Shown here piece after piece: positions 1-56,598 of a stretch of 56,598 nt of DNA. The notes beneath the pieces are model-generated. The model worked only from the letters and a program-made list of their open reading frames with translations. It ran no database searches and had not been told where the DNA came from. The position numbers were made by a program, and so were the translations under genes. Source of the DNA: an uncultured Candidatus Saccharibacteria bacterium. GTDB taxonomy: Bacteria > Patescibacteriota > Minisyncoccia > Phycocordibacterales > Zambryskibacteraceae. The DNA is taken from NCBI GenBank assembly GCA_964603485.1, contig CAZRVE010000001.1, forward strand, positions 42,342 to 98,939, given 5' to 3'. Position 1 is the stretch's first letter, and every line of letters starts with the position of its first letter.

Positions 1-671
1 CTTCCACCAACGACGATCTGCGATGGTGTCGCAGAGAGTGTGATGGTGGGGCTTGGGATGGGATCAGGAACCTTCGCTACGATCACTACGACGCGACCAG
101 ACTTGGTTGTGTCAGCAGATGCTCGTGCGCGAACGCCCGTAGTGCCAGGAGAAACCCCCGTGATCTCACCCGTGTTAGACACGGTTGCGATCGTAGGAGT
201 CTCGCTCGTCCAAAGGACAGAGAGAGAAATCCCCGGTTCACCAGAGACAGCGGCCGAAGCGCGGGTCTTGTCACCCACGTACATTCGGACAGTATCAGGA
301 GCAACAACAATCGTAGTGGGGAGCTTTGCACGCTCTCGCACCACGACCTTTGCGGTGGCCTCTTTCGAGACCGTACCGTCGCAGCATGTCACCTTGACGG
401 TGACGTTGGTCTCGCCGACCGTAACACCAGTGATGACGCCGGAATTCGAAACCGTAGCAACTGACACCGCGCTCGACGTCCAGGTGACCGAGTTCACGCT
501 CGCATCGTTTGGCTGCCACGTGGCGGCCAAAGCCTTCGACTGACCCACATAAATGGTATCAGCCGATATCGAGACAGAAACGACGGGATCCGGACAGGGG
601 GCGGTGAGCTTTCTTGCGTCGCAGGCGACGAGCGCCAATGCTGACAAGAAAGGTACCAGAAACTTCCGCAT
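1..671 (-). CDS. Big_2 (bacterial Ig-like group 2) domain lipoprotein, N-terminal part; CDS runs off the window start
   Basis: Own translation of minus strand from ATG at 671: MRKFLVPFLSALALVACDARK... (signal peptide + lipobox L-V-A-C), then repeated Big_2-like segments (IYVGQSKALAATWQP...SVTWTSS..VATVSNSGVITGVTVGETNVTVKV). No stop before position 1. Strong SD AAGGAGG 7 nt upstream. Absent from the ORF track because it lacks an in-window stop. G+C-rich relative to the rest of the window. Confidence 0.7.
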   Translation of the reverse strand, partial: MRKFLVPFLSALALVACDARKLTAPCPDPVVSVSISADTIYVGQSKALAATWQPNDASVNSVTWTSSAVSVATVSNSGVITGVTVGETNVTVKVTCCDGTVSKEATAKVVVRERAKLPTTIVVAPDTVRMYVGDKTRASAAVSGEPGISLSVLWTSETPTIATVSNTGEITGVSPGTTGVRARASADTTKSGRVVVIVAKVPDPIPSPTITLSATPSQIVVGG

Positions 672-820
672 TGCATCCTCCTTAGGAATCGAGAAACGTA
701 ATAGTTCAGAATGACGAAGAGCGGTCTTTCCGCCCCCTACCCTGCCATAAAGAAATTCAAATGTCAATCCTATTATTCCCAATATAAATCATCATTTTTA
801 TTTTAAAAATACATAGTCTA

Positions 821-864
821 CTACCGAAACAATTTGTTGCGGTCGCAACAAATTGTTTCGGTAG
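821..864. repeat. Perfect 20-bp-stem hairpin, palindrome family 1 (loop GGTC within GCGGTCGC core), copy A
   Basis: ctaccgaaacaatttgttgc-ggtc-gcaacaaattgtttcggtag. Near-identical copy at 27396-27433 and related copy at 17831-17870. Confidence 0.8.
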
Positions 865-1008
865 TGTAGTGTTATAAATTTAAGGTTTTTGATTATTTCG
901 AAACCTTAAATATTTGGTATTCAAATACAATAATAAAAAACACCCTCGCATTGCGGGGTGTGTGGTTCGAGCTCTTGCGCCCGTGGTACGAGACCGGAGA
1001 TGGTGGTC

Positions 1009-1156
1009 TTACCCGGACGCGGCGCCGGTGAGCTTCTGGGCCTTCTGCGTCGTCTTCGCGGCGTGCCTGATGGCCATGTTCGTCGTCTGCACGATGATGG
1101 GGCTGTCCTGCATCGCAACGATGCGTTCGGTCTGTCGCCGGGCTTGTCGGGTCATG
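1009..1156 (-). CDS. Hypothetical small basic protein (~49 aa)
   Basis: ATG at 1156 preceded by GGAGAGAGA SD. Candidate promoter TTGCAA-N16-TATAGT on minus strand (~1210-1245). Followed by hairpin+T-run terminator near 930-960. Function unknown. Confidence 0.35.
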
Positions 1157-1310
1157 TCTCTCTCCGGTGTGGAGTGAAGGTGCGTGTCTCCCACTTGGGT
1201 GACTTATTTACTATAGCAATCAATAAAAACCTTGCAAGATGTCCGGACAAATCGCAAAAGAAAATAAAGAAAAAGAGCGTCCCTAAATTGGGACGCTCCA
1301 TGTCTTCTTC

Positions 1311-1733
1311 TTACGGACGATCAGTGATGTGGAATCCAGCTTCCGGAAGGAAACCATGCTCCCCAGCTTCGGTCTCCTCATTGAGGAGCTCCTCGATCAT
1401 GCCGTCGAGGCCATCTTCCTTAGAGAGCCTCGCAGCAGGATACTCGTCGGTCACGGTAGGTATCGCTTCGCGGTACCCGGGTGTGAGATCGAAATGAGCC
1501 TGCGAAACATCACCGGCGCTCCGTCGGTAGATAGTGGGCTGACCGACCTCGTCTGCCGAATCGGCAGATTCCACATCGGGAGACACCGATAGGCAGTGGA
1601 AGCTTGCCGAGTGCAAACCTCTGCCTACCAGTCCTTCCTTGTGGAGCTGCTCGATCTCAGCAACCGCGTCGACTCCGAGGTCAACAGGTTCGTCGAGCTC
1701 TTCCTGACGTGATGCAGGTCTGCGCCTTGCCAT
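1311..1733 (-). CDS. Hypothetical acidic protein (140 aa)
   Basis: ORF with strong SD (GGGGGAG) and extended -10 promoter (TGgTATAAT) upstream. Perfect hairpin gagcgtccc-taaatt-gggacgctc + T-rich tract immediately downstream on minus strand. G+C-rich codon usage unlike neighbours. Confidence 0.55.
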   Translation of the reverse strand: MARRRPASRQEELDEPVDLGVDAVAEIEQLHKEGLVGRGLHSASFHCLSVSPDVESADSADEVGQPTIYRRSAGDVSQAHFDLTPGYREAIPTVTDEYPAARLSKEDGLDGMIEELLNEETEAGEHGFLPEAGFHITDRP

Positions 1734-1795
1734 TCACTCCCCCTTTTCCAGCTGTGATAGGTGAACTGCCAAATTTCCGTTTTCAATTATACCAC

Positions 1796-2785
1796 TTAGA
1801 ACTGCCCACTGTCCATAGTCTTCAAATAGTTTTCCACAACCCCTTCTACCTCCCTGCTATCTTTTGCGTCCATAAGAGTTTTCCGCAAATCAGCCGCTCC
1901 ACCCCAACCCGTCACATATGCTTTGTAATGCTTCTTCATCAATGCAAAACTCTTAATATCACCAAGAAGTTCTTCAAAAAGTTTTGTGTGCTCGACGAGA
2001 ACACGAAGTCTCTCTTCTAGAGTCGGATTCTTTTCAGAGAAAAGCCATGGATTGCCAAAGATTGCTCGTCCAAGCATCACGCCGTCGCAACCAGTTTCTT
2101 CTACTTTTCTTTTTGCATCAGCAATATCTACCGCATCACCATTTCCAAGAATGTAAGTTTCACTCTTCATATCGTTACGTATAACGACAGATTCTCTGAC
2201 ATGCTCCCAACGCGCGGGGACTTTAGACATTTCTTTTCGTGTCCGCGCATGAATAGTAAGTGCTACTGGTTTTGTCTCAAGAATTTTCGGAACCCAGGTT
2301 TCAAGTTCTATTGTATTAAATCCCACCCGAGTTTTTACAGAAACAGGAAGATGAAGCGCTCCCTGCTTTGCTGCGTAGATAACTTCCTGAGCCAGAGCTG
2401 GATCCTTAATGAGAGCCGCACCTGCGCCTTGTCGCTCAATCGCTTTATCAGGGCATCCCATATTTATATCAATACCATCAAATCCAAGTTCACGAGCAAG
2501 AATAGCCGCTTGCTCCATCATCTCTGGCTTTGAGGCAAAAAACTGAGCGACAATTGGGCGTTCCTCTTCGGTATATTCAAGGTCTTTCAAAAGCTTCCTC
2601 TTCCCCTCCTCTGGTGCGCGAACAAGACCATCAGCAGAAACAAACTCTGTCCACATCACATCGGGTTTGCCGTATTTTGCAATCACGCGACGAAAAGAGG
2701 CGTCCGTGACATCTGCCATTGGTGCTAATACAAAAAAAGGTTTTTTGAGATTATCCCAAAAACTCATAGAAAGTGACGATACCAC
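1796..2785 (-). CDS. dus: tRNA-dihydrouridine synthase (Dus family, TIM-barrel FMN enzyme)
   Basis: 329-aa ORF. Typical Dus sequence features (VLAPMADVTD, GFDGIDINMGCP, catalytic Cys context). Confidence 0.85.
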   Translation of the reverse strand: MVSSLSMSFWDNLKKPFFVLAPMADVTDASFRRVIAKYGKPDVMWTEFVSADGLVRAPEEGKRKLLKDLEYTEEERPIVAQFFASKPEMMEQAAILARELGFDGIDINMGCPDKAIERQGAGAALIKDPALAQEVIYAAKQGALHLPVSVKTRVGFNTIELETWVPKILETKPVALTIHARTRKEMSKVPARWEHVRESVVIRNDMKSETYILGNGDAVDIADAKRKVEETGCDGVMLGRAIFGNPWLFSEKNPTLEERLRVLVEHTKLFEELLGDIKSFALMKKHYKAYVTGWGGAADLRKTLMDAKDSREVEGVVENYLKTMDSGQF

Positions 2786-2826
2786 ACGAAACGGCCTTCC
2801 TCAATTCATATTGCCATCAGAACAAT

Positions 2827-2860
2827 GTAATTATCTGTGCCGATCGGCACAGATAATTAC
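2827..2860. repeat. 34-bp perfect palindrome, family 2 (GATC centre)
   Basis: gtaattatctgtgcc-gatc-ggcacagataattac. Imperfect copy at 15625-15662. Confidence 0.8.
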
Positions 2861-2901
2861 GGGCCAACCCCTCTTATTCCCCTTAAAAAACTTTAGGATA
2901 A

Positions 2902-5280
2902 CTACACAGACTGAAGCTCTCGTTCGGTAAACTCAACCCTTGATCCATGTGTGAGTGCCCCAGAGATAATCTTATCCGCGATAATTTTCTCAACAGTATC
3001 TTGAATAGCTCGGTTTAAAGGGCGTGCACCAAACTTTGGATCAGTCCCCTTCTCCACTAGAAAGTCTACGAGAGTATCATTTACTACAAGAGTCATCCCT
3101 CTATCCTTCAAACGCCATGCGAGCCGGCCAAGAAGAACCTTTGCGATTTCTTGTAAGTGCTCTTTCTTTAATGCGTGGAACAACACCACTCCGTCAAAGC
3201 GATTCAGAAGTTCTGGACGGAATAATTGATTGTGAACAATTTCATCAACAATCTCATTCTTTTTTTCAAGAAGGTTTTCTCCTCGTTCTGTTGCTTCAAA
3301 TATTTTTTCGCTCCCTGCATTAGAAGTTGCGACGATAAGCATATTTCTTAGAGAGACCTTACGGCCCATTGCATCAGAGAATACTCCTTCATCAAGAATT
3401 TGAAGGAATAGGTCGAGGACTCGAGATTCGGTCTTCTCAAATTCATCCAGAAGAAGTACGCCGTACTGATGTTCTCGTGCTAAAGATGCAAGAACTCCAG
3501 GGGTTTCAGAGTCATATCCTCCAATTAAACGTGTGAGCGCATCAGGAGTGTCGTATTCAGACATATCTAGACGAACCATGTGAGATTCTTTATTAAAAAA
3601 TATTTCAGCAAGCGCTTTTGCGGTTTCAGTTTTCCCTACTCCCGTAGGACCGAGAAAAAGAAAAGAACCCATAGGTCGATTAGGGCTACTTATGCCAGAT
3701 CGCGCTCGGCGCAATGCGTCAGAAACCATACGAATCGCTTCGTTCTGACCAATCACCCGCTCATGAAGAAGTGTTTCCAGATTTGTAAGCTTTACCCGCT
3801 CGCTGTCAGTAACGTCTCCTGTGGGAACACCTGTGCGAGTACCAACTACAGAAAGAATATCTTCTTTTGTGATTAACGATCGTCCTAAGGAGCGAACGTG
3901 AGCGATTGCTTCTACTAAAATATTACCTGCAGTGTTATACAGAGGCTCCCCCACAAAATATCTCCCCGCAGAGTCAATCGCACTCTTCACTGCAGGATAG
4001 GTAAAGACCACTTCCTCGTCGGTTTCAAGTTCTATTACGTGCTCGAGAAGCATGGCGGAAACCTCCTCATGATTTGAGCCTTCTATAAATACAGTATCAA
4101 AGTGTTGTAGTAGCTCTTTATTTCCTTCGAGGGAAGTATGGAAACTTTGAGTTTCAGAGAGGGCCACTATATGAAGCGTTGGTGAAACAAGGTACGGAGA
4201 AAGAAGTGAGGAAAGATCTGAACCAAGTGTCCTTGCTTGCATGAGAAGCGCATCGATATCAGGTATCACAAGTATCAGATTCCCCGCCTTCACCATATCA
4301 TCCAAAATACCAACAAGAAGACGCTCAAACCCTCCCTTCGTATCTTCAAGAGAGATAATTGCATCAAGAGACAGAACACGAAGCACCATATCGGAAAGAT
4401 GTCGTGGAGCTTCTTTTCGGGAAAGTCTGCGTGCAAAACCTTCCACCACTTCCATTTTCCCCGAACCTTCCTCACCCACAATTAGCGCATTGGCGCTTGT
4501 TGATTTTGAAAGAATGACCTCAAGATTACTTGTCTCTTTTGGATGAAGCTCTTGGCGCTCTGACAAAGAGAAACGGAGTGGGGTACTAAAACGTTCAAGC
4601 TTATATGCAGTTCCGTATGACCAAGACCTCCCGATTGGCTCCACCTCTTGCAATCGTTCTCGTGACCACCACCTTTCATTGGACAGAGACTCTCTTACCA
4701 ACGAAGAAACCCACCGAAAAGACTCCTCGAGAGTTTTGGCTGTGACAGAATGCGCGAGAAGAAAGTTCTCAAAAGAAGCATCGGCGGAAATGAGCCCCTC
4801 TAGATAAGATGCAACGAGATTAGGTGTATCGGAAAAAGAAAAACTTGATCCTCTCGCGACAAGTTTACGTGAAGAAAGAAACTCTCTAAGTGAAGCCCTT
4901 TCGATTCCCACACGCAAAAGAGCTTCTTGTCCGTAAAGAGATTCGATGAATCCCCTCACCGGATCAGTCTCGGAAGAAGAGAAAACAACAGAAGCAAGTT
5001 CATACGAATAACTACGCTCACCTTCGCGCGCAAATACATGCGAGTAGAAAAAAGCGTCAAGCGCGATGGTGATGAGAAGGAGTGAGCCGACAATAAAGAA
5101 AAGTCCGGAAGTTCCAAGAGCTGACTCCCACAGTAAGTCATAGGCCACAATAAAAGATAGCGCCAAGAGAACCCAGAGAACCTTAATGCAGATTTTCCTA
5201 ATCTTATGCGGAAAGACATGTTCAAGGGCTGCAACTCCTCGCCAGAAACCTAGTTTTTGTTTTAGGTCTAAGAAGCTCAT
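2902..5280 (-). CDS. Membrane-anchored ClpB/ClpA-like AAA+ ATPase, degenerate NBD1, intact NBD2, no obvious M-domain or ClpP loop
   Basis: 792 aa. N-terminal hydrophobic helices instead of Clp N-domain. D1 Walker A reads GEEGSGKM (T->M) and Walker B region reads ILVIPDID (DE lost). D2 has canonical GPTGVGKTE and LLLDEFEK. ATGA overlap with upstream gene. Confidence 0.75.
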   Translation of the reverse strand: MSFLDLKQKLGFWRGVAALEHVFPHKIRKICIKVLWVLLALSFIVAYDLLWESALGTSGLFFIVGSLLLITIALDAFFYSHVFAREGERSYSYELASVVFSSSETDPVRGFIESLYGQEALLRVGIERASLREFLSSRKLVARGSSFSFSDTPNLVASYLEGLISADASFENFLLAHSVTAKTLEESFRWVSSLVRESLSNERWWSRERLQEVEPIGRSWSYGTAYKLERFSTPLRFSLSERQELHPKETSNLEVILSKSTSANALIVGEEGSGKMEVVEGFARRLSRKEAPRHLSDMVLRVLSLDAIISLEDTKGGFERLLVGILDDMVKAGNLILVIPDIDALLMQARTLGSDLSSLLSPYLVSPTLHIVALSETQSFHTSLEGNKELLQHFDTVFIEGSNHEEVSAMLLEHVIELETDEEVVFTYPAVKSAIDSAGRYFVGEPLYNTAGNILVEAIAHVRSLGRSLITKEDILSVVGTRTGVPTGDVTDSERVKLTNLETLLHERVIGQNEAIRMVSDALRRARSGISSPNRPMGSFLFLGPTGVGKTETAKALAEIFFNKESHMVRLDMSEYDTPDALTRLIGGYDSETPGVLASLAREHQYGVLLLDEFEKTESRVLDLFLQILDEGVFSDAMGRKVSLRNMLIVATSNAGSEKIFEATERGENLLEKKNEIVDEIVHNQLFRPELLNRFDGVVLFHALKKEHLQEIAKVLLGRLAWRLKDRGMTLVVNDTLVDFLVEKGTDPKFGARPLNRAIQDTVEKIIADKIISGALTHGSRVEFTERELQSV

Positions 5281-5705
5281 GAAAATATTTCAAAAATCCC
5301 AAGCGCAAACAAAAAAGCGATAATAAATGGAAGAAGTGCCCAAACCACGTAGATAAGCGCAACAGCAAGAAAAGCTAATGTGAGAACGATTGCTCCGAAG
5401 ATGAGAACCGCACTTCGGATTACAAAGCCTAGAGCGCGCGTAATTGCATTTACTACAAAAGTCGACAGGATATTTTCTGCATCCAATCCTTTCTCATACG
5501 TCTCGCCCAACCTCTTCCATGGAGAAAATAAAGTTCTCAAAAGAGATGAGAAGGAAAAAAATAAACCCACAAAAGAAATCAGGGCAACGCAGTTATCAGT
5601 CAAATCTTTCCACGCCCTACCGTAGTGCCACTTAAAATAATATGGAAGAACAAGAATCACATTCATATATATAAGTATACCTTGTGAGATACGTATGGAA
5701 AACAA
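5277..5705 (-). CDS. Hypothetical polytopic membrane protein, translationally coupled to the Clp-like ATPase
   Basis: 142-aa ORF with several hydrophobic helices. Stop overlaps start of downstream ATPase gene. Start codon uncertain (TTG at 5705 or internal ATG). Confidence 0.5.
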   Translation of the reverse strand: MFSIRISQGILIYMNVILVLPYYFKWHYGRAWKDLTDNCVALISFVGLFFSFSSLLRTLFSPWKRLGETYEKGLDAENILSTFVVNAITRALGFVIRSAVLIFGAIVLTLAFLAVALIYVVWALLPFIIAFLFALGIFEIFS

Positions 5706-5718
5706 ACTTTTACAATTC

Positions 5719-6534
5719 TTACTCTTCCCCCTTTCTCTTAAGAATTATCTTCTTCCCATACCGAAGATCGATAGATTCCACCTGCAGCTCCCCACCTTCT
5801 AAAATTGACAGTGTTGGGTCCCCTACGAGAGAAGTGAGATTTGCCAGAACGTCCGAAGGGTTATCTTCCAAAGAGAAAAGAATGTGTCCTCCCGCCACAG
5901 ACAAATCAAAAGAATCCGCCGATACCATATTTAATTCATTTGGAGAAAAACCAATATCCCGTACTTTACCCACAAAGTCTTTCACGAGGATAAACTTGGA
6001 TTCTTCAAGATAGAAAGAACCGATCGGAGAACCCTCCACTCCTCCACGGTAAATAAAATAGATTCCTGAAGAAAAGTCTCCTGCGTCATCAAAAATAAAT
6101 CCTTTCTCATCTAAAAAATAACATCCTCCACTTTCCCTATCTTGGCACCACAAGGATATTGGTTTTCTCAAAAAAAGCTCCACATGGAGAACTTTGTCTT
6201 TTTTCAAATCAAGATTCAAAGATTCAATTCTTCTAAAAGAATTCTTGAGTTCGTTTACAATTTCCTGCTTTGGATAAAAAAGAACACTTCGCTTTGGAAT
6301 GAAAAGCAAGAAATTTCCAGAAATCATATTTTCAATCGCGCCTTTTACATCTTCAGCATATACGCCCTCGGGGCTCTTTACTTCAACTCCTTTAATCTGA
6401 GAGAAAGGTGCGCGCAAAAGGAGAACTGGTGTCGCAAGAATAATGAGAGCAAAAATAGACCAGAGAGTAACCCGAAAAGCTACACGCCTTCGGCGCCTTA
6501 CCACAAGCTCTGGCCTACGGAGAGAACGTGGCAT
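5719..6534 (-). CDS. FtsQ/DivIB-like cell-division protein (Arg-rich cytoplasmic tail, one TM, POTRA-like region)
   Basis: 271 aa. N-terminal RRPELVVRRRRR, TM helix, then IKGVEV... pattern resembling FtsQ POTRA/beta domain. Confidence 0.5.
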   Translation of the reverse strand: MPRSLRRPELVVRRRRRVAFRVTLWSIFALIILATPVLLLRAPFSQIKGVEVKSPEGVYAEDVKGAIENMISGNFLLFIPKRSVLFYPKQEIVNELKNSFRRIESLNLDLKKDKVLHVELFLRKPISLWCQDRESGGCYFLDEKGFIFDDAGDFSSGIYFIYRGGVEGSPIGSFYLEESKFILVKDFVGKVRDIGFSPNELNMVSADSFDLSVAGGHILFSLEDNPSDVLANLTSLVGDPTLSILEGGELQVESIDLRYGKKIILKRKGEE

Positions 6535-6546
6535 AGAGAAAAAATG

Positions 6547-7821
6547 TTATGCCTTCCTGATAAACGTCTTTCCACCCATGTACTTTCGAAGTACTTCGGG
6601 AATAAGGATTGAACCGTCTTCTTGTTGATAATTTTCAACGAGAGAAATAAGGATTCTCGGAGTTGCGAGTGCGGTATTGTTGAGTGAGTGGGCAAATTGC
6701 ATCTTACCTTCCTCGTTCTTGTAACGAATATTAAGTCTTCTTGTCTGGAAATCGTGGAAATAAGAAGATGAGTGTGTTTCGCCGTATGAACCATGGCCAG
6801 GACGCCAAGATTCGATATCGTACTTCTTCACCTGACCAAGACCAAGATCTCCACCACAATTTACTACTACATGGTATGGAATCTTTAGAGCCTGAAGAAT
6901 TTCTTCGGCATTTTGAGTAAGCTCCTCATGATGCTTCACAGACTCTTCGTGACTTGCCTCACAAAGGACCACTTGCTCCAATTTGAAAAACTCATGCACA
7001 CGATAGAGACCTTTCACATCCTTTCCGTGACTTCCCGCTTCGCGTCTGAAGCAAGGAGAAAATGCAATGAACTTAAGCGGAAGACTTTCTTTTGGAATTA
7101 CTTCATCCATGAAATAACCCATAGTTCCCACCTCAGCAGTTCCTGCTAAGTATTCTCCATCTTGAGTCTTATATAAATCTTCTTCGCTTTGTGGAAGATA
7201 CCCAGTACCCATAAATGGTTCGCGACGCACAAGCGACGGAGCGAGGAGTGGAGTAAATCCTCCTTTTGTCATAAAAAAATCCATCACAAAATTCCACAAT
7301 GCAAAATTAAGGAGAACTCCATCACCTTTCAAGAAATACCCACGAAATCCTGAAACCTTTACCCCTCGCTCAAGCTCGATCAAGCCAAGATTTTCCATGA
7401 GCTCAATGTGATCTTTTGGTTTAAAGGAGAACTTCGGAATATCGCCCCAAACTTTAACCTCCTTATTGTCTGCGTCACTTTCTCCTTCTGGAACGGAGAT
7501 GTCTGGAACATTAGGGACCTGCACCATAAGAAGTTGCCAATCGTGCATTACCTTCTTAAGCTCCTCCTCATCTTTTTGAAGCTCTTCCTTCACCTTCTGC
7601 ATATTCTCAATATATTGAAGCTTCAATGTTGCGTTCTGCTCTTGAGAGATTTTTAGACTCATCTCATTTTGGGTAGCCCGAGCGGCCTCTACCCGAAGAA
7701 GAATTTCCTTCCTTTTATCATCGGCCTCTAGAAGATCCCCAACCTCAAATTTTATCCGCTTCTTTCGAGCAGCGTCTTTAATGAGGTCCTTATTTTCACG
7801 AATAAATTTTATATCAAGCAT
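6547..7821 (-). CDS. serS: Seryl-tRNA synthetase
   Basis: 424 aa. N-terminal coiled-coil arm then class II core. Classic SerS start MLDIKFIREN. Confidence 0.9.
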   Translation of the reverse strand: MLDIKFIRENKDLIKDAARKKRIKFEVGDLLEADDKRKEILLRVEAARATQNEMSLKISQEQNATLKLQYIENMQKVKEELQKDEEELKKVMHDWQLLMVQVPNVPDISVPEGESDADNKEVKVWGDIPKFSFKPKDHIELMENLGLIELERGVKVSGFRGYFLKGDGVLLNFALWNFVMDFFMTKGGFTPLLAPSLVRREPFMGTGYLPQSEEDLYKTQDGEYLAGTAEVGTMGYFMDEVIPKESLPLKFIAFSPCFRREAGSHGKDVKGLYRVHEFFKLEQVVLCEASHEESVKHHEELTQNAEEILQALKIPYHVVVNCGGDLGLGQVKKYDIESWRPGHGSYGETHSSSYFHDFQTRRLNIRYKNEEGKMQFAHSLNNTALATPRILISLVENYQQEDGSILIPEVLRKYMGGKTFIRKA

Positions 7822-7861
7822 GATTCCCTATGATAGCAAAAGTGTTAGAATATAGGAAAAT

Positions 7862-8713
7862 ATGGCGTACTCGATTCGCGAGCTTACCCATGCCGAATTT
7901 CCTGCCCTCCTTAAAGAAATCCCCGATCCTCCAGAAACTCTCTTCTGTGCCGGAACCCTTCCCTCAGAGGGGAGGTTACTTCTTGCGGTGGTCGGCGCCC
8001 GACAATATACCCAATATGGAAAAGAAGTATGCGAGAAGATTATCTCTGGCTTAAGTGGGCACCCCATTACTATTGTCTCTGGTCTTGCTCTTGGGATTGA
8101 TTCCATCGCTCACAAGACCGCACTTGAGTGTGGACTACCTACAATTGCAATACCCGGCTCGGGACTCGGGAAGGATGTGCTCTACCCAAGAACCCATCGA
8201 GAGCTTGCAGAAAGAATAGTTTCTTCAGATGGTGCGCTTATCTCAGAATTTGAAAATACTTTTAGGGCAACCCCCTGGAGCTTCCCTCGTCGAAACAGGA
8301 TCATGGCGGGCATGAGCCACGCGACTTTAGTAATTGAGGCTGAACAAAAATCTGGAACGCTCATCACCTCGAAGCTCGCCACAGAATACAATCGCGATGT
8401 CTTTACCGTACCCGGATCGATCTTTTCTCGTACATCAGAAGGTCCTCATATGCTTATACGTCTTGGAGCAATTCCAGTAACAAAAAGTGGGGATATTCTT
8501 GAGATATTTAACCTTGAAGAAAAAACTTCTCCAATGCATAGCGACCTCACAGAAGAAGAAAGATTTGTGGTAGAGCTCCTTACAAGTCCGATGACTCGTG
8601 ATGAACTGGTAAGAAAGAGCAAGCTTGAAACCTGGAAAATAAATTCAATTCTAAGTGCTATGGAAATCAAAGGATTAATTATTGAATCAATGGGGCAGAT
8701 ACGATTAACGTAA
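7862..8713 (+). CDS. dprA: DNA processing protein DprA/Smf
   Basis: 283 aa. Rossmann-like DprA core (VVGARQYTQYG...IVSGLALGIDSIAH). Confidence 0.85.
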   Translation: MAYSIRELTHAEFPALLKEIPDPPETLFCAGTLPSEGRLLLAVVGARQYTQYGKEVCEKIISGLSGHPITIVSGLALGIDSIAHKTALECGLPTIAIPGSGLGKDVLYPRTHRELAERIVSSDGALISEFENTFRATPWSFPRRNRIMAGMSHATLVIEAEQKSGTLITSKLATEYNRDVFTVPGSIFSRTSEGPHMLIRLGAIPVTKSGDILEIFNLEEKTSPMHSDLTEEERFVVELLTSPMTRDELVRKSKLETWKINSILSAMEIKGLIIESMGQIRLT

Positions 8714-8761
8714 AGAGTAAACTGTGATTAAATAGTTCGGGATTCTCACAAGGGGATATTT

Positions 8762-8947
8762 ATGTACTTTAGCGAAATCAAGGTGGGAGAGCGCTTCCTT
8801 CTTTTTGATAACCCGAACGTCATCTACGAGAGGCTTCCCGACGAACAAAACCGCGCAGCTGTGGGATTTGGAAAAGACGTTTCTACGGGAAAAACAAAGA
8901 CCATCGCAAAGATGGCGCGAGTCATCTCGAAGTCGTCTACACCTTGA
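8762..8947 (+). CDS. Hypothetical small protein (61 aa)
   Basis: SD AAGGGGA upstream. Followed by perfect bidirectional hairpin terminator. Confidence 0.4.
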   Translation: MYFSEIKVGERFLLFDNPNVIYERLPDEQNRAAVGFGKDVSTGKTKTIAKMARVISKSSTP

Positions 8948-8975
8948 AACTCGACACAATTGTGTCGAGTTTTTA
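8946..8975. terminator. Intrinsic (bidirectional) terminator hairpin
   Basis: aaactcgacacaa-ttgtgtcgagttttt between small ORF and topA. Confidence 0.6.
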
Positions 8976-9016
8976 TTTGCATTAAAAAAGTTTATGTAGT
9001 ACTAATTGATTCCAAT

Positions 9017-11182
9017 ATGAAACTACTTATTGTCGAGTCCCCCGCAAAGGCAAAGACAATTTCAAAATATCTTGATGGAGAGTATGAAGTCGTCGCTTCT
9101 GTCGGCCATGTTCGCGATTTACCAAAATCAAATAAGAAAGCAATTGATATTGAGGAAGGTTTTATTCCCCACTACGAAATATCGAAGGGCAAAGAAAAAG
9201 TTGTGAAGGAAATAAAAAGACTCGCAGCAGAAGCGGATGAAATTCTTCTTGCAACCGACCCCGACCGAGAAGGTGAAGCGATTGCATGGCATATTGCACA
9301 AGCCGTAGGAATTAAAAAGCCTAAGAGAGTCGTGTTCCACGAAATTACAAAAGATGCGGTGATTGACGCAGTGAAGCATCCTCGGGCAATAGATGAAAAT
9401 CTTAAGACGGCTCAGGAAGCTCGTCGCGTACTTGATCGCCTCGTGGGATACGATCTGTCCGGACTCATTTGGAAGAAGGTTCGTTACGGCCTCTCTGCAG
9501 GACGTGTTCAATCCCCCGCCCTCCGAATTATTATGGAGCGCGAAAGAGAAATTCGCCTCTTTAAAGGAGAAACTTTTTGGACAATATCCGCAGTGTTTCA
9601 TACAAAGAAAAAAGAAGAAATGACACTTGTGTGCGAAGAGGAACCCCGAGATAAGAAACAGGTCGATACTATACTTACAAAAGCAGAAAAGGGAGACTGG
9701 CTTGTTAGCTCTGTAAAAGAAAGTGAAGTAAAGCGCTCGCCTCGCCCGCCATTCATCACCTCAACCCTTCAGCAAGCAGCGAGTTCTCGCTTAGGATTTT
9801 CTCCATCACGAACCATGTCAGTAGCGCAAAGGCTTTATGAAGCCGGCCTTATCACCTATATGCGTACCGATAGTACCAACCTTTCGACCGTTGCGCTCAA
9901 ACAGATTGACACAGTGATAGAAAAAAACTTTGGAGAGGAGTACAAACAATCTCGCGTATTTGCTACTAAAAGTAAGAATGCTCAGGAAGCTCACGAAGCA
10001 ATACGCCCATCAGATGTATCCAAGAAAAGCGCGGGCCTTACTGAAGAGCAGAAACGCTTGTACTCTCTCATCTGGGAAAGAACCGTAGCCTCTCAGATGA
10101 AAGATGCAAAAGTTTTGAGAACAAAAGTTATTGCAAATATAAAAGATGAGTCGCTTCCTAACTTTTCTATAAACGGTTCCCGCGTGCTTTTTGACGGATG
10201 GCTTAAAGCTGACCCTCGTGCACGCCAAGACGATATTGAACTTCCTTTGCTCTCAAAAGGAGATCCTCTTTCTCTCCAAAAGATAGACAGTGAAGAAAAA
10301 GAAACTCAGCCGCCCGCACGCTATTCCGAAGCGGGACTTGTCAAAGAACTTGAGAAGCGAGGAATCGGACGTCCGTCAACTTATGCATCTATCATAAAAA
10401 CTATTGTTGACCGAGGTTACGTAATAAAACAAGACCGAGCGCTTTTCCCTACAGACACAGGAGATGTAGTGAGTTCATTCTTGGAAGATAATTTTACCGA
10501 CTACATCAGCGACTCCTTTACTGCAGAGATGGAGGACAAGCTAGACGATATTGCGCTCGGCAAAAGAGAATACGTAAAAACGCTCAGAGAATTTTACGGT
10601 CCATTCTTGAAGGACGTAAAAGCAAAAGAAAAAACAGAAAAAATCACCAACTTAGGAAAAGCTGACGACCAGTGGAAATGTCCAAAATGTGGAAAGGACA
10701 TGATCATAAAACTAGGACGCACCGGAAAGTTTCTCTCTTGTAGCACCTTCCCTGATTGCACAGGAGCGCGAACCATAGATGGAGAAGAGATGATGGGACC
10801 TAAGGACACAGGAGAGCTTTGTCCGCAGTGTGAGAAAGCAAATCTTGTGGAGCGCGATGGAAAGTATGGCAGATTTATTGCCTGTGGACGCTATCCAAAA
10901 TGTAAATTTGTAAAAGAAGATCCAGAAGCGAAAAAGAAACTCATGACAGGAGTGCCATGTCCTGTATGCTCTAAAGGAGAAATGATGGAGCGTCGTGGAA
11001 GATTTGGAATATTCTACTCGTGCAGCAATTACCCAGACTGCAAGAATGCGATTAAAGCAAAACCAACTGGAGCAATTTGCCCTATGTGCAACTCTCTCAT
11101 GATGGAAGGAACAAAAACTATTCCAGAAAGGTGTAGTAATAAAAACTGTCCAAATCACAATCCCCATAAGCTCATGAAGTAA
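9017..11182 (+). CDS. topA: DNA topoisomerase I with C-terminal zinc-ribbon repeats
   Basis: Toprim start MKLLIVESPAKAKTI. Active-site region. Four CxxC...CxxC ribbons at C-terminus. ORF-track start at 8960 judged an N-terminal over-extension. Confidence 0.9.
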   Translation: MKLLIVESPAKAKTISKYLDGEYEVVASVGHVRDLPKSNKKAIDIEEGFIPHYEISKGKEKVVKEIKRLAAEADEILLATDPDREGEAIAWHIAQAVGIKKPKRVVFHEITKDAVIDAVKHPRAIDENLKTAQEARRVLDRLVGYDLSGLIWKKVRYGLSAGRVQSPALRIIMEREREIRLFKGETFWTISAVFHTKKKEEMTLVCEEEPRDKKQVDTILTKAEKGDWLVSSVKESEVKRSPRPPFITSTLQQAASSRLGFSPSRTMSVAQRLYEAGLITYMRTDSTNLSTVALKQIDTVIEKNFGEEYKQSRVFATKSKNAQEAHEAIRPSDVSKKSAGLTEEQKRLYSLIWERTVASQMKDAKVLRTKVIANIKDESLPNFSINGSRVLFDGWLKADPRARQDDIELPLLSKGDPLSLQKIDSEEKETQPPARYSEAGLVKELEKRGIGRPSTYASIIKTIVDRGYVIKQDRALFPTDTGDVVSSFLEDNFTDYISDSFTAEMEDKLDDIALGKREYVKTLREFYGPFLKDVKAKEKTEKITNLGKADDQWKCPKCGKDMIIKLGRTGKFLSCSTFPDCTGARTIDGEEMMGPKDTGELCPQCEKANLVERDGKYGRFIACGRYPKCKFVKEDPEAKKKLMTGVPCPVCSKGEMMERRGRFGIFYSCSNYPDCKNAIKAKPTGAICPMCNSLMMEGTKTIPERCSNKNCPNHNPHKLMK

Positions 11183-11294
11183 TAGATTTGAAGCATGCAG
11201 ATGGCTTCATGTATTGCATCTTTATGAGCTTCACTTTTTTTAATTGCTGAGTATAGTAATTCACGGAACCAATACCGCACACCAGGAGAGATGT

Positions 11295-11501
11295 ATGCCG
11301 GGACAAAAGACCACTCAGGATCCAAAGGTAGCGGAGATCGTCACGAAAGTAAGAAGGGAGGAGTTCATAGACACCGAAGAACTTGAGCTTCTTCGGCAGT
11401 ACTACACAATTCCAGACGAACACATCTTCTACCCCCCAAGGGTCCGAAGACATCCCAAAGTCAAAATAGTCGGAGAGACCCTACGAAGATTGAAAAGGTA
11501 G
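11295..11501 (+). CDS. Hypothetical small protein (~68 aa)
   Basis: ATG with AGGAGA SD 6-7 nt upstream. No recognisable family. Confidence 0.35.
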   Translation: MPGQKTTQDPKVAEIVTKVRREEFIDTEELELLRQYYTIPDEHIFYPPRVRRHPKVKIVGETLRRLKR

Positions 11502-11585
11502 GTGTTGCCGGCTCGCACAAAAGTACTCTGAAAAATCAGGGTGCTTTTTTCTTTACTCTTTAGAGTTCTTGCATAGAATGAGGAC

Positions 11586-13103
11586 ATGGTAACCGTAGAA
11601 GAGATCATAGAGCTCGTCCCAGATCCAGACAAAAAAGATATTGAGCTTATAAAGAAAGCCTATCTTTTTGCGCAAGATGCACACAAGGACCACACTCGAC
11701 TCTCCGGAGAGCCTTACTTCGTGCACCTTGCTGAGACAGCCAAGATTCTTGCCTCATACGGAATGGGTGGGACAACCATTGCTGCTGGACTCCTTCACGA
11801 CACTCTCGAAGATGTGGAGGTGGGGCCAGAAAGACTTCTCAAAGAATTCGGAGGGGAAATTTTATTTCTAATCGAAGGAGTAACAAAGCTTGGAAAGCTT
11901 CGTTACCATGGAACCGATAGACACAATGAGAGCTTGAGGAAACTTTTTGTTGCTATGTCGGAGGATATCCGTGTGCTCATGATAAAGCTCGCAGACAGAC
12001 TCCACAACATGAGAACCCTTTCTCATATCCCTAAAGAAAAGCAAAATCGAATTGCAGCTGAAACTCTCGAAATCTATGCACCTATCGCATACAGACTTGG
12101 TATTCGAAAACTCTCCCGTGAGCTTGAAGATTTAGCCTTTCCCTATGTACTTCCAGATGAATACAAGAAACTGAAAGAAGTGAGTACAGAGCGTTATGAA
12201 GAAAATTTAGAGAGTCTTGAAAAGTTTTTAAAATCAATTAAAAAAGAGCTTGCAAAAGCCTTAGTCCCCTTCATCCGCACTGAATATCGGGTGAAAGGAT
12301 TGTATAGCTTGTACAAGAAGGTTCAAACGAAAAAGAAACACCCAGAAGAAGTTCACGACATCCTTGCGATACGTATTATCGTAAAAGAGATTCAAGATTG
12401 TTATCGCGCGCTTGGCATCATCCACGCGTCGTGGCGTCCACTTCCTGGTAGGATAAAGGATTACATCGCCTTTCCAAAACCTAACGGATACCAAGCCCTT
12501 CACACCACTGTATTTACTGGTGATGGAAATATTGTTGAAGTTCAGATAAAGACAGAGGAGATGTATCGAGACTCTGAATTCGGAATCGCCTCTCACATCG
12601 CATACAAATCTGGACAAAAAGGTAAAAAGATTCCTGAAAGCTTAGCGTGGATCGAACACTTAATGCCAAGAAGAAGTTACAGTCAGAGCACCACCCATAG
12701 TAAGGGAAGATACGAAGATGTTCCAAACTGGATCAGGCAACTCGTGGAACACCACACCGAAGAAAAGGATCATGAAATATTTAGAGAAGATCTTCGAAAG
12801 GATTTCTTCGAGCATCGAATTTTTGTCTTTTCTCCCGTAGGAGATGTTGTTGATCTACCCATTGAGTCAACGCCAGTAGATTTTGCGTATTCGATTCACT
12901 CGGACATCGGAAATCATATGTCAGGAGCAAAAGTGAACGGAAAGCTCGTCTCGCTAGATACAAAATTATCCAATGGAGACATTGTTGAGATTGTTACAAA
13001 AAATTCTGCAAAACCTTCAAGTAAATGGATTGAGTATGCAAAAACCGCAATGGCAAAACGTCACGTAAGATCTGCGATTCAGAAACAGAAAGGGATCAGA
13101 TAG
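11586..13103 (+). CDS. RelA/SpoT-family (p)ppGpp synthetase/hydrolase, short form (HD + synthetase + TGS)
   Basis: HD motif LLHDTLEDV. Synthetase region DYIAFPKPNGYQALHTTV. C-terminal TGS-like segment. Confidence 0.85.
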   Translation: MVTVEEIIELVPDPDKKDIELIKKAYLFAQDAHKDHTRLSGEPYFVHLAETAKILASYGMGGTTIAAGLLHDTLEDVEVGPERLLKEFGGEILFLIEGVTKLGKLRYHGTDRHNESLRKLFVAMSEDIRVLMIKLADRLHNMRTLSHIPKEKQNRIAAETLEIYAPIAYRLGIRKLSRELEDLAFPYVLPDEYKKLKEVSTERYEENLESLEKFLKSIKKELAKALVPFIRTEYRVKGLYSLYKKVQTKKKHPEEVHDILAIRIIVKEIQDCYRALGIIHASWRPLPGRIKDYIAFPKPNGYQALHTTVFTGDGNIVEVQIKTEEMYRDSEFGIASHIAYKSGQKGKKIPESLAWIEHLMPRRSYSQSTTHSKGRYEDVPNWIRQLVEHHTEEKDHEIFREDLRKDFFEHRIFVFSPVGDVVDLPIESTPVDFAYSIHSDIGNHMSGAKVNGKLVSLDTKLSNGDIVEIVTKNSAKPSSKWIEYAKTAMAKRHVRSAIQKQKGIR

Positions 13104-13107
13104 GAAG

Positions 13108-14148
13108 CTAAGGGTTAATAGAAACAAGTTCCAAGGTCGAAACGCATCTAAAATCCTCATCGTATTGGCAGTCTCTTTCTATAAAATTAGCCACCGTGAT
13201 GGTTGTTGGTGGTAAGTTATCGAGGTCACTTGGAAGCTCGGCCATGAGGACTTGAACTTCTGGCTGATCTGTATTTCTAAAATAAAGACACGAAAAATCG
13301 GAAGAGCGTTCTCCTTCAACTTTAATATTGTGGATGAGATTTGAACTAATTATAGGTAGTTTCTTCATCGTTTCCTCCCATGGAACAACGAAACACTCGG
13401 CCCCGCCAGCAGGGGAAGGCGATCGTCTTCCGCCACTAAGAGTCGTAGTGCCTGTCCACGCGACATTCCTAAAGCTCGGGAAAAAAGCATCAAATTCTCC
13501 AGAAACAAAAGTAAATCCTTTTTCTTGAAAACCTGGTTTGTGTGGGGCAGGAAGAAGATGTCTAGTAAATGTTATGGGCCCACTCCTACTTAAGACAGTC
13601 TCTGGATTGGTTCCATTCTCCTCTGAATAATCTCCTTCTCCTGTTTTTACTAATACAATACGATATTGCGCCGTTTCATCGCCAAAAAAGTCTGTAGTGT
13701 TAAGGCTGTGAATAGGTTTATCATAAAGTTGATAAGGCTGAACTTTAAGAATGAAGCTTCCTTCGTCGTCATCATAGAAATCTGAGAAATCTTCGCTAAG
13801 AAGCCGTGCCCTGTTCCAAAAATTGGTTTGCTTTGAAGAGACAGCCGAAAGCATTACCGCTTGCGCAAGATCATCATTTTTTACAATTCTAAAGCTATAG
13901 TAACTTCTTCTCATAACATCAACATCTTTAAAATCTTTCAAGACAAAGGTACCCGCAGGAACTCTGACAGTAACAGAAAACTCTTTTGTAAGATCAACAG
14001 TATCACTGTTATCAATGGATATTTTTATATTTTCCAATCCTATCTGATTAGGAGGATGATTAGATGACATAAAAAACCGATCAGCTAACATTAGAATTAC
14101 CAAAATAGATCCTGCTACTATCAGAATTTTTTTCTGGTTTACATTCAT
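13108..14148 (-). CDS. Hypothetical membrane-anchored extracytoplasmic protein (346 aa)
   Basis: N-terminal TM helix then large soluble domain. 4-nt overlap with parB start. Confidence 0.5.
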   Translation of the reverse strand: MNVNQKKILIVAGSILVILMLADRFFMSSNHPPNQIGLENIKISIDNSDTVDLTKEFSVTVRVPAGTFVLKDFKDVDVMRRSYYSFRIVKNDDLAQAVMLSAVSSKQTNFWNRARLLSEDFSDFYDDDEGSFILKVQPYQLYDKPIHSLNTTDFFGDETAQYRIVLVKTGEGDYSEENGTNPETVLSRSGPITFTRHLLPAPHKPGFQEKGFTFVSGEFDAFFPSFRNVAWTGTTTLSGGRRSPSPAGGAECFVVPWEETMKKLPIISSNLIHNIKVEGERSSDFSCLYFRNTDQPEVQVLMAELPSDLDNLPPTTITVANFIERDCQYDEDFRCVSTLELVSINP

Positions 14149-15140
14149 ATACTAAAATTCTTCACTGAGTAAATATCGTCCTCCTTTTCTTCTTTTGCGA
14201 TTTCAAGGGGGGCACGATCATCAGTAAGAGTCGTTGCTTCCTCAGGGGCCACAGGGATTTGCTCTGCATGAGTCTCGGCATATGCATGAAGTGAAGCGTT
14301 CGGATCCTTTACTATGTTAGTTTGAATAACCCCAAGGAGCGCCTTAAGGTCTTCGTTTGAGAAGAAATCAATCATCACCTTCCCCCCCACATCTTTCCTT
14401 TCGATTTGCACACGAGTACCAAGAGCTTCGCGCAATTTTTCTTCTAGATCAACAATTTCTGGATCGAATGCAAGTTCCTTCTTACGAACCTTGTCATATG
14501 CGATACGGCGAGCAATAGCTTCCGCCTCACGGACAGTAAGCTTCTTTAAAAGAATTTCTTTATACAAAACTGATTGCTCTTCTGGCCTGTCATTTAACAT
14601 CATCAGAGGCCTTGTATGCCCTTCAGAAATTTTTCCCTGAGAAAGTGCCTCAAGGATATCAGGAGGAAGCGAGAGAAGACGGAGAGTATTTGAAACATAC
14701 TCTCGGCTCTTTCCCACTTTTTGAGCAATCACATGGTGTTTAAAACCAAATTGATTTGCGAGACGCTCAAAGGCTCTAGCCCGATCAACCGGATTCAAAT
14801 CCTCACGTTGAATGTTTTCAATAATCGCAAGCTCGAGCTTCATTAAATCCGTATCATCTCCCGTCTTAATAAGACAAGGCACTTGCTGAAGACCCGCACG
14901 TTTGGAAGCGCGGAGACGACGTTCTCCGGCAATAAGTTCGTACTTTACGCCGATTCCACCATCAGGCTTTTCGTATTCTTTTCTGGTAACTACGAGAGCT
15001 TGGAGTACTCCGTATTGGCGTATGGAATCAGAAAGACTCTGGAGTTCAGGTTCACTAAACTCTCTGCGGGGCTGAAATGGATTTGGCTCAATTTTGTCAG
15101 TATCAATCCAGAAAATAGAGTCGTTATAAAACTGTGACAT
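14145..15140 (-). CDS. parB: Chromosome partitioning protein ParB/Spo0J
   Basis: ParB box IAGERRLRAS, HTH, GHTRPL motif. No parA adjacent. Confidence 0.85.
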   Translation of the reverse strand: MSQFYNDSIFWIDTDKIEPNPFQPRREFSEPELQSLSDSIRQYGVLQALVVTRKEYEKPDGGIGVKYELIAGERRLRASKRAGLQQVPCLIKTGDDTDLMKLELAIIENIQREDLNPVDRARAFERLANQFGFKHHVIAQKVGKSREYVSNTLRLLSLPPDILEALSQGKISEGHTRPLMMLNDRPEEQSVLYKEILLKKLTVREAEAIARRIAYDKVRKKELAFDPEIVDLEEKLREALGTRVQIERKDVGGKVMIDFFSNEDLKALLGVIQTNIVKDPNASLHAYAETHAEQIPVAPEEATTLTDDRAPLEIAKEEKEDDIYSVKNFSI

Positions 15141-15217
15141 GAGTGTATTTTAGCATAGACTTTTATATTCTAGGATTGAGAAGCATTTGATTTTGTAGTA
15201 CCTTGAAAAGCGTTCTT

Positions 15218-15259
15218 GCCGGGGTGGCGTAACCTGCCTGCCGGCAGGCAGGTGGTAGC
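15218..15259 (+). pseudogene. Duplicated 5' fragment of tRNA-Leu(CAA) (acceptor + D-arm) interrupted by a 20-bp perfect palindrome
   Basis: gccggggtggcgtaa[cctgcctgccggcaggcagg]tggtagc matches the first 25 nt of the intact tRNA at 15513. Upstream cttgcc also shared. Confidence 0.7.
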
Positions 15260-15275
15260 TCTCAAAAAAGGCTAT

Positions 15276-15527
15276 ATGATATACCACGTATATGCGATAA
15301 AAAGCCTGCATCGGAATATTATTTATGTAGGCATGAGTAATAATGTACCGAGAAGGTTGGCCGAACATAATCTGGGCAGGAACAGGTCTACAAAAGCATA
15401 TAAGCCGTTTTTCTTATTTTATTCCGAAAAATTTTTAAATAGACGAGAAGCAAGGATTCGTGAAAAATATTTAAAATCTGGAATTGGTAAAGAAAAATTG
15501 AAAAAGATACTTGCCGGGGTGGCGTAA
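15276..15527 (+). CDS. GIY-YIG nuclease-superfamily protein (YhbQ/UPF0213-like)
   Basis: GIY-like HVYAI and YIG-like IYVGMS motifs, RRLAEHN. 3' end overlaps the first bases of tRNA-Leu(CAA). Confidence 0.7.
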   Translation: MIYHVYAIKSLHRNIIYVGMSNNVPRRLAEHNLGRNRSTKAYKPFFLFYSEKFLNRREARIREKYLKSGIGKEKLKKILAGVA

Positions 15528-15593
15528 TGGTAGCCGCGCTCGACTCAAAATCGAGTCCCGTAAGGGGTGGAAGTTCGAGTCTTCTCCCCGGCA
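15513..15593 (+). tRNA. tRNA-Leu (anticodon CAA), long variable arm
   Basis: Hand-folded: acceptor gccgggg/ccccggc, anticodon loop ctCAAaa, T-loop TTCGAGT. Confidence 0.8.
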
Positions 15594-15624
15594 CAATTTT
15601 TTACTCAAAATAGAAGTAATCCAA

Positions 15625-15662
15625 CCGTAATTATCCGCGCCGATCGGCACAGATAATTACGG
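15625..15662. repeat. Imperfect copy of palindrome family 2 (GATC centre)
   Basis: ccgtaattatccgcgcc-gatc-ggcacagataattacgg. Confidence 0.7.
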
Positions 15663-15783
15663 TTGTTAACGTCAGGCTGTGGATTCTTTCGACTTTAGTA
15701 AATTATCCTACCTACTTGATTTTTTATCAAAGTATGATATAATACATATTAGAGCTGTATCACTCAAAACAGGAGGAACCCTT

Positions 15784-16206
15784 ATGCGACGAAGCTTCGC
15801 CTGCGTTGCATTGATTCTCACAAGCGATGGGCACATCCCTATCGTGCAGGACCCCAACCGGCCGGTCCCCCTTTGGAAATATCCCGGGGGTACCAACGAC
15901 GAAAATGAAACCCCAGAACAATGCGTTCGGAGAGAGGTGCTTGAGGAAACCGGAATCAATCTGGATATCCTTCACCCAGCGCCACTCTCGATCCACGCAG
16001 AAGAAAAACGGGATGGAGGGCATGTGTTCTTTGTCTTCCGTCTTGAACTTGAGGCAAAACACGCCGACATCGAGCTTCTCCGTCGAGGCAATGACGGAGA
16101 GCTTGTGAGATGGAGCGATGCTCAAGAGATTCTCACCATGAGAGAATTCCTCGAGGGTCAACGCGAGTTGACCCGGGACTTACTCCTCGAGATTCACTAC
16201 TCTTGA
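15784..16206 (+). CDS. NUDIX hydrolase
   Basis: NUDIX box RREVLEETGI. Good SD (CAGGAGGAA) before ATG at 15784. Track start 15679 judged an over-extension. Confidence 0.8.
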   Translation: MRRSFACVALILTSDGHIPIVQDPNRPVPLWKYPGGTNDENETPEQCVRREVLEETGINLDILHPAPLSIHAEEKRDGGHVFFVFRLELEAKHADIELLRRGNDGELVRWSDAQEILTMREFLEGQRELTRDLLLEIHYS

Positions 16207-16263
16207 AACCTAGACAAAGTCTAGGTTTCTTTTTTTATTTACGTTTTTATGTAAAGTATCGAT

Positions 16264-17169
16264 ATGAAACCCCGAGTTATTGCAATTGTAGGCCCCACCG
16301 CCACAGGAAAAAGTGGATTGGCGATTTTTCTTGCAAAAAAATACAACGGGGAGGTACTCTCTGCTGATTCACGACAAGTATACAAAGGTTTAAATCTCGG
16401 GACAGGGAAAGTCACAAAAAAGGAAATGCGTGGCGTCCCCCATCATCTCCTTGATATTGCAGATCCAAAAAAACAGTTTTCTGTCACAGAATGGAGAAAG
16501 AAAGCTCAGGTAGCCCTTGAACATGTTCTCGCGCAAGGAAAGCTCCCTATTATTTGCGGTGGAACAGGCTTTTATATTGATGCACTACTGCAAGGCACTG
16601 TCATACCCGAGGTTCCTCCAAATAAGACACTGCGAAAAAAGCTCGAGGGTAAAACACCAGGAGAACTTTTCAAAATTCTAAAACGCGTCGATCTCACGCG
16701 TGCCAATGCCATCGATAAAAATAACCCTGTACGACTAATCCGAGCTATTGAAATTGCAGAAGCCCTTGGAAAAGTTCCACCATTTAAAAAAGATCCTGTC
16801 CCTTACAAGGTGCTCTGGATTGGTATCGATTTACCTCAAGAGAAACTCAAACAAAAAATTAAGACTCGACTCGAAAAAAGAATGCGTCAAGGCATGCTCC
16901 GTGAAGCACAAAAACTCCTAGAACAAGGAGTGAGTATTAGGCGCATGAAGCAGTTAGGACTTGAGTACCGATCCCTTGCAGAGCTATTAGAAAAATCAAC
17001 TTCAAGAAAAGAGATGCTTCTCGAGCTTGAAAATGACATTATGCGATATGCAAAACGACAGAGAACCTGGTTTAGAGCCAATAAGTCCATACAATGGTAT
17101 GAAATGGATAATAAAAATACGAAAGAGATTATCCGAAAAGAAATAGGGTCATTTTTGACAAGAAAGTAA
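16264..17169 (+). CDS. miaA: tRNA dimethylallyltransferase
   Basis: P-loop VIAIVGPTATGKS, DSRQVYKGL motif. Confidence 0.9.
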   Translation: MKPRVIAIVGPTATGKSGLAIFLAKKYNGEVLSADSRQVYKGLNLGTGKVTKKEMRGVPHHLLDIADPKKQFSVTEWRKKAQVALEHVLAQGKLPIICGGTGFYIDALLQGTVIPEVPPNKTLRKKLEGKTPGELFKILKRVDLTRANAIDKNNPVRLIRAIEIAEALGKVPPFKKDPVPYKVLWIGIDLPQEKLKQKIKTRLEKRMRQGMLREAQKLLEQGVSIRRMKQLGLEYRSLAELLEKSTSRKEMLLELENDIMRYAKRQRTWFRANKSIQWYEMDNKNTKEIIRKEIGSFLTRK

Positions 17170-17215
17170 GGAAAGGTAATGATAAAAGAAGAGATCTTCA
17201 CCCAGGAGGAATATT

Positions 17216-17455
17216 GTGGAATTCCGAGCGATCGTGAAAGGCAGGCCTGTTGACCTGAAAGGTACGCTCTTCTACGTGTCAGGAATCCTCACTATTTGCC
17301 TCCTGGACCTTTCTGTCCTTGCGGGAGTAGTCTGGATCATGAGAAGGTACCCAATCCTTCAGATGATTGCTTGGAGTGTGCTCATCTTCCTCATCCTCAT
17401 TGGAGCAGGTGTCGGCCTGCTATTTAGGTGGGGCGGCAGAGACAATTCCGAATAA
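17216..17455 (+). CDS. Hypothetical small membrane protein (GTG start)
   Basis: 79 aa, two hydrophobic helices. AGGAGGA upstream. G+C-richer than flanks. Confidence 0.4.
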   Translation: MEFRAIVKGRPVDLKGTLFYVSGILTICLLDLSVLAGVVWIMRRYPILQMIAWSVLIFLILIGAGVGLLFRWGGRDNSE

Positions 17456-17477
17456 CCCTCAATCTCAAGGAGTCCAC

Positions 17478-17663
17478 GTGAGCACAAGTCCTGGTTTCCC
17501 CGAGATCATCTTCGGTGCCACCCTTGCGGGTATCGGTGATGGAGTAAGAGGCGCCGCGTCCCTCCTCGGAACTGTCTTGATTGCCATCGCCACACTCAGC
17601 ATCCTGGTAGGACTGGTACAGCTCCGCAAACGACCAGCACTCTATCGAGAGTCGAGCTGGTAG
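17478..17663 (+). CDS. Hypothetical small membrane protein (GTG start)
   Basis: ~61 aa, Gly-rich helices. AAGGAG SD. Followed by perfect hairpin terminator (atgtcccgca-tccaa-tgcgggacat + T-run). Confidence 0.35.
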   Translation: MSTSPGFPEIIFGATLAGIGDGVRGAASLLGTVLIAIATLSILVGLVQLRKRPALYRESSW

Positions 17664-17745
17664 TTAACGCGTAATGTCCCGCATCCAATGCGGGACATTT
17701 TCTTTGAAAGAAGCATCAAATTTGATAGGATGAGCGAGTTCCTGA

Positions 17746-17817
17746 GGGCCTATAGTTTCAATGGTAAAACATCGGTCTCCAAAACCGAGGTTCGAGGTTC
17801 GAGTCCTCGTGGGCCCG
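17746..17817 (+). tRNA. tRNA-Trp (anticodon CCA)
   Basis: Hand-folded: acceptor gggccta/tgggccc, anticodon loop ctCCAaa, T-loop TTCGAGT, discriminator G. Confidence 0.8.
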
Positions 17818-17830
17818 CAAGTAGTTTTAA

Positions 17831-17870
17831 TGCGTAACAAACTTAAGCGGTCGCTTAAATTTGTTACGCA
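17831..17870. repeat. Palindrome family 1, copy C (18-bp arms, loop GGTC), flanked by direct repeat tagtttta
   Basis: tgcgtaacaaacttaagc-ggtc-gcttaaatttgttacgca. Shares GCGGTCGC core and aacaaa.tt arm motif with copies A and B. Confidence 0.7.
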
Positions 17871-17921
17871 TTAGTTTTAGATTACCTCCAATACAAAAAT
17901 CCCCCTAAAGGGGGATTTTTG

Positions 17922-18077
17922 TTATTTCTTAGATTCCTTAAACGTGATGTGTTTGCGAAGTTTCTTTGAGTACTTTTTGAGCTCAATTTTTCGCTCCACC
18001 TTCTTCTTATTCTTACGCGTATAGTACACCTCGTCGGTGTCTTTATTACGCAACATAATGAGTTGATCTTGTGACAT
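17922..18077 (-). CDS. rpmG: 50S ribosomal protein L33
   Basis: Own translation: MSQDQLIMLRNKDTDEVYYTRKNKKKVERKIELKKYSKKLRKHITFKESKK. Matches L33 pattern (YTTTKNKR...KLELKKYDP..RKHV.YKE). Below ORF-track length cut-off. Confidence 0.8.
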   Translation of the reverse strand: MSQDQLIMLRNKDTDEVYYTRKNKKKVERKIELKKYSKKLRKHITFKESKK

Positions 18078-18158
18078 ATTTGTATTCTAGAGTGGTAGTT
18101 AAGATACCATAGTCTCTGGTTTTTGCAAACAAAAAGCCCAGGTTTAATCCCTGAGCCC

Positions 18159-18602
18159 CTATTCCTTCTTCTTTTCAAGACATGCGAGTGTCTGAGCATG
18201 ATCCTGCGCTGGAACCGAGACACGGAGGCCCTTGGTACGGCCTCCTCTGTCGAGCACAACCTCTGCAGTCGCCACCGTGAGGCTCTCGATTGCAATAAGG
18301 TTGATTTTCCTCAACGGAAGCAGGTATACGCTAGTTACCGCACTGTCTGCCCCTGCAGTATCGGAAAGCGCCATCAATACACCTCCTTTGTGCTCTGCAT
18401 TATCGAGAGCCGCAAAGTATTGCCCACATCGTCGCCTACCAAGAAGGCGCATTCCCGTACCCCATTTCCATCCACCTTTGTCTATCCGAACCAGCGGTAC
18501 TGGACTTAACGTAACTTCCGCGACCGCAGTGTCAGCACTCTGTCCTGATACCCTTGCAAGAGGTGTCACAAACAAAATGCAGATAAGTATTCCTCGATAC
18601 AT
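18159..18602 (-). CDS. Hypothetical secreted protein (signal peptide), G+C-rich
   Basis: 147 aa with N-terminal signal-like segment. Codon usage G+C-biased unlike neighbours. Confidence 0.45.
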   Translation of the reverse strand: MYRGILICILFVTPLARVSGQSADTAVAEVTLSPVPLVRIDKGGWKWGTGMRLLGRRRCGQYFAALDNAEHKGGVLMALSDTAGADSAVTSVYLLPLRKINLIAIESLTVATAEVVLDRGGRTKGLRVSVPAQDHAQTLACLEKKKE

Positions 18603-18702
18603 GTTTTCTCCTCAGGAAGAAGAATGAGCTGTCTAAGCCATTGATATCACGCTATTTAGTTTTTGGAAAGAAAAACCCCAGTAATACTCGCTGGGGGTTT
18701 TC

Positions 18703-18789
18703 GTTGGTGCGTAGGGAGGGATTTGAACCCCCGTAGGCATATAGCCGGTAGATTTACAGTCTACTGCGATTGACCACTCCGCCACCTAC
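18703..18789 (-). tRNA. tRNA-Tyr (anticodon GTA), long variable arm, encoded CCA
   Basis: Reverse complement folds: acceptor gcgtagg/cctacgc, anticodon loop ctGTAaa, T-loop TTCAAAT, CCA end. Confidence 0.8.
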
Positions 18790-19160
18790 GCAATTATATA
18801 TTTCTTATACTTCGGATGTTCGATGCTGATCTCATTACGACAATCAGTCTCATTCCATGGTATCAGATACTTTTCCTTTTTCTGTGTAAAAACAAACAGC
18901 AGATTAAATGCATCTGTCTTATATTTACGAGAATAATTAAAAGATTGATTTCCCCCAGTAATCCTCAAACCAACCTTACATTCCCCATCGCTATATAAGC
19001 CAGCGAATTTTACTTGAACCTTTTCTAAAAGTCCATTTTTCTCAACCACCAAATCGTAGTCGCGCTTACCACCAATAGGAAGTAAAACCTCATAACCACA
19101 AGATAAGAAATGGGCGATAGCTTGCCCAACGGCCAAGTCTCCTTTTTGCTTTGTTTTCAC
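18786..19160 (-). CDS. PD-(D/E)xK nuclease-fold-like small protein (YraN/Hjc-like pattern, acidic residues partly replaced by Gln)
   Basis: 124 aa. KGDLAVGQAIAHFLSCGYEVLLPIGGKRDYDLVVEKNGLLEKVQVK fits the G..aE..A..L...GY.v..rn....GEiDLV......VEVK scaffold from memory, but with Q in place of the two Glu. Stop overlaps tRNA-Tyr 5' end. Confidence 0.4.
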   Translation of the reverse strand: MKTKQKGDLAVGQAIAHFLSCGYEVLLPIGGKRDYDLVVEKNGLLEKVQVKFAGLYSDGECKVGLRITGGNQSFNYSRKYKTDAFNLLFVFTQKKEKYLIPWNETDCRNEISIEHPKYKKYIIA

Positions 19161-19205
19161 AGGCTACATTATAACAGACCAATAGTCTGCTGTAATACAG
19201 ATTTG

Positions 19206-21902
19206 TTACTTCTTAAGAGTCTGCTTTGAATCGAGCATGCTCTCAGTCCAAAGACTTCCCTTTCTTCCCTTCTTCACTTCGAAGGTAAATTCACCACTCT
19301 TTAAGCCCACAGTAATAGTACCTCCCTTAGAAACCCCTTTTGAAATCATGAGAGACGCCACTGGAGTGAGGATCTTATTTTGAATAAGGCGCTTAAGTGG
19401 TCGGGCACCATACTGAGGGTTGTATCCTTCTTGAGAAAGGCGCTCGAGCACTTGTGGAGTAATGTCGAGAGTAATTTCTTTCTGCGAAAGACGCTCTTTC
19501 ACAAGATCTACTTGAATCTTCACAATTTCCTTTACCGCTTCCGGAGAAAGAATATTGAAGAGGATGATATCATCGAGTCGGTTTAGGAATTCTGGTCGGA
19601 AATGCTCTTTTACCGCTTCCATTACTTTTTCTTTTGCGTCTTCATAACCACCCTGGGCCTGCTTATCTTGAGCAAATCCAATCTTCTCCATCTTGTCGAT
19701 ATATTGCGCTCCGATATTTGAAGTGAGGATGATGACAGAATTTTTAAAATTCACCACACGACCCTTTGCATCAGTAAGACGACCATTATCAAGAACCTGA
19801 AGAAGGATATTGAATACCTCAGGGTGAGCCTTTTCTATTTCATCAAAAAGGATTACTGCATATGGACGATGTCGGATGAGCTCGGTCAACTGACCTCCTT
19901 CATCATGTCCAACATAACCCGGTGGAGAGCCGATAAGCTTAGAAACTGAATGCTTTTCCATGAACTCAGACATGTCCACTCGAATAAGCGCTTTCTCATC
20001 ATCAAACATAAATCCAGCGAGAGCTTTTGTGAGCTCAGTTTTTCCTACGCCCGTTGGCCCGAGGAACATAAATGAACCAATCGGCCGATTCGGATCAGCG
20101 ATACCTGCGCGACTACGCTTAATGGTGTCTGAAATCTTCTGCACCGCCTCATCTTGGCCAATAATGCGACGAGTAAGAAATTCCTCCATACGAGAAAGCT
20201 TCTCTGCTTCTTCCTCAAGCATTCTGGAAACAGGAATACCTGTCCAACGAGACACGATGTCAGCAATGTCTTGCTCAACGATTTCTTCTTTCAAAATTCT
20301 GCGAGAACTTTGAAGTCGTTTTAATCTCTTCGACTTCTGATCAAGATCGCTCATAAGAGCAGGGATTTTTCCGTATCGGATCTCAGCAACGGTTGAAAGA
20401 TCGGACCGAGATTCTGCCGCTTCCGCTTCAAGGCGAAGGGTTTCGAGATCTTTTTTGATTTTCTTGAGATCACCTACTGTTTCTTTTTCATTTTTCCACT
20501 TAAGCTCTATTTCCTGAGTTTTTTCCCGAAAATCAGCAATCTCTTTTTCAATCTCTTTAATGCGTATCTTTGTCTTAGGATTCTTACTGTCAGCATGAAG
20601 CTCCTTCTTAAGTGCTTCTCGTTCAATCTCAAGCTTCATTACTTTCGCATTTGTCTCCTCTAGGATTGGTGGCATATTTTCAAGAGAAATCTTCAAATGA
20701 GAAGCCGCTTCATCAATCAAATCCACCGCTTTGTCTGGCAAGAAACGATCAGTAATGTAGCGAGAAGCAAGGTTTACTGCAGCAACAATTGCATCGTCAG
20801 TAATACGAACCCCATGATAGAGTTCATACTTTTCTTTAAGGCCTCGGAGGATTGTTACTGCATCTTCTTGAGATGGCTCGTTCACAAATACAGGCTGGAA
20901 GCGCCGTGTAAGAGCGGGATCTTTTTCAATATGCTTCTGATATTCCTTAAGAGTAGTTGCTCCAATAGCCCGAAGTTCCCCACGCGCAAGAGCTGGCTTC
21001 AACATATTTGAAGCATCAAGAGAGCCTTCCGCAGCTCCAGCACCCACAATCGTATGAATCTCGTCAATAAAGAGAATAATTTTCCCTTCTGAGCGTTCAA
21101 TTTCCTTCAAAATATTTTTAAGACGTTCTTCAAATTCCCCTCGATATTTTGTTCCCGCAATCAAAAGCCCGAGATCAAGAGATACAAGTTCTTTATCTCG
21201 AAGAGACTCTGGAACATTTCCAGAAGCCATACGAATTGCGAGCCCTTCAACAATTGCGGTCTTTCCGACGCCCGCCTCGCCAATGAGAATTGGATTATTT
21301 TTTGTTCGACGAGAAAGAATCTGGATGATGCGAGAAATTTCAAGCTCACGACCAATAACTGGATCCAACTTGTTTTGAGATGCCAGTTTTGTGAGGCTCC
21401 GGGTGTATTTGAGAAGAGATTTTAGCTTTTTTGGTTCTTTTTCTGCGTGAGTTTTTGCAGATCGTAATTCTTCAATCACGCGAAATACTGTCGCATGGTC
21501 AAGTTTGAAACGCATGAGAAGATCTTTTGCGGGACCAGGGACATCAATTGTTGAAAGAAAGAGGTGTTCAGTTGAAACAAACTCATCGCCAAGGCTTTGT
21601 GCGACTTTTGTACTTCCTTCAATAACTTGCGCAAGTTCTGGTGTAAGAAAAATCTGATAACTCGGAGTCATCGTCTGAGAGCCTTCCGTAGATTCAATTG
21701 ACTCTAGAAGAGAATCAGTAAGAAGAATGGTATCAACATCAAGCTTATCAAGAATTGATGCGACCATGCTTTCTTCCTGCATCATGAGTGCAGCAAGAAG
21801 ATGCATTGGATTCACATGATTTTGGCCCCGCTCAATGGCTAATTCATGAGCTTTTCTGATGGCCTCCTTTGCTTTTGTAGTGAATTGATTAAAGGGTGGC
21901 AT
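19206..21902 (-). CDS. clpB: Chaperone ClpB (two AAA+ modules with long coiled-coil M-domain)
   Basis: Both Walker A/B sets intact ([16 protein letters not shown]; [19 protein letters not shown]). Long coiled-coil between NBD1 and NBD2. Start at ATG 21902 with GGAG SD (track start 21920 is 6 codons longer). Confidence 0.9.
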
Positions 21903-21953
21903 GACGCTCCTAGGATACAATACTTGATTTGTTAAGTAAAGAAATCAGAAAAC

Positions 21954-22760
21954 CTACAAACCGACCTGCGAAAGAGCCTTCTGCACTAGAGAAACAGGCA
22001 AAAAACTCTGTCCTGAAGTAGCATCAAAAGATACTCTTATGCCGACAACCTCGCCAGAAAGATTCAAAAGAGGAGCGCCAATAACTAGCGGGGTTGCTTG
22101 AATATCTGTCTGAATTGAAACAATCTCCTTTGACTCCCCTTCTCCACGAGGAAGCGTAGTAATTCTGCCAATAGAAACACTATTCTTATCTCGTCCATCA
22201 AGGACGATTACAGATTGTCCTAGCTGGGCCTCCTTTGCGCCAAGCAACACTGGATTTGTTTTGAGAGGATTTTGAGCATCCTTTATGACCCTAAAGAAAG
22301 CGAACCGTCCGCTTTGATCCACTTGGACGAGCTTCATTTGATGATTCGATCCATCACCGAAAAGCGCAGAGTATGTGGTTGCTGCATTCACTCCTTCACG
22401 AACTGCTGAAACCACAAGTCCATCCTTTGAAACAAGAACACCCATCCCATAAAAAGAAGGGAGTCCGTCAGTAAGTGCAGTATCGGTTATGCGCACAATA
22501 CTATTTCCATTTTTTGCAATCGAATCAATAACTTGATCCTCCTCTTTTACCACGACAGTTACTTCTTTTATGGTTTCCTTACCGCCTGACTCTGTTGCAA
22601 CTTGCTCAATAGTTTTTTCTACCACGCGATTAATCACCTGAGTCACTCCCGGAGGAGCTTCTTGGAGAAGAGAGGTAGTGATAATTCCCGTTGCGATTGA
22701 AGTCACAAAAGAAACAAGAAGTGTCAGAAGAATAAGTTGATTTTTATTGAGATCGTCCAT
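21954..22760 (-). CDS. Membrane-anchored trypsin-like (HtrA/S1C-like) domain protein, probably catalytically inactive
   Basis: N-terminal TM. Region TDIQATPLVIGAPLLNLSGEVVGI aligns to HtrA [24 protein letters not shown] with the GNSGGP serine motif replaced. No clear His motif. Confidence 0.5.
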   Translation of the reverse strand: MDDLNKNQLILLTLLVSFVTSIATGIITTSLLQEAPPGVTQVINRVVEKTIEQVATESGGKETIKEVTVVVKEEDQVIDSIAKNGNSIVRITDTALTDGLPSFYGMGVLVSKDGLVVSAVREGVNAATTYSALFGDGSNHQMKLVQVDQSGRFAFFRVIKDAQNPLKTNPVLLGAKEAQLGQSVIVLDGRDKNSVSIGRITTLPRGEGESKEIVSIQTDIQATPLVIGAPLLNLSGEVVGIRVSFDATSGQSFLPVSLVQKALSQVGL

Positions 22761-22796
22761 GTGTATATAGTAAGAAAAAAAGCGAGTAAGAGCAAA

Positions 22797-23978
22797 TCAA
22801 AACATAATTTTTTTAAGCACGGAGACAGTAGCTTCAAGATCCTTTTTTGTAGTGCTTCTTCCTAAAGTAAATCGCACTGATGATTCCCCGCAACGAGAAT
22901 CCCCAAGTAAATCGACAACGTATGAACGAGTGTTTTCTGAAAGAGTCCTGCACGAACTCGATGCAGAAACCGCAATGCCTTTTGCATCAAAGCGCAACAC
23001 AAGCATTTCCCCCTCTTGGCCTGGAAAACAAATGTTTACATTATTTGGCAATCGATTTGAAAGTGAACCATTAAGAAGGGCCTTAGGATAAAGTTTTAAA
23101 ATTTTATTAATAAGAAAATCCCTCAGAGGAATAAGTCTTTTTGATTCTTTTAGAGCTTCTTGCTGTGCAATAAATAGAGCTTCTGCGAAAGCGTTTATCA
23201 AAGGAAGGTTTTCCGTCCCTGAACGCCTCCCATCTTCTTGACCACCACCAAGGATACGTGGAGAAATCTGAACTCCCCTTCTCACAAACAAAACCCCAAT
23301 TCCTTTTGGCCCATATATCTTAGAACCATCAAGTGTAAGTAGGTCTGCATGGAGATTCTCAACAGAAAGAGGCAGGTAGTTAGCCGCCTGACTTGCATCC
23401 ACGTGGAAATAAGGGAAATTTCCTAAGATCTTTTTTTGTTTTTTGAAAAAACGTATCGCCTTTGCAATCTCACGAATAGGTTGGATCGTGCCAATCTCAT
23501 TGTTCGCATACATGCAGGACACAAGTATTGTATTTTTTGTAAGCGCACTTGCCACATCCTCTACTCGAATAAAACCGTCTTGGTTTGGAATAAGGTAAGT
23601 TACTAATGCTCCCTGCCTCTCACACTCGCGGATAGCCTCAAGTACCGCAGGGTGCTCGAATGCAGAAGTAATAATGTGCGGTGTGCGAACCCCAAGAGAG
23701 AGTGCCGTTGCAAATGTTCCAAAAATCGCAAGATTGTCAGATTCTGTTCCGGTACCTGTAAACACAATTTCGTCCACATGAGCCTGAAGAGTCATTGCAA
23801 TCTTCTTTCGCGCTTCTTCAATCGCCTTCTGCACAAAAATACCCTCTTTATAAAGCGCAGACGGATTTGCAAATGTATGCACGAGAAAAGACGTGAGCTT
23901 TCTTAACACCCGCGGATCAATAGGAGTTGTACTTGCATGATCGAGAAAAATTCTCTTGCTCATTTTCAGTCTTTTCAT
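22797..23978 (-). CDS. Cysteine desulfurase (class V aminotransferase, IscS/NifS-like)
   Basis: PLP-lysine context DGSKIYGPKGIGVLFVR. Conserved C-terminal Cys region. Confidence 0.85.
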   Translation of the reverse strand: MKRLKMSKRIFLDHASTTPIDPRVLRKLTSFLVHTFANPSALYKEGIFVQKAIEEARKKIAMTLQAHVDEIVFTGTGTESDNLAIFGTFATALSLGVRTPHIITSAFEHPAVLEAIRECERQGALVTYLIPNQDGFIRVEDVASALTKNTILVSCMYANNEIGTIQPIREIAKAIRFFKKQKKILGNFPYFHVDASQAANYLPLSVENLHADLLTLDGSKIYGPKGIGVLFVRRGVQISPRILGGGQEDGRRSGTENLPLINAFAEALFIAQQEALKESKRLIPLRDFLINKILKLYPKALLNGSLSNRLPNNVNICFPGQEGEMLVLRFDAKGIAVSASSSCRTLSENTRSYVVDLLGDSRCGESSVRFTLGRSTTKKDLEATVSVLKKIMF

Positions 23979-24082
23979 ATCACATCAATACCATTACCAG
24001 GCGGTCCTGTAAATGGCCCCAATTGTCAATCCACTTTTTTCTTGTATAATGACAGCCTGTTTATAAGCCCTTTTCTTTCCAT

Positions 24083-24580
24083 ATGCCTTCCTTGCCTATT
24101 TTAAGCACGACGACAATGATTTACGTCCTTTTAGGACTTGTCCTCGTTTTAACAGTACTCATCATTCGGCTTGAAGCTCGACTCCGGAAACTTCTAAGGG
24201 GGCGGGATGCAAAAAGCCTTGAAGACACCATCGACGGGATTGCCAAGGAAGTTTCGCGTCTCAAAACCTTTCAGAGTGAATCCATTGAATATCTAAAAAA
24301 TATAGAGGCTCGACTCAAGCGAACTGTCCAGGCGGTAGAAACAGTTCGTTTTAACCCTTTTAAAGGAACGGGTGATGGTGGAAATCAAAGTTTTGCAACA
24401 GCGCTTTTGAACGAAAAAGGTGACGGCGTAGTCGTCTCAAGCCTCTACACTCGAGATCGTGTAAGTATATTTTCAAAACCTATAAAGAAACTCTCCTCTG
24501 AATTTGAGCTCACTCAGGAGGAGCGCCAAGCAATACAAAAAGCAAAAGAATCTCTTTCATACGAGACAAAGACCAAATGA
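24083..24580 (+). CDS. Membrane protein, DUF4446-like (recollection of RFNPF...GGNQSF signature)
   Basis: 165 aa, N-terminal TM, coiled segment, then VRFNPFKGTGDGGNQSF. 4-nt overlap with infB start. Confidence 0.45.
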   Translation: MPSLPILSTTTMIYVLLGLVLVLTVLIIRLEARLRKLLRGRDAKSLEDTIDGIAKEVSRLKTFQSESIEYLKNIEARLKRTVQAVETVRFNPFKGTGDGGNQSFATALLNEKGDGVVVSSLYTRDRVSIFSKPIKKLSSEFELTQEERQAIQKAKESLSYETKTK

Positions 24581-26079
24581 GTAACACGGATAATTCCAAA
24601 AAAATAGAACGCCCTCCAGTCATTGTGGTAATGGGCCATATTGACCACGGCAAATCAACTCTTCTCGACTACATTAGAAAATCAAACGTAGTTGCAGGGG
24701 AAGCAGGAGGTATCACTCAACACATCTCCGCATATGAAGTCACCCACGCAAAAGATGGACGTGACCATGCAATTACCTTTCTTGATACACCAGGGCACGA
24801 AGCCTTCAAAGCGATACGGAACCGGGGAGCGCGTGTTGCAGACATTGCGGTTCTTGTAGTGTCTGCAGAAGATGGAGTAAAACCTCAGACACTCGAAGCG
24901 CTCAAAGTAATTCTTGAAGCAAAAATGCCTTATGTGGTGGCCATTAACAAAATTGATAAACCCGGAGCAAATATTGATCGCACAAAACAAAACCTCGCAG
25001 AACATGATGTATTCCTTGAGGGATATGGCGGTGGAATACCGTGGACTGCAATCTCGGCAAAAGTCGGCACAGGAATTCCTGAACTTCTTGATCTTCTTAT
25101 CCTCGTATCAGAACTTGAAGAGCTCACCGCAGAAAAAGATGCGCCCGCAAGTGGTATTATTATCGAAAGTAACCTCGACACTAAAAAAGGCATATCCGCG
25201 AGTGTCATTGTAAAAAATGGAACACTAAACAAGGGTGATGTGGTGGTTTCTGGGACGAGCCTCGCACCGCTACGTATGCTAGAAAACTTTTTAGGTAAAC
25301 CCATTGAAAGCGCCACCTTCTCAAGTCCTGTACGTATTGTGGGATGGGATTCGCTCCCCGTCGTTGGCTCCCCTTTTGTTTCTGTTTCAAGCAAGAAGGA
25401 AGCACTTGCACTCATTGAAAAAGAAAAAGCATTAGGCACAAAAGAAGATAGCTCAGAGATATTCTCTGAAGATCTTACCGTGGTGCCAGTCATCGTTAAG
25501 GCAGACACCTCGGGAAGTCTCGATGCGGTTGTGTATGAAATTGGAAAGCTTCGAAACGATCGCATAGTTCCAAAAGTAGTTCTCTCTGGAATCGGACCGA
25601 TATCCGAAAATGATATTCGTGCTGCGAGCACAAATGAAAATGCGTTGATTATTGGCTTTCACACAAAGATAGACCCGAAAGCAGAGAGTCTTGCGTTAAG
25701 ATCTGGAATCACAATCTACTCGTTCGACATCATATACAAACTTACCGAGTGGCTCCTTGAAGCGCTCACAGAAAGAACTCCTTCAATCGAAGTCGAAGAA
25801 GTAATTGGCACAGCAAAAATACTCAAAATTTTTAGCAAAACCAAAGACAAGCAAATCCTCGGAGGGCGTGTCGAATCCGGAACTCTCTCGGTAAACGATT
25901 CAGTAAGAATATTTCGTCGCGACCTTGAAATCAGCCGTGGAAGAGTGCGCGAACTTCAACAGATGAAACAGAAGACCGGTTCCGTATCAGAAGGAAATGA
26001 ATTTGGGGCCATGATTGAAGCGAAATTTGAAATTGCACCAGGAGACAAAGTCACCGCGGTTACCTTAGTAAAAAAATAA
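24577..26079 (+). CDS. infB: Translation initiation factor IF-2 (short form, G-domain onward)
   Basis: [25 protein letters not shown] GTPase motifs. C-terminal beta-barrels. Confidence 0.9.
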
Positions 26080-26080
26080 G

Positions 26081-26404
26081 ATGCCGTACCGAAAAGAAAA
26101 ACTACCTGAGACTCTTCAACACCTTGCCGCAGAATGGATTGAGCGAGAATCAAACCGCACCTCGCTTGTAACGGTAACTGGCTCTCGTATTTCAGAGAGC
26201 CAAAAACATGTTACGATTCTCTTTACTGTCTTTCCTGATTCTCAGGAAGCGGCAGTACTCGACCTTCTTAAGAGACGGATGAGCGACTTCGTAGCCTTTG
26301 TTGAGAAACATGCACGAATTGGCAGAATGCCTGAGATAGAGTTCGCAATTGATCTTGGGGAGAAGAATAGACAGAGAATTGATTTCCTGTTAAAAAATGA
26401 GTAA
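26081..26404 (+). CDS. rbfA: Ribosome-binding factor A
   Basis: 107 aa. RbfA-like pattern (TSLVTVTGSRISESQKHVTILFTVF...RMPEIEFAIDL..RIDFLL). Confidence 0.75.
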   Translation: MPYRKEKLPETLQHLAAEWIERESNRTSLVTVTGSRISESQKHVTILFTVFPDSQEAAVLDLLKRRMSDFVAFVEKHARIGRMPEIEFAIDLGEKNRQRIDFLLKNE

Positions 26405-26410
26405 AATCTT

Positions 26411-26485
26411 GGCGTAGTGGCGAAGTGGTAACGCAGCGGTCTGCAAAACCGCGACGCAGGGGTTCGATTCCCCTCTACGCCTCCA
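26411..26485 (+). tRNA. tRNA-Cys (anticodon GCA), encoded CCA
   Basis: Acceptor ggcgtag/ctacgcc, anticodon loop ctGCAaa, T-loop TTCGATT, discriminator U. Confidence 0.85.
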
Positions 26486-26523
26486 TCTTAAACCGGTAAT
26501 TTCTTTTACTGGAAAAGACGAAC

Positions 26524-26608
26524 GCCCGGGTGGTGAAATGGTATACACGGAGGACTTAAAATCCTTTGCCCGTTAAAAGGCGTGTGAGTTCGAGTCTCAC
26601 CCCGGGCA
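26524..26608 (+). tRNA. tRNA-Leu (anticodon TAA), long variable arm
   Basis: Acceptor gcccggg/cccgggc, anticodon loop acTTAAaat, T-loop TTCGAGT. Confidence 0.8.
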
Positions 26609-26710
26609 CTTGGTTTTACGTTTTCAATTGTTAATATGCATCCGTAACTGTTTTGGTAGGTATACAGATCGCGTGGTAGAAATAAGGCGTAGTAGGTAAA
26701 ATTAAAATAT

Positions 26711-26783
26711 GCATCCATAGCTCAGCTGGTAGAGCAGATCCCTCTTAAGGATAAGGTCGCAGGTTCGAACCCTGCTGGGTGCA
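26711..26783 (+). tRNA. tRNA-Lys (anticodon CTT)
   Basis: Acceptor gcatcca/tgggtgc, D-arm agctcagctggtagagc, anticodon loop ctCTTaa, T-loop TTCGAAC. Partial 5' duplicate (atatgcatcc) ~60 bp upstream. Confidence 0.8.
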
Positions 26784-26869
26784 CAAGATAGAAAAATATA
26801 AACTACTTTATATTTTTCGATACTTGTGCAGGTCGGAAGCATGTCCTGCTAGAAAGCAGGACAGCTGAG

Positions 26870-27110
26870 ACAGGGTCGTGAGATTTTTCTTGTGACGACA
26901 AGAAAAATACTCCTGACCACAAGTCTTTTGTGCAGGGCGCAGTGATGTTTTTGTTTGAGCGTAGCTCAAGGCAAAAACCACGAGCCGGGGTCGCGAGATT
27001 TTTCCGTCAGGAAAAATACTTGTGACCACACATGGGGACCAAAGTCATGTTTTGTGACCACAAGACTTCTGCGCATGGTGCACTGATATGTTTATTTGAA
27101 TGTATTTTTT
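26870..27110. repeat. Two tandem ~110-120-bp units with conserved hairpins (compensatory changes) in ORF-free inter-tRNA spacer
   Basis: Unit 1 ...gggtcgtgagatttttcttgtgacgacaagaaaaatactcctgaccacaag...tgcagggcgcagtgatgtttttgtttga. Unit 2 ...ggggtcgcgagatttttccgtcaggaaaaatacttgtgaccacaag...tgcgcatggtgcactgatatgtttatttga. Stems atttttcttgt/acaagaaaaat versus atttttcc/ggaaaaat. Confidence 0.6.
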
Positions 27111-27141
27111 ATTTTTCTATATATGCTAAAGTTCTACCCAT

Positions 27142-27222
27142 GCTGGGGTGGTGAAATGGCAGACACGCTTGCCTTAGGAGCAAGTGCCGTAAGGCGTGGA
27201 GGTTCAAGTCCTCTCCCCAGCA
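27142..27222 (+). tRNA. tRNA-Leu (anticodon TAG)
   Basis: Acceptor gctgggg/ccccagc, anticodon loop ccTTAGga, variable arm, T-loop TTCAAGT. TTGAAT-N16-TATATA promoter upstream. Confidence 0.8.
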
Positions 27223-27337
27223 CACGTAGTGTGCTTGAGCAAAACAATTGATTGTTTTGCGTGAGAGGACTTGAAAACCTTGAGTATCTCGGCTTGCCGG
27301 GACGAAAGGTGTACCGCTCCCGTAGGGAGAAAGATTC

Positions 27338-27358
27338 CTCTCCCCAGCACACGTTAAA
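27338..27358 (+). repeat. Direct repeat of tRNA-Leu(TAG) 3' end (cctctccccagcacacgt), part of a degenerate pseudo-tRNA fragment (att-like scar)
   Basis: Identical 19-21 nt to 27206-27226. Preceding ~60 nt (ggcttgccggg...gggagaaagattcctctcc) is tRNA-like but does not fold. Confidence 0.6.
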
Positions 27359-27395
27359 GATGCGAATTCTTTGAACTCGCAAGTGGTCAAAAGAG

Positions 27396-27433
27396 CCGAA
27401 ACAATTTGTTGCGGTCGCAACAAATTGTTTCGG
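27396..27433. repeat. Palindrome family 1, copy B (17-bp stem, loop GGTC)
   Basis: ccgaaacaatttgttgc-ggtc-gcaacaaattgtttcgg. Core identical to copy A at 821-864. Confidence 0.8.
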
Positions 27434-27489
27434 TTTACTACTCTCGTATCTGTATTCAGAAGTATGTCTTTTTATAATATAGGTAACTT

Positions 27490-27520
27490 GACTTTTTGAT
27501 ATTTTGTGATAAAATAGTTG
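27490..27520 (+). promoter_or_regulatory. Candidate sigma70-type promoter for SPFH gene
   Basis: TTGACT-N16-TAAAAT. Confidence 0.4.
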
Positions 27521-27571
27521 CAGAGATCCTTTTCATCACTACTCCTCTCGTACTCCCTACCGGAGAACCTC

Positions 27572-28666
27572 ATGATTATCATCGACTGGGTTTTCATCAT
27601 CTTACTGATTGGGTTCCTCCTGATCAGTTGGAGTTCGACTGTCGCATTTGTTCTTTTCCTCTTTCTCGTAGCGGTCTCTTTTCGATGGCTGGCGAGAATG
27701 GGTCGCTTCTTCCTTGCGGTACCGGTAAACTCCTTTGCACTTCTCACAAGAATTGCAAACAAAGATACCGATGTCACAAAGGGTGGTGGCGATGTGTTCG
27801 ATATCGCTCACTCCGTCCCAGGGAAGATCATCAACAAGGGGTCCACACCCGAAGACTTGATGTCTTGGGAATTCAAGGATGGCGCAGAAGAACGAGACAT
27901 TCTCAACTTCATCCTACTTCGATACTTAGGTATCCAGTGGATCGGAGTCTTCTCGACAGCTCGACTCAATGACGTCAAAGACTTACGTCTACGACGGAAT
28001 CCTGAAGAAGACGTGTACGGGGTGAAGGATCGAACGAAGGAAACTCCCTTTGTCTTTTTCTCAGAAAACCCCGCCGTTGTCTTGAAGGGGATCGAAACTT
28101 CCGATGGACTCGGCATCGACCTGCGCTTCACCTTCATAGCTGAACGTACTCGTCCGCTTTTCTCCGTGGTCCGAGTCGCCGACGTCTATGCGGTGGTGAC
28201 AACGAAGGTTCAGGAAGCAGTCATCACCGTTACCGGAGACTACTCGGCACATGAAATCGTCAAAGGTAAGGACAGCAGCAAGATCAAGAAGAAAATTGTC
28301 GCTGTCCTTGAAGACCCCAATTTCATCGAAGAGGTTCTCCGAGCAACAGGCCTGACTCTCTCTGAAATCGACCTCAGCGATATCAATTTCGATGAGAAAA
28401 CCCGATTAATCATCGAGACGCAGGCTGCGGCAGAAGCGGAAGCTCAGCGTCTCAGGGTTGAAGCTGCTGGTAAAAGGGATGCAAAACTCTTGGCGGTTGA
28501 AGCCGATAAGGCAGAAATCGACCAGGTCATCCTCCCTCTCGCAAACCAGCCTGGTGCAGCGGCAATTATGGCTGCAAAAGCGTATCGTGACAACACAACA
28601 GTTACCACGTACGCGCCAGGAGGAAATGCCGGCCTCCTCATCAATCCAACAGAACCGAAAAAGTAG
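27572..28666 (+). CDS. SPFH/band-7 (stomatin/HflK-like) membrane protein
   Basis: N-terminal TM helices, SPFH-like core, then Ala/Glu-rich coiled-coil ETQAAAEAEAQRLRVEAAGKRDAKLLAVEADKAE. Start at ATG 27572 with GGAGA SD. Confidence 0.65.
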   Translation: MIIIDWVFIILLIGFLLISWSSTVAFVLFLFLVAVSFRWLARMGRFFLAVPVNSFALLTRIANKDTDVTKGGGDVFDIAHSVPGKIINKGSTPEDLMSWEFKDGAEERDILNFILLRYLGIQWIGVFSTARLNDVKDLRLRRNPEEDVYGVKDRTKETPFVFFSENPAVVLKGIETSDGLGIDLRFTFIAERTRPLFSVVRVADVYAVVTTKVQEAVITVTGDYSAHEIVKGKDSSKIKKKIVAVLEDPNFIEEVLRATGLTLSEIDLSDINFDEKTRLIIETQAAAEAEAQRLRVEAAGKRDAKLLAVEADKAEIDQVILPLANQPGAAAIMAAKAYRDNTTVTTYAPGGNAGLLINPTEPKK

Positions 28667-28796
28667 TGATGTTCCTCATAAGTCGACCCTCACAGGGGTC
28701 GACTTTTTCTTATAAGAGATATTGACAAAGCATTATAAAAAATGGTATAATACTATTAGAGATCTTTGACTGACTTACCTACTACAGGAGACTTCA

Positions 28797-30203
28797 GTGT
28801 CAACCACTCATCTTTGGCCGAAGGGGCTCAAGCGAACCCCACGGACAATCGTTGGGGCAACAGTCATCGTTGTTGCGATGATTGCATTCTTCAGACTCCT
28901 GTCCGGTGTCCCGAATGTATTCCGAAGCAATGGACAGAGTAGGGCGCAGGCTTGCCTCACGGCAGACCTCGCTGAAGCAGCCGGCACGCAAGACACCATC
29001 GCACAGACGCTTTGTGATTCTCCAGGTATTCCCTGGGGAACAATTGGGCTCGTTCTACTTGCGATCATCGCACTCTCCTCCCTCGTCTTCTTCATCCGCC
29101 GCAGAATCGGTAAAGAAAAGGCTGGTGAAGGAAAAACTGCTGAAGGAAAGATTGTGAGATGGATATCTTCCATTGTAACACTCGGGGGGGTTCTCAAGAT
29201 TACGATCCTCTACGGACTCCTCAACCTCTTGGCATTCATCCTGTGGCCCGATAAGTACGGGACATGGATGTATCAAATGTGGTTCTGGCAGATGCAAGGA
29301 GGTATTGTAATCGTTGCAATCCTTCTTGCGCTGATGTCAGATACGAAGACAAAGGTCATTGGATCTATTGGTGCGCTCATCTTAGGCATCTGGATCGTCT
29401 CAGTGGGATGGAAATGGGGGTCAGAAGAGTTCAAGAAGAGAACTTCTGGCACCACGACCACAGCTACACCAACCCCAACAACCGGAACTCCATCTGGAGC
29501 ATCTGCAAGTTGGGATTGGGCATCCATCAACGGCCCCGAAAAGGACACCGTGATGGCCGCCTTCCCAGGCGACACCGTCATGTGGAAGATTGCTGCAGCC
29601 GAGAGTGACTACACCCAGTTCAGGGTGGATAGCAACGGCGACAGTTCAATCGTCCAGAACAAGGATGGCTTCGATGCATACGGTATCTTCCAGATCAGAA
29701 AATCGGTCTGGGACAACTGGTGCAAAGAACGAGGCTTCGACATCATGAAGACTCATGGCAACATTGGGTGTGCCAAAGCAATCAAGGCTAAGTATCCGAA
29801 AGGAAACCCTTGGCTCGCAAGCGCGCATCTGTGGCGCGACAGCACTACCGTCGACCCATGCGCTCAGTATGCGCGATACGGTGGAGTAAGCATGCTCGAC
29901 TTTGTCCGTAAGGACACCGTCATCACAACGGGAGATGTCGATTTCACCCGAAGGATCATGACGGAAAATATGGTTGTCGATTGGGTTTCGGTAAACTTCC
30001 GCACGGACTACGTGGTACGGTACGGATACCTTGACCCAATTACCAATCAGATTGTCGTGGCAGAAGACACGATCGAAAAGGAGAAGTGCCCTGAAGACAA
30101 CCGTCTTCCGCGCTACCCTCTCTGGGTCGAGTTCAAATCCTTGGACGCTGATCCGATCATGATCGAGATCACGTTCTCAAAGGACAAGCGTACTCGGCAG
30201 TAG
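28797..30203 (+). CDS. Polytopic membrane protein (about 6 TM) with Thr/Pro linker and C-terminal lysozyme-like domain showing C-type (GH22-like) lysozyme signatures
   Basis: C-terminal region AAESDYTQFRV...DAYGIFQIRKSVWDNWC...GCAKAIKAKYPKGNPWLASAHLW parallels hen lysozyme FESNFNTQA...DYGILQINSRWWC...[23 protein letters not shown] (catalytic Glu and Asp positions conserved). Could alternatively be an SLT/GH23-like domain. Confidence 0.6.
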   Translation: MSTTHLWPKGLKRTPRTIVGATVIVVAMIAFFRLLSGVPNVFRSNGQSRAQACLTADLAEAAGTQDTIAQTLCDSPGIPWGTIGLVLLAIIALSSLVFFIRRRIGKEKAGEGKTAEGKIVRWISSIVTLGGVLKITILYGLLNLLAFILWPDKYGTWMYQMWFWQMQGGIVIVAILLALMSDTKTKVIGSIGALILGIWIVSVGWKWGSEEFKKRTSGTTTTATPTPTTGTPSGASASWDWASINGPEKDTVMAAFPGDTVMWKIAAAESDYTQFRVDSNGDSSIVQNKDGFDAYGIFQIRKSVWDNWCKERGFDIMKTHGNIGCAKAIKAKYPKGNPWLASAHLWRDSTTVDPCAQYARYGGVSMLDFVRKDTVITTGDVDFTRRIMTENMVVDWVSVNFRTDYVVRYGYLDPITNQIVVAEDTIEKEKCPEDNRLPRYPLWVEFKSLDADPIMIEITFSKDKRTRQ

Positions 30204-30250
30204 GAATTCACATGGGCGCCCGCAAAAGCGAGGCGCCCTTTTCATATACA

Positions 30251-30281
30251 AAAATCCCCCGACATGTGTCGGGGGATTTTT
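30251..30281. terminator. Bidirectional intrinsic terminator, family 3 (CCCCCGACATGTGTCGGGGG with A/T runs) between convergent genes
   Basis: aaaaatcccccgacatgtgtcgggggattttt. Near-identical element at 47902-47929. Degenerate at 38772-38810. Confidence 0.7.
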
Positions 30282-30287
30282 AAGAGA

Positions 30288-30557
30288 TTAGTTTAGCGGG
30301 TAGATATTAGTGTTAAGTCCAACTGAACTCAAAATAAGACGAATGAGTCCAAATGCCGTCACCATAATAAACATACCTACCAAACCCCATACCATCGCTT
30401 TCTTTCCTTCGGCCCGTGCCTTCTCGTCGGAAGCTCTTACAATAAATTGAAGACCACCGTAAAGAAAAACTAAGAGTGCAACAGAAAACAAAAGAATCAG
30501 AGCCGGATTCAAGATCACATCATTGATCTTGTTTAGAAATGGGACAATGGCTGGCAT
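30288..30557 (-). CDS. Small two-TM protein, paralog 1 of VirB2/TrbC-like family (no cleavable signal peptide)
   Basis: 89 aa. TM1 - ASDEKARAEGKK - TM2, same core motif as paralogs 2-6. Confidence 0.55.
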   Translation of the reverse strand: MPAIVPFLNKINDVILNPALILLFSVALLVFLYGGLQFIVRASDEKARAEGKKAMVWGLVGMFIMVTAFGLIRLILSSVGLNTNIYPLN

Positions 30558-30566
30558 ACAAACACA

Positions 30567-30923
30567 CTACTGAATTCGAGGAGTGTTGATTGTTCCACCA
30601 GTTGTATCAACTCCAAAGATTTCACCAATAAACTGGATAAGTCCCCATACTGCTGCCATCACGAAGAGTGCGACAACGCCCCAAATCATGATTCGCTTTC
30701 CTTCATCCTTTGCTGACTCATCACCTGCTGCAAGGATAAACTTTGCCAATCCCCAGAAAAAGAAGAGAAGGGCGAGCGCAGTAACAACTGGGATAAGAAG
30801 ATCCACAATGTTCTGTATATCTGTTACAGCCTGATTAAAATTACCAAGCTGGACACCCTGTCCTTGCGCAAAAGCTAAAACTGGAAGAGCGTAAAGCGCG
30901 ATTGTTCCTAATACTTTCTTCAT
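30567..30923 (-). CDS. Secreted two-TM small protein, VirB2/TrbC-like paralog 2
   Basis: Signal peptide ...LAFA|QGQ. Motif FFFWGLAKFILAAGDESAKDEGKRIMIWGV. Confidence 0.6.
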   Translation of the reverse strand: MKKVLGTIALYALPVLAFAQGQGVQLGNFNQAVTDIQNIVDLLIPVVTALALLFFFWGLAKFILAAGDESAKDEGKRIMIWGVVALFVMAAVWGLIQFIGEIFGVDTTGGTINTPRIQ

Positions 30924-31029
30924 TGTAATAACGTTATTCTATCAACTACTTATAAACTAAGACCATTTTGTAAGATACGCCTTTTATCGTACCAGAAAAA
31001 ACCAAGTTTTGGAATACTCTGGGGATAAA

Positions 31030-31371
31030 TTATGGATTTGGATTAAGAGGCAACCACTGTACAGGACTGCCTCCAAAACTTGCATCTTGTAGAAAAGAAA
31101 TTATTCCAACAAGAGAAGCCATTACAAAAAGCGCGATGACACTCCAGAACATAAATCTCCTCCCTTCAGCGATTGCTTTTTCATCACCCGCCGCACGAAT
31201 AAACTTTGCAATGCCCCAGAAAAATAAGAGAAGAGCAATTGAAGCAGTTAGGATAATAAGATCTGCCGCGATCCCTCCGAGCGCATAACTCCCAAAGAGT
31301 TGTTGAATACTTGCAATCTGTGCGTGAGCAAAAAAAGGAACGAAAAAGAATAGAGAAAGAATAATTTTCAT
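31030..31371 (-). CDS. Secreted two-TM small protein, VirB2/TrbC-like paralog 3
   Basis: Signal peptide ...FAHA|QIA. Motif LFFWGIAKFIRAAGDEKAIAEGRRFMFW. ATGA overlap with paralog 4. Confidence 0.6.
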   Translation of the reverse strand: MKIILSLFFFVPFFAHAQIASIQQLFGSYALGGIAADLIILTASIALLLFFWGIAKFIRAAGDEKAIAEGRRFMFWSVIALFVMASLVGIISFLQDASFGGSPVQWLPLNPNP

Positions 31372-31763
31372 GGTGTTGAAGTAGGAAGAAGTGGTAAACC
31401 AATTGGCCCTGGACCAAATAGTGAGTTAGAGAAAAATTGCAGAAATCCCCATATAGAAAACATTACGAAAAGAATGATAACTCCCCAAAAAAGAAACTTT
31501 TTTCCGTCTTGAACTTTCTTTTCGTCTCCTGCGGAATTAATAAACTTTGCAATACCCCAAAAGAAGACGAGAACCGCAACCGTACTCACAAAAGGAAGAA
31601 GGATGCCTATAAAGTTGGTCGCATGACATACAAAATCTTTAAAATCTGAGGGAGGCGCAGTCGGAGCGTTTAAATTACCAGGAATACACGCCGCATATGT
31701 AGTGATAGGTAAAAATGATGCAACAATGATCAGAAGTGTGAAAATGAATACAGAATATTTCAT
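31368..31763 (-). CDS. Secreted two-TM small protein, VirB2/TrbC-like paralog 4
   Basis: Start taken at MKYSVF (ATG 31763), not the 41-codon upstream extension in the ORF track. Motif VFFWGIAKFINSAGDEKKVQDGKKFLFWGV. Confidence 0.6.
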   Translation of the reverse strand: MKYSVFIFTLLIIVASFLPITTYAACIPGNLNAPTAPPSDFKDFVCHATNFIGILLPFVSTVAVLVFFWGIAKFINSAGDEKKVQDGKKFLFWGVIILFVMFSIWGFLQFFSNSLFGPGPIGLPLLPTSTP

Positions 31764-31764
31764 A

Positions 31765-32148
31765 TTAAGTAATCTGCTGAATAGTGCTCTCAATTGCAAG
31801 AGAAATCGCCCATGCACCGAGAAGAATCGCTGTACCAATTGCTGCATAAAGAAATGCCTTCTTAGCAGTTGCAAGCTTTGTTTCATTACCCCTTGAAGTC
31901 ACAAAGAGAAATCCAGAGTAAATAATAAAGATTACTGCAATCACTCCGCCCACTGGCAAAATTACATCTGTAATTACTAGATTAATAAATGCGTAGAGAG
32001 AGTTCGTTCCATTCTTGAGAGGGTTCGGAATATTTATTGGATAATTTATTGGTGGAGGTGGTGTTCCACCTCCAGCTTGAGCGAATGCGATCTGAGCGCG
32101 GACGAGAAGGAAGGTAATTGCGGTAAGTAAGTAGTTAAGATATCTCAT
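31765..32148 (-). CDS. Secreted two-TM small protein, VirB2/TrbC-like paralog 5 (divergent)
   Basis: Signal peptide ...IAFA|QAGGG, Pro-rich N-terminus, hydrophobic helix, SRGNETKLATAKK loop, second helix. Confidence 0.5.
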   Translation of the reverse strand: MRYLNYLLTAITFLLVRAQIAFAQAGGGTPPPPINYPINIPNPLKNGTNSLYAFINLVITDVILPVGGVIAVIFIIYSGFLFVTSRGNETKLATAKKAFLYAAIGTAILLGAWAISLAIESTIQQIT

Positions 32149-32169
32149 AGTATTTATTTTATCACGAGA

Positions 32170-32589
32170 TTATGGCCTTAAAATAAAGAGCCCCGGTTGA
32201 TTTGGATCAAGAAGCGCCACAATCACAGTATTTACAATTACCCATCCCGCAATTACAAAAATCAATCCGATGACTATCTTTGTAAGCATGCTTTTCGCCT
32301 GCTTTACCTTACCTTCATCACCCCCTGAAGACAGCATCAAAAATCCGGCATAGGCAATCCCTATCGCTGCAAGAGCAGTTGAAAGCACGATAAGAAAATT
32401 AATGATATTAACTCCAAGTCGAATAAGATCATCAAAATGGCAATCGTTTGTCGAACCAGTCCCTGGTGCTGGTGCCGGATCACACACAATAAGATAGCCA
32501 GGGGTCTGTGGTGTACTTGCCTGAGCAAATAAAGAAAGTGGTACCGTAAGCGCTACAAGGACGAGAGTGAATATAGTGATAAATCTCAT
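32170..32589 (-). CDS. Secreted two-TM small protein, VirB2/TrbC-like paralog 6
   Basis: Signal peptide ...SLFA|QAS. Motif AYAGFLMLSSGGDEGKVKQAKSMLTKIVIGL. Confidence 0.55.
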   Translation of the reverse strand: MRFITIFTLVLVALTVPLSLFAQASTPQTPGYLIVCDPAPAPGTGSTNDCHFDDLIRLGVNIINFLIVLSTALAAIGIAYAGFLMLSSGGDEGKVKQAKSMLTKIVIGLIFVIAGWVIVNTVIVALLDPNQPGLFILRP

Positions 32590-32593
32590 AGTA

Positions 32594-33895
32594 TTACTTT
32601 ACTGTAGGAAGAAGTTTTGTAATTTCATCTTGCGCTCGAGAAACAGCTTGTTCAGTGCGCACGCGACCTCCAGTGATTGACTCAATCATCTCCTTAAAGA
32701 TTGGCGCAGTCTTATCACGATCAGGGTCGAGCCACCCCTTAGACCAAATCGCACTTTGGAAAAAGAGGGACTGAAACGCGTCACTTCCTGGGGTTGCAAG
32801 CAAATCACGGCGTACAGGAGGAAGGCCTGTCGCGCCTGAAAATTCTTTTACCGCTTGCGTAGAAGATATTGCTGAAATGAGCTTGAAAGAAGTATTGAGA
32901 TTTTTCGTATTACGAGTCACTGCAAAGCCGGCAATCTCACCGAAAGTGATTACCTTATCGGCGGTTCGAGACTGTGGCATAGGAGCAACATCAAAGTTTA
33001 GGTTTGGATTCTTGAGACGCAAAGCCTTTGCTTCTGATGCAAAGCCAAAATACACCGCTAAGTCACCCGACAAAAACATTGTTTGAGATGCAGGAAGAGA
33101 GCGATTCCACGAGTAATGAGCCTTAGTTGGATTAGAAAATTCGGTGTAAAAATTAATTGCGGAATGCGCAGGATTTACATCGTATCCATAATTATCAGTA
33201 AGAGTAGCGAGATAGCCATCCCTTGTACGTTTTACAATATCCTTATTCCCTGCCTGAAAAATAAGAGTGGAAAGAATTTCTTTTGCATTAGTAATATTTT
33301 CATATTCACCAAGTGCAATAGTTGCTCGAGTAATGTTTAGGGAACCATCCTTTCGAGTAAGATCTTTTGAAAGAGTGTAAAACTCATCCCAATATTTCGG
33401 AGGTTGAGAAAGCGATGCTCCAGAGAAGATATCTCTATTCCAATACATCACCATTGGGTCAATCAAGAACGGAAGTGCGATAATTCCATTTGGTTCCAAG
33501 AATATCTCCCCTTCTTCGATAAAAGTATCTTTGAAAAGACGCTCAGAATAACTTTCAAAAGGAATAAGGAGTAGTTTATTTCGATGTCTCACAATTGCAT
33601 CCTGGGCAAGAATTACCACGTCAGGACCTACACCTGCAGCAAGGGCCTCTACAAAGTCGGCATCAAAATCTTCTTCTTTCTTATATATATATGAAATTCC
33701 TACAGTCTTATCCTTCGCAATAGGAAGATCTCCAATTTCTGCATTAAATACTGATTCAGGAAGAGAGCCCCACACAAGGATGGTCGTCTTCCCCTCTCCT
33801 CCACGACCCGCAATTGCAAAAGCGAACACGCCAGCCAATATGAAAAAGGCAAAAACGCCGGTAAGAATCAACTGAAATTTACTCATATTACTCAT
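32594..33895 (-). CDS. Membrane-anchored extracellular solute-binding protein (ABC-type, family-1/sugar-binding-like)
   Basis: 433 aa. N-terminal TM anchor then periplasmic-binding-protein-like fold pattern. 4 nt upstream of paralog 6. Confidence 0.6.
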   Translation of the reverse strand: MSNMSKFQLILTGVFAFFILAGVFAFAIAGRGGEGKTTILVWGSLPESVFNAEIGDLPIAKDKTVGISYIYKKEEDFDADFVEALAAGVGPDVVILAQDAIVRHRNKLLLIPFESYSERLFKDTFIEEGEIFLEPNGIIALPFLIDPMVMYWNRDIFSGASLSQPPKYWDEFYTLSKDLTRKDGSLNITRATIALGEYENITNAKEILSTLIFQAGNKDIVKRTRDGYLATLTDNYGYDVNPAHSAINFYTEFSNPTKAHYSWNRSLPASQTMFLSGDLAVYFGFASEAKALRLKNPNLNFDVAPMPQSRTADKVITFGEIAGFAVTRNTKNLNTSFKLISAISSTQAVKEFSGATGLPPVRRDLLATPGSDAFQSLFFQSAIWSKGWLDPDRDKTAPIFKEMIESITGGRVRTEQAVSRAQDEITKLLPTVK

Positions 33896-34419
33896 ACCTT
33901 TTTTCCTAGTATACCGTAGTGATGTGCTCCCGCATCAATCTCCTTTAAAACTTGAAAACCAGATTCTTGCGCTAACGATTCTGCATTGGCTTTTGGAAAC
34001 AAGGCATCACCCTGAGGCCCCATACCTCCAAAAGAATCGGCCCAATCAACAATAAGCAGCATTCCTCCCTTAGGAAGAATACGCGCTGCCTCTTTTATGA
34101 CAGGTGCCTTATCTTTAATTTGAAAAAGAATATTTGAAATTACTACCGCATCAATACTTCCGTCTTTCAAGTGAGTACCATGAGGCTTTTCCAGGTCACC
34201 ATGAATTACTTCAATATTCATGAGACCTTCGCCTCGAGCTTCATTTTTTAATTTAGCGAGAAGATCTTTTTGGATATCAATTGCATACACACGACCTGCA
34301 TCTCCCACCGCCCTTGCAAGTGCTTTTGCGTGATGTCCAGAACCTGATCCAAAGTCAGCAACAGAGGCACCCAGAGGGAGCGCCATTTGAGAAATATTTT
34401 TCTGAGGATCAGAGAACAT
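33892..34419 (-). CDS. Class I SAM-dependent methyltransferase
   Basis: Motif I VADFGSGSG, motif post-I AIDI. 4-nt overlap with SBP start. Confidence 0.75.
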   Translation of the reverse strand: MFSDPQKNISQMALPLGASVADFGSGSGHHAKALARAVGDAGRVYAIDIQKDLLAKLKNEARGEGLMNIEVIHGDLEKPHGTHLKDGSIDAVVISNILFQIKDKAPVIKEAARILPKGGMLLIVDWADSFGGMGPQGDALFPKANAESLAQESGFQVLKEIDAGAHHYGILGKKV

Positions 34420-34471
34420 ACTCGAAGTATGAAGCTAATAGTACCACACAATATTTCTATATTTCTAAAGG

Positions 34472-36943
34472 TTACAGGCAGATAACCGAAGCAAGTCCAT
34501 CACCATCGCGCAATTTCATAATACGCACACCCTGAGTCTGTCGTCCTAGCTCTGGAATTTCTTCAATTGAGGTACGAATGACTTGCCCCTTCTTAGACAT
34601 TGCGACAATTTCTTCTTCAAGTGGAGTGACCACGCCCGCTGCCATGAGTTGTCCGGTTTTTGGAGTAACGCTTGCGGTCTTTATACCACTTCCACCACGG
34701 TTTTGAATTTTATATTCTTCGATATCTGTCTTTTTGCCGTATCCATTTTGGGAAACCACGAGGAGCATAGGCTTTTCAGCACCCTTTGAGACAACGTGCG
34801 CTCCGATGATACTGTCACCCTTTGGAAGCTTCATTACTCGTACTCCGCCTGCGCTTCTTCCCATTTCTCGAACATCGCTTTCTTTAAAGCGTATTGATTG
34901 CCCTTTCGCAGATACCAAGATAATACTGTCACCCTTCTCAACAAGAGAAGCCGAGACAAGGAGATCGTCATCATCAAGACGAATTGCGATGATTCCGCTT
35001 GCACGCACATCAGCAAAGTTTTTGGCAGCCACTCTCTTTCCTACACCCTTTTTTGTTACAAGATTCAAAGAAAGTCCTTCTTTACCTTTTACATCTTTTG
35101 GCACGGGAAGGATTGAGGTGATTTTTTCTTCACTTCCGAGCGCAATAAAGTTCATTACCGACTTTCCTCGAGTAGCACGCTTACCCTCAGGGATGTCATA
35201 CATTTTTATTTGGTACGCCTTTCCTTTATCGGTAAAGAAAAGAAGGTCGCTATGAGTTGAGGCCGTCAAGAATTGTGTTACAAAATCTTCTTCCTTCGTA
35301 TCCAAATCAATTACACCTATTCCGCCTCGTTTTTGCTTTTTATATTCATCAGGATTCGTCCTCTTAATGTAGCCACCTTGAGTGAGCACGAGAGTATTTT
35401 CCTCATCGGCAATAAGATCTTCTACAGAGAAAACCTTGGCTCCTCCTTTTACAATTTTTGTCCGACGACTATCTCCATATTTCTCTTGGATATCAGCCAT
35501 CTCTTTCTTAATGATTGCCAGAACCTTCTTTACGCTCGCAAGAATACCCTTGAGCTCTTCGATGAGTGCCTGAACATCCTTAAGCTCGTCTTCAATCTTC
35601 TTACGCTCAAGGCCGGCGAGTTTCTGCAAACGCATTTCGAGAATTGCAGTTGCTTGTAGATCTGAAAACTTGAAAGCCTTCATGAGTCCCGCATGAGCTT
35701 CCTCAACTGTCTTTGAAGCACGGATGAGTTTAATAATCTCGTCGATGTGGTCGAGTGCTTTCTTGAGACCCAAGAGGATATGCTCACGTTCCTCAGCTTT
35801 TCTTAAATCAAATTCGGTACGACGTTTGATGACATCCTTTCGGTGAGCCACAAATTCCTCAAGAACATTCTTAAGTGAAAGGGTCTGAGGAATGCCATTT
35901 ACAAGTGCAACAATATTAAAATGAAATGTCTCTTCAAGTTGAGTATGCTTATAAAGAGAGTTAAGAACTTTCTGTGGCTGACTTCCGCTCTTGAGCTCAA
36001 TCACCACTCGAATATCTTTTGTAGATTCATCACGAAGCCCCTTAATGCCTTCTATTTTCTTATCACGAACCAATTCAGCAATTTTTTCAATCAAAGTTGC
36101 CTTGTTTACTCGAAATGGAATTTCAGTAATCACAATTTGAAATGCGCCTAATTTTGTTTCAGTAATTTCGGCAACTCCGCGCACCACCACACCACCTCTG
36201 CCAGTTGCGTATGCGTGGTGAATATCCTTTTCATTAAATGCAATACCGCCAGTTGGAAAGTCTGGTCCTTTTACAAAATCGAGAAGGTCTTCTGTGGTCG
36301 CCTCTGGGTTATCTACCAAAAAAGAGACCGCGTCACACACCTCATTCAAATTGTGAGGTGGAATGTTTGTTGCCATTCCCACTGCAATACCAAGAGTTCC
36401 GTTTAATAGAAGGTTTGGAGCCCCAGCTGGAAGCACTGTCGGCTCTTGCTTCGTTCCGTCATAGTTTGGGCGGAAAAGCACCGTCTCCTTCTCAATATCA
36501 CGAAGAAGTTCACTTGAGAGCTTACTCATTTTTGCCTCTGTGTATCGGTAGGCCGCAGCGTTATCTCCATCGATTGAACCAAAGTTTCCTTGACCCAATA
36601 CCAGTGGATAGCGAGTTGAGAAGTCCTGTGCGAGTTTTACCATTGCATCATAAACTGAGGCATCTCCGTGCGGGTGATAGCTTCCCAACACATCTCCAAC
36701 TACCGTAGCTGATTTACGAAACTTTGCAGAAGCTGAAAGCCCCATTGCATTCATCGCAAATAAAATTCTGCGATGCACCGGCTTTAAACCGTCGCGCACG
36801 TCAGGAAGTGCCCGGTCAGTAATCACGGACATTGCATAGTCAATGAACGACTCCTTCATTTCGGAGACGATTGAGCGCTCTACAACAGAGACTCTATTGC
36901 CTGAGATCTTTTCAGGACTCTCTTTTTTTTCTTCTTTTGCCAT
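34472..36943 (-). CDS. gyrA: DNA gyrase subunit A
   Basis: 823 aa. Active-site Tyr region, [11 protein letters not shown], GyrA-box-like C-terminal beta-pinwheel repeats. Confidence 0.9.
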
Positions 36944-36962
36944 TATCGGTAAATTTTAGACA

Positions 36963-37310
36963 CTACTCGTCCACTCTCGGTGGGGTAATATCTAATTCCC
37001 CGTTTTCAACCTGATTCTTCACACGCTCATACTCTGTCTCAAGATCAACATTTGAAATATCACCACTTTCAAACAAAGATTTTGTTGCTTCGTAGACACT
37101 TGCAACACCTGACCTTAGAGTTGAAATCGGAGTCTCTCCTTTTGGTTTAGTTGCCTCTTGCGCAACGTTTACGCTACGCATGTCTCCAGGAAGGATGACT
37201 GAAGCCCAGACCACAAAGATAAACGCGGTAAAAAATGCGGCCATACCAAAAGCATAGTGTCTTCGGTGATGTTCAGGCTTTTCTTTTAATCGGCTAATAA
37301 AATCGTTCAT
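36963..37310 (-). CDS. Hypothetical single-TM membrane protein
   Basis: 115 aa. One hydrophobic helix, acidic C-terminus. Confidence 0.4.
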   Translation of the reverse strand: MNDFISRLKEKPEHHRRHYAFGMAAFFTAFIFVVWASVILPGDMRSVNVAQEATKPKGETPISTLRSGVASVYEATKSLFESGDISNVDLETEYERVKNQVENGELDITPPRVDE

Positions 37311-37328
37311 ATAGTTACTATATCCTTA

Positions 37329-37970
37329 TTAGGAAGTTGCTTTCAATACCACAATATCCCCGTCTCGTCCTTCAAGGTCCTTCTTTTTAATGGTGAGCTT
37401 TTCTTCTGGTTTCGCCCCCTCTTCACCTCCTTCTTTAAGAAAAGCTTTGAGCGCAGTTTCAGAAATACCTTCCCCATAATGGAGAGGTATTACAATCTTT
37501 GGCTCTATCTTAAGAGAAGCCTTCACTGCCTCTGCTGGGGTTAACACACCTTCACTTCCTATTGGCACAAAAAGAATATCCACCTCGTCGAGGGCCTCTG
37601 CTGTTTCTGCATCGATCGCATCAAGAGAAGAAAGGGCTCCCAAGAAGCAAAGGTTCATATTCTCAAGATTCATAGAATATATAGTATTGATTTTTTCCTT
37701 TCCTCCATAAAGGGTTTTTGAAAGAAACCCTCGAATAAATACCCCGCCCACTTCATATTCACCAGGACCAGTGACCGCAAAAGGTTCTCTGTCACCGCGA
37801 GAAGCATTTTCAACGCCATTCATGTCGGGATGATTGGTAGATACGAGAGTGATATCAGCGCCATATTTTGACGACTTAAACTTTGAATCTTTTGAGACGG
37901 GGTTATAGGCAACAGTAATGTCGCCGAATTGAATCTTCACTGAATCAACACCCTGATACGAGATAATCAT
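37329..37970 (-). CDS. Metallo-beta-lactamase-fold hydrolase
   Basis: 213 aa with MBL-like His/Asp pattern (LVSTNHPDMNG...HYGE). Confidence 0.55.
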   Translation of the reverse strand: MIISYQGVDSVKIQFGDITVAYNPVSKDSKFKSSKYGADITLVSTNHPDMNGVENASRGDREPFAVTGPGEYEVGGVFIRGFLSKTLYGGKEKINTIYSMNLENMNLCFLGALSSLDAIDAETAEALDEVDILFVPIGSEGVLTPAEAVKASLKIEPKIVIPLHYGEGISETALKAFLKEGGEEGAKPEEKLTIKKKDLEGRDGDIVVLKATS

Positions 37971-38095
37971 TGTGCCTCAAGTATATCACTTTTTACCAAA
38001 TCGCATAGACCCGTAAAATCAAGCGAGACAATCAAATAAACCCTTATTTATAGCCATAAAATAAACCATCTTATAAAAAAACCTAGAAAATATAT

Positions 38096-38123
38096 TGACA
38101 AATATCTTGAACGTGATATAATA
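38096..38123 (+). promoter_or_regulatory. Near-consensus sigma70 promoter with extended -10
   Basis: TTGACA-N16-TGaTATAAT read directly. Divergent from the MBL-fold gene. Confidence 0.55.
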
Positions 38124-38129
38124 GTAAAA

Positions 38130-38810
38130 GATTGAATTTTGTAATTCTCTGTTGTCCTGCCTGAGGGAGCGTCCCTAGGCGGGAACGCTGCGGACGAGAT
38201 GTTGCCAATGTGCCTTCTCGCTCGCGAACTCGTCAACCAGACACCAGTTCCGACAAGGAGCGGACTTATGTGGAAACTCGTCGAACGTTGATTTCCCCTT
38301 TGCCTAACGGGTACTCGGGGACGTGTCAGAAAACCCGGTAGAGAAATGCCTCACGGCCGCACCCTATGGCCCACAAACTGTGGAGCCACGGAACGGTAGG
38401 GCCGTTCGCAAATCTCAAAGAGAGCTCGCGCTCTCTGGCGTTACGACACGAGCGCCACATCAGACGATTTCACACAAAGAGTTCACAGAAGCGCCCGCTG
38501 TACCCGTCGTACACCGAAGGCCCGCACATCGACGCGCGAGCCTTCGGTGACGACACCCTTCGTTCAGAACTCATCGGAAAGAAGGAGGTTTCATGCCGCC
38601 GTAGCGAGGATTCACTCCCGCCCACACGCGAACAACTCCGACGACAGCTCAATCCTTCTGATCCAACCATGGAGGCACGCAACGTGACCCCGTTCACGTA
38701 GGTACTGCACCATAGGCATGGGCCAACGAGCCTCAGACACAGAGATTTAATCCGGGAGCAAGACTCCCACAGACCCCTCCCCGACACGTCGGGCGGGGGT
38801 CTTATTTTTT
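38130..38810 (+). ncRNA. Candidate large structured non-coding RNA (~680 nt, G+C-rich, ORF-poor), unassigned family
   Basis: Between strong promoter (38096-38123) and imperfect hairpin + T-run terminator (38772-38810). Many local hairpins (ccacaaactgtgg, gaacggtagggccgttc, gagagctcgcgctctc). Only low-complexity ORFs of 111 aa or less without SD. G+C far above flanking genes. Confidence 0.3.
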
Positions 38811-38956
38811 ATAGACATTTCCATAATTTTTATGTAGAATCCTTTCCGTCTTTGCTTGATTGCAGAGATTTTTAATTACCACCCGAAGAGCTAACCTTGC
38901 CCCTGAGACGTGTCTTCCCGAAAAAGCATAGAGCAAACCTCTCCGTAAGTAATCAA

Positions 38957-40087
38957 ATGTCAGAAGAAAAAGGTGTACCTCAAGATAAAAATCTTGAGAG
39001 TGAAGAAAAAAGTGCGAAGAAAGATAGTGTAATGGGTCGTCTCGTAAATGAGACCGCTACCCCTCCGTCACTCGAAGATCTTATAGAAGGACGCGTGATC
39101 GCAATTGATAAAGGTGCGGTCTATATCGACTTGCCTCCTTTCGGAACCGGTATTATCTACGGCCGAGAATATATCAATGCTCGTGACATCATCAAGAAAG
39201 TAAACATTGGTGACACGGTTGCAGGAAAAGTTATTGCGCTCGACAACAAAGAAGGCTACATCGAAGTTTCTTTGAAGGAAGCTCGCCAAGCACTCATTTG
39301 GGGCGAAGCGGAAGATGCAATCCGAGATAAAAAGACTTTCGACCTTGTGGTTGCTGATGCAAACAAAGGTGGTCTTATTCTTGCATGGCAAGGAATCCAA
39401 GGATTTCTCCCTGCTTCTCAACTTAAGCCCGAGCACTACCCTCGCATCTCTGATGGAGATAAAGATAAAATCCTCGAGGAGCTCCGCAAGCTTGTAGGAC
39501 AGCGTCTAGGAGTGATGATCATTGCGGCAATTCCTAAAGAAGGAAAGCTCATCTTCTCTGAAAAAGGAGAGATCTCTAAAGAAAAAGGAGAAATGGTTGA
39601 CCGCTACACTCTAGGTGATGAACTCCCAGGTGAAATCACTGGCATTGTAGACTTCGGTGTCTTCGTAAAGCTTGAAGAAGGCCTTGAAGGTCTCGTGCAT
39701 ATCTCAGAAATGGATTGGGGTCTCGTTGAAAACCCACGAACAATGTACAAAGTTGGGGATAAAGTTCGAGTAAAGGTAATTGATATTAAGGATGGAAAAG
39801 TTTCCCTCTCTATCAAGGCCCTTAAAGAAAATCCTTGGGTTGAAGCAGCAAGTAAATACAAGAAGGATGATCAGGTAAAGGGTGTGATCATTAAATTCAA
39901 CAAGCATGGCGCACTCGCTTCTATTGAAGAAGGAGTTGCGGGCCTAGTCCACATTTCTGAATTCGGAAGTGAGGAGAAACTCCGTGAGAAGCTTGAACTC
40001 GGCAAGACGTACGACTTCAAGATATCCCTCTTTGATCCTAAGGAGCAAAAGATGGCACTCACCTACGCAGACGGAGCAAAGAAATAA
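38957..40087 (+). CDS. rpsA: 30S ribosomal protein S1 (four S1 domains)
   Basis: Repeated S1 RNA-binding domain pattern (GRVIAIDKGAVYIDL..., GEITGIVDFGVFVKL..., VKGVIIKFNKHGALASI...). Confidence 0.8.
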   Translation: MSEEKGVPQDKNLESEEKSAKKDSVMGRLVNETATPPSLEDLIEGRVIAIDKGAVYIDLPPFGTGIIYGREYINARDIIKKVNIGDTVAGKVIALDNKEGYIEVSLKEARQALIWGEAEDAIRDKKTFDLVVADANKGGLILAWQGIQGFLPASQLKPEHYPRISDGDKDKILEELRKLVGQRLGVMIIAAIPKEGKLIFSEKGEISKEKGEMVDRYTLGDELPGEITGIVDFGVFVKLEEGLEGLVHISEMDWGLVENPRTMYKVGDKVRVKVIDIKDGKVSLSIKALKENPWVEAASKYKKDDQVKGVIIKFNKHGALASIEEGVAGLVHISEFGSEEKLREKLELGKTYDFKISLFDPKEQKMALTYADGAKK

Positions 40088-40205
40088 TTTTTCTTTCTCC
40101 TCGCACAACAAAAAACTCTTCCACGGATTGGAGGAGTTTTTTGTTGCAAAAGGACCTAAAAAGAGTAGTCTCTAGAAAGAAATCAACCCACTGAGAGGAG
40201 GAGGT

Positions 40206-40700
40206 ATGGGTCAGTCCAAGGGCGCTATCCCAAGACCGGTCGATAAGGAGGGATCACACCTCCACACGACGGAGTGGCAACAAAAGGATTTCCTTCTTTT
40301 CCTCCTGCTCAACTGGAACATAGAGAGGGTGTCCCGCGCACGCCTACAGGAAATTTGGGGATTCTTTCTCTACGCACTAAAGAAGAAAGGTGTCGAAGTG
40401 GAAGGGTTCTATAGAGATATTGTGACAGGCCGGTACCGAGCTCTTGAGAATGCAATCGGCCTCCTCTTCCAGTTCGGACTCATGGAGTCTCGATCACTAA
40501 GCCCTGGATACTTCTTCTTCAACAGCACACCCAGGGTTAAGCACACCTTACGCGAAGCCGCCTCTGACAAGCTCCTGCGAGCTATCGACGAAGTAGGACC
40601 CATCGTCCTTCGGCTCTACAAGAACGAAGTGTCTCTGAGAGAGGGTCTCTCAATACTCCGATCTCTGCGAGAAAACACTTCAAATAATATCCCCACCTAA
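40206..40700 (+). CDS. Hypothetical protein
   Basis: 164-aa ORF, no recognisable motif. Start uncertain. Confidence 0.3.
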   Translation: MGQSKGAIPRPVDKEGSHLHTTEWQQKDFLLFLLLNWNIERVSRARLQEIWGFFLYALKKKGVEVEGFYRDIVTGRYRALENAIGLLFQFGLMESRSLSPGYFFFNSTPRVKHTLREAASDKLLRAIDEVGPIVLRLYKNEVSLREGLSILRSLRENTSNNIPT

Positions 40701-40718
40701 TGGGGATATTTTTATTTC

Positions 40719-41060
40719 TTATAGAATATCAAGCATTTCAAGCATATCTTCTTTTTCTTTAGAAGGAATATTTACATCAACGGTCGGATATTTCTGTTGC
40801 ATCTCTTGAGCGTGAGCAGCAGCTCTCTTTAGCTTGTTTTGCATTTTGTCAGACTCTTCTCTAGAAATTTCGCCCTCTTCTTCTGCCATCTCAAGGAAAG
40901 CACTCATTGCAGTAAGGCGAGAAATGACACAGTTTGGCCAGGTATTTTGAACTCCCCTATTAAATTCCTCGTCAACATATTGACGGTAATTATCCACTTC
41001 ATCTTGAAGAAGACTCTTAGCACTCTCATATTTTTCTGCTCCAAAATCTATTCCTTCCAT
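40719..41060 (-). CDS. Hypothetical acidic protein, immediately downstream of pth
   Basis: Start taken at MEGIDFG (1 nt after pth stop). Acidic, helical-looking. Confidence 0.4.
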   Translation of the reverse strand: MEGIDFGAEKYESAKSLLQDEVDNYRQYVDEEFNRGVQNTWPNCVISRLTAMSAFLEMAEEEGEISREESDKMQNKLKRAAAHAQEMQQKYPTVDVNIPSKEKEDMLEMLDIL

Positions 41061-41061
41061 A

Positions 41062-41655
41062 TTAGTTACCGTTATACTCACCCATTGCACTCTGGGCTCC
41101 ATACAAAATAATAGTCTCAAGTGCTCCTGTTACTTTTTTTGAAACCTTTTTAACCTCATCCAACTCACTTGCCTTAAATGGACCCACAATAAAACGATCC
41201 ACCGCGTCTTCTCCCTTTGGTTTTTTAAGTTTTCCCGAGGGAGTAGTAGGACTTACTCCAATACGGATACGAATAAATCCTTCAGTTTTTAAATTTTTTA
41301 CAATAGAAAGCACCCCTCGATGTCCCCCTGTGCCACGATTCCAAGAAATTTTTATTTTTCCAAGGGGTAGATCGAGGTCGTCGTGCACCACAATAAGTTG
41401 CTCTGCCTTTTTCTTACTTTTTACAATAGACGCCACGCTTACCCCCGACTTATTCATGAAAGTCTCTGGTAAAAAGATACCGACCTCCTGCTTGCCCAGC
41501 TTTCCTAAAGAGAAAAGAGCCTGATATTTCTTTACCAACACAGGCACATCAAAATCAAACGCTTTTACAAAGGATTGGAGCGCAATCCTGCCTGCATTGT
41601 GCCGAGTATTCTTATATTCTTCGCCTGGATTTCCAAGACCTACAATTGTCCACAT
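41062..41655 (-). CDS. pth: Peptidyl-tRNA hydrolase
   Basis: MWTIVGLGNPG start, HNAGR, VVHDDLDLPLGKIK motifs. Confidence 0.85.
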   Translation of the reverse strand: MWTIVGLGNPGEEYKNTRHNAGRIALQSFVKAFDFDVPVLVKKYQALFSLGKLGKQEVGIFLPETFMNKSGVSVASIVKSKKKAEQLIVVHDDLDLPLGKIKISWNRGTGGHRGVLSIVKNLKTEGFIRIRIGVSPTTPSGKLKKPKGEDAVDRFIVGPFKASELDEVKKVSKKVTGALETIILYGAQSAMGEYNGN

Positions 41656-41835
41656 AATAACTATTTTATCACGAACAAAATATCGAGCGAGGGTTCTCCT
41701 TCTCAAACCTCGCGCAGTTCCAATCACATTGGAACGAGCGGAGTAAATCTTTAGTAAAAGATTATACGTGTTTGAGAAGCAGAACCCGAGTGAGCCCTTG
41801 TGTCAAAGGGGAGCTCCATACTACAATCTACGCAA

Positions 41836-42459
41836 ATGAATGAAGAATTTTCTCCACACGTAAAAGAAAGTACTGAAAAAGAAAATCTCTCGCAAAAAAA
41901 TGAGAAGAAAGAAAAAAGTTTTTTGCGAGAACTCGCAGAGTTTGCAGTCATCGCTTTTATAGTCGTCATTCCTTTCCGAATGTATGTTGCACAGCCATTC
42001 GTAGTAAATGGCGCCTCTATGGATCCTACTTTTGAAAATGGAGAGTACCTTATCGTTGACCAACTCACCTATCACTTCAAGAAACCCCAACGTGGATCAA
42101 TCCTCATATTTAAATACCCAAACGACACCTCAAAATACTTCATCAAGAGAGTTATTGGACTCCCAGGAGAAACTGTCCGTGGAAAAGAGGGTGCGATCAC
42201 TATCATCAATAAAGAAAATCCAGAAGGAATCACTCTTGAAGAGCCGTATATAAAACTTCAAAAAATGGATTCGTTTGAAACAAAACTTGGAAATCGGGAA
42301 TACTTTGTGATGGGAGATAACCGTTTAGGAAGCGCGGATTCACGTATGTGGGGAGCGCTTCCTGAAGAAGATGTGGTGGGACGTCCCATCCTCCGCCTCT
42401 TCCCTTTCTCTCGAATTAACATACTGCCTGGGGATTTTGAACTTTCTTCACAAATATGA
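41836..42459 (+). CDS. lepB: Signal peptidase I (S26)
   Basis: VNGASMDPTF (Ser box), KRVIGLPGE (Lys box), GDNRLGSADSR. Start could be GTG 41800. Confidence 0.8.
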   Translation: MNEEFSPHVKESTEKENLSQKNEKKEKSFLRELAEFAVIAFIVVIPFRMYVAQPFVVNGASMDPTFENGEYLIVDQLTYHFKKPQRGSILIFKYPNDTSKYFIKRVIGLPGETVRGKEGAITIINKENPEGITLEEPYIKLQKMDSFETKLGNREYFVMGDNRLGSADSRMWGALPEEDVVGRPILRLFPFSRINILPGDFELSSQI

Positions 42460-43661
42460 AGCAAGAACCGAAAGTTTCCTCCTCTGTAAAAAAAGCTAAA
42501 AGTAACACTTCACCGAAAAGTGTAGATCGCCATACGCTTGTTGCAGTTCATTATGGATTCTCTCCTATCGAACCACCGAAAATTACAAAAGAAGACGTGG
42601 CTAAATGGAAAGGATTTAAAGACCCATTCATTGACCAGACGATATCTCATAAAGAAAGCCCGTTTGGATTTGATGTCGCAGAAAAGTCTGCCATTCTCCG
42701 CACATACCTTGAGGATAAGTGGGACGCCCTTCCCCACCCAATGGCGTTTTGTTTCAAAAAACCCCTTCCAGGAAGCGATTGGAAGCGTCCACAAGACTTT
42801 CTCCTAGGACTTGAAATACTTGGATTTGGAGGAAGTACCGCAGAAGCACTCATTTTAAGGACTGCGCTCTCAATGCTTGAAGATGAAGGCTTCTCTGACT
42901 TGGAAATATCATGGAATAGCATCGGAGATAAGGACTCGGTTCAAGACTATGAACGCATGCTCGGCAACTATATAAGAAAAAATAGCCAATTAATGCCGGC
43001 AGAATTAAGAAAAGAAATCAAAGAGAGTGTATTTAATATTGCGCGCACAAAAGACTCCACTTTCGAAAAGTGGCGGATGGAGGCGCCAAAATCTATGAGC
43101 TTTCTTGGGGAAACTTCTCGTTGTCATGTAAAGGAAGTGCTCGAATACATTGAATCATTTGATATTCCATACAGCATCAACCCCGCGCTCATTGGATGCC
43201 CAGAGTTTACCTCCCATATCGTATTTGAAATCAGAAGTGGAGGAGAAATTCTCGCAAAGGGATACCGTTATGGAAGGCTTTCAAAGCGTTTCGGATTCAA
43301 AAAAGAACTTCCTGCAATTGGCGCAACTATTTCATTCAAGAAAAAAGAGAAGGATGAGCCATTAAAAAATATCCCGAAACCAAAGTTCTATTTGGTTCAA
43401 CTCGGATTTGGTGCAAAAATTCAAACTCTCAAAACCCTGGAAGTGTTAAGAAAGGCAAAGGTTGCAGTGGGCCACTCTCTCACTAAGGACAAGATGCAGA
43501 GTCAAATGGGTACCGCAGAAAACATGAAAGTCCCATATATGCTCCTCGTGGGGCAAAAAGAGGCCTTTGAGAAGAGTGTGGTCGTTCGAGATATGAACAC
43601 CAGAGTTCAGGAAACAGTGAGTCTTACCGACCTACCCCAGTACATAAAAAAGCTTCCTTAA
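42456..43661 (+). CDS. Histidyl-tRNA synthetase-like protein (HisRS/HisZ paralog) with class-II anticodon-binding domain; core motifs degenerate
   Basis: C-terminal YLVQLG...YMLLVGQKEAFEKSVVVRDMNTRVQETV typical of HGTP anticodon-binding domain. Motif-2 region reads FCFKKPLPGSDWKRPQDFLLGLEILG instead of FRYERPQxGRxRQFxQ. Confidence 0.5.
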   Translation: MKQEPKVSSSVKKAKSNTSPKSVDRHTLVAVHYGFSPIEPPKITKEDVAKWKGFKDPFIDQTISHKESPFGFDVAEKSAILRTYLEDKWDALPHPMAFCFKKPLPGSDWKRPQDFLLGLEILGFGGSTAEALILRTALSMLEDEGFSDLEISWNSIGDKDSVQDYERMLGNYIRKNSQLMPAELRKEIKESVFNIARTKDSTFEKWRMEAPKSMSFLGETSRCHVKEVLEYIESFDIPYSINPALIGCPEFTSHIVFEIRSGGEILAKGYRYGRLSKRFGFKKELPAIGATISFKKKEKDEPLKNIPKPKFYLVQLGFGAKIQTLKTLEVLRKAKVAVGHSLTKDKMQSQMGTAENMKVPYMLLVGQKEAFEKSVVVRDMNTRVQETVSLTDLPQYIKKLP

Positions 43662-43725
43662 GGCCCTATTTTGAGAGGAAAGTGGGTCTTGCCCTCTCAA
43701 ATTTGCTGTGCTAGTATACGACCTC

Positions 43726-43968
43726 ATGATAAACGTTGAAGTATCCAGAGGAAACAACGAAAATAGCCTGTCGCTTTTGCGACGCTTTACTAAGCGCGTG
43801 CAAGGGTCAGGCGTTTTGCCACGTCTCCGTTCTATCCGTTACTCAGAAAGGACTCTTTCTCCAAACGTAAAGAAAAAGAAGGCTCTAAAGCGCCTTGGAC
43901 GATACAACGAGATCCAGAACCTTATCCGACTCGGAAAACCCCTTCCTGAACGCCGACGTCGACGCTAA
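43726..43968 (+). CDS. rpsU: 30S ribosomal protein S21
   Basis: INVEVSRGNNENSLSLLRRFTKRVQGSGVL...RYSER... resembles S21 (V.V...E..d.ALRRFKR....GVL.E.R.R.YEKP). Confidence 0.6.
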   Translation: MINVEVSRGNNENSLSLLRRFTKRVQGSGVLPRLRSIRYSERTLSPNVKKKKALKRLGRYNEIQNLIRLGKPLPERRRRR

Positions 43969-44351
43969 TGCAAGATTTGGTATCAATTCGTAACACCACA
44001 AAAGGCAAGCTACCGCGCTTGCCTTTTGTCGAAATAAAAAACGAAATCCTAGGAAAAAAATATGAGCTTTCTATTGTATTTTGCAGTAATGGGCTCTCAA
44101 AAAAACTTAACCGTATATATCGAGGAAAAGATAGGCCCACAAACGTACTCTCATTTTCTTTAGAGAAAACTTCTGGAGAAATTATTATCGATCTCAAGAA
44201 GGCGCAAAAAGAATCTGCTCTTTTTGGAGAAAAATTTCCAAATTTTGTTGGATATCTCTTTATCCACGGATTACTTCATTTGAAAGGATTGTCTCATGGG
44301 CGTACAATGGAAGCTAAAGAACAAAAGATTCGGAAGATGTTTGATATTTAA
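43968..44351 (+). CDS. ybeY: rRNA maturation endoribonuclease YbeY
   Basis: DRPTNVLSFS and HGLLHLKGLSH metal-binding motif. Confidence 0.8.
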   Translation: MQDLVSIRNTTKGKLPRLPFVEIKNEILGKKYELSIVFCSNGLSKKLNRIYRGKDRPTNVLSFSLEKTSGEIIIDLKKAQKESALFGEKFPNFVGYLFIHGLLHLKGLSHGRTMEAKEQKIRKMFDI

Positions 44352-44418
44352 TCTCCTCTTTTAAAAAAAGATTGAGGAGGAGTTTCTTCCGCGCTACTGT
44401 CTTTGAAACTCTATACTC

Positions 44419-45606
44419 ATGGCACGAAATATCGCTGTTGGAATTGATATCGGAACATACCAGATAAAAGTCGTCGTGGCTGAGCAACTTCGCGACGGAG
44501 ATCGGGTACACCCTCGTATACTCGGCACAGGCTTCACGGAATCAAAAGGTCTCAGGCACGGCTATATCGTGAATATCGGTGAGGTAACCCGCGGTATTCG
44601 CATGGCACTTGCCCAGGCAGAAAAAACATCCGGCATACAAATCCGCAGAGCATATGTCTCTGTGGGCGGAATTGGCCTCTCTAGCATCATGTCTTCAGGA
44701 TTTACAATGACTTCTCGCGGGGACTCTGAAATATCAGAGCTCGACGTGCAAAAGGCGCTTGATGTTGCACGCGAAGAAATACCAAAAGCTCTCTCGCAAA
44801 ACCGCCGCATCATATACGAGATACCAGTAAAATATAAAGTGGAAGGAAAAGATGTCTTGGGAAATAATCCGCTAGGAATGAAGGGGGTGAAGCTTGAAGT
44901 AAAAGCGCTTTTCATTACCTGTCTTGAACACCACCTCAAAGACCTCGTGGAAGCCGTAGAGGAAGCGGGTGTTGACGTAGTAGACATTGTTGCAGCTCCC
45001 ATTGCCGCAAGCTTCGTGACCCTTTCCAAAGCTCAGCGTATTGCAGGATGCGTGCTTGCAAATATTGGGTCCGAAACCGTCTCAATTGTGGTGTTTGAGG
45101 ACAATAACCCTGTATCCCTTGAAGTATTCCCTATCGGATCAACCGACATTACAAACGACATTGCACTTGGACTAAGAATTCCTCTCGAAGAGGCGGAGAG
45201 TATAAAGCTTGGAAGCATTACGGCAGGAACATATCCAAAAAAGAAACTCGACGAAATCATTTCCGCACGACTCTCGGACATGTTTGAGCTTATTGATGCG
45301 CATCTCAAGAAAATCGGAAAGAACGGACTTCTCCCTGCAGGCATCGTGATTACTGGAGGTGGGTCAAGCCTTGCGTCTATTGAAGACTTTGCGAAATCTT
45401 CTTTGAAACTCCCTTCAAAAGTCGCCCACATCAACTTCCCAGAAAAAGAAAAAGGGAAAGTAAAAGATGCATTCTTTGCGGTAGCCCTTGGTCTTTGTAT
45501 GTGGGGATGGAGTGAAGATGAAAACTCTGCAGGAAAAGTAGTAATGAGAACTCCCCTCCGCGTCCTCCAAACTGCAAAAGATTGGCTTCGTCCCTTTTTG
45601 CCATAA
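44419..45606 (+). CDS. ftsA: Cell division protein FtsA
   Basis: Actin-like fold motifs (VGIDIGTYQIKVVV..., GGGSSL). Confidence 0.85.
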   Translation: MARNIAVGIDIGTYQIKVVVAEQLRDGDRVHPRILGTGFTESKGLRHGYIVNIGEVTRGIRMALAQAEKTSGIQIRRAYVSVGGIGLSSIMSSGFTMTSRGDSEISELDVQKALDVAREEIPKALSQNRRIIYEIPVKYKVEGKDVLGNNPLGMKGVKLEVKALFITCLEHHLKDLVEAVEEAGVDVVDIVAAPIAASFVTLSKAQRIAGCVLANIGSETVSIVVFEDNNPVSLEVFPIGSTDITNDIALGLRIPLEEAESIKLGSITAGTYPKKKLDEIISARLSDMFELIDAHLKKIGKNGLLPAGIVITGGGSSLASIEDFAKSSLKLPSKVAHINFPEKEKGKVKDAFFAVALGLCMWGWSEDENSAGKVVMRTPLRVLQTAKDWLRPFLP

Positions 45607-45707
45607 AGTAAAATTAACAAATAATTAGTGAGCTTCGTCAAGATGCTTTTCTTTTTATCCGGCTCTGTTATTATGGCCTTACTTATTAGTCGCAACCCTC
45701 ATAACCA

Positions 45708-46892
45708 ATGCCACAAATAAAGCCAGAAGTTGAAGCATTCGCAAGAATAAAGGTGGTCGGAGTTGGTGGATCCGGCAAAAACGTGGTGAACCATATGGTT
45801 AATTCCAAGGTTCGCGGGGTTGATTTTATTGCGGTAAATACAGACGCCCAGGACCTTCACCACTCTCTCGCAAAAAAGAAAATTCACATTGGAAAAAACC
45901 TCACCCGAGGACTCGGCACAGGAATGAATCCAGACCTCGGTCGTCGAGCAGCTGAAGAGACCAAGGAAGAAATTCAAGAAGCTTTGAAGGGTGCTGACAT
46001 GGTCTTTATTGCATGCGGAATGGGAGGAGGAACAGGAACTGGAGCAGCTCCTGCAATCGCTCACACTGCAAAGGAAGCGGGTTGTCTTACCGTTGCGGTA
46101 GTGACTAAGCCTTTCTTTTTCGAAGGGCTCCAGCGTATGAGAATTGCAGAACAAGGTATCGATGAACTTCGACAATGTGTCGACGCGATTATCATCATTC
46201 CAAACGATAGGCTCCTTGCAACAATCGATAAGGACACCTCAGCAAAGAATGCCTTTGCAATGTGTGATGACATCTTGCGCCGTGCCGTTGAAGGAATTTC
46301 TGACCTAGTGACTACTCCAGGGCTTATCAATATCGACTTCGCTGATATTCGTGCAGTTATGGAAAATGCTGGTCCTGCACTCATGGGAATTGGATACGGA
46401 TCTGGTGAAAAACGCGCTGAAGAAGCTGCACGACTCGCAATCAACTCCCCTCTCCTCGAGGTTTCTATTTCTGGAGCAAAGGGTGTTCTCTTCTCTATTG
46501 CTGGGAACGACGACCTTACTATGTTTGAAATTCAGGATGCAGCAAAAATCATCACCGAATCAGTTGATCCAAATGCAAAGATTATCTTTGGAACTGTTCG
46601 CGATGAAAAACTTAAAAAAGGCGAAATCAAGATTACTGTGATTGCTTCTGGTTTTCCAGAAACTCTAGTAAAGAAATCCCTTTTCCAAGATAATCCTGGA
46701 GAAGAAAAAAAGGGTAAAATCTATAACTCCATCCCAAGTTTCTCCTCTGCTCCAAAAGAAGTGAAAGTAGAAGAAAAGAAACCTGAAATACCTACTCACA
46801 CTCCACCTACACAACAACCTCCAGTTGATGACAGTGACGACGATGACTGGGGTGCGGTGCCCGCATTTCTAAGGAGATCTAAATTGAAATAA
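45708..46892 (+). CDS. ftsZ: Cell division GTPase FtsZ
   Basis: GGGTGTG tubulin signature, NTDAQ. Acidic C-terminal tail DDSDDDDWGAVPAFLRR. Confidence 0.9.
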   Translation: MPQIKPEVEAFARIKVVGVGGSGKNVVNHMVNSKVRGVDFIAVNTDAQDLHHSLAKKKIHIGKNLTRGLGTGMNPDLGRRAAEETKEEIQEALKGADMVFIACGMGGGTGTGAAPAIAHTAKEAGCLTVAVVTKPFFFEGLQRMRIAEQGIDELRQCVDAIIIIPNDRLLATIDKDTSAKNAFAMCDDILRRAVEGISDLVTTPGLINIDFADIRAVMENAGPALMGIGYGSGEKRAEEAARLAINSPLLEVSISGAKGVLFSIAGNDDLTMFEIQDAAKIITESVDPNAKIIFGTVRDEKLKKGEIKITVIASGFPETLVKKSLFQDNPGEEKKGKIYNSIPSFSSAPKEVKVEEKKPEIPTHTPPTQQPPVDDSDDDDWGAVPAFLRRSKLK

Positions 46893-46979
46893 TTCCTCAC
46901 AAAACCCCGAAAAAGGGGTTTTGTTTTTAACCACCCGTTCTGATATCCTTTACCTACTTATTATTGATTTTTTACCCTG

Positions 46980-47900
46980 ATGTACGATCTTGCAATCCTT
47001 GGAGGCGGGCCGGCTGGTGTAGCGGCAGGAGTATATGCCTCTCGAAAAAGACTCAAAACTGTATTTATTACTGACTCTTGGGGCGGTCAATCTGTCGTAT
47101 CAGAAGGAATCGAAAACTGGATTGGAACAATAAAGATTCCCGGCACACAGCTTGCCGAAGATCTAAAAAATCACCTAAAAGCATATGCTGGAGATATTGT
47201 AGATATCCATGAAGGAGAACGCGTTACCACAATCACAAAGAAAGGTGAGTCATTTATGGTGAGAACTGATAAGGGAGAATACGAGGCGAAAACCGTCCTC
47301 GTTACAACAGGAAGCCATCGAAGAAAGCTCGAGATCCCTGGGGCAGAGCAATATGAAAATAAAGGAATCACCTACTGTGCGTCCTGCGACGGCCCGCTTT
47401 TCTCTGGTCAAGATGTAGTAGTAATCGGAGGAGGAAATGCCGGCTTTGAAACTGCAGCCCAGCTTCTTGCATATACAAAAAGCGTCACACTCCTCAATCG
47501 TGGAAATGAGTTTAAAGCAGACCCCGTAACTGTCTCAAAAGTGCTTTCTCATGCAAACATGAAATCCATCATGAATGCTGTTCCTGTTGAGATAAAAGGT
47601 GATTCGTTCGTAAAAAGCTTAGTGTACGAAGACGCAACCACCAAGGAACAACACACTATCGATACTACAGGTATTTTTGTAGAAATCGGACTTCTTCCAT
47701 CTACTGAATTTGTAAAAGACGTAGTAGAGCTTAACCAATACGGACAGATCGTTACCGATCCTCGCACCCAAGCGACTAAAACGCCCGGTATTTGGGCCGC
47801 AGGTGACGTTACTGACACTCTTTACCATCAGAACAATATTGCAGCCGGAGACGCGGTTCGGGCACTCGAAGACATCTATATCCACCTTCACGCAAAATAA
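46980..47900 (+). CDS. trxB: Thioredoxin-disulfide reductase
   Basis: GGGPAG FAD motif, redox CASCDG, NADPH GGGNAGFE. Confidence 0.85.
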   Translation: MYDLAILGGGPAGVAAGVYASRKRLKTVFITDSWGGQSVVSEGIENWIGTIKIPGTQLAEDLKNHLKAYAGDIVDIHEGERVTTITKKGESFMVRTDKGEYEAKTVLVTTGSHRRKLEIPGAEQYENKGITYCASCDGPLFSGQDVVVIGGGNAGFETAAQLLAYTKSVTLLNRGNEFKADPVTVSKVLSHANMKSIMNAVPVEIKGDSFVKSLVYEDATTKEQHTIDTTGIFVEIGLLPSTEFVKDVVELNQYGQIVTDPRTQATKTPGIWAAGDVTDTLYHQNNIAAGDAVRALEDIYIHLHAK

Positions 47901-47901
47901 C

Positions 47902-47929
47902 AAAAACCCCGACATGTGTCGGGGTTTTT
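47902..47929. terminator. Bidirectional intrinsic terminator, family 3
   Basis: aaaaaccccgacatgtgtcggggttttt between convergent trxB and CAP-domain gene. Confidence 0.7.
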
Positions 47930-47930
47930 G

Positions 47931-48983
47931 TTAGAGCACTACGACTTCTGGGAAGAGTACCACTCGAAATACGTACGCAAGAACGCAGATTAAAATAATG
48001 AGAAATATTCCAAATCCAATGTGTTTCGGATGCTGTTTCCTAAGCTCTATTCCAATCATAAGCGCCAATGCGAGAAGGACAAAAGCGCCCAAAATCAGGT
48101 ATACGGAACTCACTGCTTTCTTTGGACTTGCAAGCATCTCTAACGCAAAACTTTTTTCCTCTCCTTGGGACATCTGCCCTGATTCCGCACTCACAGAATT
48201 ACCTCCTTCAACATTTTCCGCCTCAATATAGGTCTCGGTTTCACCTAAGACACGAGTCGGCTTTGTGATAATCGGAGAAGTTGTTGGAGACGGAGTTGCA
48301 ACAGTAGGCTTCACGACAGATTTCACTTGAGCTTTTAGAGTCGTGGTGCTTGTGGTCGCGCGAGTCTGAGCATTTACTGGAGTCACTTTTAAAGCATTCT
48401 CCACCAAGCGCGTAGGAGTATTGCGCAAAGGCTTTCCAAACATCTGTACTACAAAAATAGTCTCTCGTCCGTTGTAATACCCCTTTGCGGTTGCAATACC
48501 AATCTCTGTAAATTTACTATTAAGAATATTGGCACGGTGTCCAGGAGAATTCATCCATGCACTATCAACATCAGTAGAATCCACGAAGTTAATCGCCAAG
48601 TTTTCTCCCGCATACTGAAAGTCATACTGAGCTTCTTTAAACCAATACCAAGGAGTCTTACCCTCAGGGCTTGTATGAGCAAAATACCCCTTGCTTGCCA
48701 TGTCATTTGCCTTCTTCTGGGCCGCCACCTCAAGGAGTGGGTTTGTAGTGAGAGAAGAAAGTTTATTGTTTACTCGGTTATTATTTGCAAGCTCCACAAG
48801 AGATCTTGGGATTACCGCAGAAAGAAGAGAGGTCTCTTGAATTACAGTTACATGAAGAATTCCAACAAAGAAAACAAGGAGGGCGATGAAGGAAAGAATT
48901 CCAACTGACGCCTTTCGCATAATATGGGGAACGTATTCATTCTCCTCGTTCGGAATAAAATATTTCTTCACAAAAGCTTTCAT
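47931..48983 (-). CDS. CAP/SCP/PR-1-like domain protein with N-terminal TM, Thr/Ser/Pro-rich linker and C-terminal hydrophobic tail
   Basis: GYFAHTSPEGK...GENLA...WMNSPGHRANIL CAP signatures. Confidence 0.7.
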   Translation of the reverse strand: MKAFVKKYFIPNEENEYVPHIMRKASVGILSFIALLVFFVGILHVTVIQETSLLSAVIPRSLVELANNNRVNNKLSSLTTNPLLEVAAQKKANDMASKGYFAHTSPEGKTPWYWFKEAQYDFQYAGENLAINFVDSTDVDSAWMNSPGHRANILNSKFTEIGIATAKGYYNGRETIFVVQMFGKPLRNTPTRLVENALKVTPVNAQTRATTSTTTLKAQVKSVVKPTVATPSPTTSPIITKPTRVLGETETYIEAENVEGGNSVSAESGQMSQGEEKSFALEMLASPKKAVSSVYLILGAFVLLALALMIGIELRKQHPKHIGFGIFLIILICVLAYVFRVVLFPEVVVL

Positions 48984-49026
48984 TAGCTATAATTATACCA
49001 CATCTAAAGAATTTAGACAATATGCC

Positions 49027-49632
49027 CTATTCGCGCACCCTTTCCGTAAACACCACCAAACGCTTATCGTAGGTCTTCGTCTTAGGGTCCCACGTACCAT
49101 CACATGTTATCAGATTAAGCATCTCGCCTGAAGCCTCTCCAAATATCTCCTCAAGGGGAGGGTTCTCATAATCCACGAGCCGTATTTCCCTTACCATAAA
49201 AGCCAGCCTCTCTCCCCCGTCCGTCTCAACATATACCTTGTCCCCAATCCTCAGTTGTTTAAGATTAAAAAATACAGCAGGCCTTCCTCCTCCATTATCG
49301 AGATGTCCCGCAAGAACCGCATTTCCAATTGCCCCAGGAATAGGTCCGTATCGATACCAGCCCACATCTTCATATTTAACCGGCACAGCCATATTCCCCG
49401 ACTTAGTCTTACCTACCGGAAGCACAGCACCTTCAATATTGGCGACAGGAATAGTAACCCTTATTGGCGTGGATGTTCCTACATCACCTGTAAATATTCC
49501 ACCCTCCGGAACCGGAACTGAGACAAGATTTCTTGCATTGTTTTTCTCTATCGCAACAAATATCAGACCCAACAAAATAAGAAATACCGCATTTGCAACA
49601 AGTATTTTTTTATAACGGGAAAAAAACATCAT
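49027..49632 (-). CDS. Sortase family transpeptidase
   Basis: N-terminal TM. Catalytic triad context AVLAGHLD (His), LNLITCDG (Cys), RLVVFT (Arg). Confidence 0.75.
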   Translation of the reverse strand: MMFFSRYKKILVANAVFLILLGLIFVAIEKNNARNLVSVPVPEGGIFTGDVGTSTPIRVTIPVANIEGAVLPVGKTKSGNMAVPVKYEDVGWYRYGPIPGAIGNAVLAGHLDNGGGRPAVFFNLKQLRIGDKVYVETDGGERLAFMVREIRLVDYENPPLEEIFGEASGEMLNLITCDGTWDPKTKTYDKRLVVFTERVRE

Positions 49633-50195
49633 AATTGTTCTGTCTCAAGTGTACGCAAAAGACTGAGGAGAAGATTAATGAGCTCAGTAAGAGCTTTAAT
49701 CTGGGATTGCTGATCTGCGTTAAAAGACGGAACATTATCTGTATTTGGTTTCGCAAAATAAGTGACCACATAGGAGGCGTTCCCCCCTTGATAGGATCCG
49801 TCCACAATAGAGATACCTATTTCTTTAAAATCGGGTCGTAAGATATTGGCCCGATGAGAAGCGGACCGCATCCAATCAGATATGATCTCTGATTCTGTTT
49901 TAAAGTTCACTGCGAGATTCTCTCCGGCATTGTCGTAAAGATATCCCGCATCTTCAATAAAAGACCATGGAACTCCTTCAAGGGACTGCGTATGTTTGAG
50001 CTCCCTTAAAAACGTGAGGGCCGTAGCCTTGTTAAGAGCTGCAAGACTCAGTTTGTTATTTTGAACCAAAGGCGCCAGTCCTGCAGAAATCCTCTCATCA
50101 TTTATCTCCTCAAGAATACGTTCTGTATTGAGAGCATAGGAAGGCAACGGGAGGAAAAGTACAATAAAGAGGAGAATTGTAAATCGCTTCATCAT
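49629..50195 (-). CDS. Secreted CAP/SCP/PR-1-like domain protein
   Basis: Signal peptide. GENLAVNF...WMRSASHRANIL. ATGA overlap with sortase gene. Confidence 0.7.
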   Translation of the reverse strand: MMKRFTILLFIVLFLPLPSYALNTERILEEINDERISAGLAPLVQNNKLSLAALNKATALTFLRELKHTQSLEGVPWSFIEDAGYLYDNAGENLAVNFKTESEIISDWMRSASHRANILRPDFKEIGISIVDGSYQGGNASYVVTYFAKPNTDNVPSFNADQQSQIKALTELINLLLSLLRTLETEQL

Positions 50196-50276
50196 CCTAT
50201 TATACAGCTCAAATACAAAAGAATCCCAAGCATACGCGAGGGATTCTTTTTGAACTTATTTCCTATCTGAGAGAGT

Positions 50277-53200
50277 CTATTTTTGAAGCTTAAGAACCCG
50301 GAATGAGATGTAATTAAGCGCGAGGAGAGCGATAATGCCAGAAAGGATAATCGCGACAGCATTTACTGCAGAAGTCTGAGGTTCTGCTATTGGAGCGTTA
50401 CCTGTATCTGGAAGACCAGGGAGCTCTGTGAAGGCGCCTGCTACCTCTGAGGAGCTAGGAACTAAACTTCCTCCTGAAGAGCCACCCCCGCTCCTACGAG
50501 ACTGTCCTGTGGTATTTGTTGAAGAACCACCTCCACCACCACCGTCACCACCGCAACCATCTGTACAATCGGAGACCCCAATGAAGTCATCGTTAGTGAC
50601 AGTACACGTCTTTGATTCCCCAGCGCCCATAGTGCCAGAACATTCGGTTGAGTAACTTACGTTATATCCTAGAGAATCATTCTCAGTAACAGAGTATGTT
50701 CCAGGGTCAAGAGTGATTGTGATTCCAGTTGAAGAACCCTGGACAGAACCTTGCGATGGATTTGTTCCAGCAATCGTGAAGGTGAAGTCCGTAGATGTAG
50801 CTGTTCCAACCAAGTTATCATTTATCACATTCTTAATGATAGTCAGAGTTCCTTTTGTAGGACCGCCATCACAATCGCTGTCACAGTCAACAGGAGGCTT
50901 TTCACACGTATCAGCATTCACGCTTAAGGTTGTTGACGCAGACTTATTAAGAGTTCCCTCTTGCCCATAAGAAGCAACCGCGTATGCAGTATTCTTCACA
51001 TCACAGACATTTGGCAATATATTGAGCGCCTCTACTGCATCAACGTCGTATCCGTCAGCCTCTTGCTCAAAGAGAGTCTTATTAGAATCCTCTGTAAGAC
51101 GAATCTTTGACGTAGTCGCAAGGGAACCAAGATCAACCGCCTGGTCTCGAGTAACTGTTCCCAAAATGGTCCAGCCAATTCCATTCCAAGCTTCTACCTT
51201 TACCTTCTCATCAGGATAAGTTGTTCCTCCGGTAATTTCATAAACTTTTACGTCATTACCAGGACCGTTAAATATTGTTCCTCCGAAGGTTACTACAATA
51301 CTTCCATTATCGAATCCGAGAGAGAAGAATGAGTTTGGCACAACCGTATCATATGGATTACCTGCGGACTGCGGTGCTCCAAACATCTTCGTTGGATCTG
51401 TTCGATCAGAAAGGATGTTTGTTCCGTTCTTCCTCTTTGCTTGATTATTTTGCTCAGAACCAGACGCCCACTTTAGATTTGCATTCCATGCATCAAGAGA
51501 GGCGATGAATGAAACACTTCCAGAAGATCCTGAAGTCTGTGCTCCTAAATTCCAGGTAACGGTACCAGGAGTGGTGAGGACTTCTCCACCAAGAGTCGCA
51601 GAAACAAACGAAAGTCCTGCAGGAATTGGATCCGTAATCACAAGATTTGAGACGTTGCCATTAGAAACCGCCCAGTCAATAGTGAAGGTAATTTCTCCCG
51701 TTGAAGTTGCGTAGCTTGCGGATTTTGAGAGATTGACAGTTGGAGCATCAGGACATTTTTCATTCCATACAATCACATAGACATTAGTATCTTGAACATT
51801 AATCATTACAGATGAAGAGGTTGCATTTCCTTCTGCATTTGCAAAGCTACTCCCCACACTGTAGCCATTAAGTCTAAATTTTCCAGGTTGACACTGTCCT
51901 CCGATTGGAATTACGAGCGCATCTGCTGGTTCTGTTGCATTTGTACGCTCTGCAACTTGTGCCGTACTTTGGAAATCAATGAGTTCTGGACTTTCCCATA
52001 CGAAGTTATTGCCAGAATTAAGAGTCGCATTACCGCTTCCTGCACTCGTTACATAGTCAATTCCAAATTGATTTCCTTCGCTCGACTGTGAATTTGCAGG
52101 CTCGCCGTTGATGTATTTCTTTACGATTACTCGGGAAGTCTCATCCTGAGGATCATCATTTCCGCAATCTTTTGCAGTCCAAGAAAGGTTGAACAAGAGA
52201 CCTCCAGGATTATTTTCCTTAGAAAGGTTTGGACGCGCGAGGTTCTTCACTCGAATTTCAAGGGTGTTTGATCCATCCACAAGAAGACTTGTTACATCCC
52301 ATGTGTCAGCCGAAGAGTGATTATCTTCAGAAGCATCTACCATAGGAGGAATGCCAGGTTGTCCGTTTACCCAAACCTCATACTCATTATCAGCAGCAAT
52401 CTTTAGAGATCCTGATTCTGGAGTACCGACAACATTAAACGTCCTTGTAAACGTTACCCATTTATCGACTGTCCAGTTTGCATCATATGGATCTTCTGAC
52501 CAAATCCATTTTGCATTCGCATCACCAACATTTGCTTCCCACACACTGCCACCAGGACCATCAAGGGCTTGGATTGCAGAAACAACGGAGACTGGTACAG
52601 AGTTGGTGTTTGGAGTTGAAGTAGCTCCATCAATATTTACAAGAGTGATTTTTGTATCTTCATCACTGACGACTGACCCCAAAGTAGGATTACAGTCTGG
52701 CGCACATTGCACACTCGCATTATCAAGAAATACCCCAAGAGAATTCGAGCTATTAAGCCCCGCATCAGCAAAAGCAACTCGGGTCATTGTGGAAGTTGCA
52801 GTAACCTTGACCACATAATCTTTCCAGATATTTGTAGTTTCAGAAGATCCGTCTCGAGAAATTGTCCCCGTAGCGGAAGTTCCTCCCCACAAAACACTGA
52901 GCATATTATCCTGAGTTCCTGTACCTGGCCTTGGTGCGAAAGCAAATTTCACAACATACTCTTTTCCAGGAACGGTTGGAATGTCTTGGTAAATTCGAGC
53001 TGATGCAGGCTCTCCACTCAATGCACTATCCGGGCCACCCCAATCTGTATCAAGCTCTGCATACTGAGCCCCTTCGTCCGCAAGCCATAGAGGATTTACT
53101 GATCCGCCTTTATGGAGTTCAAGATTTGCGGTGTCAGGAATAAAGACACTATTAAATTGAGTCGAAGATGGAAGAAGCCACTCTACGCCCCAACCAAGCT

Positions 53201-55202
53201 CCGTTGCTCCATTAGGATATATATTCCATCCTGCACTGTGAGTAACTACCGGTTTTTCAAAGCTTCCATTCGCAAGAAGCTCTACACCCGGCTCACATAC
53301 TAACTGCTTTGGAGTACAACGAACATCCACAATCTTTACCACAAGGTCATTGTAGTCCGGCTCAACTTCTTGACCCCAAGATCCTGAAAGAAGATCTTCG
53401 AACGCAACTACATACCTGTTATTTCCAGGGTTGTAGACAGCAACATGATCTTTTCCTCCATCATTTGTATTAAGTGCTTTTTCTGAGAAAAATACTTCAT
53501 CAGCTGAACCATTATCACTCACAATCGCAAACCCTACTGAACCATTTGAAGCAGGAATAGTTACTGGGATCGCTGGATCAGTTATAGAAAGTTCAGGGAG
53601 TGAATCATACGATCCGTTCAAAGGATCCCCTACGCGAAATATTCCAGTGAAGCTACCAGGTACGCCTTTCTTGTACCATCCAAAAACTTGATTGTTTGCC
53701 GCTTGCTTCCCAACAAGCTTCACCGCAAATTTTGCATCGGCTGCATTCGGATCAATATCCCACACCTGTGTATTCACCTGGTCGTTCTCTGGATCAATAC
53801 TCAAAACAGGTACAGATTCAGCAAATATTTGAGCAAGGTCTTTCTCTGCAAGTGGTGCCTCACCAAGGACAAACTCTTCATCGTCGCCAAGGTTATTTGG
53901 AATCATGCAAGAATTGTCTCGGTCTGGAGGAGGTGGAGTATCGTCGCAACGTGGACTGTTTACCTTTACCATATCAGAGTACGCATCTTTTGTAATGGAC
54001 TCTTCACCAAACATTGCATGTGCATGCGCTTTGTTTTTAGCAATTTCACAAGTCTTCTCTGTCCATAGCTCTACGCGAAAAGTAATAGTTCCCTGTGAAC
54101 CTTCTTCTTTTGCTCCAAGATTCCAAACAACTTCTCTATCTTGTGTTGGATTTGAAGGGTGGAAATTACGAGATCCTGGAAGAAGTGGTGGTGTTGTTGA
54201 CGGCACCATAGTATTCACCGCCAAATCTGTCCATGCAGGCAATGTGTCAGTAATGGTGAGATTGTCTACATCATTTTCTTTAACACTCCAATTAATTGTA
54301 TAAGTGACTCGGTGGTTCCCGTCATACTGAGCCGTCTTAGAAAGTTCTATTTCTGGCTCTGTCGGGTCATTCTCTCCACACCAAATATCACCATCTGGCT
54401 TAGTTGGCTGTTGATTCTGAGGGTTTACTGGACCATTATAGAGATAATCACCGTGACCCTCGTGGTCAGGTCCACCATCCCATGCACTTTCATTTATTCT
54501 AATCGCCTCCCAAGGATTATTTTCACTTGCGGTAAGGTGGCAGATATTTATTTTCTTAATTTCATCTCCCGAAACAACTACACCGTCTACTCGAAAATGT
54601 TCATCATCGGCACTTGATTGGTTACGAAAACGAAGACGAAAAGAGGTTTCATCTAAAGATTCTGGCAAATCGAAAAGTCCCTGATTCGTCCAAGTTGAAT
54701 CACTATTTAAGTTATGACTCTTTAATTGAGCCCAACCTCCTTCTTCGTTACACTCACCTTCTCCAGTATTGTATTCAACGATACCGTTATCTCCCTCTTC
54801 TTCAGCCTGAGCATCACCTCTCCAATAATAAGAGAGCTGTAATCCTGTTTTGTCTTGAGCATTAATTTGTCGACAAATCCAACCATCCTGAGAACCAGCA
54901 TCTCCACTATCTTCGGCAATTTTTGCAAAACGTCCTCCATTTGGACTTACTGTATCTTCGCCACTTTCAGTAGCTTTTTTTGCAATGGTTCCTTCCTCGT
55001 GTTCATCCCAATCAGGAATATTTGCTAAATCATTTCCATTTCCAAATGTCTCAGAAAAAACGTTCGTCGCTGCAATTACTTCCTGAATTGCAAAAAGTCC
55101 AGGACCAAAAGCCTGGAATACCAAAAGAAACGCAAGTAATGCGCTCGCAAGACGTCGGGAAACATTCTTCCAGCCCTTTTGCGAAGTGAAAAGTGTGCTC
55201 AT
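50277..55202 (-). CDS. Giant (1641 aa) cell-surface protein with signal peptide, DUF11-like repeats, Cna-B-like domain and C-terminal LPxTG sorting signal
   Basis: N-terminal signal peptide. Repeats TDTLPAWTDL.../ITDPIPAGLSFVSATLGGEV..TWNLG. DPGTYSVTENDSLGYNV. Gly/Ser low-complexity. C-terminus LPDTGN + hydrophobic helix + RVLKLQK. Confidence 0.8.
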   Translation of the reverse strand: MSTLFTSQKGWKNVSRRLASALLAFLLVFQAFGPGLFAIQEVIAATNVFSETFGNGNDLANIPDWDEHEEGTIAKKATESGEDTVSPNGGRFAKIAEDSGDAGSQDGWICRQINAQDKTGLQLSYYWRGDAQAEEEGDNGIVEYNTGEGECNEEGGWAQLKSHNLNSDSTWTNQGLFDLPESLDETSFRLRFRNQSSADDEHFRVDGVVVSGDEIKKINICHLTASENNPWEAIRINESAWDGGPDHEGHGDYLYNGPVNPQNQQPTKPDGDIWCGENDPTEPEIELSKTAQYDGNHRVTYTINWSVKENDVDNLTITDTLPAWTDLAVNTMVPSTTPPLLPGSRNFHPSNPTQDREVVWNLGAKEEGSQGTITFRVELWTEKTCEIAKNKAHAHAMFGEESITKDAYSDMVKVNSPRCDDTPPPPDRDNSCMIPNNLGDDEEFVLGEAPLAEKDLAQIFAESVPVLSIDPENDQVNTQVWDIDPNAADAKFAVKLVGKQAANNQVFGWYKKGVPGSFTGIFRVGDPLNGSYDSLPELSITDPAIPVTIPASNGSVGFAIVSDNGSADEVFFSEKALNTNDGGKDHVAVYNPGNNRYVVAFEDLLSGSWGQEVEPDYNDLVVKIVDVRCTPKQLVCEPGVELLANGSFEKPVVTHSAGWNIYPNGATELGWGVEWLLPSSTQFNSVFIPDTANLELHKGGSVNPLWLADEGAQYAELDTDWGGPDSALSGEPASARIYQDIPTVPGKEYVVKFAFAPRPGTGTQDNMLSVLWGGTSATGTISRDGSSETTNIWKDYVVKVTATSTMTRVAFADAGLNSSNSLGVFLDNASVQCAPDCNPTLGSVVSDEDTKITLVNIDGATSTPNTNSVPVSVVSAIQALDGPGGSVWEANVGDANAKWIWSEDPYDANWTVDKWVTFTRTFNVVGTPESGSLKIAADNEYEVWVNGQPGIPPMVDASEDNHSSADTWDVTSLLVDGSNTLEIRVKNLARPNLSKENNPGGLLFNLSWTAKDCGNDDPQDETSRVIVKKYINGEPANSQSSEGNQFGIDYVTSAGSGNATLNSGNNFVWESPELIDFQSTAQVAERTNATEPADALVIPIGGQCQPGKFRLNGYSVGSSFANAEGNATSSSVMINVQDTNVYVIVWNEKCPDAPTVNLSKSASYATSTGEITFTIDWAVSNGNVSNLVITDPIPAGLSFVSATLGGEVLTTPGTVTWNLGAQTSGSSGSVSFIASLDAWNANLKWASGSEQNNQAKRKNGTNILSDRTDPTKMFGAPQSAGNPYDTVVPNSFFSLGFDNGSIVVTFGGTIFNGPGNDVKVYEITGGTTYPDEKVKVEAWNGIGWTILGTVTRDQAVDLGSLATTSKIRLTEDSNKTLFEQEADGYDVDAVEALNILPNVCDVKNTAYAVASYGQEGTLNKSASTTLSVNADTCEKPPVDCDSDCDGGPTKGTLTIIKNVINDNLVGTATSTDFTFTIAGTNPSQGSVQGSSTGITITLDPGTYSVTENDSLGYNVSYSTECSGTMGAGESKTCTVTNDDFIGVSDCTDGCGGDGGGGGGSSTNTTGQSRRSGGGSSGGSLVPSSSEVAGAFTELPGLPDTGNAPIAEPQTSAVNAVAIILSGIIALLALNYISFRVLKLQK

Positions 55203-55436
55203 GTGTTTTGTCTACTACTAAATTTAAAAACAAAATAAATAAAAAACTTAAAAAACAGAGATCGAACGGAGAACGTACTGGAAAAAATTATATAGCAAAT
55301 AAAAAGACCAGTCAATAGAACGTGCCCACAAACAGCAAGGCCATACTATCTGAAAAAAGTATACCCTCTCCTTATAAGGGGTCAACAAAAATATAAAGAA
55401 AAAGGGGACAAGCTTTAGCAGCTTGTCCCCACTCTT

Positions 55437-56273
55437 TCACTTGCTCTTGCAAGCGAGACACTCGACGTTCCGTTGTCCCAACTCATGGCCGATATAACCA
55501 GCCACGATTCCCGTGAGAATCATCCCCGCCCAAAACTTCTTGGACTTGAATACACTTCTCTGGACCGGCACCGAAACGGTAACGGTGTCAGGCTTCACGG
55601 CCGGAGGCGGAACCCGAAGGTCGACGAATCGAAGGTGTCCGTACCTGGCCAGAGGAATCACCTGTCCATCCGTCAGTGAGCCAATCCCGTTTGCGACCAC
55701 AGCGGTCCCCACACTAAAACGCAGGGTGTCCGTTGCTGTCCGCTCGACGATCTTCTCGACAGGCTTGGGCGGAGTGGCAAGCTCTTCGCTTGTGCGATAG
55801 CCCTTCACCCCGTTCCAGCAGTCGATTGGAGCAATAGGCATACCCGAGGTCGAATTGTTGCGATTGTAGAGGCAAAGCTCATCTCGTCCGAAGGGTCGAC
55901 GATAGTTGTAGTCGATCACCCCCGCGGTATTTGGACCCTTTCGCAAGGTCGCTACTTGAGCGAGTCCTGCAGGGCACTTCGCCTCAGTCAGCTGTTCGAT
56001 GTACCCGAGAAGTTGCGAAACTTGGGTGAGGTTCGAAGACGGATCAACCGTCCTGAACATGTCAACCAGCTGCTGGCAGGAAACATTGAACATCTCCTTC
56101 CAGGCGGGTCCCGTGCAGGCACCAGGGGTCTTCAAGAGCGCGACCACCTCTGCTTTATGCAGAGGGCCGTCCTTCTTGGAGATCGGGTACCCACGGTCCT
56201 GAGCCATGGCCGGGACCGAAAAGCCCACGAACATGACCAGGGCATAGAAAGCCTCAAAAAACGCCTTTCGCAT
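55437..56273 (-). CDS. Hypothetical secreted protein (signal peptide), strongly G+C-biased codon usage
   Basis: 278 aa. MRKAFFEAFYALVMFVGFSVPAMA signal. Hairpin terminator ggggacaagct-ttagc-agcttgtcccc downstream on minus strand. Confidence 0.5.
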   Translation of the reverse strand: MRKAFFEAFYALVMFVGFSVPAMAQDRGYPISKKDGPLHKAEVVALLKTPGACTGPAWKEMFNVSCQQLVDMFRTVDPSSNLTQVSQLLGYIEQLTEAKCPAGLAQVATLRKGPNTAGVIDYNYRRPFGRDELCLYNRNNSTSGMPIAPIDCWNGVKGYRTSEELATPPKPVEKIVERTATDTLRFSVGTAVVANGIGSLTDGQVIPLARYGHLRFVDLRVPPPAVKPDTVTVSVPVQRSVFKSKKFWAGMILTGIVAGYIGHELGQRNVECLACKSK

Positions 56274-56408
56274 GCGACACTCCTATATCTGAGGTTGGTT
56301 TTGGCCGGAAAATCCGGAATGAAATAGATCAACTTCCTCGCGCACCCTACCACAAACTAAAGATTTTGTAAAGTGCCCTACTCATAACGTGTTTTCTACA
56401 GACTATTG

Positions 56409-56481
56409 TGGGCGGTAGAGGATTCGAACCTCTGACATCAACAACGTCAATGTTGCGCTCTACCAACTGAGCTAACCGCCC
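56409..56481 (-). tRNA. tRNA-Val (anticodon GAC)
   Basis: Reverse complement: gggcggttagctcagttggtagagc...ttGACgt...ggttcgaatcctctaccgccca. Confidence 0.85.
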
Positions 56482-56486
56482 TTATC

Positions 56487-56570
56487 TTTACATCAATTTG
56501 CATACCTACCGAAACAGCTAACTACCCTTTTACATCAATTTGCATACCTACCAAAAGCTAACCGGCCTCC
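56487..56570. repeat. Two tandem ~45-bp direct repeats in the tRNA-Val upstream leader, each ending in a copy of the tRNA 5' start (gctaac)
   Basis: ctttacatcaatttgcatacctaccgaaacagctaac / ttttacatcaatttgcatacctaccaaaagctaacc. Confidence 0.7.
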
Positions 56571-56598
56571 CCTCCATCAAAAAAATAAACCCCATACA

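Follow-up and report, generated by a model that had tools for sequence, protein, structure and literature searches.

Among the described systems, two-ring Clp/Hsp100 proteins come closest to the one treated here, with ClpB/Hsp104 (TIGR03346) nearest in sequence. To our knowledge, substrate grip in all Hsp100s studied so far is exerted through pore loops, and we know of no integral-membrane Hsp100 that has been characterised. Outside this group, FtsH, Msp1/ATAD1 and Bcs1 have a single classical-clade AAA module with conserved aromatic pore loops, and archaeal LonB has a Lon-type module; FtsH and LonB also carry a protease domain. In Pex1/Pex6 and NSF, all ATPase-driven work is done by one ring, with the other kept as a degenerate structural scaffold. 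Here we analysed two adjacent genes, A and B, from the window (the whole stretch of 56,598 nucleotides):

2902 to 5280, minus strand: gene A, 792 aa, a two-ring Clp/Hsp100-type AAA+ protein, predicted to be membrane-anchored
5277 to 5666, minus strand: gene B, 129 aa from the ATG at 5666, a small membrane protein

Both open reading frames exist, on the minus strand, at the coordinates given in an earlier reading of the letters alone (the sequence-only reading). The B-A pair is real and widespread in the CPR/Patescibacteria, and full-text literature searches found no account of the A-B family. A resembles FtsH and Msp1-type proteins in its (predicted) N-terminal TM anchor, but it has two Clp-type modules where FtsH, Msp1/ATAD1 and Bcs1 have one classical module, it has no protease domain, and none of these proteins, nor LonB, has an obligatory B-like partner. 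It shares its division of labour between rings with Pex1/Pex6 and NSF, which, unlike A, are eukaryotic proteins of the classical AAA+ clade and are not themselves integrally anchored in the membrane.

The proposal that A is a ClpB paralog was borne out: compared with the window's ClpB (19206-21902), A is 39% identical in D2 (E = 1e-71) and 29% identical in D1 (E = 3e-21). The protein contains tandem Clp-type AAA+ modules and its best profile matches are all Clp-type; D2 matches AAA_2 and ClpB_D2-small, with PF00004 as a secondary match only, also on D2. Its scores on the NCBIfam ClpB equivalog (TIGR03346, 419 bits) and on NCBIfam ClpA (TIGR02639, 341 bits) are below the respective cut-offs of 1232 and 993 bits. 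Like ClpB/Hsp104, A has two AAA+ modules, a ClpB D2-small domain and no ClpP loop, but it differs in lacking the M-domain, in having an apparently dead D1 without the pore Tyr and a shortened D2 GYVG loop, and in having a predicted membrane hairpin and no detectable Clp_N. From ClpA/ClpC it differs by the absence of the IGL/IGF ClpP-docking loop, by its dead D1 and by its predicted membrane anchor. The missing M-domain coiled coil and ClpP loop had both been noticed from the letters, and the alignments agree. Nothing in A aligns with E. coli ClpB residues 403-526 (a gap spanning alignment columns 520-649), and coupling to DnaK is therefore not expected. The tripeptide [ILMV]-G-[FLIM] is absent at the ClpP-docking position (after D2 sensor-1) from A and from all of the 116 full-length relatives on which family motif counts were taken; the loop there has the length seen in ClpB, with no ClpA/ClpC-type insertion. 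A ClpP-adaptor reading was rejected, as none of these relatives has the loop. No peptidase domain was found in A by profile search.

Read from its N-terminus, A has a predicted TM hairpin, then some 120 aa of helical domain, a Trp-rich linker, D1 in degenerate form and D2 with its catalytic residues intact. The parts of this last module are:

2902 to 3888, minus strand: D2 (A residues 465-792), a catalytically intact AAA+ module with the ClpB D2-small domain
3628 to 3651, minus strand: D2 Walker A, GPTGVGKT
3433 to 3456, minus strand: D2 Walker B, LLLDEFEK
3496 to 3528, minus strand: D2 pore loop, LIGGYDSETPG; the 15-residue ClpB counterpart is four residues longer

Sequence comparison supports a catalytically intact D2. 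A retains the residues expected in Walker A and Walker B, at sensor-1 and sensor-2 and at the Arg finger, and these five classes are invariant in the family (116/116, including the Arg finger R694). Mean pairwise identity is 54% in D2-large versus 30% across D1. D2 had been called canonical in the sequence-only reading, which holds for the catalytic residues but not for the pore loop: where ClpB has 13 residues, A has GGYDSETPG, with Tyr589 kept and the GYVG motif lost. Across the family this loop is 4–6 residues shorter than in ClpB, highly variable, and aromatic in 66/116 relatives.

D1 has the following remnants:

3889 to 4560, minus strand: D1 (A residues 241-464), a pseudo-ATPase AAA+ module
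4453 to 4476, minus strand: D1 Walker A remnant, GEEGSGKM (GEAGVGKT in ClpB; Lys kept, Thr replaced by Met)
4252 to 4278, minus strand: D1 Walker B remnant, LILVIPDID (IILFIDEIH in ClpB; DE replaced by PD)
4324 to 4353, minus strand: D1 pore-loop remnant, SLEDTKGGFE (ten residues in ClpB also; Tyr lost)

The motif comparison supports a D1 that is catalytically dead, with loss of its motifs nearly family-wide, in line with the earlier prediction of no ATP hydrolysis in this module. That prediction had correctly identified the loss of the Walker B DE pair (IPD in LILVIPDID), but it had misread Walker A as losing its Lys (K-M), whereas the Lys is kept and it is the Mg-binding Thr that has become Met. 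In addition, the Arg-finger pair has changed from RR to QH, and the pore loop has DTKG where ClpB has KYRG. Among the relatives, the Walker A Lys is kept in 46/116, the T/S position is Thr in 4/116 (Ser is absent from the eight commonest residues) and the Walker B catalytic Glu is present in 6/116, while the pore-loop Tyr column is never aromatic (0/116).

The part of A ahead of D1 contains four elements:

5197 to 5280, minus strand: A residues 1-28, a pair of short, conserved helices on the cytoplasmic side (LE..FPH..R), with basic residues immediately ahead of TM1
5032 to 5196, minus strand: A residues 29-83, a predicted two-helix TM hairpin with a short outer loop (hydropathy and AlphaFold)
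4681 to 5031, minus strand: A residues 84-200, a seven-helix domain where the Clp N-domain would stand (AlphaFold)
4561 to 4680, minus strand: A residues 201-240, the Trp-rich family signature linker (family alignment)

Hydropathy, charge bias and AlphaFold helices predict that A is anchored in the membrane by its N-terminus. The 19-residue Kyte-Doolittle mean is 2.13 for the hydrophobic segment at residues ~30-52 and 2.43 for the one at ~58-82, and the hairpin helices were modelled at residues 25-46 and 57-82 with a pLDDT of about 90, as were the short helices before them (3-9 and 11-22). Exactly two hydrophobic peaks are found in 107/116 relatives, with a K/R-poor loop (median 11 aa) between them, and the 15 aa before TM1 contain a mean of 3.8 K+R across the family, as expected under a positive-inside bias. 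The TM segments have a mean identity of 22% and no conserved polar lining residues. As a prediction, then, the transmembrane N-terminus proposed from the letters stands; the further claim that TM helices replace the Clp N-domain is only half correct, since the hairpin is separated from D1 by about 120 aa of helical domain. Its seven modelled helices (92-99, 107-113, 115-124, 128-137, 155-166, 168-176 and 181-202) have a pLDDT of about 90. Clp_N was not matched by Pfam in 18 family members at E <= 10 or by a PDB profile search with residues 84-200. Using hhalign, the comparison of this domain with the ClpB N-domain (a three-sequence Clp_N alignment) was marginal (P about 0.003), and an internal repeat between its two halves was similarly marginal (P about 0.003). 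The linker that follows, ERWWS-x3-L-x6-IG(R/K)xWxYG-xAYxLE(R/K)(Y/F)S, surpasses every region other than D2 in conservation (39% mean pairwise identity), with W205 in 115/116, L210 in 113/116, G223 in 112/116, W204 in 105/116, W220 in 97/116 and Y222 in 92/116 relatives; its Gly-flanked aromatic loop (residues 215-223) is flexible in the model (pLDDT < 50).

For B, the longest open reading frame spans 5277 to 5705 from a TTG start and encodes 142 aa, the size given in the sequence-only reading. The ATG at 5666, giving 129 aa, is most likely the start, as database homologues are 126-135 aa long and all align from the Met at 5666. The TGA stop of B overlaps the ATG start of A as ATGA, confirming the overlap seen earlier and supporting translational coupling of the two genes. 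Hydropathy gives B two robust C-terminal TM segments and one weaker segment; it is not clearly the polytopic protein of the earlier description. Five motifs are invariant among the homologues (Y..WHY, F...FFS, F.PW.R, N...R..G...R and W...P). No Pfam family was matched at threshold (2/11 members had a sub-threshold match to DUF7420), a fold search against the PDB gave no match at E <= 0.001 (the top matches were generic long-helix proteins), and profile-profile comparison of B with the A N-terminus gave a 9-column WxYGxA(Y/W) resemblance that was not significant. A B homologue (E <= 6e-32) lies directly upstream of A on the same strand in the window and in 18/18 fetched loci (14 distinct), and one extra context, listed without DNA, has a 129-aa gene at this position. 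The junctions are overlaps or gaps of at most ~17 nt, and the pairing is kept even where the outer neighbours differ; B-A fusions were not found among 188 retrieved sequences.

A profile search with the A N-terminal region returned 669 clusters at 50% identity, and all named members are Patescibacteria. Pattern-based scans gave only 4 loci in a genome collection and 5 in a metagenome collection, so the taxonomic survey is thin. The family is not a chance finding, given the 669 clusters and the conserved gene pair. Judged by its sequence features, A belongs to a new CPR family with a TM hairpin, a helical domain, an RWW...IG+xWxYG linker, a dead D1 beside a live D2, and B upstream. The outer neighbours are more varied:

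5719 to 6534, minus strand: FtsQ/DivIB-like membrane protein gene, 271 aa, upstream of B; a frequent but not obligatory neighbour

This protein has no Pfam match itself, but shares 29% identity (E = 7e-39) with a syntenic protein from another locus (L009) that passes the POTRA_1 gathering score. Recurring neighbours elsewhere are FtsQ-like POTRA proteins, UppS, Bac_transf and GT4 sugar transferases, and S11/YkuD/M14 peptidases; no secretion-system genes were found near B-A. Drawn from four context classes, one of which has just a cold-shock gene, these neighbours point, anecdotally, to envelope and division functions more than to general proteostasis. A PADLOC reading (DolB, PDC-M37B) was rejected, as the resemblance is generic ClpB-D2 similarity only and there is no defence context.

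Our leading reading, held tentatively, is that A and B form a membrane-embedded machine in which D2 is the sole motor and which, rather than degrading proteins of the membrane or envelope, remodels or extracts them. The two proteins would be subunits of a CPR/Patescibacteria-specific membrane AAA+ machine, with A as an Hsp100 of ClpA-like architecture (N-region, D1, D2, no M-domain). By homology, A would be a cytoplasmic double-ring hexamer, held against the membrane by an N-terminal TM hairpin of presumed in-out-in topology. D1, which probably no longer hydrolyses ATP and in most relatives no longer binds nucleotide either, would serve as a structural spacer ring, leaving D2, with every catalytic residue kept, as the only motor. 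Through translational coupling, B would be made in fixed proportion to A and would add a second membrane hairpin and a conserved N-terminal part facing the cytoplasm. From gene adjacency and coupling, this part probably docks on the N-region and Trp-rich linker of A, and B may act as an adaptor, gate or substrate receptor. ATP hydrolysis in D2 would then power the pulling or remodelling of membrane-embedded or membrane-associated proteins, with envelope or division components the likeliest targets, and the substrates would be neither handed to ClpP nor processed in cooperation with DnaK. A dedicated membrane-protein quality-control or extraction module, as the sequence-only reading had it, is thus plausible. 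The threading/extraction mechanism is weakened because the D1 Tyr column is aromatic in 0/116 relatives and the D2 loop is short and aromatic in 66/116; such unconserved pore loops look odd for a processive threading motor, although A in the window keeps Tyr589.

The same loops bear on the strongest alternative, which we consider unlikely but worth weighing: a non-threading switch in which an ATP-driven conformational change in D2 regulates envelope growth or division without polypeptide translocation. Movement would be relayed by way of the rigid, dead D1 ring, the Trp-rich linker and the hairpins and would reach either B or enzymes of the divisome and cell wall, comparable to Torsin with LAP1/LULL1 or to FtsEX. 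The canonical motif is gone from both pore loops family-wide, the small membrane partner is obligatory, FtsQ-like, UppS and peptidoglycan-peptidase genes recur nearby, and the most conserved family-specific element is the membrane-proximal aromatic linker, all of which fit a switch. Torsin, however, is a single module whose Arg finger is supplied by the cofactor, whereas the D2 Arg finger and sensor-2 of A are kept throughout the family; furthermore, wall enzymes lie beyond the reach of A and B, both of which lack an extracytoplasmic domain (the outer loop of A being so short), and the D2 loop aromatic is still present in 57% of members, A in the window included.

A more radical version, which we regard as doubtful, would make the pair a hitherto unrecognised type of CPR membrane machine: an Hsp100 ring that works without classical pore-loop threading and, via the IGRSWSYG loop and B, either powers transport by way of a 24-helix membrane assembly or exerts mechanical control over division and envelope synthesis, as a lineage-specific core component of ultra-small cells. 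Improbable, too, is a translocation motor coupled to a channel, with the hairpins of six A and six B subunits forming a pore in line with the AAA+ channel to move proteins or another polymer across the membrane. With the predicted C-in hairpins of A and B, a putative hexamer would contain 24 TM helices or more, and the family is, by names, apparently restricted to the CPR, whose epibiotic lifestyle needs unusual transport. There is, however, no sign of a pore, the TM segments are poorly conserved, the pore loops are degenerate, and the neighbourhoods are free of secretion systems. Such a machine would be analogous to PTEX HSP101-EXP2 of Plasmodium or to FtsK/SpoIIIE; HSP101, however, differs from A in being soluble, in having an active D1, in keeping its pore loops and M-domain, and in docking onto a distinct pore protein. 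We give very little credence to A as a membrane-bound, FtsH-like unfoldase for ClpP: its ClpA-like architecture without an M-domain would suit this role, but the missing tripeptide and the ClpB-like loop length argue against it. Negligibly probable, and already refuted by the conservation data, is a decaying ClpB duplicate or pseudogene without its own function and only incidentally adjacent to B, which would explain the degenerate D1 motifs but not the 669 clusters, invariant D2 catalytic residues, intact reading frames, conserved signature linker and strict B-A pairing across 14 distinct loci.

Much of bacterial diversity belongs to the CPR/Patescibacteria, whose genomes are tiny and seldom retain paralogues that serve no need. 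An additional Hsp100 that appears to be membrane-fixed, driven by one ring and strictly paired with B is therefore probably important for the envelope or division. With its dead D1 and relaxed pore loops, the family also offers a natural experiment on AAA+ mechanism. At present its members go under names such as 'ClpC', 'Clp protease ATP-binding subunit', 'sigma-54 interaction domain protein' or 'hypothetical', and a practical annotation rule is that they fall short of both the ClpB and the ClpA cut-offs.

One further element lies beyond the 3' end of A:

2827 to 2860, minus strand: perfect hairpin with a 15-bp stem, starting 42 nt downstream of the A stop

As a hairpin without a T-tract, it is possibly a transcript end or a processing site.

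Gene A, which encodes the 792-aa Clp/Hsp100-type AAA+ protein of the window, overlaps the upstream gene B, which encodes a small membrane protein, with the TGA stop of B and the ATG of A sharing ATGA. The sequence-only reading had noted this overlap, which stands, and had taken B to be 142 aa long. However, because all B homologues in the databases are 126–135 aa and their alignment begins at the Met encoded at 5666, B is most likely 129 aa, judging by these homologues. The serS gene is also upstream of the pair on the same strand, and a dihydrouridine synthase gene (dus) is downstream of A, beyond a hairpin that has no T-tract and could serve as a terminator, as a processing site or for protein binding.

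Features of the B-A locus
2902..5280, minus strand: gene A, 792 aa
5277..5705, minus strand: gene B, longest ORF, 142 aa, TTG start
5277..5666, minus strand: gene B, most likely form, 129 aa, Met encoded at 5666
5719..6534, minus strand: FtsQ-like gene for a 271-aa membrane protein, 5' of B
2827-2860, minus strand: perfect hairpin, 15-bp stem, 4-nt loop (GTAATTATCTGTGCCGATCGGCACAGATAATTAC), beginning 42 nt 3' of the gene A stop

Pfam recognized only the second module of A (AAA_2 at 535–696, ClpB_D2-small at 704–783), and all matches to the NCBIfam models of ClpB, ClpA, ClpV, ClpG and ClpK were far under their cut-offs (419 bits versus 1232 for ClpB, 341 versus 993 for ClpA). In alignments to solved structures, A 255–464 corresponds to E. 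coli ClpB 192–403 (D1) and A 465–784 to ClpB 526–846 (D2), with no counterpart of the M-domain (ClpB 403–526); ClpA, itself without an M-domain, aligned to A in a single contiguous stretch. Compared with the window's own ClpB, A is 39% identical over D2 (E 1e-71) and 29% identical over D1 (E 3e-21). The alignments show A to be a two-module Hsp100 with a ClpA-like domain order and neither M-domain nor ClpP loop. Full-length A-type proteins are ~780–860 aa.

Segments of protein A
1–28: two short conserved helices, basic stretch at the end
29–83: two hydrophobic helices (Kyte-Doolittle 2.13 and 2.43), ~10-residue loop between
84–200: seven-helix domain
201–240: Trp-rich linker (NERWWSRERLQEVEPIGRSWSYGTAYKLERFS), 215–223 flexible in the model
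241–464: D1
465–792: D2

Motif states were counted per position in an alignment of 116 full-length representatives of 50%-identity clusters.

D1 motifs in ClpB and A, with counts among the 116 relatives
Walker A: GEAGVGKT in ClpB, GEEGSGKM in A (Lys retained, Mg-binding Thr changed to Met); Lys 46/116; at the T/S position, Thr 4/116 and Ser not among the eight commonest residues
Walker B: FIDE in ClpB, VIPD in A; Glu 6/116
Sensor-1: Thr in ClpB, Ser in A
Arg fingers: RR in ClpB, QH in A
Pore loop: KYRG in ClpB, DTKG in A; aromatic in the Tyr column 0/116

An AAA+ site with motif losses of this type cannot hydrolyse ATP, so A's D1 would be unable to do so; judging from these motifs, D1 is catalytically dead and often unable to bind nucleotide. 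The active site of D2 is fully conserved: the Walker A K and T, Walker B D and E, sensor-1 N, Arg finger and sensor-2 R are each present in 116/116, and A retains its catalytic motifs, including the Arg finger within NRFD and the sensor-2 GAR. From this census, a dead D1 with a live D2 characterizes the family as a whole and is no peculiarity of the window protein. Mean pairwise identity is 54% in D2-large, 39% in the Trp-rich linker, 30% in D1 and 22% in the hairpin, and the linker keeps W205 (115/116), L210 (113/116), G223 (112/116), W204 (105/116), W220 (97/116) and Y222 (92/116).

The D2 pore loop of A (LIGGYDSETPG) is 4 residues shorter than ClpB's, and Tyr589 is kept but the Ar-Φ-Gly motif is gone. 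Across the 116 relatives this loop is highly variable, with an aromatic residue in 66/116. Such relaxed pore loops are new relative to the sequence-only reading, whose description of D2 as canonical holds for the catalytic residues but not for this loop. Its prediction of a D1 without ATP hydrolysis agrees with the Walker B and Thr counts, and the Walker A site is indeed degenerate, although not by the proposed K-M substitution, as the Lys is kept and the Thr is what became Met. It was also correct that A has no M-domain and no IGF-type ClpP loop; the [ILMV]-G-[FLIM] pattern was found in 0/116 relatives.

At the N-terminus, exactly two hydrophobic peaks fall within the first 140 residues in 107/116 relatives, with a mean of 3.8 Lys+Arg in the 15 residues preceding TM1 and an inter-helix loop (median 11 residues) with few Lys/Arg. 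This fits a predicted in-out-in hairpin, which would place the ATPase on the cytoplasmic side. Transmembrane helices had been proposed to replace the Clp N-domain; the predicted hairpin is there, but it stands before a divergent helical N-domain (84–200), which sits where the Clp N-domain would be. Pfam did not find Clp_N in 18 A-type members, even at E 10, and a profile of 84–200 had no match among PDB sequences. With hhalign, both its comparison to a small Clp_N alignment and that between its two halves reached only P ~0.003, sharing the pattern 'L...D..f..fL...GI..e.l'.

B has no Pfam family (only a sub-threshold match to DUF7420, in 2 of 11 members). Its invariant motifs are Y..WHY, F...FFS, F.PW.R, N...R..G...R and W...P, and every member carries a pair of strong hydrophobic segments near the C-terminus (~86–108 and ~111–129) preceded by Arg residues, with a weaker one (~27–43) in only some. 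The AlphaFold model (pLDDT 79.6) has three long helices and no informative structural neighbours. In the window and in 18/18 loci fetched (14 distinct), the gene directly before the A homologue, in the same orientation, is a B homologue (HMM, E <= 6e-32), and a 129-aa gene holds this place in one extra context listed without DNA. At the junction the two genes overlap by ATGA or lie <= ~17 nt apart, and A is strictly translationally coupled to B. No B-A fusion proteins were found. The pairing is kept although the outer neighbours vary.

Gene orders around the pair
serS, FtsQ-like, B, A (most common)
uppS, B, A (Ryanbacteria)
cold-shock gene, B, A
sugar-transferase and GT4 genes, B, A

Some loci carry S11 D-Ala-D-Ala carboxypeptidase, YkuD or M14 peptidase genes downstream. 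The window's FtsQ-like protein is 29% identical (E 7e-39) to its orthologue in L009, a syntenic locus in a relative, which passes the POTRA_1 gathering score; within the fetched flanks, no ftsA or ftsZ accompanies the FtsQ-like gene here. The block topA, dprA (divergent), serS, FtsQ-like, B, A, dus (window 5719-8713 and 8960-11182) is conserved, including in relatives whose A-type proteins share only ~25–32% identity with A across the N-terminal half. Separately, the invariant WHYGRAW of B (residues 13–19, 5611-5631) resembles the near-invariant WSYGTAY of A (220–226, 4603-4623). The likeness, W-x-Y-G-x-A-[YW], spans only 9 columns in a profile-profile match that is not significant, and could be chance or mark an interaction element common to both proteins.

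Searching a 50%-identity cluster library with a profile of A's N-terminal 256 residues, which are free of AAA+ sequence, gave 669 clusters at E <= 1e-3, 443 at E <= 1e-10 and 235 at E <= 1e-30. Named members come from Zambryskibacteria, Ryanbacteria, Paceibacteria, 'Patescibacteria group' and two MAGs that carry the label Saccharibacteria. Their source annotations are 'hypothetical', 'sigma-54 interaction domain protein', 'ClpC' or 'Clp protease ATP-binding subunit', and full-text literature searches turned up no account of these proteins. A-type proteins are a large, uncharacterised, apparently CPR-restricted Hsp100 subfamily with a dedicated partner, B. On sequence criteria, A belongs to the Clp/Hsp100 superfamily and departs from each named subfamily in its defining features: from ClpB by the missing M-domain, from ClpA and ClpC by the missing ClpP loop, and from all three by scores under cut-off. 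Its D1 activity, pore loops and predicted membrane anchoring set it apart from every Hsp100 studied so far. The family is surprising for AAA+ specialists and bears on CPR cell biology, its function being only proposed.

The missing M-domain means that A-B cannot be a DnaK-coupled disaggregase, and the missing ClpP loop that it does not partner a protease. We tentatively favor, at slightly less than even odds, that A-B uses ATP to remodel or extract proteins in or at the membrane, with a probable link to envelope biogenesis or division. A would form a hexamer at the inner membrane face, with D1 as a structural ring (by likeness to Pex1/Pex6 or the NSF D2 ring), D2 as the sole motor and B as an obligatory membrane subunit (adaptor, gate or receptor). 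A would work somewhat like membrane-anchored AAA+ proteins such as FtsH and Msp1, but it is of another clade and has two rings. The main rival, which we hold to be rather unlikely, is a Torsin-like or FtsEX-like conformational switch with a ring that has given up threading; the degenerate pore loops speak for it, and the intact Arg finger and missing extracytoplasmic domain against it. We give little credence to a translocon made of a channel and a motor, a possible reading that lacks support. ClpP coupling (ClpP-type loop 0/116) and a decaying paralogue were both rejected by the data.

Elsewhere, window 1-1800 has 52% G+C versus ~43% over the remainder, with no convincing ORF, tandem repeat or Rfam family even at relaxed thresholds; its sole signal is a hairpin at ~808-875. 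Another G+C-rich stretch (51%) is at 28-30 kb. The window holds 8 tRNAs, including a cluster of four.

Other features of the window
26411-27223, plus strand: tRNA cluster (Cys, Leu-taa, Lys-ctt, Leu-tag)
19206-21920, minus strand: ClpB-like gene, full-length M-domain (~130 aa)
21954-22760, minus strand: gene for a 268-aa protein whose N-terminus bears a TM helix, immediately upstream of the ClpB-like gene on the same strand

The window's ClpB scored 1193 bits on TIGR03346, slightly under the 1232 cut-off. It has an 8-residue insertion following the D2 sensor-1 (19653-19685, minus strand), bearing an IGF tripeptide exactly at the ClpP-docking loop position of ClpA, ClpC and ClpX. 'BAP' is an engineered ClpB variant with a ClpP loop, and a natural ClpB with such a loop would be similar to it.

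Follow-up and report, generated by a model that had tools for sequence, protein, structure and literature searches.

Short dispersed palindromes, nested or in tandem and cleanly inserted, are characteristic of the REP/RAYT and IS200/IS605 systems, of the Rickettsia palindromic elements and of the cyanobacterial small dispersed repeats, the last of which were reportedly treated by Elhai in 2008. Such palindromic repeats are sometimes located in frame in protein genes and are linked to one repeat-flanked enzyme gene. In REP/RAYT and IS200/IS605 the enzymes, where known, are HUH/Y1 transposases, which are able to rejoin DNA. Among the GIY-YIG nucleases, the known homing enzymes (I-TevI and the Seg proteins) require a DNA-binding domain, and we know of no tRNA or palindrome context reported for the UPF0213/YhbQ proteins. 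tRNA genes are, on the other side, classical integration sites. The Ssn nucleases are single-domain GIY-YIG proteins of ~94 aa that bind and cut single-stranded DNA only, next to hairpin repeats termed NTS/SRM (Chenal et al. 2025, PMC11893778). Each ssnA gene is bordered by these repeats on either side (NTS-ssnA-NTS), in the manner of an IS, and the repeats are also dispersed in the genomes (PMC11893778).

The locus analysed here is situated in a stretch of 56,598 nt from an uncultured Candidatus Saccharibacteria bacterium (GCA_964603485.1, CAZRVE010000001.1:42342-98939), which as a whole is referred to as the window. A small GIY-YIG nuclease gene is located in it between a partial copy of a tRNA-Leu gene, interrupted by a palindrome (PAL), and the intact tRNA-Leu(CAA) gene.

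Organization of the locus and its alleles in relatives

The features of the locus are collected in Table 1. The first 15 nt of the tRNA-Leu gene, GCCGGGGTGGCGTAA, occur at two exact sites in the window, 15218 and 15513 (0.04 expected by chance), and the direct repeat reaches 15 nt further in the 5' direction (15203-15232 versus 15498-15527; 87% identity over 30 nt) with a spacing of 295 nt. A sequence-only reading of this DNA had noticed a repeat of the tRNA 5' segment and of some upstream bases ~300 bp upstream, which is hereby confirmed, while the duplicated length of 25 nt given there is corrected to 22 nt (15+7). The palindrome that it described as splitting the upstream copy is indeed perfect, and occurs as a single copy in the window even when up to three mismatches are allowed (0 expected by chance). 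As single-stranded DNA it is computed to fold into a 9-bp hairpin of -12.6 kcal/mol. The nuclease ORF likewise lies between the two copies with its stop overlapping the 5' end of the tRNA, as had been stated: the coding part (15276-15524) is closed by a TAA (15525-15527) that constitutes tRNA positions 13-15. Aligned to the local tRNA, the orphan copy covers positions -14 to 38 at 91% identity, and its terminal TCTCAAAA (15260-15267) is probably a relic of the anticodon loop CTCAAAA, preceded by a deletion of ~9 nt. The downstream neighbours of tRNA-Leu(CAA) are a NUDIX gene and miaA. Two independent Logan assemblies from other samples (L204 and L205) contain the same arrangement with an identical sequence, and the locus is therefore no assembly artefact. 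A search of Rfam at a permissive threshold returned tRNA as the sole match within 15100-15720, and searches for defence and phage families (PADLOC and PHROGs) gave insignificant matches only.

Table 1. Features of the tRNA-Leu(CAA) locus, in window coordinates.
Feature	Position	Strand	Remarks
ParB gene	14145-15140	-	upstream of the tRNA-Leu locus
Native upstream flank of the tRNA	15203-15217	+	precedes the orphan copy; second, partial copy at 15498-15512
Orphan (pseudo) tRNA-Leu, positions 1-15	15218-15232	+	exact match to 15513-15527
PAL, perfect 20-nt palindrome CCTGCCTGCCGGCAGGCAGG	15233-15252	+	clean insertion between tRNA positions 15/16 (D-loop)
Remainder of orphan tRNA, TGGTAGC (positions 16-22) then TCTCAAAA	15253-15267	+	
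Gene for 83-aa single-domain GIY-YIG nuclease	15276-15527	+	final 5 codons and stop within tRNA positions 1-15
Intact tRNA-Leu(CAA)	15513-15594	+	ARAGORN and Rfam, 55.1 bits
295-nt block, extra relative to empty sites	15233-15527 (equivalently 15218-15512)	+	comparison with L201, L203 and L206-L208

The 83-aa protein matches the Pfam GIY-YIG domain (PF01541) over residues 3-69 (E=7.9e-15; 55.4 bits versus a cut-off of 22.6), and nothing in NCBIfam scored above its cut-off. None of the residues Y6, Y17, G19, R27, H31 and E63 varies among 30 homologues, and 23 columns of the homologue alignment are invariant across phyla. The AlphaFold2 model obtained with the 30-sequence alignment (pLDDT 95.4) predicts a bare GIY-YIG core with its beta-beta-alpha-beta-alpha elements in the expected order, and no separate DNA-binding domain was found in the predicted structure or by the domain search. 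The top Foldseek match is BH0048 (UPF0213), and Slx1 (TM 0.69), I-TevI and the N-domains of UvrC were also retrieved. By sequence, the best matches in the PDB are again UPF0213 proteins (1ywl and 1zg2; BH0048 and EF2693), but these are weak with a single sequence (E=0.003); with a profile, E-values of 3.8e-7 and 8.4e-6 were obtained for 1ywl and 1zg2, respectively, at ~28% identity.

Using ParB as an anchor, the same locus was read in relatives. In L204 and L205, with a ParB 100% identical to that of the window, the tRNA-Leu site is in the same state, and it is empty in L201 and L202 (ParB 89% identical), in L203 (GCA_964450705.1; 85%) and in L206-L208 (80%). Where the site is empty, a tRNA-Leu(CAA) with essentially the sequence of that in the window lies ~90 nt beyond the ParB start, and neither PAL nor ORF is present. 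The native flank (gattttgtagtacc...) is common to the empty sites of L201, L203 and L206 and to the upstream, interrupted copy in the window. As this flank precedes the interrupted copy, the orphan copy represents the original position, and the extra block runs from PAL through the ORF to the second tRNA 5' end. The 295-nt block is an insertion in the 5' leader of tRNA-Leu(CAA). The suggestion of the sequence-only reading that a small nuclease-encoding element had inserted at the tRNA 5' region and duplicated its 5' segment is thus borne out, and the empty alleles that it proposed to look for do exist, the same tRNA and the same native flank being present without insert in L201/L202, L203 and L206-L208. 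In L200 (ParB 97% identical) the entire ParB-NUDIX spacer is swapped for a different tRNA-Leu(CAA) with a 226-aa LAGLIDADG-like ORF directly 3' of it. At least three states of the ParB-NUDIX locus are accordingly found among close relatives.

Recurrence across phyla and dispersal of the palindrome

A word-indexed search with the window protein identified 465 homologues at 63-73% identity, and relatives are encoded in 569 genome stretches (contigs with one genome per species). The 79 best of the 569 stretches were, together with the window, taken as the 80 loci for locus analysis. The hosts of the 79 loci comprise Chitinophagaceae and other Bacteroidota, Ignavibacteriota, Omnitrophota, Planctomycetales and CPR phyla, the latter being represented by Paceibacterota and by Kaiser-, Sacchari-, Peregrini- and Peribacteria. 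Two host bins among the 79 loci carry the label Gammaproteobacteria. The same architecture is present in isolate genomes (Niabella, Algoriphagus and Terrimonas) and in hundreds of MAGs, and the same site is filled throughout the genus Algoriphagus and across Ignavibacteria.

A same-strand tRNA-Leu adjoins the ORF in 75 of the 80 loci, the window included; among the other five are loci that end near the ORF. The tRNA association noticed in the window is hence both recurrent and specific for tRNA-Leu, and an arrangement that had been regarded as unusual for a YhbQ-type gene turns out to be the rule in this gene clade. All five anticodons are represented (GAG 25, CAA 24, TAA 13, CAG 8 and TAG 2). 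The tRNA-Leu is located 3' of the ORF in 59 loci, the gap being -11 to +33 nt in most of them, and 5' of it in 16, and on the opposite flank of the ORF there is usually an incomplete second copy of the tRNA-Leu of the same genome. This orphan copy covers about -6 to 39 in the 5'-type loci, with a median identity of 94% to the local tRNA, and in the 3'-type loci it extends from about 24 to past the 3' end, with a median identity of ~96-96.5%.

With up to four mismatches allowed, PAL is found within -260/+330 nt of the ORF in 69 of the 80 loci. Clean 20-nt insertions at tRNA positions 14/15 and 15/16 account for 41 of the 71 scored copies, and the others are located at the second D-loop boundary, at the anticodon-loop boundaries, in the variable region and in the T-loop. 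Orphan copies with two or nested PALs occur in L004, L020, L052, L059 and L076, and tandem arrays of orphan copy, PAL and ORF, closed by a single intact tRNA, in L003, L005, L006 and L025. ORF-less stubs were also seen among related loci. When PAL was deleted in silico from the metagenome loci, no additional tRNA call was restored.

PAL is at the same time a dispersed 20-nt repeat independent of the nuclease gene. An exact-match scan of metagenome contigs found at least 120 stretches with PAL, and 118 of the 127 copies among the matches listed have no GIY-YIG homologue within 700 nt. Among these listed metagenome copies, the flanks of solo PALs are unrelated and lack any target duplication, and T is depleted at position -1 of PAL (11% versus 28% expected). 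The PAL-seeded loci contain 145 copies (up to three mismatches) in 680 kb, many PAL copies being located within heptamer tandem repeats. PAL is also found in frame inside miaA (L026, where it is translated as LPAGRQ) and uvrB (L064), and the frames remain open. Given one copy in the 56.6-kb window, PAL is not high-copy in the source genome. Preferential insertion of solo PAL copies into the loops of existing hairpins, to which the positions in tRNAs had pointed, was considered and rejected, as the mean MFE was -4.07 versus -3.81 kcal/mol (p=0.24; 113 sites versus 2,260 control positions), with 74% of the sites enclosed in a pair versus 71% of the controls. Rather than merely interrupting a tRNA copy, as first read, PAL is a conserved and clade-specific companion of the nuclease gene in addition to being a dispersed repeat.

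Related nucleases occupy other tRNA genes. L203 encodes a GIY-YIG protein that is 33% identical to that of the window, and its gene shows the same arrangement directed at tRNA-Trp(CCA), which lies 3' of it. Here an orphan tRNA-Trp 5' half, at the native position and with its anticodon loop split by the palindrome CCCTGTCGCTCGCGAGCGACGGGG, is followed by the ORF, with its stop within the tRNA, and then by the intact tRNA-Trp. The polymorphism is reciprocal, the window being filled at Leu and empty at Trp (17746-17818, no insert), and L203 empty at Leu and filled at Trp. In this 33%-identical clade the tRNA is tRNA-Trp(CCA) in eight of eight loci (L203 and seven more), and a palindrome of 24-26 nt, CCCCGTCGCTCGCGAGCGACGGGG, is present in all loci read. 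Its variants (CCACG...CGTGG, CCCTG...CAGGG and GTCATTCGCGAATGAC) have paired changes by which the dyad symmetry is kept. PAL-bearing relatives at 31-55% identity show the same layout at tRNA-Asn, tRNA-Ser(GGA), tRNA-Arg(TCG) and tRNA-Lys; as these were ascertained via PAL in the metagenome scan, the usual palindrome of their clades is not inferable from them. Nuclease clade, palindrome sequence and tRNA identity co-vary. A profile search of 1.84 billion representatives yielded 13,595 clusters at 50% identity with E<=1e-3 and 2,937 with E<=1e-10. Many of the top representatives include an N-terminal read-through of the tRNA 5' half and PAL in various frames, with peptides such as AELVD..., PEWRN-LPAGRQ and GIGR-PACRQAG, and at least 29 of 150 representatives fit the read-through peptide pattern, which is a crude one.

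In a neighbour-joining tree, which with 80 residues is weak in detail, the CPR sequences are scattered among those of Bacteroidota and Ignavibacteriota, and sisters, subject to the same weakness, often differ in anticodon or orientation type. Between the loci L017 (Leu-CAA) and L028 (Leu-CAG) the identity is ~97% over PAL, the ORF and the first ~28 nt of the tRNA, and their outer flanks, as well as position 13 of the tRNA on either side, match the local tRNA. The element switches from one tRNA-Leu isoacceptor gene to another and also from phylum to phylum. A tblastn search of 50,697 phage and 72,556 plasmid records found no homologue, and IMG/VR contains 35 stretches with PAL, among which L249 alone has the complete unit of orphan tRNA, PAL and GIY-YIG gene; no vector was identified in these phage, plasmid and IMG/VR searches. 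In Algoriphagus, where the element is common to the genus, the 72-nt repeats are 100% identical. As the repeats are perfect and the insert predates the species, they have been homogenised, in the manner of concerted evolution or gene conversion. The identity between orphan copy and local tRNA is therefore not taken as evidence of a target-site duplication by staggered cuts, for which it had been considered; the local tRNA sequence may have been duplicated at insertion or through later gene conversion.

Competing explanations and proposed mechanism

The locus is probably one copy of a tiny two-part selfish element, in which a minimal GIY-YIG gene and its cognate PAL hairpin, together resembling Ssn and SRM, reside in a tRNA leader. 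The main alternative, towards which the sequence-only reading had pointed, is a classical free-standing homing endonuclease, which would cut the duplex D-loop of an uninterrupted tRNA-Leu, have its gene copied by double-strand-break repair and be blocked from recutting by a PAL at the cut site. The strict specificity for tRNA-Leu with all five anticodons, which have the D-arm in common, the one exact D-loop position of PAL in most loci and the filled and empty alleles among close relatives are all consistent with homing, and tandem arrays (L003, L005, L006 and L025) would be expected from repeated homing into a regenerated tRNA. The LAGLIDADG cassette at the same locus in L200 moreover indicates that other endonucleases, too, home to this tRNA, and homing by a GIY-YIG enzyme in a tRNA cluster is exemplified by T4 SegB (PMC2330249). 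However, we regard homing as rather unlikely. The protein has 83 aa only and no DNA-binding domain, the intact target regenerated beside the gene would face continual cutting, which argues against simple immunity, and the two further tRNA-Leu genes in the window are unoccupied although their D-loops are near-identical. A passive plug does not explain the PAL copies at further tRNA positions and outside tRNA sequence, nor the presence of several in a single orphan copy, and the co-variation of palindrome and nuclease clade also speaks against this explanation. The characterised small single-domain GIY-YIG nucleases, which are the Ssn proteins only, cut single-stranded DNA beside their own hairpin repeat (PMC11893778). 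By analogy, the Ssn nucleases would be the most plausible functional relatives, rather than the classical homing endonucleases.

A site that is filled, empty or replaced from one very close relative to the next, a scattered phylogeny with switched anticodons and a single PAL in 56.6 kb are difficult to reconcile with a host-domesticated, immobile Ssn-like nuclease, parked by a tRNA for expression and with repeats serving a cellular role in recombination or transformation. The orphan tRNA debris, arrays and ORF-less stubs are in addition typical of selfish DNA. Domestication is therefore considered improbable, although Ssn modulates transformation in Neisseria (PMC11893778), and although the strong conservation (23 invariant columns across phyla) and the filled site across the genus Algoriphagus and Ignavibacteria are in its favour. 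The direct repeats of tRNA sequence flanking the insert might also recall the att-like repeats of an integrase-type island, of which the GIY-YIG gene would be leftover cargo. Yet none of the 80 loci contains an integrase, the segment consists of the 83-aa ORF only, the complete insert is just 295 nt and the duplicated part is the 5' part of the tRNA. With the same minimal unit of gene and palindrome in 75 loci, the comparative data have effectively refuted the island, to which hardly any probability is assigned. Even less is left for chance similarity or an assembly artefact, a negligible option favoured by the small size of the repeats and by nothing else, as the chance expectation is about zero for both repeats, independent assemblies are identical in sequence, and isolates (Niabella, Algoriphagus and Terrimonas) and hundreds of MAGs share the architecture.

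For the selfish two-part element the following mechanism may be envisaged. The tRNA promoter probably drives the nuclease gene, which would be part of the pre-tRNA leader and be freed by RNase P maturation. A weak consensus scan for promoters detected a weak match upstream, no promoter-like site between ORF and tRNA, and no convincing promoter for the gene. Transcription via the tRNA promoter would imply that any silencing of the gene entails that of an essential tRNA. By analogy with Ssn, the protein may bind the PAL hairpin in single-stranded DNA and nick alongside it. Nicks in the orphan fragment, with its homology to all tRNA-Leu genes, could then start repair or recombination by which the gene is copied into other tRNA-Leu genes, and the same nick-induced repair might generate the tandem arrays, the 5' and 3' variants and the repeated PAL insertions, while selection would preserve one intact copy of the tRNA. 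Solo PAL copies at other places in genomes are probably spread by this enzyme as well. It speaks against this mechanism that a hydrolytic nuclease cannot itself join DNA, be it for the insertion of PAL or for that of the gene.

A wider proposal is put forward tentatively, and with less confidence than that for the locus itself. Minimal GIY-YIG nucleases and palindromes of 20-26 nt may constitute a two-component mobile system with tRNA genes as cross-phylum landing pads, in which each clade would recognise its own single-stranded DNA hairpin and home into one tRNA species (Leu, Trp, Arg, Ser, Asn or Lys), the partial duplication of the tRNA would keep its function, and the same enzyme would spray solo palindromes over genomes, in-frame insertions in essential proteins included. 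If true, this would name the enzyme behind the 'very small mobile palindromes', the spread of which is so far unexplained, and would make the spread of tiny palindromic repeats, including the in-frame copies in MiaA and UvrB, testable. It would also give the unannotated 'GIY-YIG nuclease family proteins', with their 13,595 clusters, a defined life-style in the genome, show tRNA genes as cross-phylum insertion sites for elements of <300 bp, and add nuclease/hairpin pairs of new specificity to the Ssn-type toolbox. Such elements are, finally, a source of orphan tRNA fragments and of ORFs extended through tRNA and PAL (LPAGRQ, AELVDA), by which protein databases are polluted.

Comparison with known systems

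A large cross-phylum class of tRNA-nested GIY-YIG/palindrome elements appears to be undescribed. Neither the 20-mer nor the peptide LPAGRQ was found in any paper of the collection searched, and in the literature on GIY-YIG proteins with tRNA, palindromes, hairpins or Bacteroidetes the Ssn paper was the sole relevant one found.

With SegB (PMC2330249) and I-TevI the element shares the GIY-YIG core, a presence/absence polymorphism by conserved genes and the association with tRNA genes. In those systems, however, DNA-binding domains are present and the duplex of the empty allele is cut, whereas here a bare catalytic domain is found and an intact target is regenerated; the SegB and I-TevI systems also differ in having neither a palindrome nor a target duplication. 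The UPF0213/YhbQ proteins (PDB 1ywl and 1zg2) offer the best match in sequence and fold among solved structures and are similar in size. The likeness to REP/RAYT and other tiny palindromic repeats lies in a short dispersed palindromic unit that is cleanly inserted and tied to one enzyme gene. Unlike in REP/RAYT and IS200/IS605, the enzyme is a hydrolytic GIY-YIG nuclease, the unit has 20 nt and the enzyme gene is located inside a tRNA locus.

The resemblance to Ssn comprises a small single-domain GIY-YIG protein of 80-95 aa (83 aa here), an IS-like layout in which the gene is bordered by a hairpin-forming repeat with further, dispersed copies in genomes, and a repeat sequence that co-varies with the nuclease clade. 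The repeats themselves are different, as PAL (CCTGCCTGCCGGCAGGCAGG) does not conform to the SRM/NTS consensus, ATTCCC-N8-GGGAAT with asymmetric flanks, to which the palindrome of the tRNA-Trp clade is likewise unrelated. The hosts differ too, being Bacteroidota and CPR here; the Ssn paper contains no occurrence of tRNA and no Bacteroidetes or CPR (PMC11893778). What sets the present elements apart from Ssn (cd10448), with which they are compared by description, is a gene nested in a tRNA gene, the partial duplication of that tRNA and a tRNA identity specific to each clade.

Endonuclease cassettes at tRNA loci

The locus of tRNA-Leu(CAA) is variable also where the neighbouring genes are closely related to those of the window. 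In the metagenome contig L200 (Logan SRR28154525), which encodes a ParB 97% identical to that of the window, another tRNA-Leu(CAA) sequence stands in place of the entire spacer between ParB and the NUDIX gene, and directly behind it comes an ORF of 226 aa that weakly matches LAGLIDADG_3. The same tRNA locus is thus occupied in a near-identical strain by a second endonuclease cassette, unrelated to the GIY-YIG one. Three further relatives (L206, L207 and L208; ParB 80% versus the window) encode ParB proteins identical to one another. About 170 nt downstream of the intact tRNA-Leu(CAA), L206 and L208 have an orphan 3' fragment of this tRNA, GTCGAGTCTTCTCC(T/C)CGGCAC, which L207 lacks. The fragment resembles the trace of another insertion, located 3' of this tRNA and polymorphic between contigs with identical ParB. 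No insert is present in the window's two other tRNA-Leu genes, which have similar D-loops (GGTGGTGAAATGG...).

A GIY-YIG clade of 33% identity is nested before tRNA-Trp(CCA) in L203 and in L209-L217. The corresponding tRNA-Trp site of the window is empty. This clade has a palindrome of its own, of 24-26 nt (CCCCGTCGCTCGCGAGCGACGGGG), situated within the orphan tRNA-Trp 5' half in all eight of the eight loci. Taken as a 26-nt unit (A...T), it differs from PAL, the 20-nt palindrome which splits the orphan tRNA-Leu copy of the window, in that it seems to come with a target duplication of 2 nt (CC or TT).

Coordinates of the loci and repeats compared
Feature	Sequence	Position	Remark
LAGLIDADG_3-like ORF locus	L200	2000-2900	
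tRNA-Trp(CCA) with GIY-YIG	L203	1020-1460	- strand
tRNA-Trp site	window	17690-17818	compared with L203
Other tRNA-Leu genes (TAA, TAG)	window	26524-26609, 27142-27223	
PAL in miaA	L026	4534-4553	in-frame read-through as (N)LPAGRQ
PAL in uvrB	L064	1508-1527	in-frame read-through as (N)LPAGRQ
PAL in tRNA-Met(CAT) variable loop	L242	2239-2330	IMG/VR contig
PAL in tRNA-Met(CAT) variable loop	L219	~8590-8660	IMG/VR contig
34-nt repeat copy	window	15622-15665	33 nt downstream of tRNA-Leu; part of inverted repeat with 22-nt arms
34-nt repeat copy	window	2827-2860	perfect palindrome

Palindromes within genes, proteins and tandem arrays

PAL also resides inside genes, including the essential protein-coding genes miaA and uvrB, and at the PAL site the MiaA of L026 is longer by a net seven residues than that of the window. 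In L242 the PAL-bearing tRNA-Met, 92 nt long, is still called by ARAGORN, as though PAL were a long extra arm, and such tRNAs might have kept their function. Many database "proteins" of the GIY-YIG family (representatives P0245-P0387) carry spurious N- or C-terminal extensions, which are translated tRNA genes and palindrome (AELVDALDSKSS..., AKLVDAL, LPAGRQ, PACRQAG); these extended entries are an annotation artefact caused by the tRNA-nested GIY-YIG/palindrome elements.

A second palindromic repeat of the window, 34 nt long and present in two copies (GTAATTATC(T/C)G(T/C)GCCGATCGGCACAGATAATTAC), might serve as a terminator or represent a further mini-repeat. Solo PAL copies often lie within arrays of 7-nt tandem repeats, with units such as CGTAAAT, AAAGCTC and GGTGAGA (metagenome loci L082, L084, L120, L122, L125, L218, L241 and others), an arrangement that resembles the small dispersed repeats of cyanobacteria.

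Follow-up and report, generated by a model that had tools for sequence, protein, structure and literature searches.

A tandem array of structured repeats whose closing helices are copied from the upstream tRNA in an inter-tRNA spacer of a Patescibacteria genome

Introduction

The Patescibacteria (candidate phyla radiation) are a huge, mostly uncultured branch of the bacteria with tiny genomes, and to our knowledge almost nothing is known of their non-coding RNA and small mobile DNA. The locus analysed here raises the question of what occupies a spacer of 357 nt (26785–27141) between the genes for tRNA-Lys(CTT) and tRNA-Leu(TAG), in a stretch of 56,598 nt (the window) that carries ordinary housekeeping genes. 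The tRNA-Lys gene lies at 26711–26784 on the forward strand (ARAGORN; Rfam tRNA model, 66.8 bits), with its 3′ end called at 26783 or 26784, and the tRNA-Leu gene, which bounds the spacer downstream, at 27142–27223 on the same strand (ARAGORN and Rfam tRNA model). A preliminary description of the sequence saw here an ORF-free region of diverged tandem units whose hairpins appeared to be under selection as RNA, and suggested that it could encode small RNAs or consist of repeated modules serving the tRNA operon as promoters or leaders.

Results

The contents of the spacer

No credible open reading frame is found in the spacer, in agreement with that description; the open reading frames of 31–73 aa are merely mechanical and none has a Pfam match. 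Neither ARAGORN nor the Rfam tRNA model finds a tRNA within 26785–27141. A short tandem array makes up the spacer: two intact units (A and B), one decayed fragment and one truncated third unit. That the two units are related, as had been noticed, is clear from their local alignment score of 53, compared with 16.7 ± 2.4 in shuffles, and the blocks common to both are the direct-repeat families D1, D4 and D7. Tandem Repeats Finder did not detect the units in the spacer because of their indels. The decayed fragment (27033–27066, forward strand), recognised by reading the sequence, consists of a remnant of helix P4 (GGGGACC...UGACC) followed by the 3′ strand of helix P1, ACAAG; it contains repeat families D6 and D15 and has no match to the covariance model R1 used below. 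The truncated third unit (27055–27104, forward strand) belongs to direct repeat D1 and is 78% identical over 50 nt to positions 26914–26963. It is a copy of the junction between units A and B, that is, the end of P4, the P1 3′ strand, the next P1 5′ strand, P2 and the start of P3. Exact-protein look-ups for strain variants of the locus returned at most a 1.8-kb contig ending before the tRNAs.

The fold of the units

Read on the tRNA-sense strand, the units form three-way junctions, each made up of a closing helix (P1), an arm in which P2 leads through a GGA/GA internal loop to P3, and a long arm (P4). The base of P4, GGUCG/UGACC, has a conserved G–U pair, and there is a bulged A in its 3′ strand. 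The minimum-energy folds of both units are the same as the family consensus structure, and the forward strand gives the better fold of the two strands.

Unit A, a complete type-1 element at 26822–26924 on the forward strand, matches R1 with 52.3 bits (E = 7e-14; 47.5 bits with filters off) and has a folding energy of −49.4 kcal/mol (z = −6.8). In P1, 26822–26827 pair with 26919–26924; P2 pairs GUC (26832–26834) with GAC (26869–26871); the internal loop sets GGA (26835–26837) opposite GA (26867–26868); P3 spans 26838–26866 and P4 26874–26918 (GGUCG...UGACC), with the bulged A at 26909. Unit B, the second complete type-1 element (26926–27032, forward strand), scores 36.8–40.5 bits with R1 and folds at −47.0 kcal/mol (z = −6.0), compared with −36.0 kcal/mol for the opposite strand. 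Its P1 is weak, UUGUG (26928–26932) pairing with CACA (27027–27030), and C27027 is common to P1 and P4. P2, formed by GGC (26936–26938) and GCC (26984–26986), covaries with P2 of unit A; P3 (26942–26981) has an extra apical hairpin, and P4 lies at 26989–27027 with its bulged A at 27018.

The fold also accounts for several features that had been listed separately. The additional hairpin tgtcctgct-agaa-agcaggaca does pair, but it is P3 of unit A and not a separate structure. The supposed tRNA-5′-like fragment gagcgtagctcaagg is the apical hairpin of unit B P3 (GAGC-GUA-GCUC), the ‘tRNA-like’ GAGCGTAGCTC forms the tip of the same helix, and TGTGACCACA, considered as a protein operator, is the P4/P1 junction. 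The compensatory changes reported between the two central hairpins are actually a longer and a shorter apical extension of P4; true covariation is visible at the level of the family only and not between units A and B.

Upstream of unit A is a long hairpin, H0 (26781–26829, forward strand; inverted repeat I6), with a folding energy of −18.5 kcal/mol (z = −8.2). In its outer stem GCACAAG (26781–26787), which comprises the last bases of tRNA-Lys with the trailer and is the source of the copies in the closing helix of the element, pairs with CTTGTGC, and its inner A/T stem (26788–26821) is capped by a CUAC tetraloop (26803–26806). The sequence ACTTGTG (26822–26828) is both the 3′ arm of H0 and the P1 5′ strand of unit A, so that the H0 and P1 pairings are mutually exclusive. 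A CURC-tetraloop hairpin is found upstream of 20 of 75 family members, compared with 0.3% of background windows.

A family in the 3′ flanks of tRNA genes

The covariance model R1 was built from relatives and searched against the window together with 80 Patescibacteria loci anchored on IF2, and then against metagenome contigs. The first set gave 44 matches and the contigs 46 more, and 77 confident copies, from Patescibacteria genome and metagenome contigs, were aligned. In this alignment 93.7% of the cells are paired, compared with 66% in shuffles and 35–46% when the partners are slid, the observed pairing being somewhat inflated as the alignment was fitted to the model; changes on both sides of a pair number 535 compared with 151 in shuffles. 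The middle pair of P2 is represented by all four Watson–Crick pairs across the family and all six pairs of P1 have changes on both sides. There are 140 G–T pairs to 34 A–C pairs, the G–U of P4 is present in 68 of 72 copies, and the conserved G–U pairs fall on the tRNA-sense strand. The comparison across the 77 relatives thus supports the earlier claim of selection on RNA structure, in that the single-strand fold of the spacer units appears, from the pattern of sequence change, to be selected.

The elements measure about 90–150 nt across the family, and the length and internal motifs of P4 differ widely among subfamilies. About a dozen unpaired or non-canonical nucleotides of the junction are conserved: an A–G, the GGA/GA loop, a GG, the G–U, a correlated mismatch and the bulged A. 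The core nucleotides are ~85–90% identical between genomes whose IF2 proteins are just 50–59% identical, and elements are found at the same four tRNAs in many species. Taken together, these two observations would also fit an RNA that is useful to the host.

This large family in the 3′ flanks of Patescibacteria tRNA genes is apparently uncatalogued. At the gathering threshold, Rfam 15 identifies the flanking tRNAs only. With the limit relaxed to E ≤ 10 over 26300–27600, the spacer gives chance-level matches to snoRNA and miRNA models (15–21 bits, where the cut-offs are 39–63), and six related loci again have no family match beyond the tRNAs, with chance-level matches otherwise. A literature search found no description of the element.

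The closing helix is copied from the tRNA

In 71 of 89 matches a tRNA gene lies upstream on the same strand, usually 10–80 nt away; among the matches that have a neighbouring tRNA the strand is the same in 71 of 74. At least 15 tRNA species serve as hosts. The sequence of P1 is borrowed: the 5′ strand repeats the 3′ part of the upstream tRNA in inverted orientation and the 3′ strand repeats it directly. In most relatives the part copied runs from position 54/56 in the T-loop to just past the discriminator, and in the Lys subtype of the window it consists of the final acceptor bases with the trailer (GCACAAG). Complementarity between the 5′ (anti) strand and the tRNA begins at T54, and the strand always has two A's opposite T54 and T55. 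The downstream copy has no counterpart of T54 and T55, so the anti strand matches the real tRNA over 2 nt more than it does the copy. At one locus (L147) the T-loop, TTCAATT, is non-palindromic and the flank, AATTGAA, is its reverse complement. A tRNA pseudogene or split tRNA was rejected on this account, the left flank being the reverse complement of the T-loop and not a forward copy, and there is no cloverleaf.

The downstream copy reproduces C56–N73 perfectly (18/18) in 17 of 54 cases, and is reduced to the P1-paired part in 8 of the 54. The direct repeats range from 5–7 nt in the Lys subtype (just GCACAAG/CACAAG in the type-1 units of the window) up to 19–29 nt, and are always of the tRNA 3′ end. 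If X is the 3′ part of the tRNA, the order at these loci is X – hairpin – inverted X – core – X. Between the direct repeats are 100–170 nt of structured non-coding DNA, with no integrase gene and no island cargo.

The same arrangement is found after tRNA-Leu, which is host to the next element. This type 2 element (27224–27354, forward strand; repeat D8, inverted repeat I8; nhmmer relatives in alignment A6) has an inverted copy of the T-loop and T-stem of tRNA-Leu (GAGAGGACTTGAA, 27263–27275), then two hairpins joined by GUAC, and at its 3′ end a 19-nt exact copy of the tRNA-Leu 3′ end (TCCTCTCCCCAGCACACGT, 27336–27354). Its single-sequence fold is weak (z = −1.7). Types 1 and 2 have unrelated cores and the same flank logic. 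The window has a third member of the family, of a variant subfamily (GCGCA...GAGCG), at 41691–41778 on the forward strand, which R1 scores at 28.6 bits (E = 4e-7) with filters off. This copy stands free of tRNA genes, between pth and the signal peptidase gene, and its closing helix of 17–18 bp is unrelated to any tRNA.

Distribution of the copies

The number of copies per orthologous cluster of four tRNAs varies from 0 to 4. Two clusters (L017 and L019) have no type-1 copy, two others (L147 and L155) have perfect tandem units, and L037 has a chimeric type-1/type-2 copy. In L059 the cysteine desulfurase gene holds a copy that is in frame and antisense, giving ~26 aa extra compared with the orthologues in the window and L037. 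Free-standing copies with long closing helices also exist. No transposase, integrase or reverse transcriptase is found near the copies examined or, by Pfam, among the 25 larger ORFs of the window. No copies were found in 58 candidate viral contigs, whose core-pattern matches are all due to chance, or in phage and plasmid collections, and a viral origin was rejected.

Discussion

A probable selfish structured repeat

On balance we lean, if only a little, towards the spacer being a tandem array of a selfish, duplicative structured repeat, probably co-transcribed with the tRNA by read-through. We read it as selfish because of its sporadic presence, the perfect tandem arrays, the chimeric and decayed copies, and the copy in frame in the cysteine desulfurase gene. 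The elements are small, non-coding, multicopy, patchy and present in a coding gene, and so have the character of selfish palindromic repeats of the MITE or RPE kind in the loose sense. No pair of empty and filled sites was found in close relatives, and mobility is therefore read from the pattern and not observed. At the level of DNA the flanking direct repeats would allow the array to expand and contract, and new copies might occasionally arise at other tRNAs or elsewhere. At the level of RNA the units would be transcribed by read-through within the tRNA precursor and then set free by the cuts that form the 3′ end of tRNA-Lys and the 5′ end of tRNA-Leu; either selection or some propagation machinery may see the single-strand fold. 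Of the suggestions made earlier, a structured small RNA would fit the sequence, and promoter or leader modules are not supported.

Like RPEs, REP/BIME, Correia elements and MITEs, the element is ~100–150 nt, non-coding, self-complementary, multicopy and sporadic, with no transposase of its own, and RPEs in particular can also sit in frame in protein-coding genes of a reduced-genome, host-dependent lineage. It is unlike these repeats in four respects: its P1 ends are copied from the tRNA instead of being conserved; the core folds as a three-way junction that covaries in the manner of an RNA and keeps its junction bases; almost every copy follows directly on the 3′ side of a tRNA and on its strand; and the direct repeats, of 6–29 nt, derive from the 3′ end of the tRNA and are not short target duplications of fixed length. 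A MITE in the strict sense was rejected, as the P1 strands differ from copy to copy and follow the local tRNA, with no conserved terminal inverted repeats, and the repeats of 5–29 nt are not a target-site duplication of fixed length. The difference between copies in these P1 ‘terminal inverted repeats’, unlike those of classical MITEs, counts against the selfish-repeat reading. Compared with REP/REPIN sequences the element is a three-way junction of 90–150 nt and not an imperfect palindrome of 20–40 nt, and by Pfam no Y1 transposase (RAYT) is encoded in the 25 larger ORFs of the 56-kb window.

A possible tRNA-coupled element templated on arrival

A more tentative proposal, which we hold to be possible though rather doubtful, is a new tRNA-coupled mobile or regulatory RNA element whose closing helix would be templated from the tRNA on arrival, the inverted copy from position 54 and the direct copy from position 56 to the discriminator. 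If true, either insertion would proceed by an unfamiliar mechanism in which the tRNA gene or its precursor is read, or the RNA would sense or govern how its host tRNA matures, possibly by way of a new ribozyme core. Staggered-cut duplication, folded-circle integration, fold-back priming and retro-insertion were all rejected, as each contradicts at least one observed feature. No mechanism that we derived accounts for the inverted and direct tRNA copies together.

A possible host RNA in the tRNA precursor

A cis-acting RNA useful to the host, serving in the tRNA precursor as a switch or folding insulator for tRNA 3′-end maturation, seems to us unlikely. The anti strand would pair either with the 3′ part of the real tRNA (in H0-long or the T-arm) or with its decoy copy (in P1), and the choice between them would be made by the three-way junction, perhaps through a bound protein or ligand. 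The longer complementarity to the real tRNA, with T54 and T55 included, counts in its favour, and in the window GCACAAG/CTTGTGC (H0-long) excludes ACTTGTG/CACAAGT (P1). The shared strand and the junction nucleotides kept across deeply diverged genomes also point this way. Set against this, the element is absent from many orthologous tRNA clusters, its copy number varies, with decayed, chimeric and tandem copies, and one copy is antisense within a coding gene. Moreover, transcription passes through the tRNA first, which should be folded by the time the anti strand is made, and at least two unrelated cores (type 1 and type 2) have the same flank logic.

The position of the element in a tRNA trailer or inter-tRNA spacer is like that of the E. 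coli leuZ 3′ external transcribed spacer and the plant tRNA-snoRNA dicistrons, and expression with no promoter and release by cuts of the RNase Z, RNase P and RNase E type would be possible for it too. Those RNAs are single-locus, lineage-specific and act by base pairing or as snoRNAs, whereas the element is a multicopy three-way junction with a closing stem that imitates the 3′ end of its host tRNA. Patchy rRNA insertions, and group I introns in tRNA genes (PMC13011429), occur in the same lineage and likewise add structured RNA to stable-RNA genes. Those introns are in the anticodon loop; the element, in contrast, is outside the mature tRNA, after its 3′ end. It measures ~100 nt, lacks a group I core and does not interrupt the tRNA gene.

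A ribozyme or processing signal as an alternative

We consider it improbable that a new small self-cleaving ribozyme, or a dedicated RNA-processing signal, is carried on the selfish repeats to cut tRNA precursors or release itself. Hammerhead, twister, hatchet and pistol ribozymes are compact junctions with variable closing stems and few conserved unpaired bases, and are patchy, repeat-associated and sometimes tandem. The element is like them in combining a variable closing helix with its dozen or so conserved junction nucleotides, and its sporadic, multicopy and tandem distribution is typical of hammerhead and twister. Its junction sequences differ from every known core and no Rfam ribozyme model matches at E ≤ 10, so it would be a new class. 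Any catalysis is a candidate only; no cleavage-site signature was found, a protein-binding site could explain the conserved nucleotides equally well, and P4 varies widely between subfamilies. Hammerhead, kink-turn, RNase P CR-I, SRP and TIGR-array structures do not fit the junction, and neither the Rfam scan nor PMC12045711 supports any of these resemblances.

Scars of integration as an alternative

It is very improbable, in our estimation, that the elements are scars left in the DNA by site-specific integration at tRNA genes, or miniature passengers of it, with the direct repeats as attL/attR-type copies and the core as the arm of an attachment site or a folded single-strand site of the kind seen in integron attC and CTX phage attP. 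The direct repeats are indeed of the attL/attR type (18/18 in 17 of 54 cases in type 1, 19 nt exact in type 2) and span the segment from the T-loop to just past the tRNA that many integrases use. With integrase attachment sites at tRNA genes and folded single-strand sites (attC, CTX attP), taken as one group, the element has in common the directly repeated tRNA 3′ end that starts in the T-loop, structure kept over sequence on one strand only, and tandem arrays. Insertion of a small circle bearing a folded X′/X stem would give the order X – hairpin – inverted X – core – X, and the order X – inverted X – loop – X is that expected after a folded hairpin site. In contrast to attachment sites, however, the ‘island’ is only 100–170 nt, no recombinase or integrase gene was found nearby, and the same core serves at least 15 tRNAs, each with its own matching copies, which is impossible for an element carrying its own tRNA end; a second core, type 2, uses the same flanks. 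The phage, plasmid and candidate viral sequences hold no copies. An integron attC was rejected, there being no R″/R′ boxes (RYYYAAC/GTTRRRY) in the consensus, no cassette ORFs, and no integrase in the 25 larger window ORFs; P4 does have a bulged A.

Promoter or leader modules as an alternative

A role for the units as repeated promoters or leaders of the tRNA operon is scarcely credible. The units do lie between tRNA genes, and a weak candidate promoter of tRNA-Leu(TAG), TTGAAT-16 nt-TATATA, can be read from the sequence at 27096–27123 on the forward strand, but this pair of hexamers is outside the repeated units and is not reported by a consensus promoter scan, which finds no promoter-like site within 26785–27090. 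What is conserved is a three-way junction of paired helices with compensatory change, not −35/−10 hexamers; in relatives the element ends 0–12 nt before the next tRNA, the 0–7 nt in L058, L060 and L034 leaving no room for a promoter, and copies also lie inside a coding gene and free-standing.

Implications

A closing stem custom-built from the 3′ end of the host tRNA demands a mechanism. It implies either a new mode of DNA insertion or duplication at tRNA genes, or an RNA that acts on its own tRNA precursor, and both would be new biology. The elements also account for the long spacers dense in hairpins, and for the stray pieces of tRNA ends, by which annotation of such genomes is confused and their assemblies are broken.

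The spacer and its setting

The window, from a Patescibacteria (Parcubacteria/Paceibacteria-type) chromosome, has housekeeping content and codes for Dus, ClpB/ClpC-like ATPases, SerRS, DprA, TopA, RelA/SpoT, ParB, MiaA, cysteine desulfurase, DUF4446, a short IF2, RbfA, GyrA, S1, FtsA, FtsZ and thioredoxin reductase. A search of 185,579 species genomes gave only Patescibacteria MAGs as best matches to this IF2, the nearest being no more than 59% identical. Transposase, integrase and reverse transcriptase were all absent from a Pfam scan of the 25 larger ORFs in the window. The RbfA gene is followed by tRNA-Cys, tRNA-Leu(TAA), tRNA-Lys(CTT), a 357-nt spacer (26785–27141) and tRNA-Leu(TAG). This four-tRNA cluster behind IF2–RbfA is kept in many relatives, with spacers of 3 nt at the shortest and over 2 kb at the longest. 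Past the cluster lies a perfect 18-bp palindrome with a 2-nt loop (27396–27433; CCGAAACAATTTGTTGCG / CGCAACAAATTGTTTCGG), scored as a minus-strand terminator and likely to terminate the operon in either direction.

The preliminary description took the spacer to be free of ORFs and to contain tandem repeats, and both points are borne out. Only mechanical ORFs of 31–73 aa are present, with no Pfam signal. Unit A (26822–26924) and unit B (26926–27032) align locally with a score of 53, compared with 16.7 ± 2.4 for shuffles, have the direct repeats D1, D4 and D7 in common and fold at −49.4 and −47.0 kcal/mol (z = −6.8 and −6.0 vs shuffled sequence), respectively; the observation stands on these shared blocks and on folds far better than those of shuffled sequence. 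The motifs common to both units have no other occurrence in the 56.6-kb window. The two-unit array was real as described and incomplete, a decayed fragment (27033–27066) and a truncated third unit (27055–27104) having been overlooked. The central hairpins, said to carry compensatory changes, differ instead in apical length, and a supposedly “tRNA-5′-like” string is the tip of a hairpin. The original observation is real but undersold, and we find that the spacer is a local instance of a widespread family of structured elements, unusually coupled to tRNA genes.

A conserved fold on the tRNA-sense strand

Searching IF2-anchored loci with the spacer (nhmmer) gave matches down to E = 5e-12, which sit in the same tRNA cluster, in genomes with an IF2 identity of only ~50–57%. 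A covariance model of the type-1 element, R1, was built from nine aligned short-form copies, its structure of 28 base pairs being written by hand. It found 44 matches in the window and 80 related loci and 46 in 80 metagenome contigs retrieved by a gapped core pattern; on 58 viral contigs carrying a core pattern there were zero.

In a joint alignment of 77 R1 matches (E ≤ 1e-4), 93.7% of cells are paired, against 66.2% when shuffled and 35–46% with slid partners, a percentage somewhat inflated because the alignment is fitted to R1, with the controls still far from the observed value. Cells changed on both sides number 535 (shuffled 151, slid 53–121) and the covariation score is 0.645 (0.18 and 0.06–0.12, respectively). 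Double-sided change occurs in 27 of the 28 pairs; P2, a helix of 3 bp, has C-G as its middle pair in 35 copies, G-C in 18, A-U in 15 and U-A in 6. The copies form a large family that conserves its single-strand fold, and this fold belongs to the tRNA-sense strand, since G-T pairs outnumber A-C pairs by 140 to 34, mostly through a P4 G-U kept in 68 of 72 copies and the adjacent G-C/G-U position. The family is missing from Rfam 15, where the type-1 element has no match, and is undescribed in the searchable literature.

The type-1 element is a three-way junction. From 5′ to 3′ the consensus consists of the 5′ strand of the closing helix P1, (GAA)A, G-N-C (P2), GGA, P3, GA, G-N′-C (P2), RG, P4 and the P1 3′ strand. 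P3 is a hairpin that varies between copies, commonly with GACG as its loop, and P4 runs from GGUCG through a correlated mismatch and a 10–30-bp helix whose 3′ side bears a bulged A to UGACC. In unit A these helices lie at 26822–26827/26919–26924 (P1), 26832–26834/26869–26871 (P2, GUC/GAC), 26838–26866 (P3) and 26874–26918 (P4). In unit B they lie at 26928–26932/27027–27030 (P1, weak, with C27027 common to P1 and P4), 26936–26938/26984–26986 (P2, GGC/GCC), 26942–26981 (P3) and 26989–27027 (P4). The ViennaRNA minimum-energy folds of both units are exactly the model structure. A hairpin with a CURC tetraloop, H0, at 26788–26821 in the window, stands ahead of 20 of 75 copies compared with 0.3% of background windows.

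The closing helix is copied from the host tRNA

The elements show a tight, same-strand linkage to tRNA 3′ ends. A tRNA gene on the same strand lies upstream of 71 of 89 matches, typically 10–80 nt away, and an inverted tRNA-Lys adjoins three more; matches without a tRNA are mostly at contig edges, with a tRNA 3′ fragment still visible. The upstream tRNAs are those for Cys, Leu and Arg (five anticodons each), Lys, Trp, Asn, Gly, Val, Ser, Pro, Ala, Thr, Tyr, Asp and Met.

In P1, an inverted copy of the 3′ part of this tRNA pairs with a direct copy of it. The direct copy follows P4 and extends from T-loop C56 to the discriminator and 1–8 nt beyond. Of 54 cases, 17 have a perfect 18-nt match, and in 8 others the match is retained only in the first ~10 nt, the P1-paired part, as expected if a fresh duplication decays where it is unpaired. 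The P1 5′ strand reverse-complements the tRNA starting at T54 and invariably includes the two A's that face T54 and T55. These A's have no counterpart in the downstream copy, so the strand's complementarity to the real tRNA is 2 nt longer than that to its P1 partner. At the related locus L147 the T-loop, TTCAATT, is non-palindromic, which shows this strand to be an inverted rather than a forward copy. In a second subtype, including units A and B, the copied segment comprises the last acceptor bases, discriminator and trailer: in the window, GCACAAG (26781–26787), the complement CTTGTGC (26823–26829) and the copy CACAAG (26918–26923). With this arrangement the complement can pair either backwards, in a long hairpin including the tRNA 3′ end (−18.5 kcal/mol), or forwards as P1. 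Staggered-cut duplication, folded-circle integration, fold-back priming and retro-insertion each fit some features of the two copies and none fits all.

Directly after tRNA-Leu(TAG) is an element of a second family, type 2 (27224–27354), whose core differs from that of type 1 and has two hairpins joined by GUAC and a GUA/UGUA loop. The T-loop and T-stem recur in it as a perfect inverted copy of 13 nt (27263–27275), and its last 19 nt (27336–27354) repeat the tRNA 3′ end exactly, so its flanks are arranged like those of type 1; folding of the single sequence gives only a marginal z of −1.7. Relatives are found behind other tRNAs at at least eight loci (L007, L016, L019, L026, L037, L040, L181 and L243).

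A partial direct copy of the tRNA-Lys 5′ end (AATATGCATCCGTAAC...GGTAG) at 26633–26659, 78% identical to 26706–26732 and 73 nt upstream of the real tRNA-Lys, indicates that 5′-end fragments are duplicated upstream, besides 3′ ends downstream. On the minus strand (56487–56565), two tandem ~38-nt units upstream of tRNA-Val begin with sequence resembling the 5′ and D-arm region of that tRNA (GGTTAGCT...GGTAG), followed by GTATGCAAATTGATGTAAA; tRNA-Lys is preceded by a similar string, GGTAGGTATAC. The tRNA-Val units may be a promoter module or a further repeat templated by a tRNA.

Behaviour as a repeat

Copies are patchy, multicopy, tandem, chimeric and decayed, and one lies in a coding gene. Orthologous clusters hold 0 to 4 of them, the host tRNAs differ between genomes, and subfamilies defined by the core are each found behind many tRNA species. 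Among the related loci, perfect tandem units occur at L147 and L155; at L016 a single tRNA is trailed by a tandem pair of one type-2 and one type-1 element, both ending in the same 19–20-nt tRNA copy; a type-1/type-2 chimera is present at L037; and L173 has copies at two different tRNAs, with P4 nearly identical and P2/P3 different. The most telling sign of repeat behaviour is an in-frame antisense copy (3167–3248) within the cysteine desulfurase gene of locus L059 (ORF 2124–3491, minus strand), adding ~26 residues that the orthologues in the window (22797–23978) and L037 lack. Free-standing copies with long perfect closing helices are located directly upstream of genes in L037 and L157. In the window, a free-standing type-1 variant (core GCGCA...GAGCG, 41691–41778) lies between pth and the signal peptidase gene, divergent from the former and in sense orientation directly upstream of the latter; its closing helix of 17–18 bp is unrelated to any tRNA.

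In several genomes (L005, 6406–6479; L002, L008 and L022) tRNA-Lys alone is inverted in an otherwise co-oriented four-tRNA cluster, and in L007 the element beside tRNA-Lys is inverted instead. These inversions suggest flipping by recombination between inverted repeats created by the elements. At L152 (13880–14060) the 5′ two-thirds of a tRNA-Arg(TCT), reaching as far as the T-stem, is joined to a type-1 core and the 3′ end of another tRNA, 24 nt upstream of an intact tRNA-Arg(TCT), evidence of rearrangement at the elements.

Interpretation

We lean towards reading the element as a selfish structured repeat. It would be transcribed by read-through with the tRNA precursor, its RNA may be released by the tRNA end-processing enzymes, its spread would be duplicative, and arrays would expand and contract via the flanking direct repeats. 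That it is a switch useful to the host, acting on tRNA 3′ maturation, seems to us unlikely. We hold a new ribozyme or processing signal to be improbable and integration scars slightly more so, and promoter modules can be set aside as very improbable. For now the element is best filed with small structured repeats, and there is a substantial chance that its underlying mechanism is new.

Follow-up and report, generated by a model that had tools for sequence, protein, structure and literature searches.

Tandem arrays of 2–11 VirB2-like genes, with a mean identity of 25% and a maximum of 54%, have been described in Patescibacteria (Quinonero-Coronel et al. 2025, PMC12102498). In that work, 1135 of 1948 assemblies have the pilin genes next to virB4 and further T4SS genes, and unlinked pilin genes were accepted too. 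The six PF18895 genes of Southlakia epibionticum ML1 (SEML1_0014–0019) lie within a T4SS cluster and are essential by Tn-seq; in a structure-based table, the same study gives SEML1_0018 a fold match to F1F0 subunit c (Wang et al. 2023, PMC10633639). In Paceibacterales, some of the highly expressed genes of unknown function belong to PF18895. A 2025 review grants patescibacterial arrays only the 'potential to elaborate conjugative pili', and what the T4SS does in Saccharibacteria is, in the words of a PNAS 2024 perspective, 'completely unknown'.

The array presented here is of the same kind as these published patescibacterial arrays (PMC12102498, PMC10633639) and is no new kind of element. It shares with them family PF18895, the same weak side matches to PF04956 and DUF6112, and the arrangement of divergent small paralogs in tandem on the chromosome. 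It differs in lying outside a T4SS cluster, in the solute-binding-protein gene upstream, in the fixed succession of its paralog types with a leaderless gene at the end, and in a putative internal promoter region. The main text of PMC12102498 contains none of the words 'solute', 'substrate-binding', 'gyrA' and 'gyrase'.

The window, by which we mean the whole 56.6-kb stretch of DNA analysed, comes from a lineage whose nearest named relatives are Ca. Zambryskibacteria. Its ORF list confirms the six-gene tandem array that an earlier note had recognized from the sequence: six co-directional ORFs of 89–139 aa (Table 1). The locus is the distal part of a chromosomal operon conserved in the class Paceibacteria (Parcubacteria), with the order gyrA, methyltransferase, membrane-anchored solute-binding protein, P1–P4, putative internal promoter, P5, P6 and terminator. 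P3 is taken from its MKYS start because the alternative 172-aa ORF would overlap P2. The genes had been described as linked by overlapping stop and start codons, which is the case at the P3/P4 junction only (ATGA); the remaining gaps are 21 (P1/P2), 1 (P2/P3), 106 (P4/P5) and 9 nt (P5/P6).

Table 1. Features of the array and its surroundings (positions in the window; a slash within a sequence marks the signal-peptide cleavage site).
Feature	Position	Strand	Description
Array	30288-32589	-	six co-directional ORFs
Solute-binding protein	32594-33895	-	MalE-like, membrane-anchored, 433 aa; SBP_bac_8 E 1.2e-20; SBP_bac_1
P1	32170-32589	-	139 aa; PF18895 member; signal peptide …SLFA/QA
P2	31765-32148	-	127 aa; PF18895 member; nearest paralog to classical TrbC/VirB2
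P3	31368-31763	-	131 aa; PF18895 member
P4	31030-31371	-	113 aa; below Pfam cut-off alone; clear P3/P5 paralog
DnaA-box-like motif	31020-31028	-	TTATCCCCA; sequence motif
Putative internal promoter region before P5	30924-31029	-	106-nt intergenic
Putative -35	31009-31014	-	TTCCAA; by-eye alignment, 30 loci
Putative extended -10	30986-30994	-	TGGTACGAT; by-eye alignment, 30 loci
P5	30567-30923	-	118 aa; best PF18895 score of the array
P6	30288-30557	-	89 aa; leaderless PF18895 member; conserved last gene
Intrinsic terminator hairpin closing array	30250-30281	-	arms AAAAAUCCCCCGACA and UGUCGGGGGAUUUUU
Lysozyme-like convergent neighbour	28797-30203	+	468 aa; weak PF00062 (Lys), E 0.009
Signal peptidase I gene	41800-42459		

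Five of the six proteins pass the gathering cut-off of PF18895 (T4SS_pilin; 26.6 bits), with scores of 45.9 for P5, 35.0 for P6, 34.7 for P2, 29.4 for P1 and 26.8 for P3; P4 scores 19.0 but shares 50% identity with P3 and 45% with P5. The Pfam family of T4SS pilins with CPR members that the earlier note had invoked exists and matches, and all 120 P5 homologs among the matches listed carry it. Local pairwise identity among the six is 19–50%, with P3, P4 and P5 forming a closer group (43–50%) whose cores also repeat at the DNA level. P2-type and P5-type profiles show homology along their whole length (hhalign probability 97.5%, E 5.8e-12). By this alignment and the common Pfam family, the grouping of the six is not a matter of chance, and on sequence grounds all six are paralogs within PF18895, the VirB2-like pilin family of Patescibacteria.

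The relation to classical TrbC/VirB2/TraA pilins (PF04956; Agrobacterium T-pilus, 8cue/8exh; pKM101 TraM, 8cw4) is one of build. Signal peptide, two-helix hydrophobic hairpin, short charged loop and size (~90–140 aa) are alike, although the loop is about 8 residues longer than that of Agrobacterium VirB2. Profile comparisons give weak matches. The best PF04956 match, P2, reaches 26.7 bits (E 6.3e-6) against a cut-off of 27.9; P1 scores 14.5 and the others give no match. Comparison by hhalign of the P2-type profile with Agrobacterium VirB2 (sequence verified against 8cue) was not significant (probability 0.3, E 0.2), and the P5-type profile matched the pKM101 pilin TraM weakly (E 0.053). Unlike the Gram-negative systems, the array belongs to a monoderm, has six paralogs instead of one major pilin and has no adjacent mating-pair-formation genes. 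Sequence identity to the archaeal Ced/Ted pilins (Pyrobaculum calidifontis, 8dft) is 6%. With the Mbov_0395 family (NF045849, Mycoplasma ICE pilin-like) the array shares the small, pilin-like type associated with monoderm T4SSs, but all scores lie below the 40-bit cut-off (P2 30.8, P1 22.1, P5 19.4). In Mycoplasma ICEs, Mbov_0395-family proteins come from one gene carried by a mobile element and not from a chromosomal array.

Hydropathy and alignment bear out the two hydrophobic helices and short charged loop described earlier: in all six proteins two hydrophobic segments flank a loop rich in K, R, D and E. An N-terminal hydrophobic, signal-like segment is present in P1–P5, whereas P6 has only the two hydrophobic segments. 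Together with the P5 model described below, this agrees with the PF18895 build, in which an amphipathic helix accompanies the two hydrophobic helices and their charged loop and the signal peptide is optional. Cleavage sites, read by eye from the sequences, are AFA/Q in P2 and P5, AHA/Q in P4, LFA/Q in P1 and TYA/A in P3. The earlier note had counted five signal peptides ending in A-x-A/Q; the five signal-like segments are there, but the motif is limited to P2, P4 and P5. Similarly, the [FF]WG.AKF...AGDE core, said to be shared by all, is strict (FFWG.AKF...AGDE) in P3–P5 and degenerate in P6, P2 and P1, and only four columns of the six-paralog alignment are invariant. The N-terminal extension of P1 is Pro-rich and has a Cys pair (CDPAPAPGTGSTNDC); P3 also has an N-terminal Cys pair, with a spacing of about 20 residues. 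An AlphaFold2 model of P5 (pLDDT 76.8) shows a hairpin of helices 26–64 and 69–103, for which Foldseek found no match in the PDB with E below 1.

As the loop is rich in K and R, it would be cytoplasmic by the positive-inside rule, contrary to the periplasm-facing loop assumed in the earlier note's own proposal for refuting its reading. A cytoplasmic loop is the arrangement expected of VirB2/TraA-type pilins in their membrane state. Related polyproteins carry 2–8 units behind one signal peptide, and one pilin unit in another lineage is fused to PKD domains; both arrangements demand that every unit be N-out/C-out, its ends being extracellular. Fused multi-unit ORFs are rare in the clade of the array (1 of 445 ORFs).

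The stop codon of the solute-binding-protein gene lies 4 nt ahead of the P1 start, so the two are probably on the same transcript. The protein matches sugar- or maltose-binding proteins in the PDB. In 70 of 72 related loci a homolog on the same strand immediately precedes the array, with a gap of -49 to +86 nt and usually within a few nt of the first pilin gene, whereas a methyltransferase gene between gyrA and the solute-binding-protein gene occurs in only 42 loci. No ABC permease or ATPase gene is present within the window. On the other side of the array, the 468-aa convergent neighbour has several membrane helices in its N-terminal part, followed by a Pro/Thr linker and a lysozyme-like domain (AAAES…YGIFQI). 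Its positional ortholog in the relative L005 matches PF18896 (SLT_3; 32.8 bits against a cut-off of 27), and the ortholog profile matches C-type lysozyme 1gd6 (E 5.6e-4), which makes it a candidate cell-wall hydrolase. A homolog search with this protein gave only 6 matches, and its AlphaFold2 model (pLDDT 51.5) was too poor for a fold search. In 20 related loci the lysozyme-like gene follows the array in convergent orientation, at 46–237 nt in 18 of them and at about 1.2 kb in 2.

A gap of 80–150 nt ahead of the P5-type gene is kept in most related arrays. The motif TTATCCACA, with at most one mismatch, occurs in 32 of 75 such pre-P5 regions, compared with a mean of 3.4 after shuffling and with 32 of 367 other non-coding segments. 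The putative promoter region of its own suggests that P5 is expressed unequally to the rest of the array. The terminator arms form a perfect 15-nt inverted repeat (fold dG -46.7 kcal/mol, z = -7.8). A generic promoter/terminator scan flagged neither the conserved promoter-like site before P5 nor the terminator after P6, which folding confirmed, and no Rfam family scored above threshold in or around the array. Beyond the array terminator lies a second GC-rich hairpin, serving the convergent gene.

Every paralog has a positional ortholog in related genomes, and such orthologs are seen in the relatives L002, L005 and L008. P1 orthologs are 66%, 40% and 36% identical, respectively, and keep the Cys pair; P2 orthologs are 73% and 51% identical. 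In L002, the orthologs of P3, P5 and P6 are 56%, 82% (dN 0.13) and 84% (dN 0.10) identical. Between the window and L002, dN is 0.10–0.43 over the six genes, with P3 and P4 evolving fastest (0.36–0.43), and lies within the range of the neighbouring non-pilin (housekeeping) genes. Only dN can be compared here, the dN/dS ratio being unusable because synonymous sites are at or near saturation (pS 0.50–0.85). Across 80 species the paralog-type order 1-2-3-5-5-6, or a close variant, dominates. Among 64 complete related arrays, 31 have six genes, 18 have seven and 7 have five; the last gene encodes a protein with only two hydrophobic segments in 58 of them (median length ~88 aa). P5-type genes are present in 2–3 copies in most related arrays, with a range from one to several.

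Two interpretations of this diversity had been offered in advance, a set of major and minor subunits and a set of antigenic or phase variants. The first is compatible with a positional ortholog for each paralog and a type order fixed across species. The second finds a precedent in Bartonella Trw trwL (virB2) and Anaplasma virB2, which are likewise divergent VirB2-type genes lying side by side in host-associated bacteria, an analogy raised in PMC12102498. For those copies a role in diversifying surface or antigenic properties is assumed, and the strong divergence of the paralogs here and the faster change of P3 and P4 would agree with interchangeable variants of one subunit. We nevertheless consider this very improbable. 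The present genes form old, order-conserved ortholog groups, each paralog keeping its own position in distant relatives and the leaderless type staying last; their dN resembles that of neighbouring genes and is far below saturated dS. Phase variation in particular was rejected, as we found no promoter-flanking inverted repeats, no simple-sequence tracts and no invertible repeats. Retained orthologs and low dN fit distinct subunits instead.

Our preferred reading, to which we give a probability of about 60%, is that the six pilin-family subunits are assembled by a T4SS encoded elsewhere into a heteromeric surface filament or conduit. P1–P5 would be exported by Sec and then cleaved by signal peptidase I, for which the window has a gene (Table 1), and P6 would insert without a leader. 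Each subunit would be a membrane hairpin, N-out/C-out and with the K/R-rich loop facing the cytoplasm, until a monoderm-type T4SS (VirB4, PrgI/VirB3, VirB6) extracts it. Assembly into an actual filament, or into a conduit through the cell wall, for contact with a host cell would follow. The core would consist of the well-conserved P5 and P6 types, with P5 a candidate core subunit, and P1–P4, with their variable, Pro-rich, disulfide-looped N-terminal extensions, may occupy surface-exposed or specialized positions. Table S1 of PMC12102498 gives VirB4 for 7 of the 9 array-bearing relatives in it, all but two draft assemblies, and, in its part 15, for 22 of 25 Zambryskibacteria. Several points count against this reading: the window has no virB4, virB6 or virD4 gene, direct matches to pilins studied by experiment are below threshold or not significant, covalent fusion of several units, as in some relatives, is unusual for filament subunits, and the literature reports no pilus or filament of such proteins for any patescibacterium. 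Among 80 related loci, none has a virB4/T4SS ATPase or VirB6 gene within 10 kb of the array.

A different proposal is that the six hairpins make up a hetero-oligomeric ring or short tube of fixed stoichiometry, set in membrane and cell wall, in which each paralog is present once per unit. This would not be a long pilus of one major subunit, but it might still be part of a T4SS channel. Fusion of hairpins is a typical trait of subunits that form rings, ATPase c-subunits for instance, and single-polypeptide relatives with 3, 6 or 8 fused units are known; paralog types keep their number and order across species. The subunit-c fold match listed for SEML1_0018 (PMC10633639) points the same way. The varying copy number of the P5 type fits strict stoichiometry poorly, the suggested unequal expression of P5 also speaks against it, and fusions are rare in this clade; we consider the proposal unlikely. 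The conserved partner gene, in turn, could mean that array and solute-binding protein form an envelope module independent of a T4SS, for example for anchoring or displaying a sugar receptor in host recognition or nutrient capture. A solute-binding-protein gene more constant than the methyltransferase gene, the missing transporter genes, the distance from virB4 and the fusion of a pilin unit to PKD adhesion-type domains would all be in keeping with this. Yet the homologous array of Saccharimonadia sits inside a T4SS cluster and lacks a solute-binding protein, as does L089, and VirB4 co-occurs at genome level. Moreover, tight spacing and conserved order are common in such small genomes, so that linkage alone is weak evidence, and we regard this module as distinctly improbable. 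Finally, small two-TM proteins beside a lysozyme-like gene could be holin-like or immunity-type membrane proteins tied to that neighbour. Five of the six have signal peptides, Pfam places them in a pilin family, and the context is chromosomal and housekeeping, conserved throughout the class and free of phage genes; the lysozyme-like gene is convergent, has a membrane domain of its own and by one count is found in only 17 of 65 loci. A phage holin was rejected on these grounds, and this explanation as a whole is exceedingly improbable.

A bolder possibility, which we hold to be rather improbable, joins several of these observations. The Paceibacteria array would be a self-contained, order-conserved module of the solute-binding protein, six hairpin subunits and often the lysozyme-like protein, forming a heteromeric envelope structure that presents or serves a sugar-binding receptor. 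The DnaA-box-like site would set the timing of the two best-conserved subunits by the replication cycle, and the module, unlinked to virB4, would be partly or wholly independent of a T4SS. If true, the Paceibacteria array would be something other than ordinary pilus genes.

Of the bacteria still uncultivated, a large share are Patescibacteria. What is new here is a stable array anatomy in the class Paceibacteria, comprising the fixed paralog-type order, the leaderless last gene, the solute-binding-protein partner gene, the putative internal promoter region with its DnaA-box-like motif and the separation from virB4. This stability argues for non-redundant subunits, and the anatomy provides testable candidates for a major subunit, for the solute-binding protein as a structural part and for regulation by DnaA.

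Six co-directional minus-strand ORFs, P1–P6 in transcription order, occupy 30288–32589. Each encodes two hydrophobic helices separated by a short K/R/D/E-rich loop; P1–P5 have an additional N-terminal signal-like hydrophobic segment, and P6 begins with the mature part, without such a segment. Pairwise identity (local) is 19–50%, with P3, P4 and P5 forming a closer subgroup (43–50% mutual identity). An earlier note, made from the sequence alone, had described six such paralogues and is correct in substance, with three details overstated. The overlapping stop and start codons said to link the genes are found at P3/P4 (ATGA) and at no other junction, the remaining gaps being 21 nt (P1 to P2), 1 nt (P2 to P3), 106 nt (P4 to P5) and 9 nt (P5 to P6); the A-x-A↓Q cleavage site holds for three of the five signal peptides, and the strict FFWG..AKF..AGDE motif for three of the six proteins. 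P6 is followed by a perfect hairpin of 15 bp that has a U-run. The N-terminal extensions of P1 and its orthologues in three related loci from other genomes (L002, L005 and L008) contain a conserved Cys pair (C…C spacing 8–17 residues), and those of P3 and its orthologues in the same loci a pair ~20 residues apart; each pair probably closes a disulfide loop on the exposed face. Around the cleavage site of the P3-type proteins, the sequence (…YAAC, …FSAC, …AASC) bears a faint resemblance to a lipobox.

Features of the pilin-like array and its flanks (window positions)
Feature	Position	Strand	Remarks
gyrA	34472–36943		upstream of array
Methyltransferase gene	33892–34419		upstream of array
SBP gene (solute-binding protein)	32594–33895	−	membrane-anchored, MalE-like; stop 4 nt before P1 start
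P1	32170–32589	−	139 aa
P2	31765–32148	−	127 aa
P3	31368–31763	−	131 aa, counted from MKYS start
P4	31030–31371	−	113 aa
Putative internal promoter region	30924–31029	−	promoter-like elements and DnaA-box-like 9-mer
DnaA-box-like TTATCCCCA	31020–31028	−	window copy, sequence match
P5	30567–30923	−	118 aa
P6	30288–30557	−	89 aa
Lysozyme-like gene	28797–30203	+	468 aa, convergent with array

Five paralogues score above the PF18895 (T4SS_pilin) cut-off of 26.6 bits (P5 45.9, P6 35.0, P2 34.7, P1 29.4, P3 26.8); P4 is plainly a paralogue of P3 and P5 despite its 19.0 bits. Profiles of P2-type orthologues and P5-type homologues align with an hhalign probability of 97.5% (E 5.8e-12) across signal peptide, first helix, hairpin and loop. 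Similarity to pilins known from experiments is weaker, and the genes are therefore filed under PF18895 rather than PF04956 (TrbC/VirB2): P2 reaches 26.7 bits against a PF04956 cut-off of 27.9, the P5-type profile matches the pKM101 pilin TraM at E 0.053, a Mycoplasma ICE pilin-like family (NCBIfam) gives 30.8 against a cut-off of 40, and direct profile comparison with Agrobacterium VirB2 gave no significant match. Judged by sequence, P1–P6 are PF18895 members of VirB2-like build, and PF04956 membership is not demonstrable. PF18895 is very large, with 63,617 representatives at 50% identity in an exhaustive HMMER search (E up to 1e-3).

Arrays of this kind are already described in Patescibacteria. 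A search of 3,035 genomes with PF18895 and other profiles recovered 441 pilin-gene arrays of 2–11 genes, with a mean mutual identity of 25% and a maximum of 54% (Quinonero-Coronel et al. 2025, PMC12102498). In Southlakia epibionticum, several predicted pilins encoded within the T4SS cluster are essential (Wang et al. 2023, PMC10633639); the tables of that study list six PF18895 genes, SEML1_0014–0019, and these show weak PF04956 and DUF6112 side matches, as does P2. Given these precedents, the window array is a further example. A 2025 review takes such an array to mean that a monoderm has the potential to make conjugative pili, and highly expressed unknown genes of Paceibacterales include PF18895 genes.

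Among the matches listed, the closest homologues of P5 are in Ca. Zambryskibacteria and other Paceibacteria. Three relatives (P5 identity 82%, 61% and 49%) keep the window gene order, namely S1, LactB, gyrA, methyltransferase, SBP and then six or seven pilin genes, and the best match of every window paralogue is the gene at the same position in the relative. Against L002, P1–P6 are 66, 73, 56, 47, 82 and 84% identical, with dN of 0.27, 0.21, 0.36, 0.43, 0.13 and 0.10 and synonymous sites saturated or nearly so; neighbouring genes give 0.07 (GyrA), 0.17 (SBP) and 0.34 (lysozyme-like), a range within which the pilin values were taken to lie. Positional orthology and the absence of switch elements contradict the suggestion in the earlier note that the paralogues are antigenic or phase variants, which we consider very unlikely. 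Many MAGs titled 'uncultured Candidatus Saccharibacteria bacterium' (L009, L013, L025 and others) carry this Paceibacteria-type gyrA–SBP–pilin locus, so the titles seem to be generic labels rather than statements of lineage.

With one genome per species, 562 relatives were found, and locus statistics were taken from the best 80. Complete arrays (64) mostly have six (n = 31), seven (n = 18) or five (n = 7) genes in the type order 1-2-3-5-5-6 or one close to it; the terminal gene is short (median ~88 aa) and lacks a leader in 58 of the 64 (including L009–L088). In 70 of 72 loci the gene immediately upstream is an SBP homologue, and a lysozyme-like gene lies convergently downstream in 20. The window has no ABC permease or ATPase gene, and 'solute' and 'substrate-binding' are absent from the main text of PMC12102498. 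No VirB4-like gene occurs within 10 kb in any of the 80; according to the published survey (PMC12102498), virB4 is usually near dnaA in Paceibacteria, and VirB4 is recorded in seven of the nine array-bearing assemblies found in its Table S1.

The gap ahead of the P5-type gene is 80–150 nt in most arrays, other junctions being short. Aligned by eye, these gaps have in common an extended −10 (TGGTAnnAT or GTATTAT) and a −35 (TTGnAA). In an unbiased 8-mer count the top enriched family was TTATCCCC, TATCCACA and TAATCCAC. With at most one mismatch, the DnaA-box consensus TTATCCACA is present in 32 of 75 such gaps (shuffle mean 3.4), the figure for other non-coding segments being 32 of 367; only two copies of the motif occur in the 56.6 kb, one being TTATCCCCA. 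In the 52-nt gyrA/methyltransferase gap (34420–34471, −), TGTGGTACTAT, ~25 nt ahead of the ATG, resembles the extended −10 of the P5 gap and may serve as promoter of the methyltransferase–SBP–P1–P4 part of the operon.

The window is ordinary patescibacterial chromosome, encoding gyrA, IF-2, RbfA, two ClpB-like proteins, SerRS, HisRS, TopA, RelA, ParB, DprA, FtsA, FtsZ, signal peptidase I and eight tRNAs; no gene for VirB4, VirB6 or VirD4 was found anywhere in it. The 468-aa product of the convergent gene combines a membrane domain and a lysozyme-like domain with a Pro/Thr linker; its L005 orthologue matches PF18896 (SLT_3), and its orthologue profile matches C-type lysozymes. This gene and the preceding Band7-like gene (27600–30200) have a GC of 0.48–0.53, compared with ~0.42 nearby, follow four clustered tRNA genes (26411–27223) and are poorly conserved among relatives, being 59% and 30% identical to their L002 counterparts. 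A gene cluster at 47931–55202 (−) resembles a surface or adhesin module that depends on sortase: besides a sortase and two CAP-domain proteins, it encodes a surface protein of 1641 aa with SpaA-like prealbumin fold, DUF11 and DUF4114. Between the LactB-like and S1 genes, ~900 nt (37971–38896), GC-rich in part, gave no convincing ORF or Pfam match and no Rfam match at E up to 1, with similarity to the closest relative limited to 88 nt. Positions 1–2000 have a GC of 0.52, compared with ~0.43 elsewhere, and ORFs 40–543 and 958–1497 there are without Pfam match.

K and R are abundant in the loops but not in the N-terminal parts, so the cleaved hairpins should lie N-out/C-out with the loop cytoplasmic. 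Independent support for this predicted topology comes from relatives with 2–8 units in one polypeptide behind a single signal peptide (P0127, P0128 and P0132 have 3, 6 or 8 tandem units), and further support from a fusion of one unit with PKD domains, encoded beside the gene of a 718-aa PKD-repeat protein (L089, 9925–12387 and 13152–14303). These polyprotein and PKD-fused members come from a different CPR-like lineage, with no virB4 within 10 kb. The multi-unit fusions keep open the idea of a hetero-oligomeric ring or tube of fixed stoichiometry, which we hold to be rather unlikely, such fusions being rare in the Paceibacteria clade of the window array (1 of 445 ORFs). More doubtful still is a module of array and SBP that works without the T4SS. 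That the six proteins are holin-like is scarcely credible.

We favour, at a probability of about 0.6, six non-redundant VirB2-like subunits with P5 and P6 as core components and P1–P4 carrying surface-exposed extensions. The subunits would be exported by Sec and held in the membrane, from which a T4SS encoded elsewhere may assemble them into a filament or conduit at the surface that serves in contact with the host.
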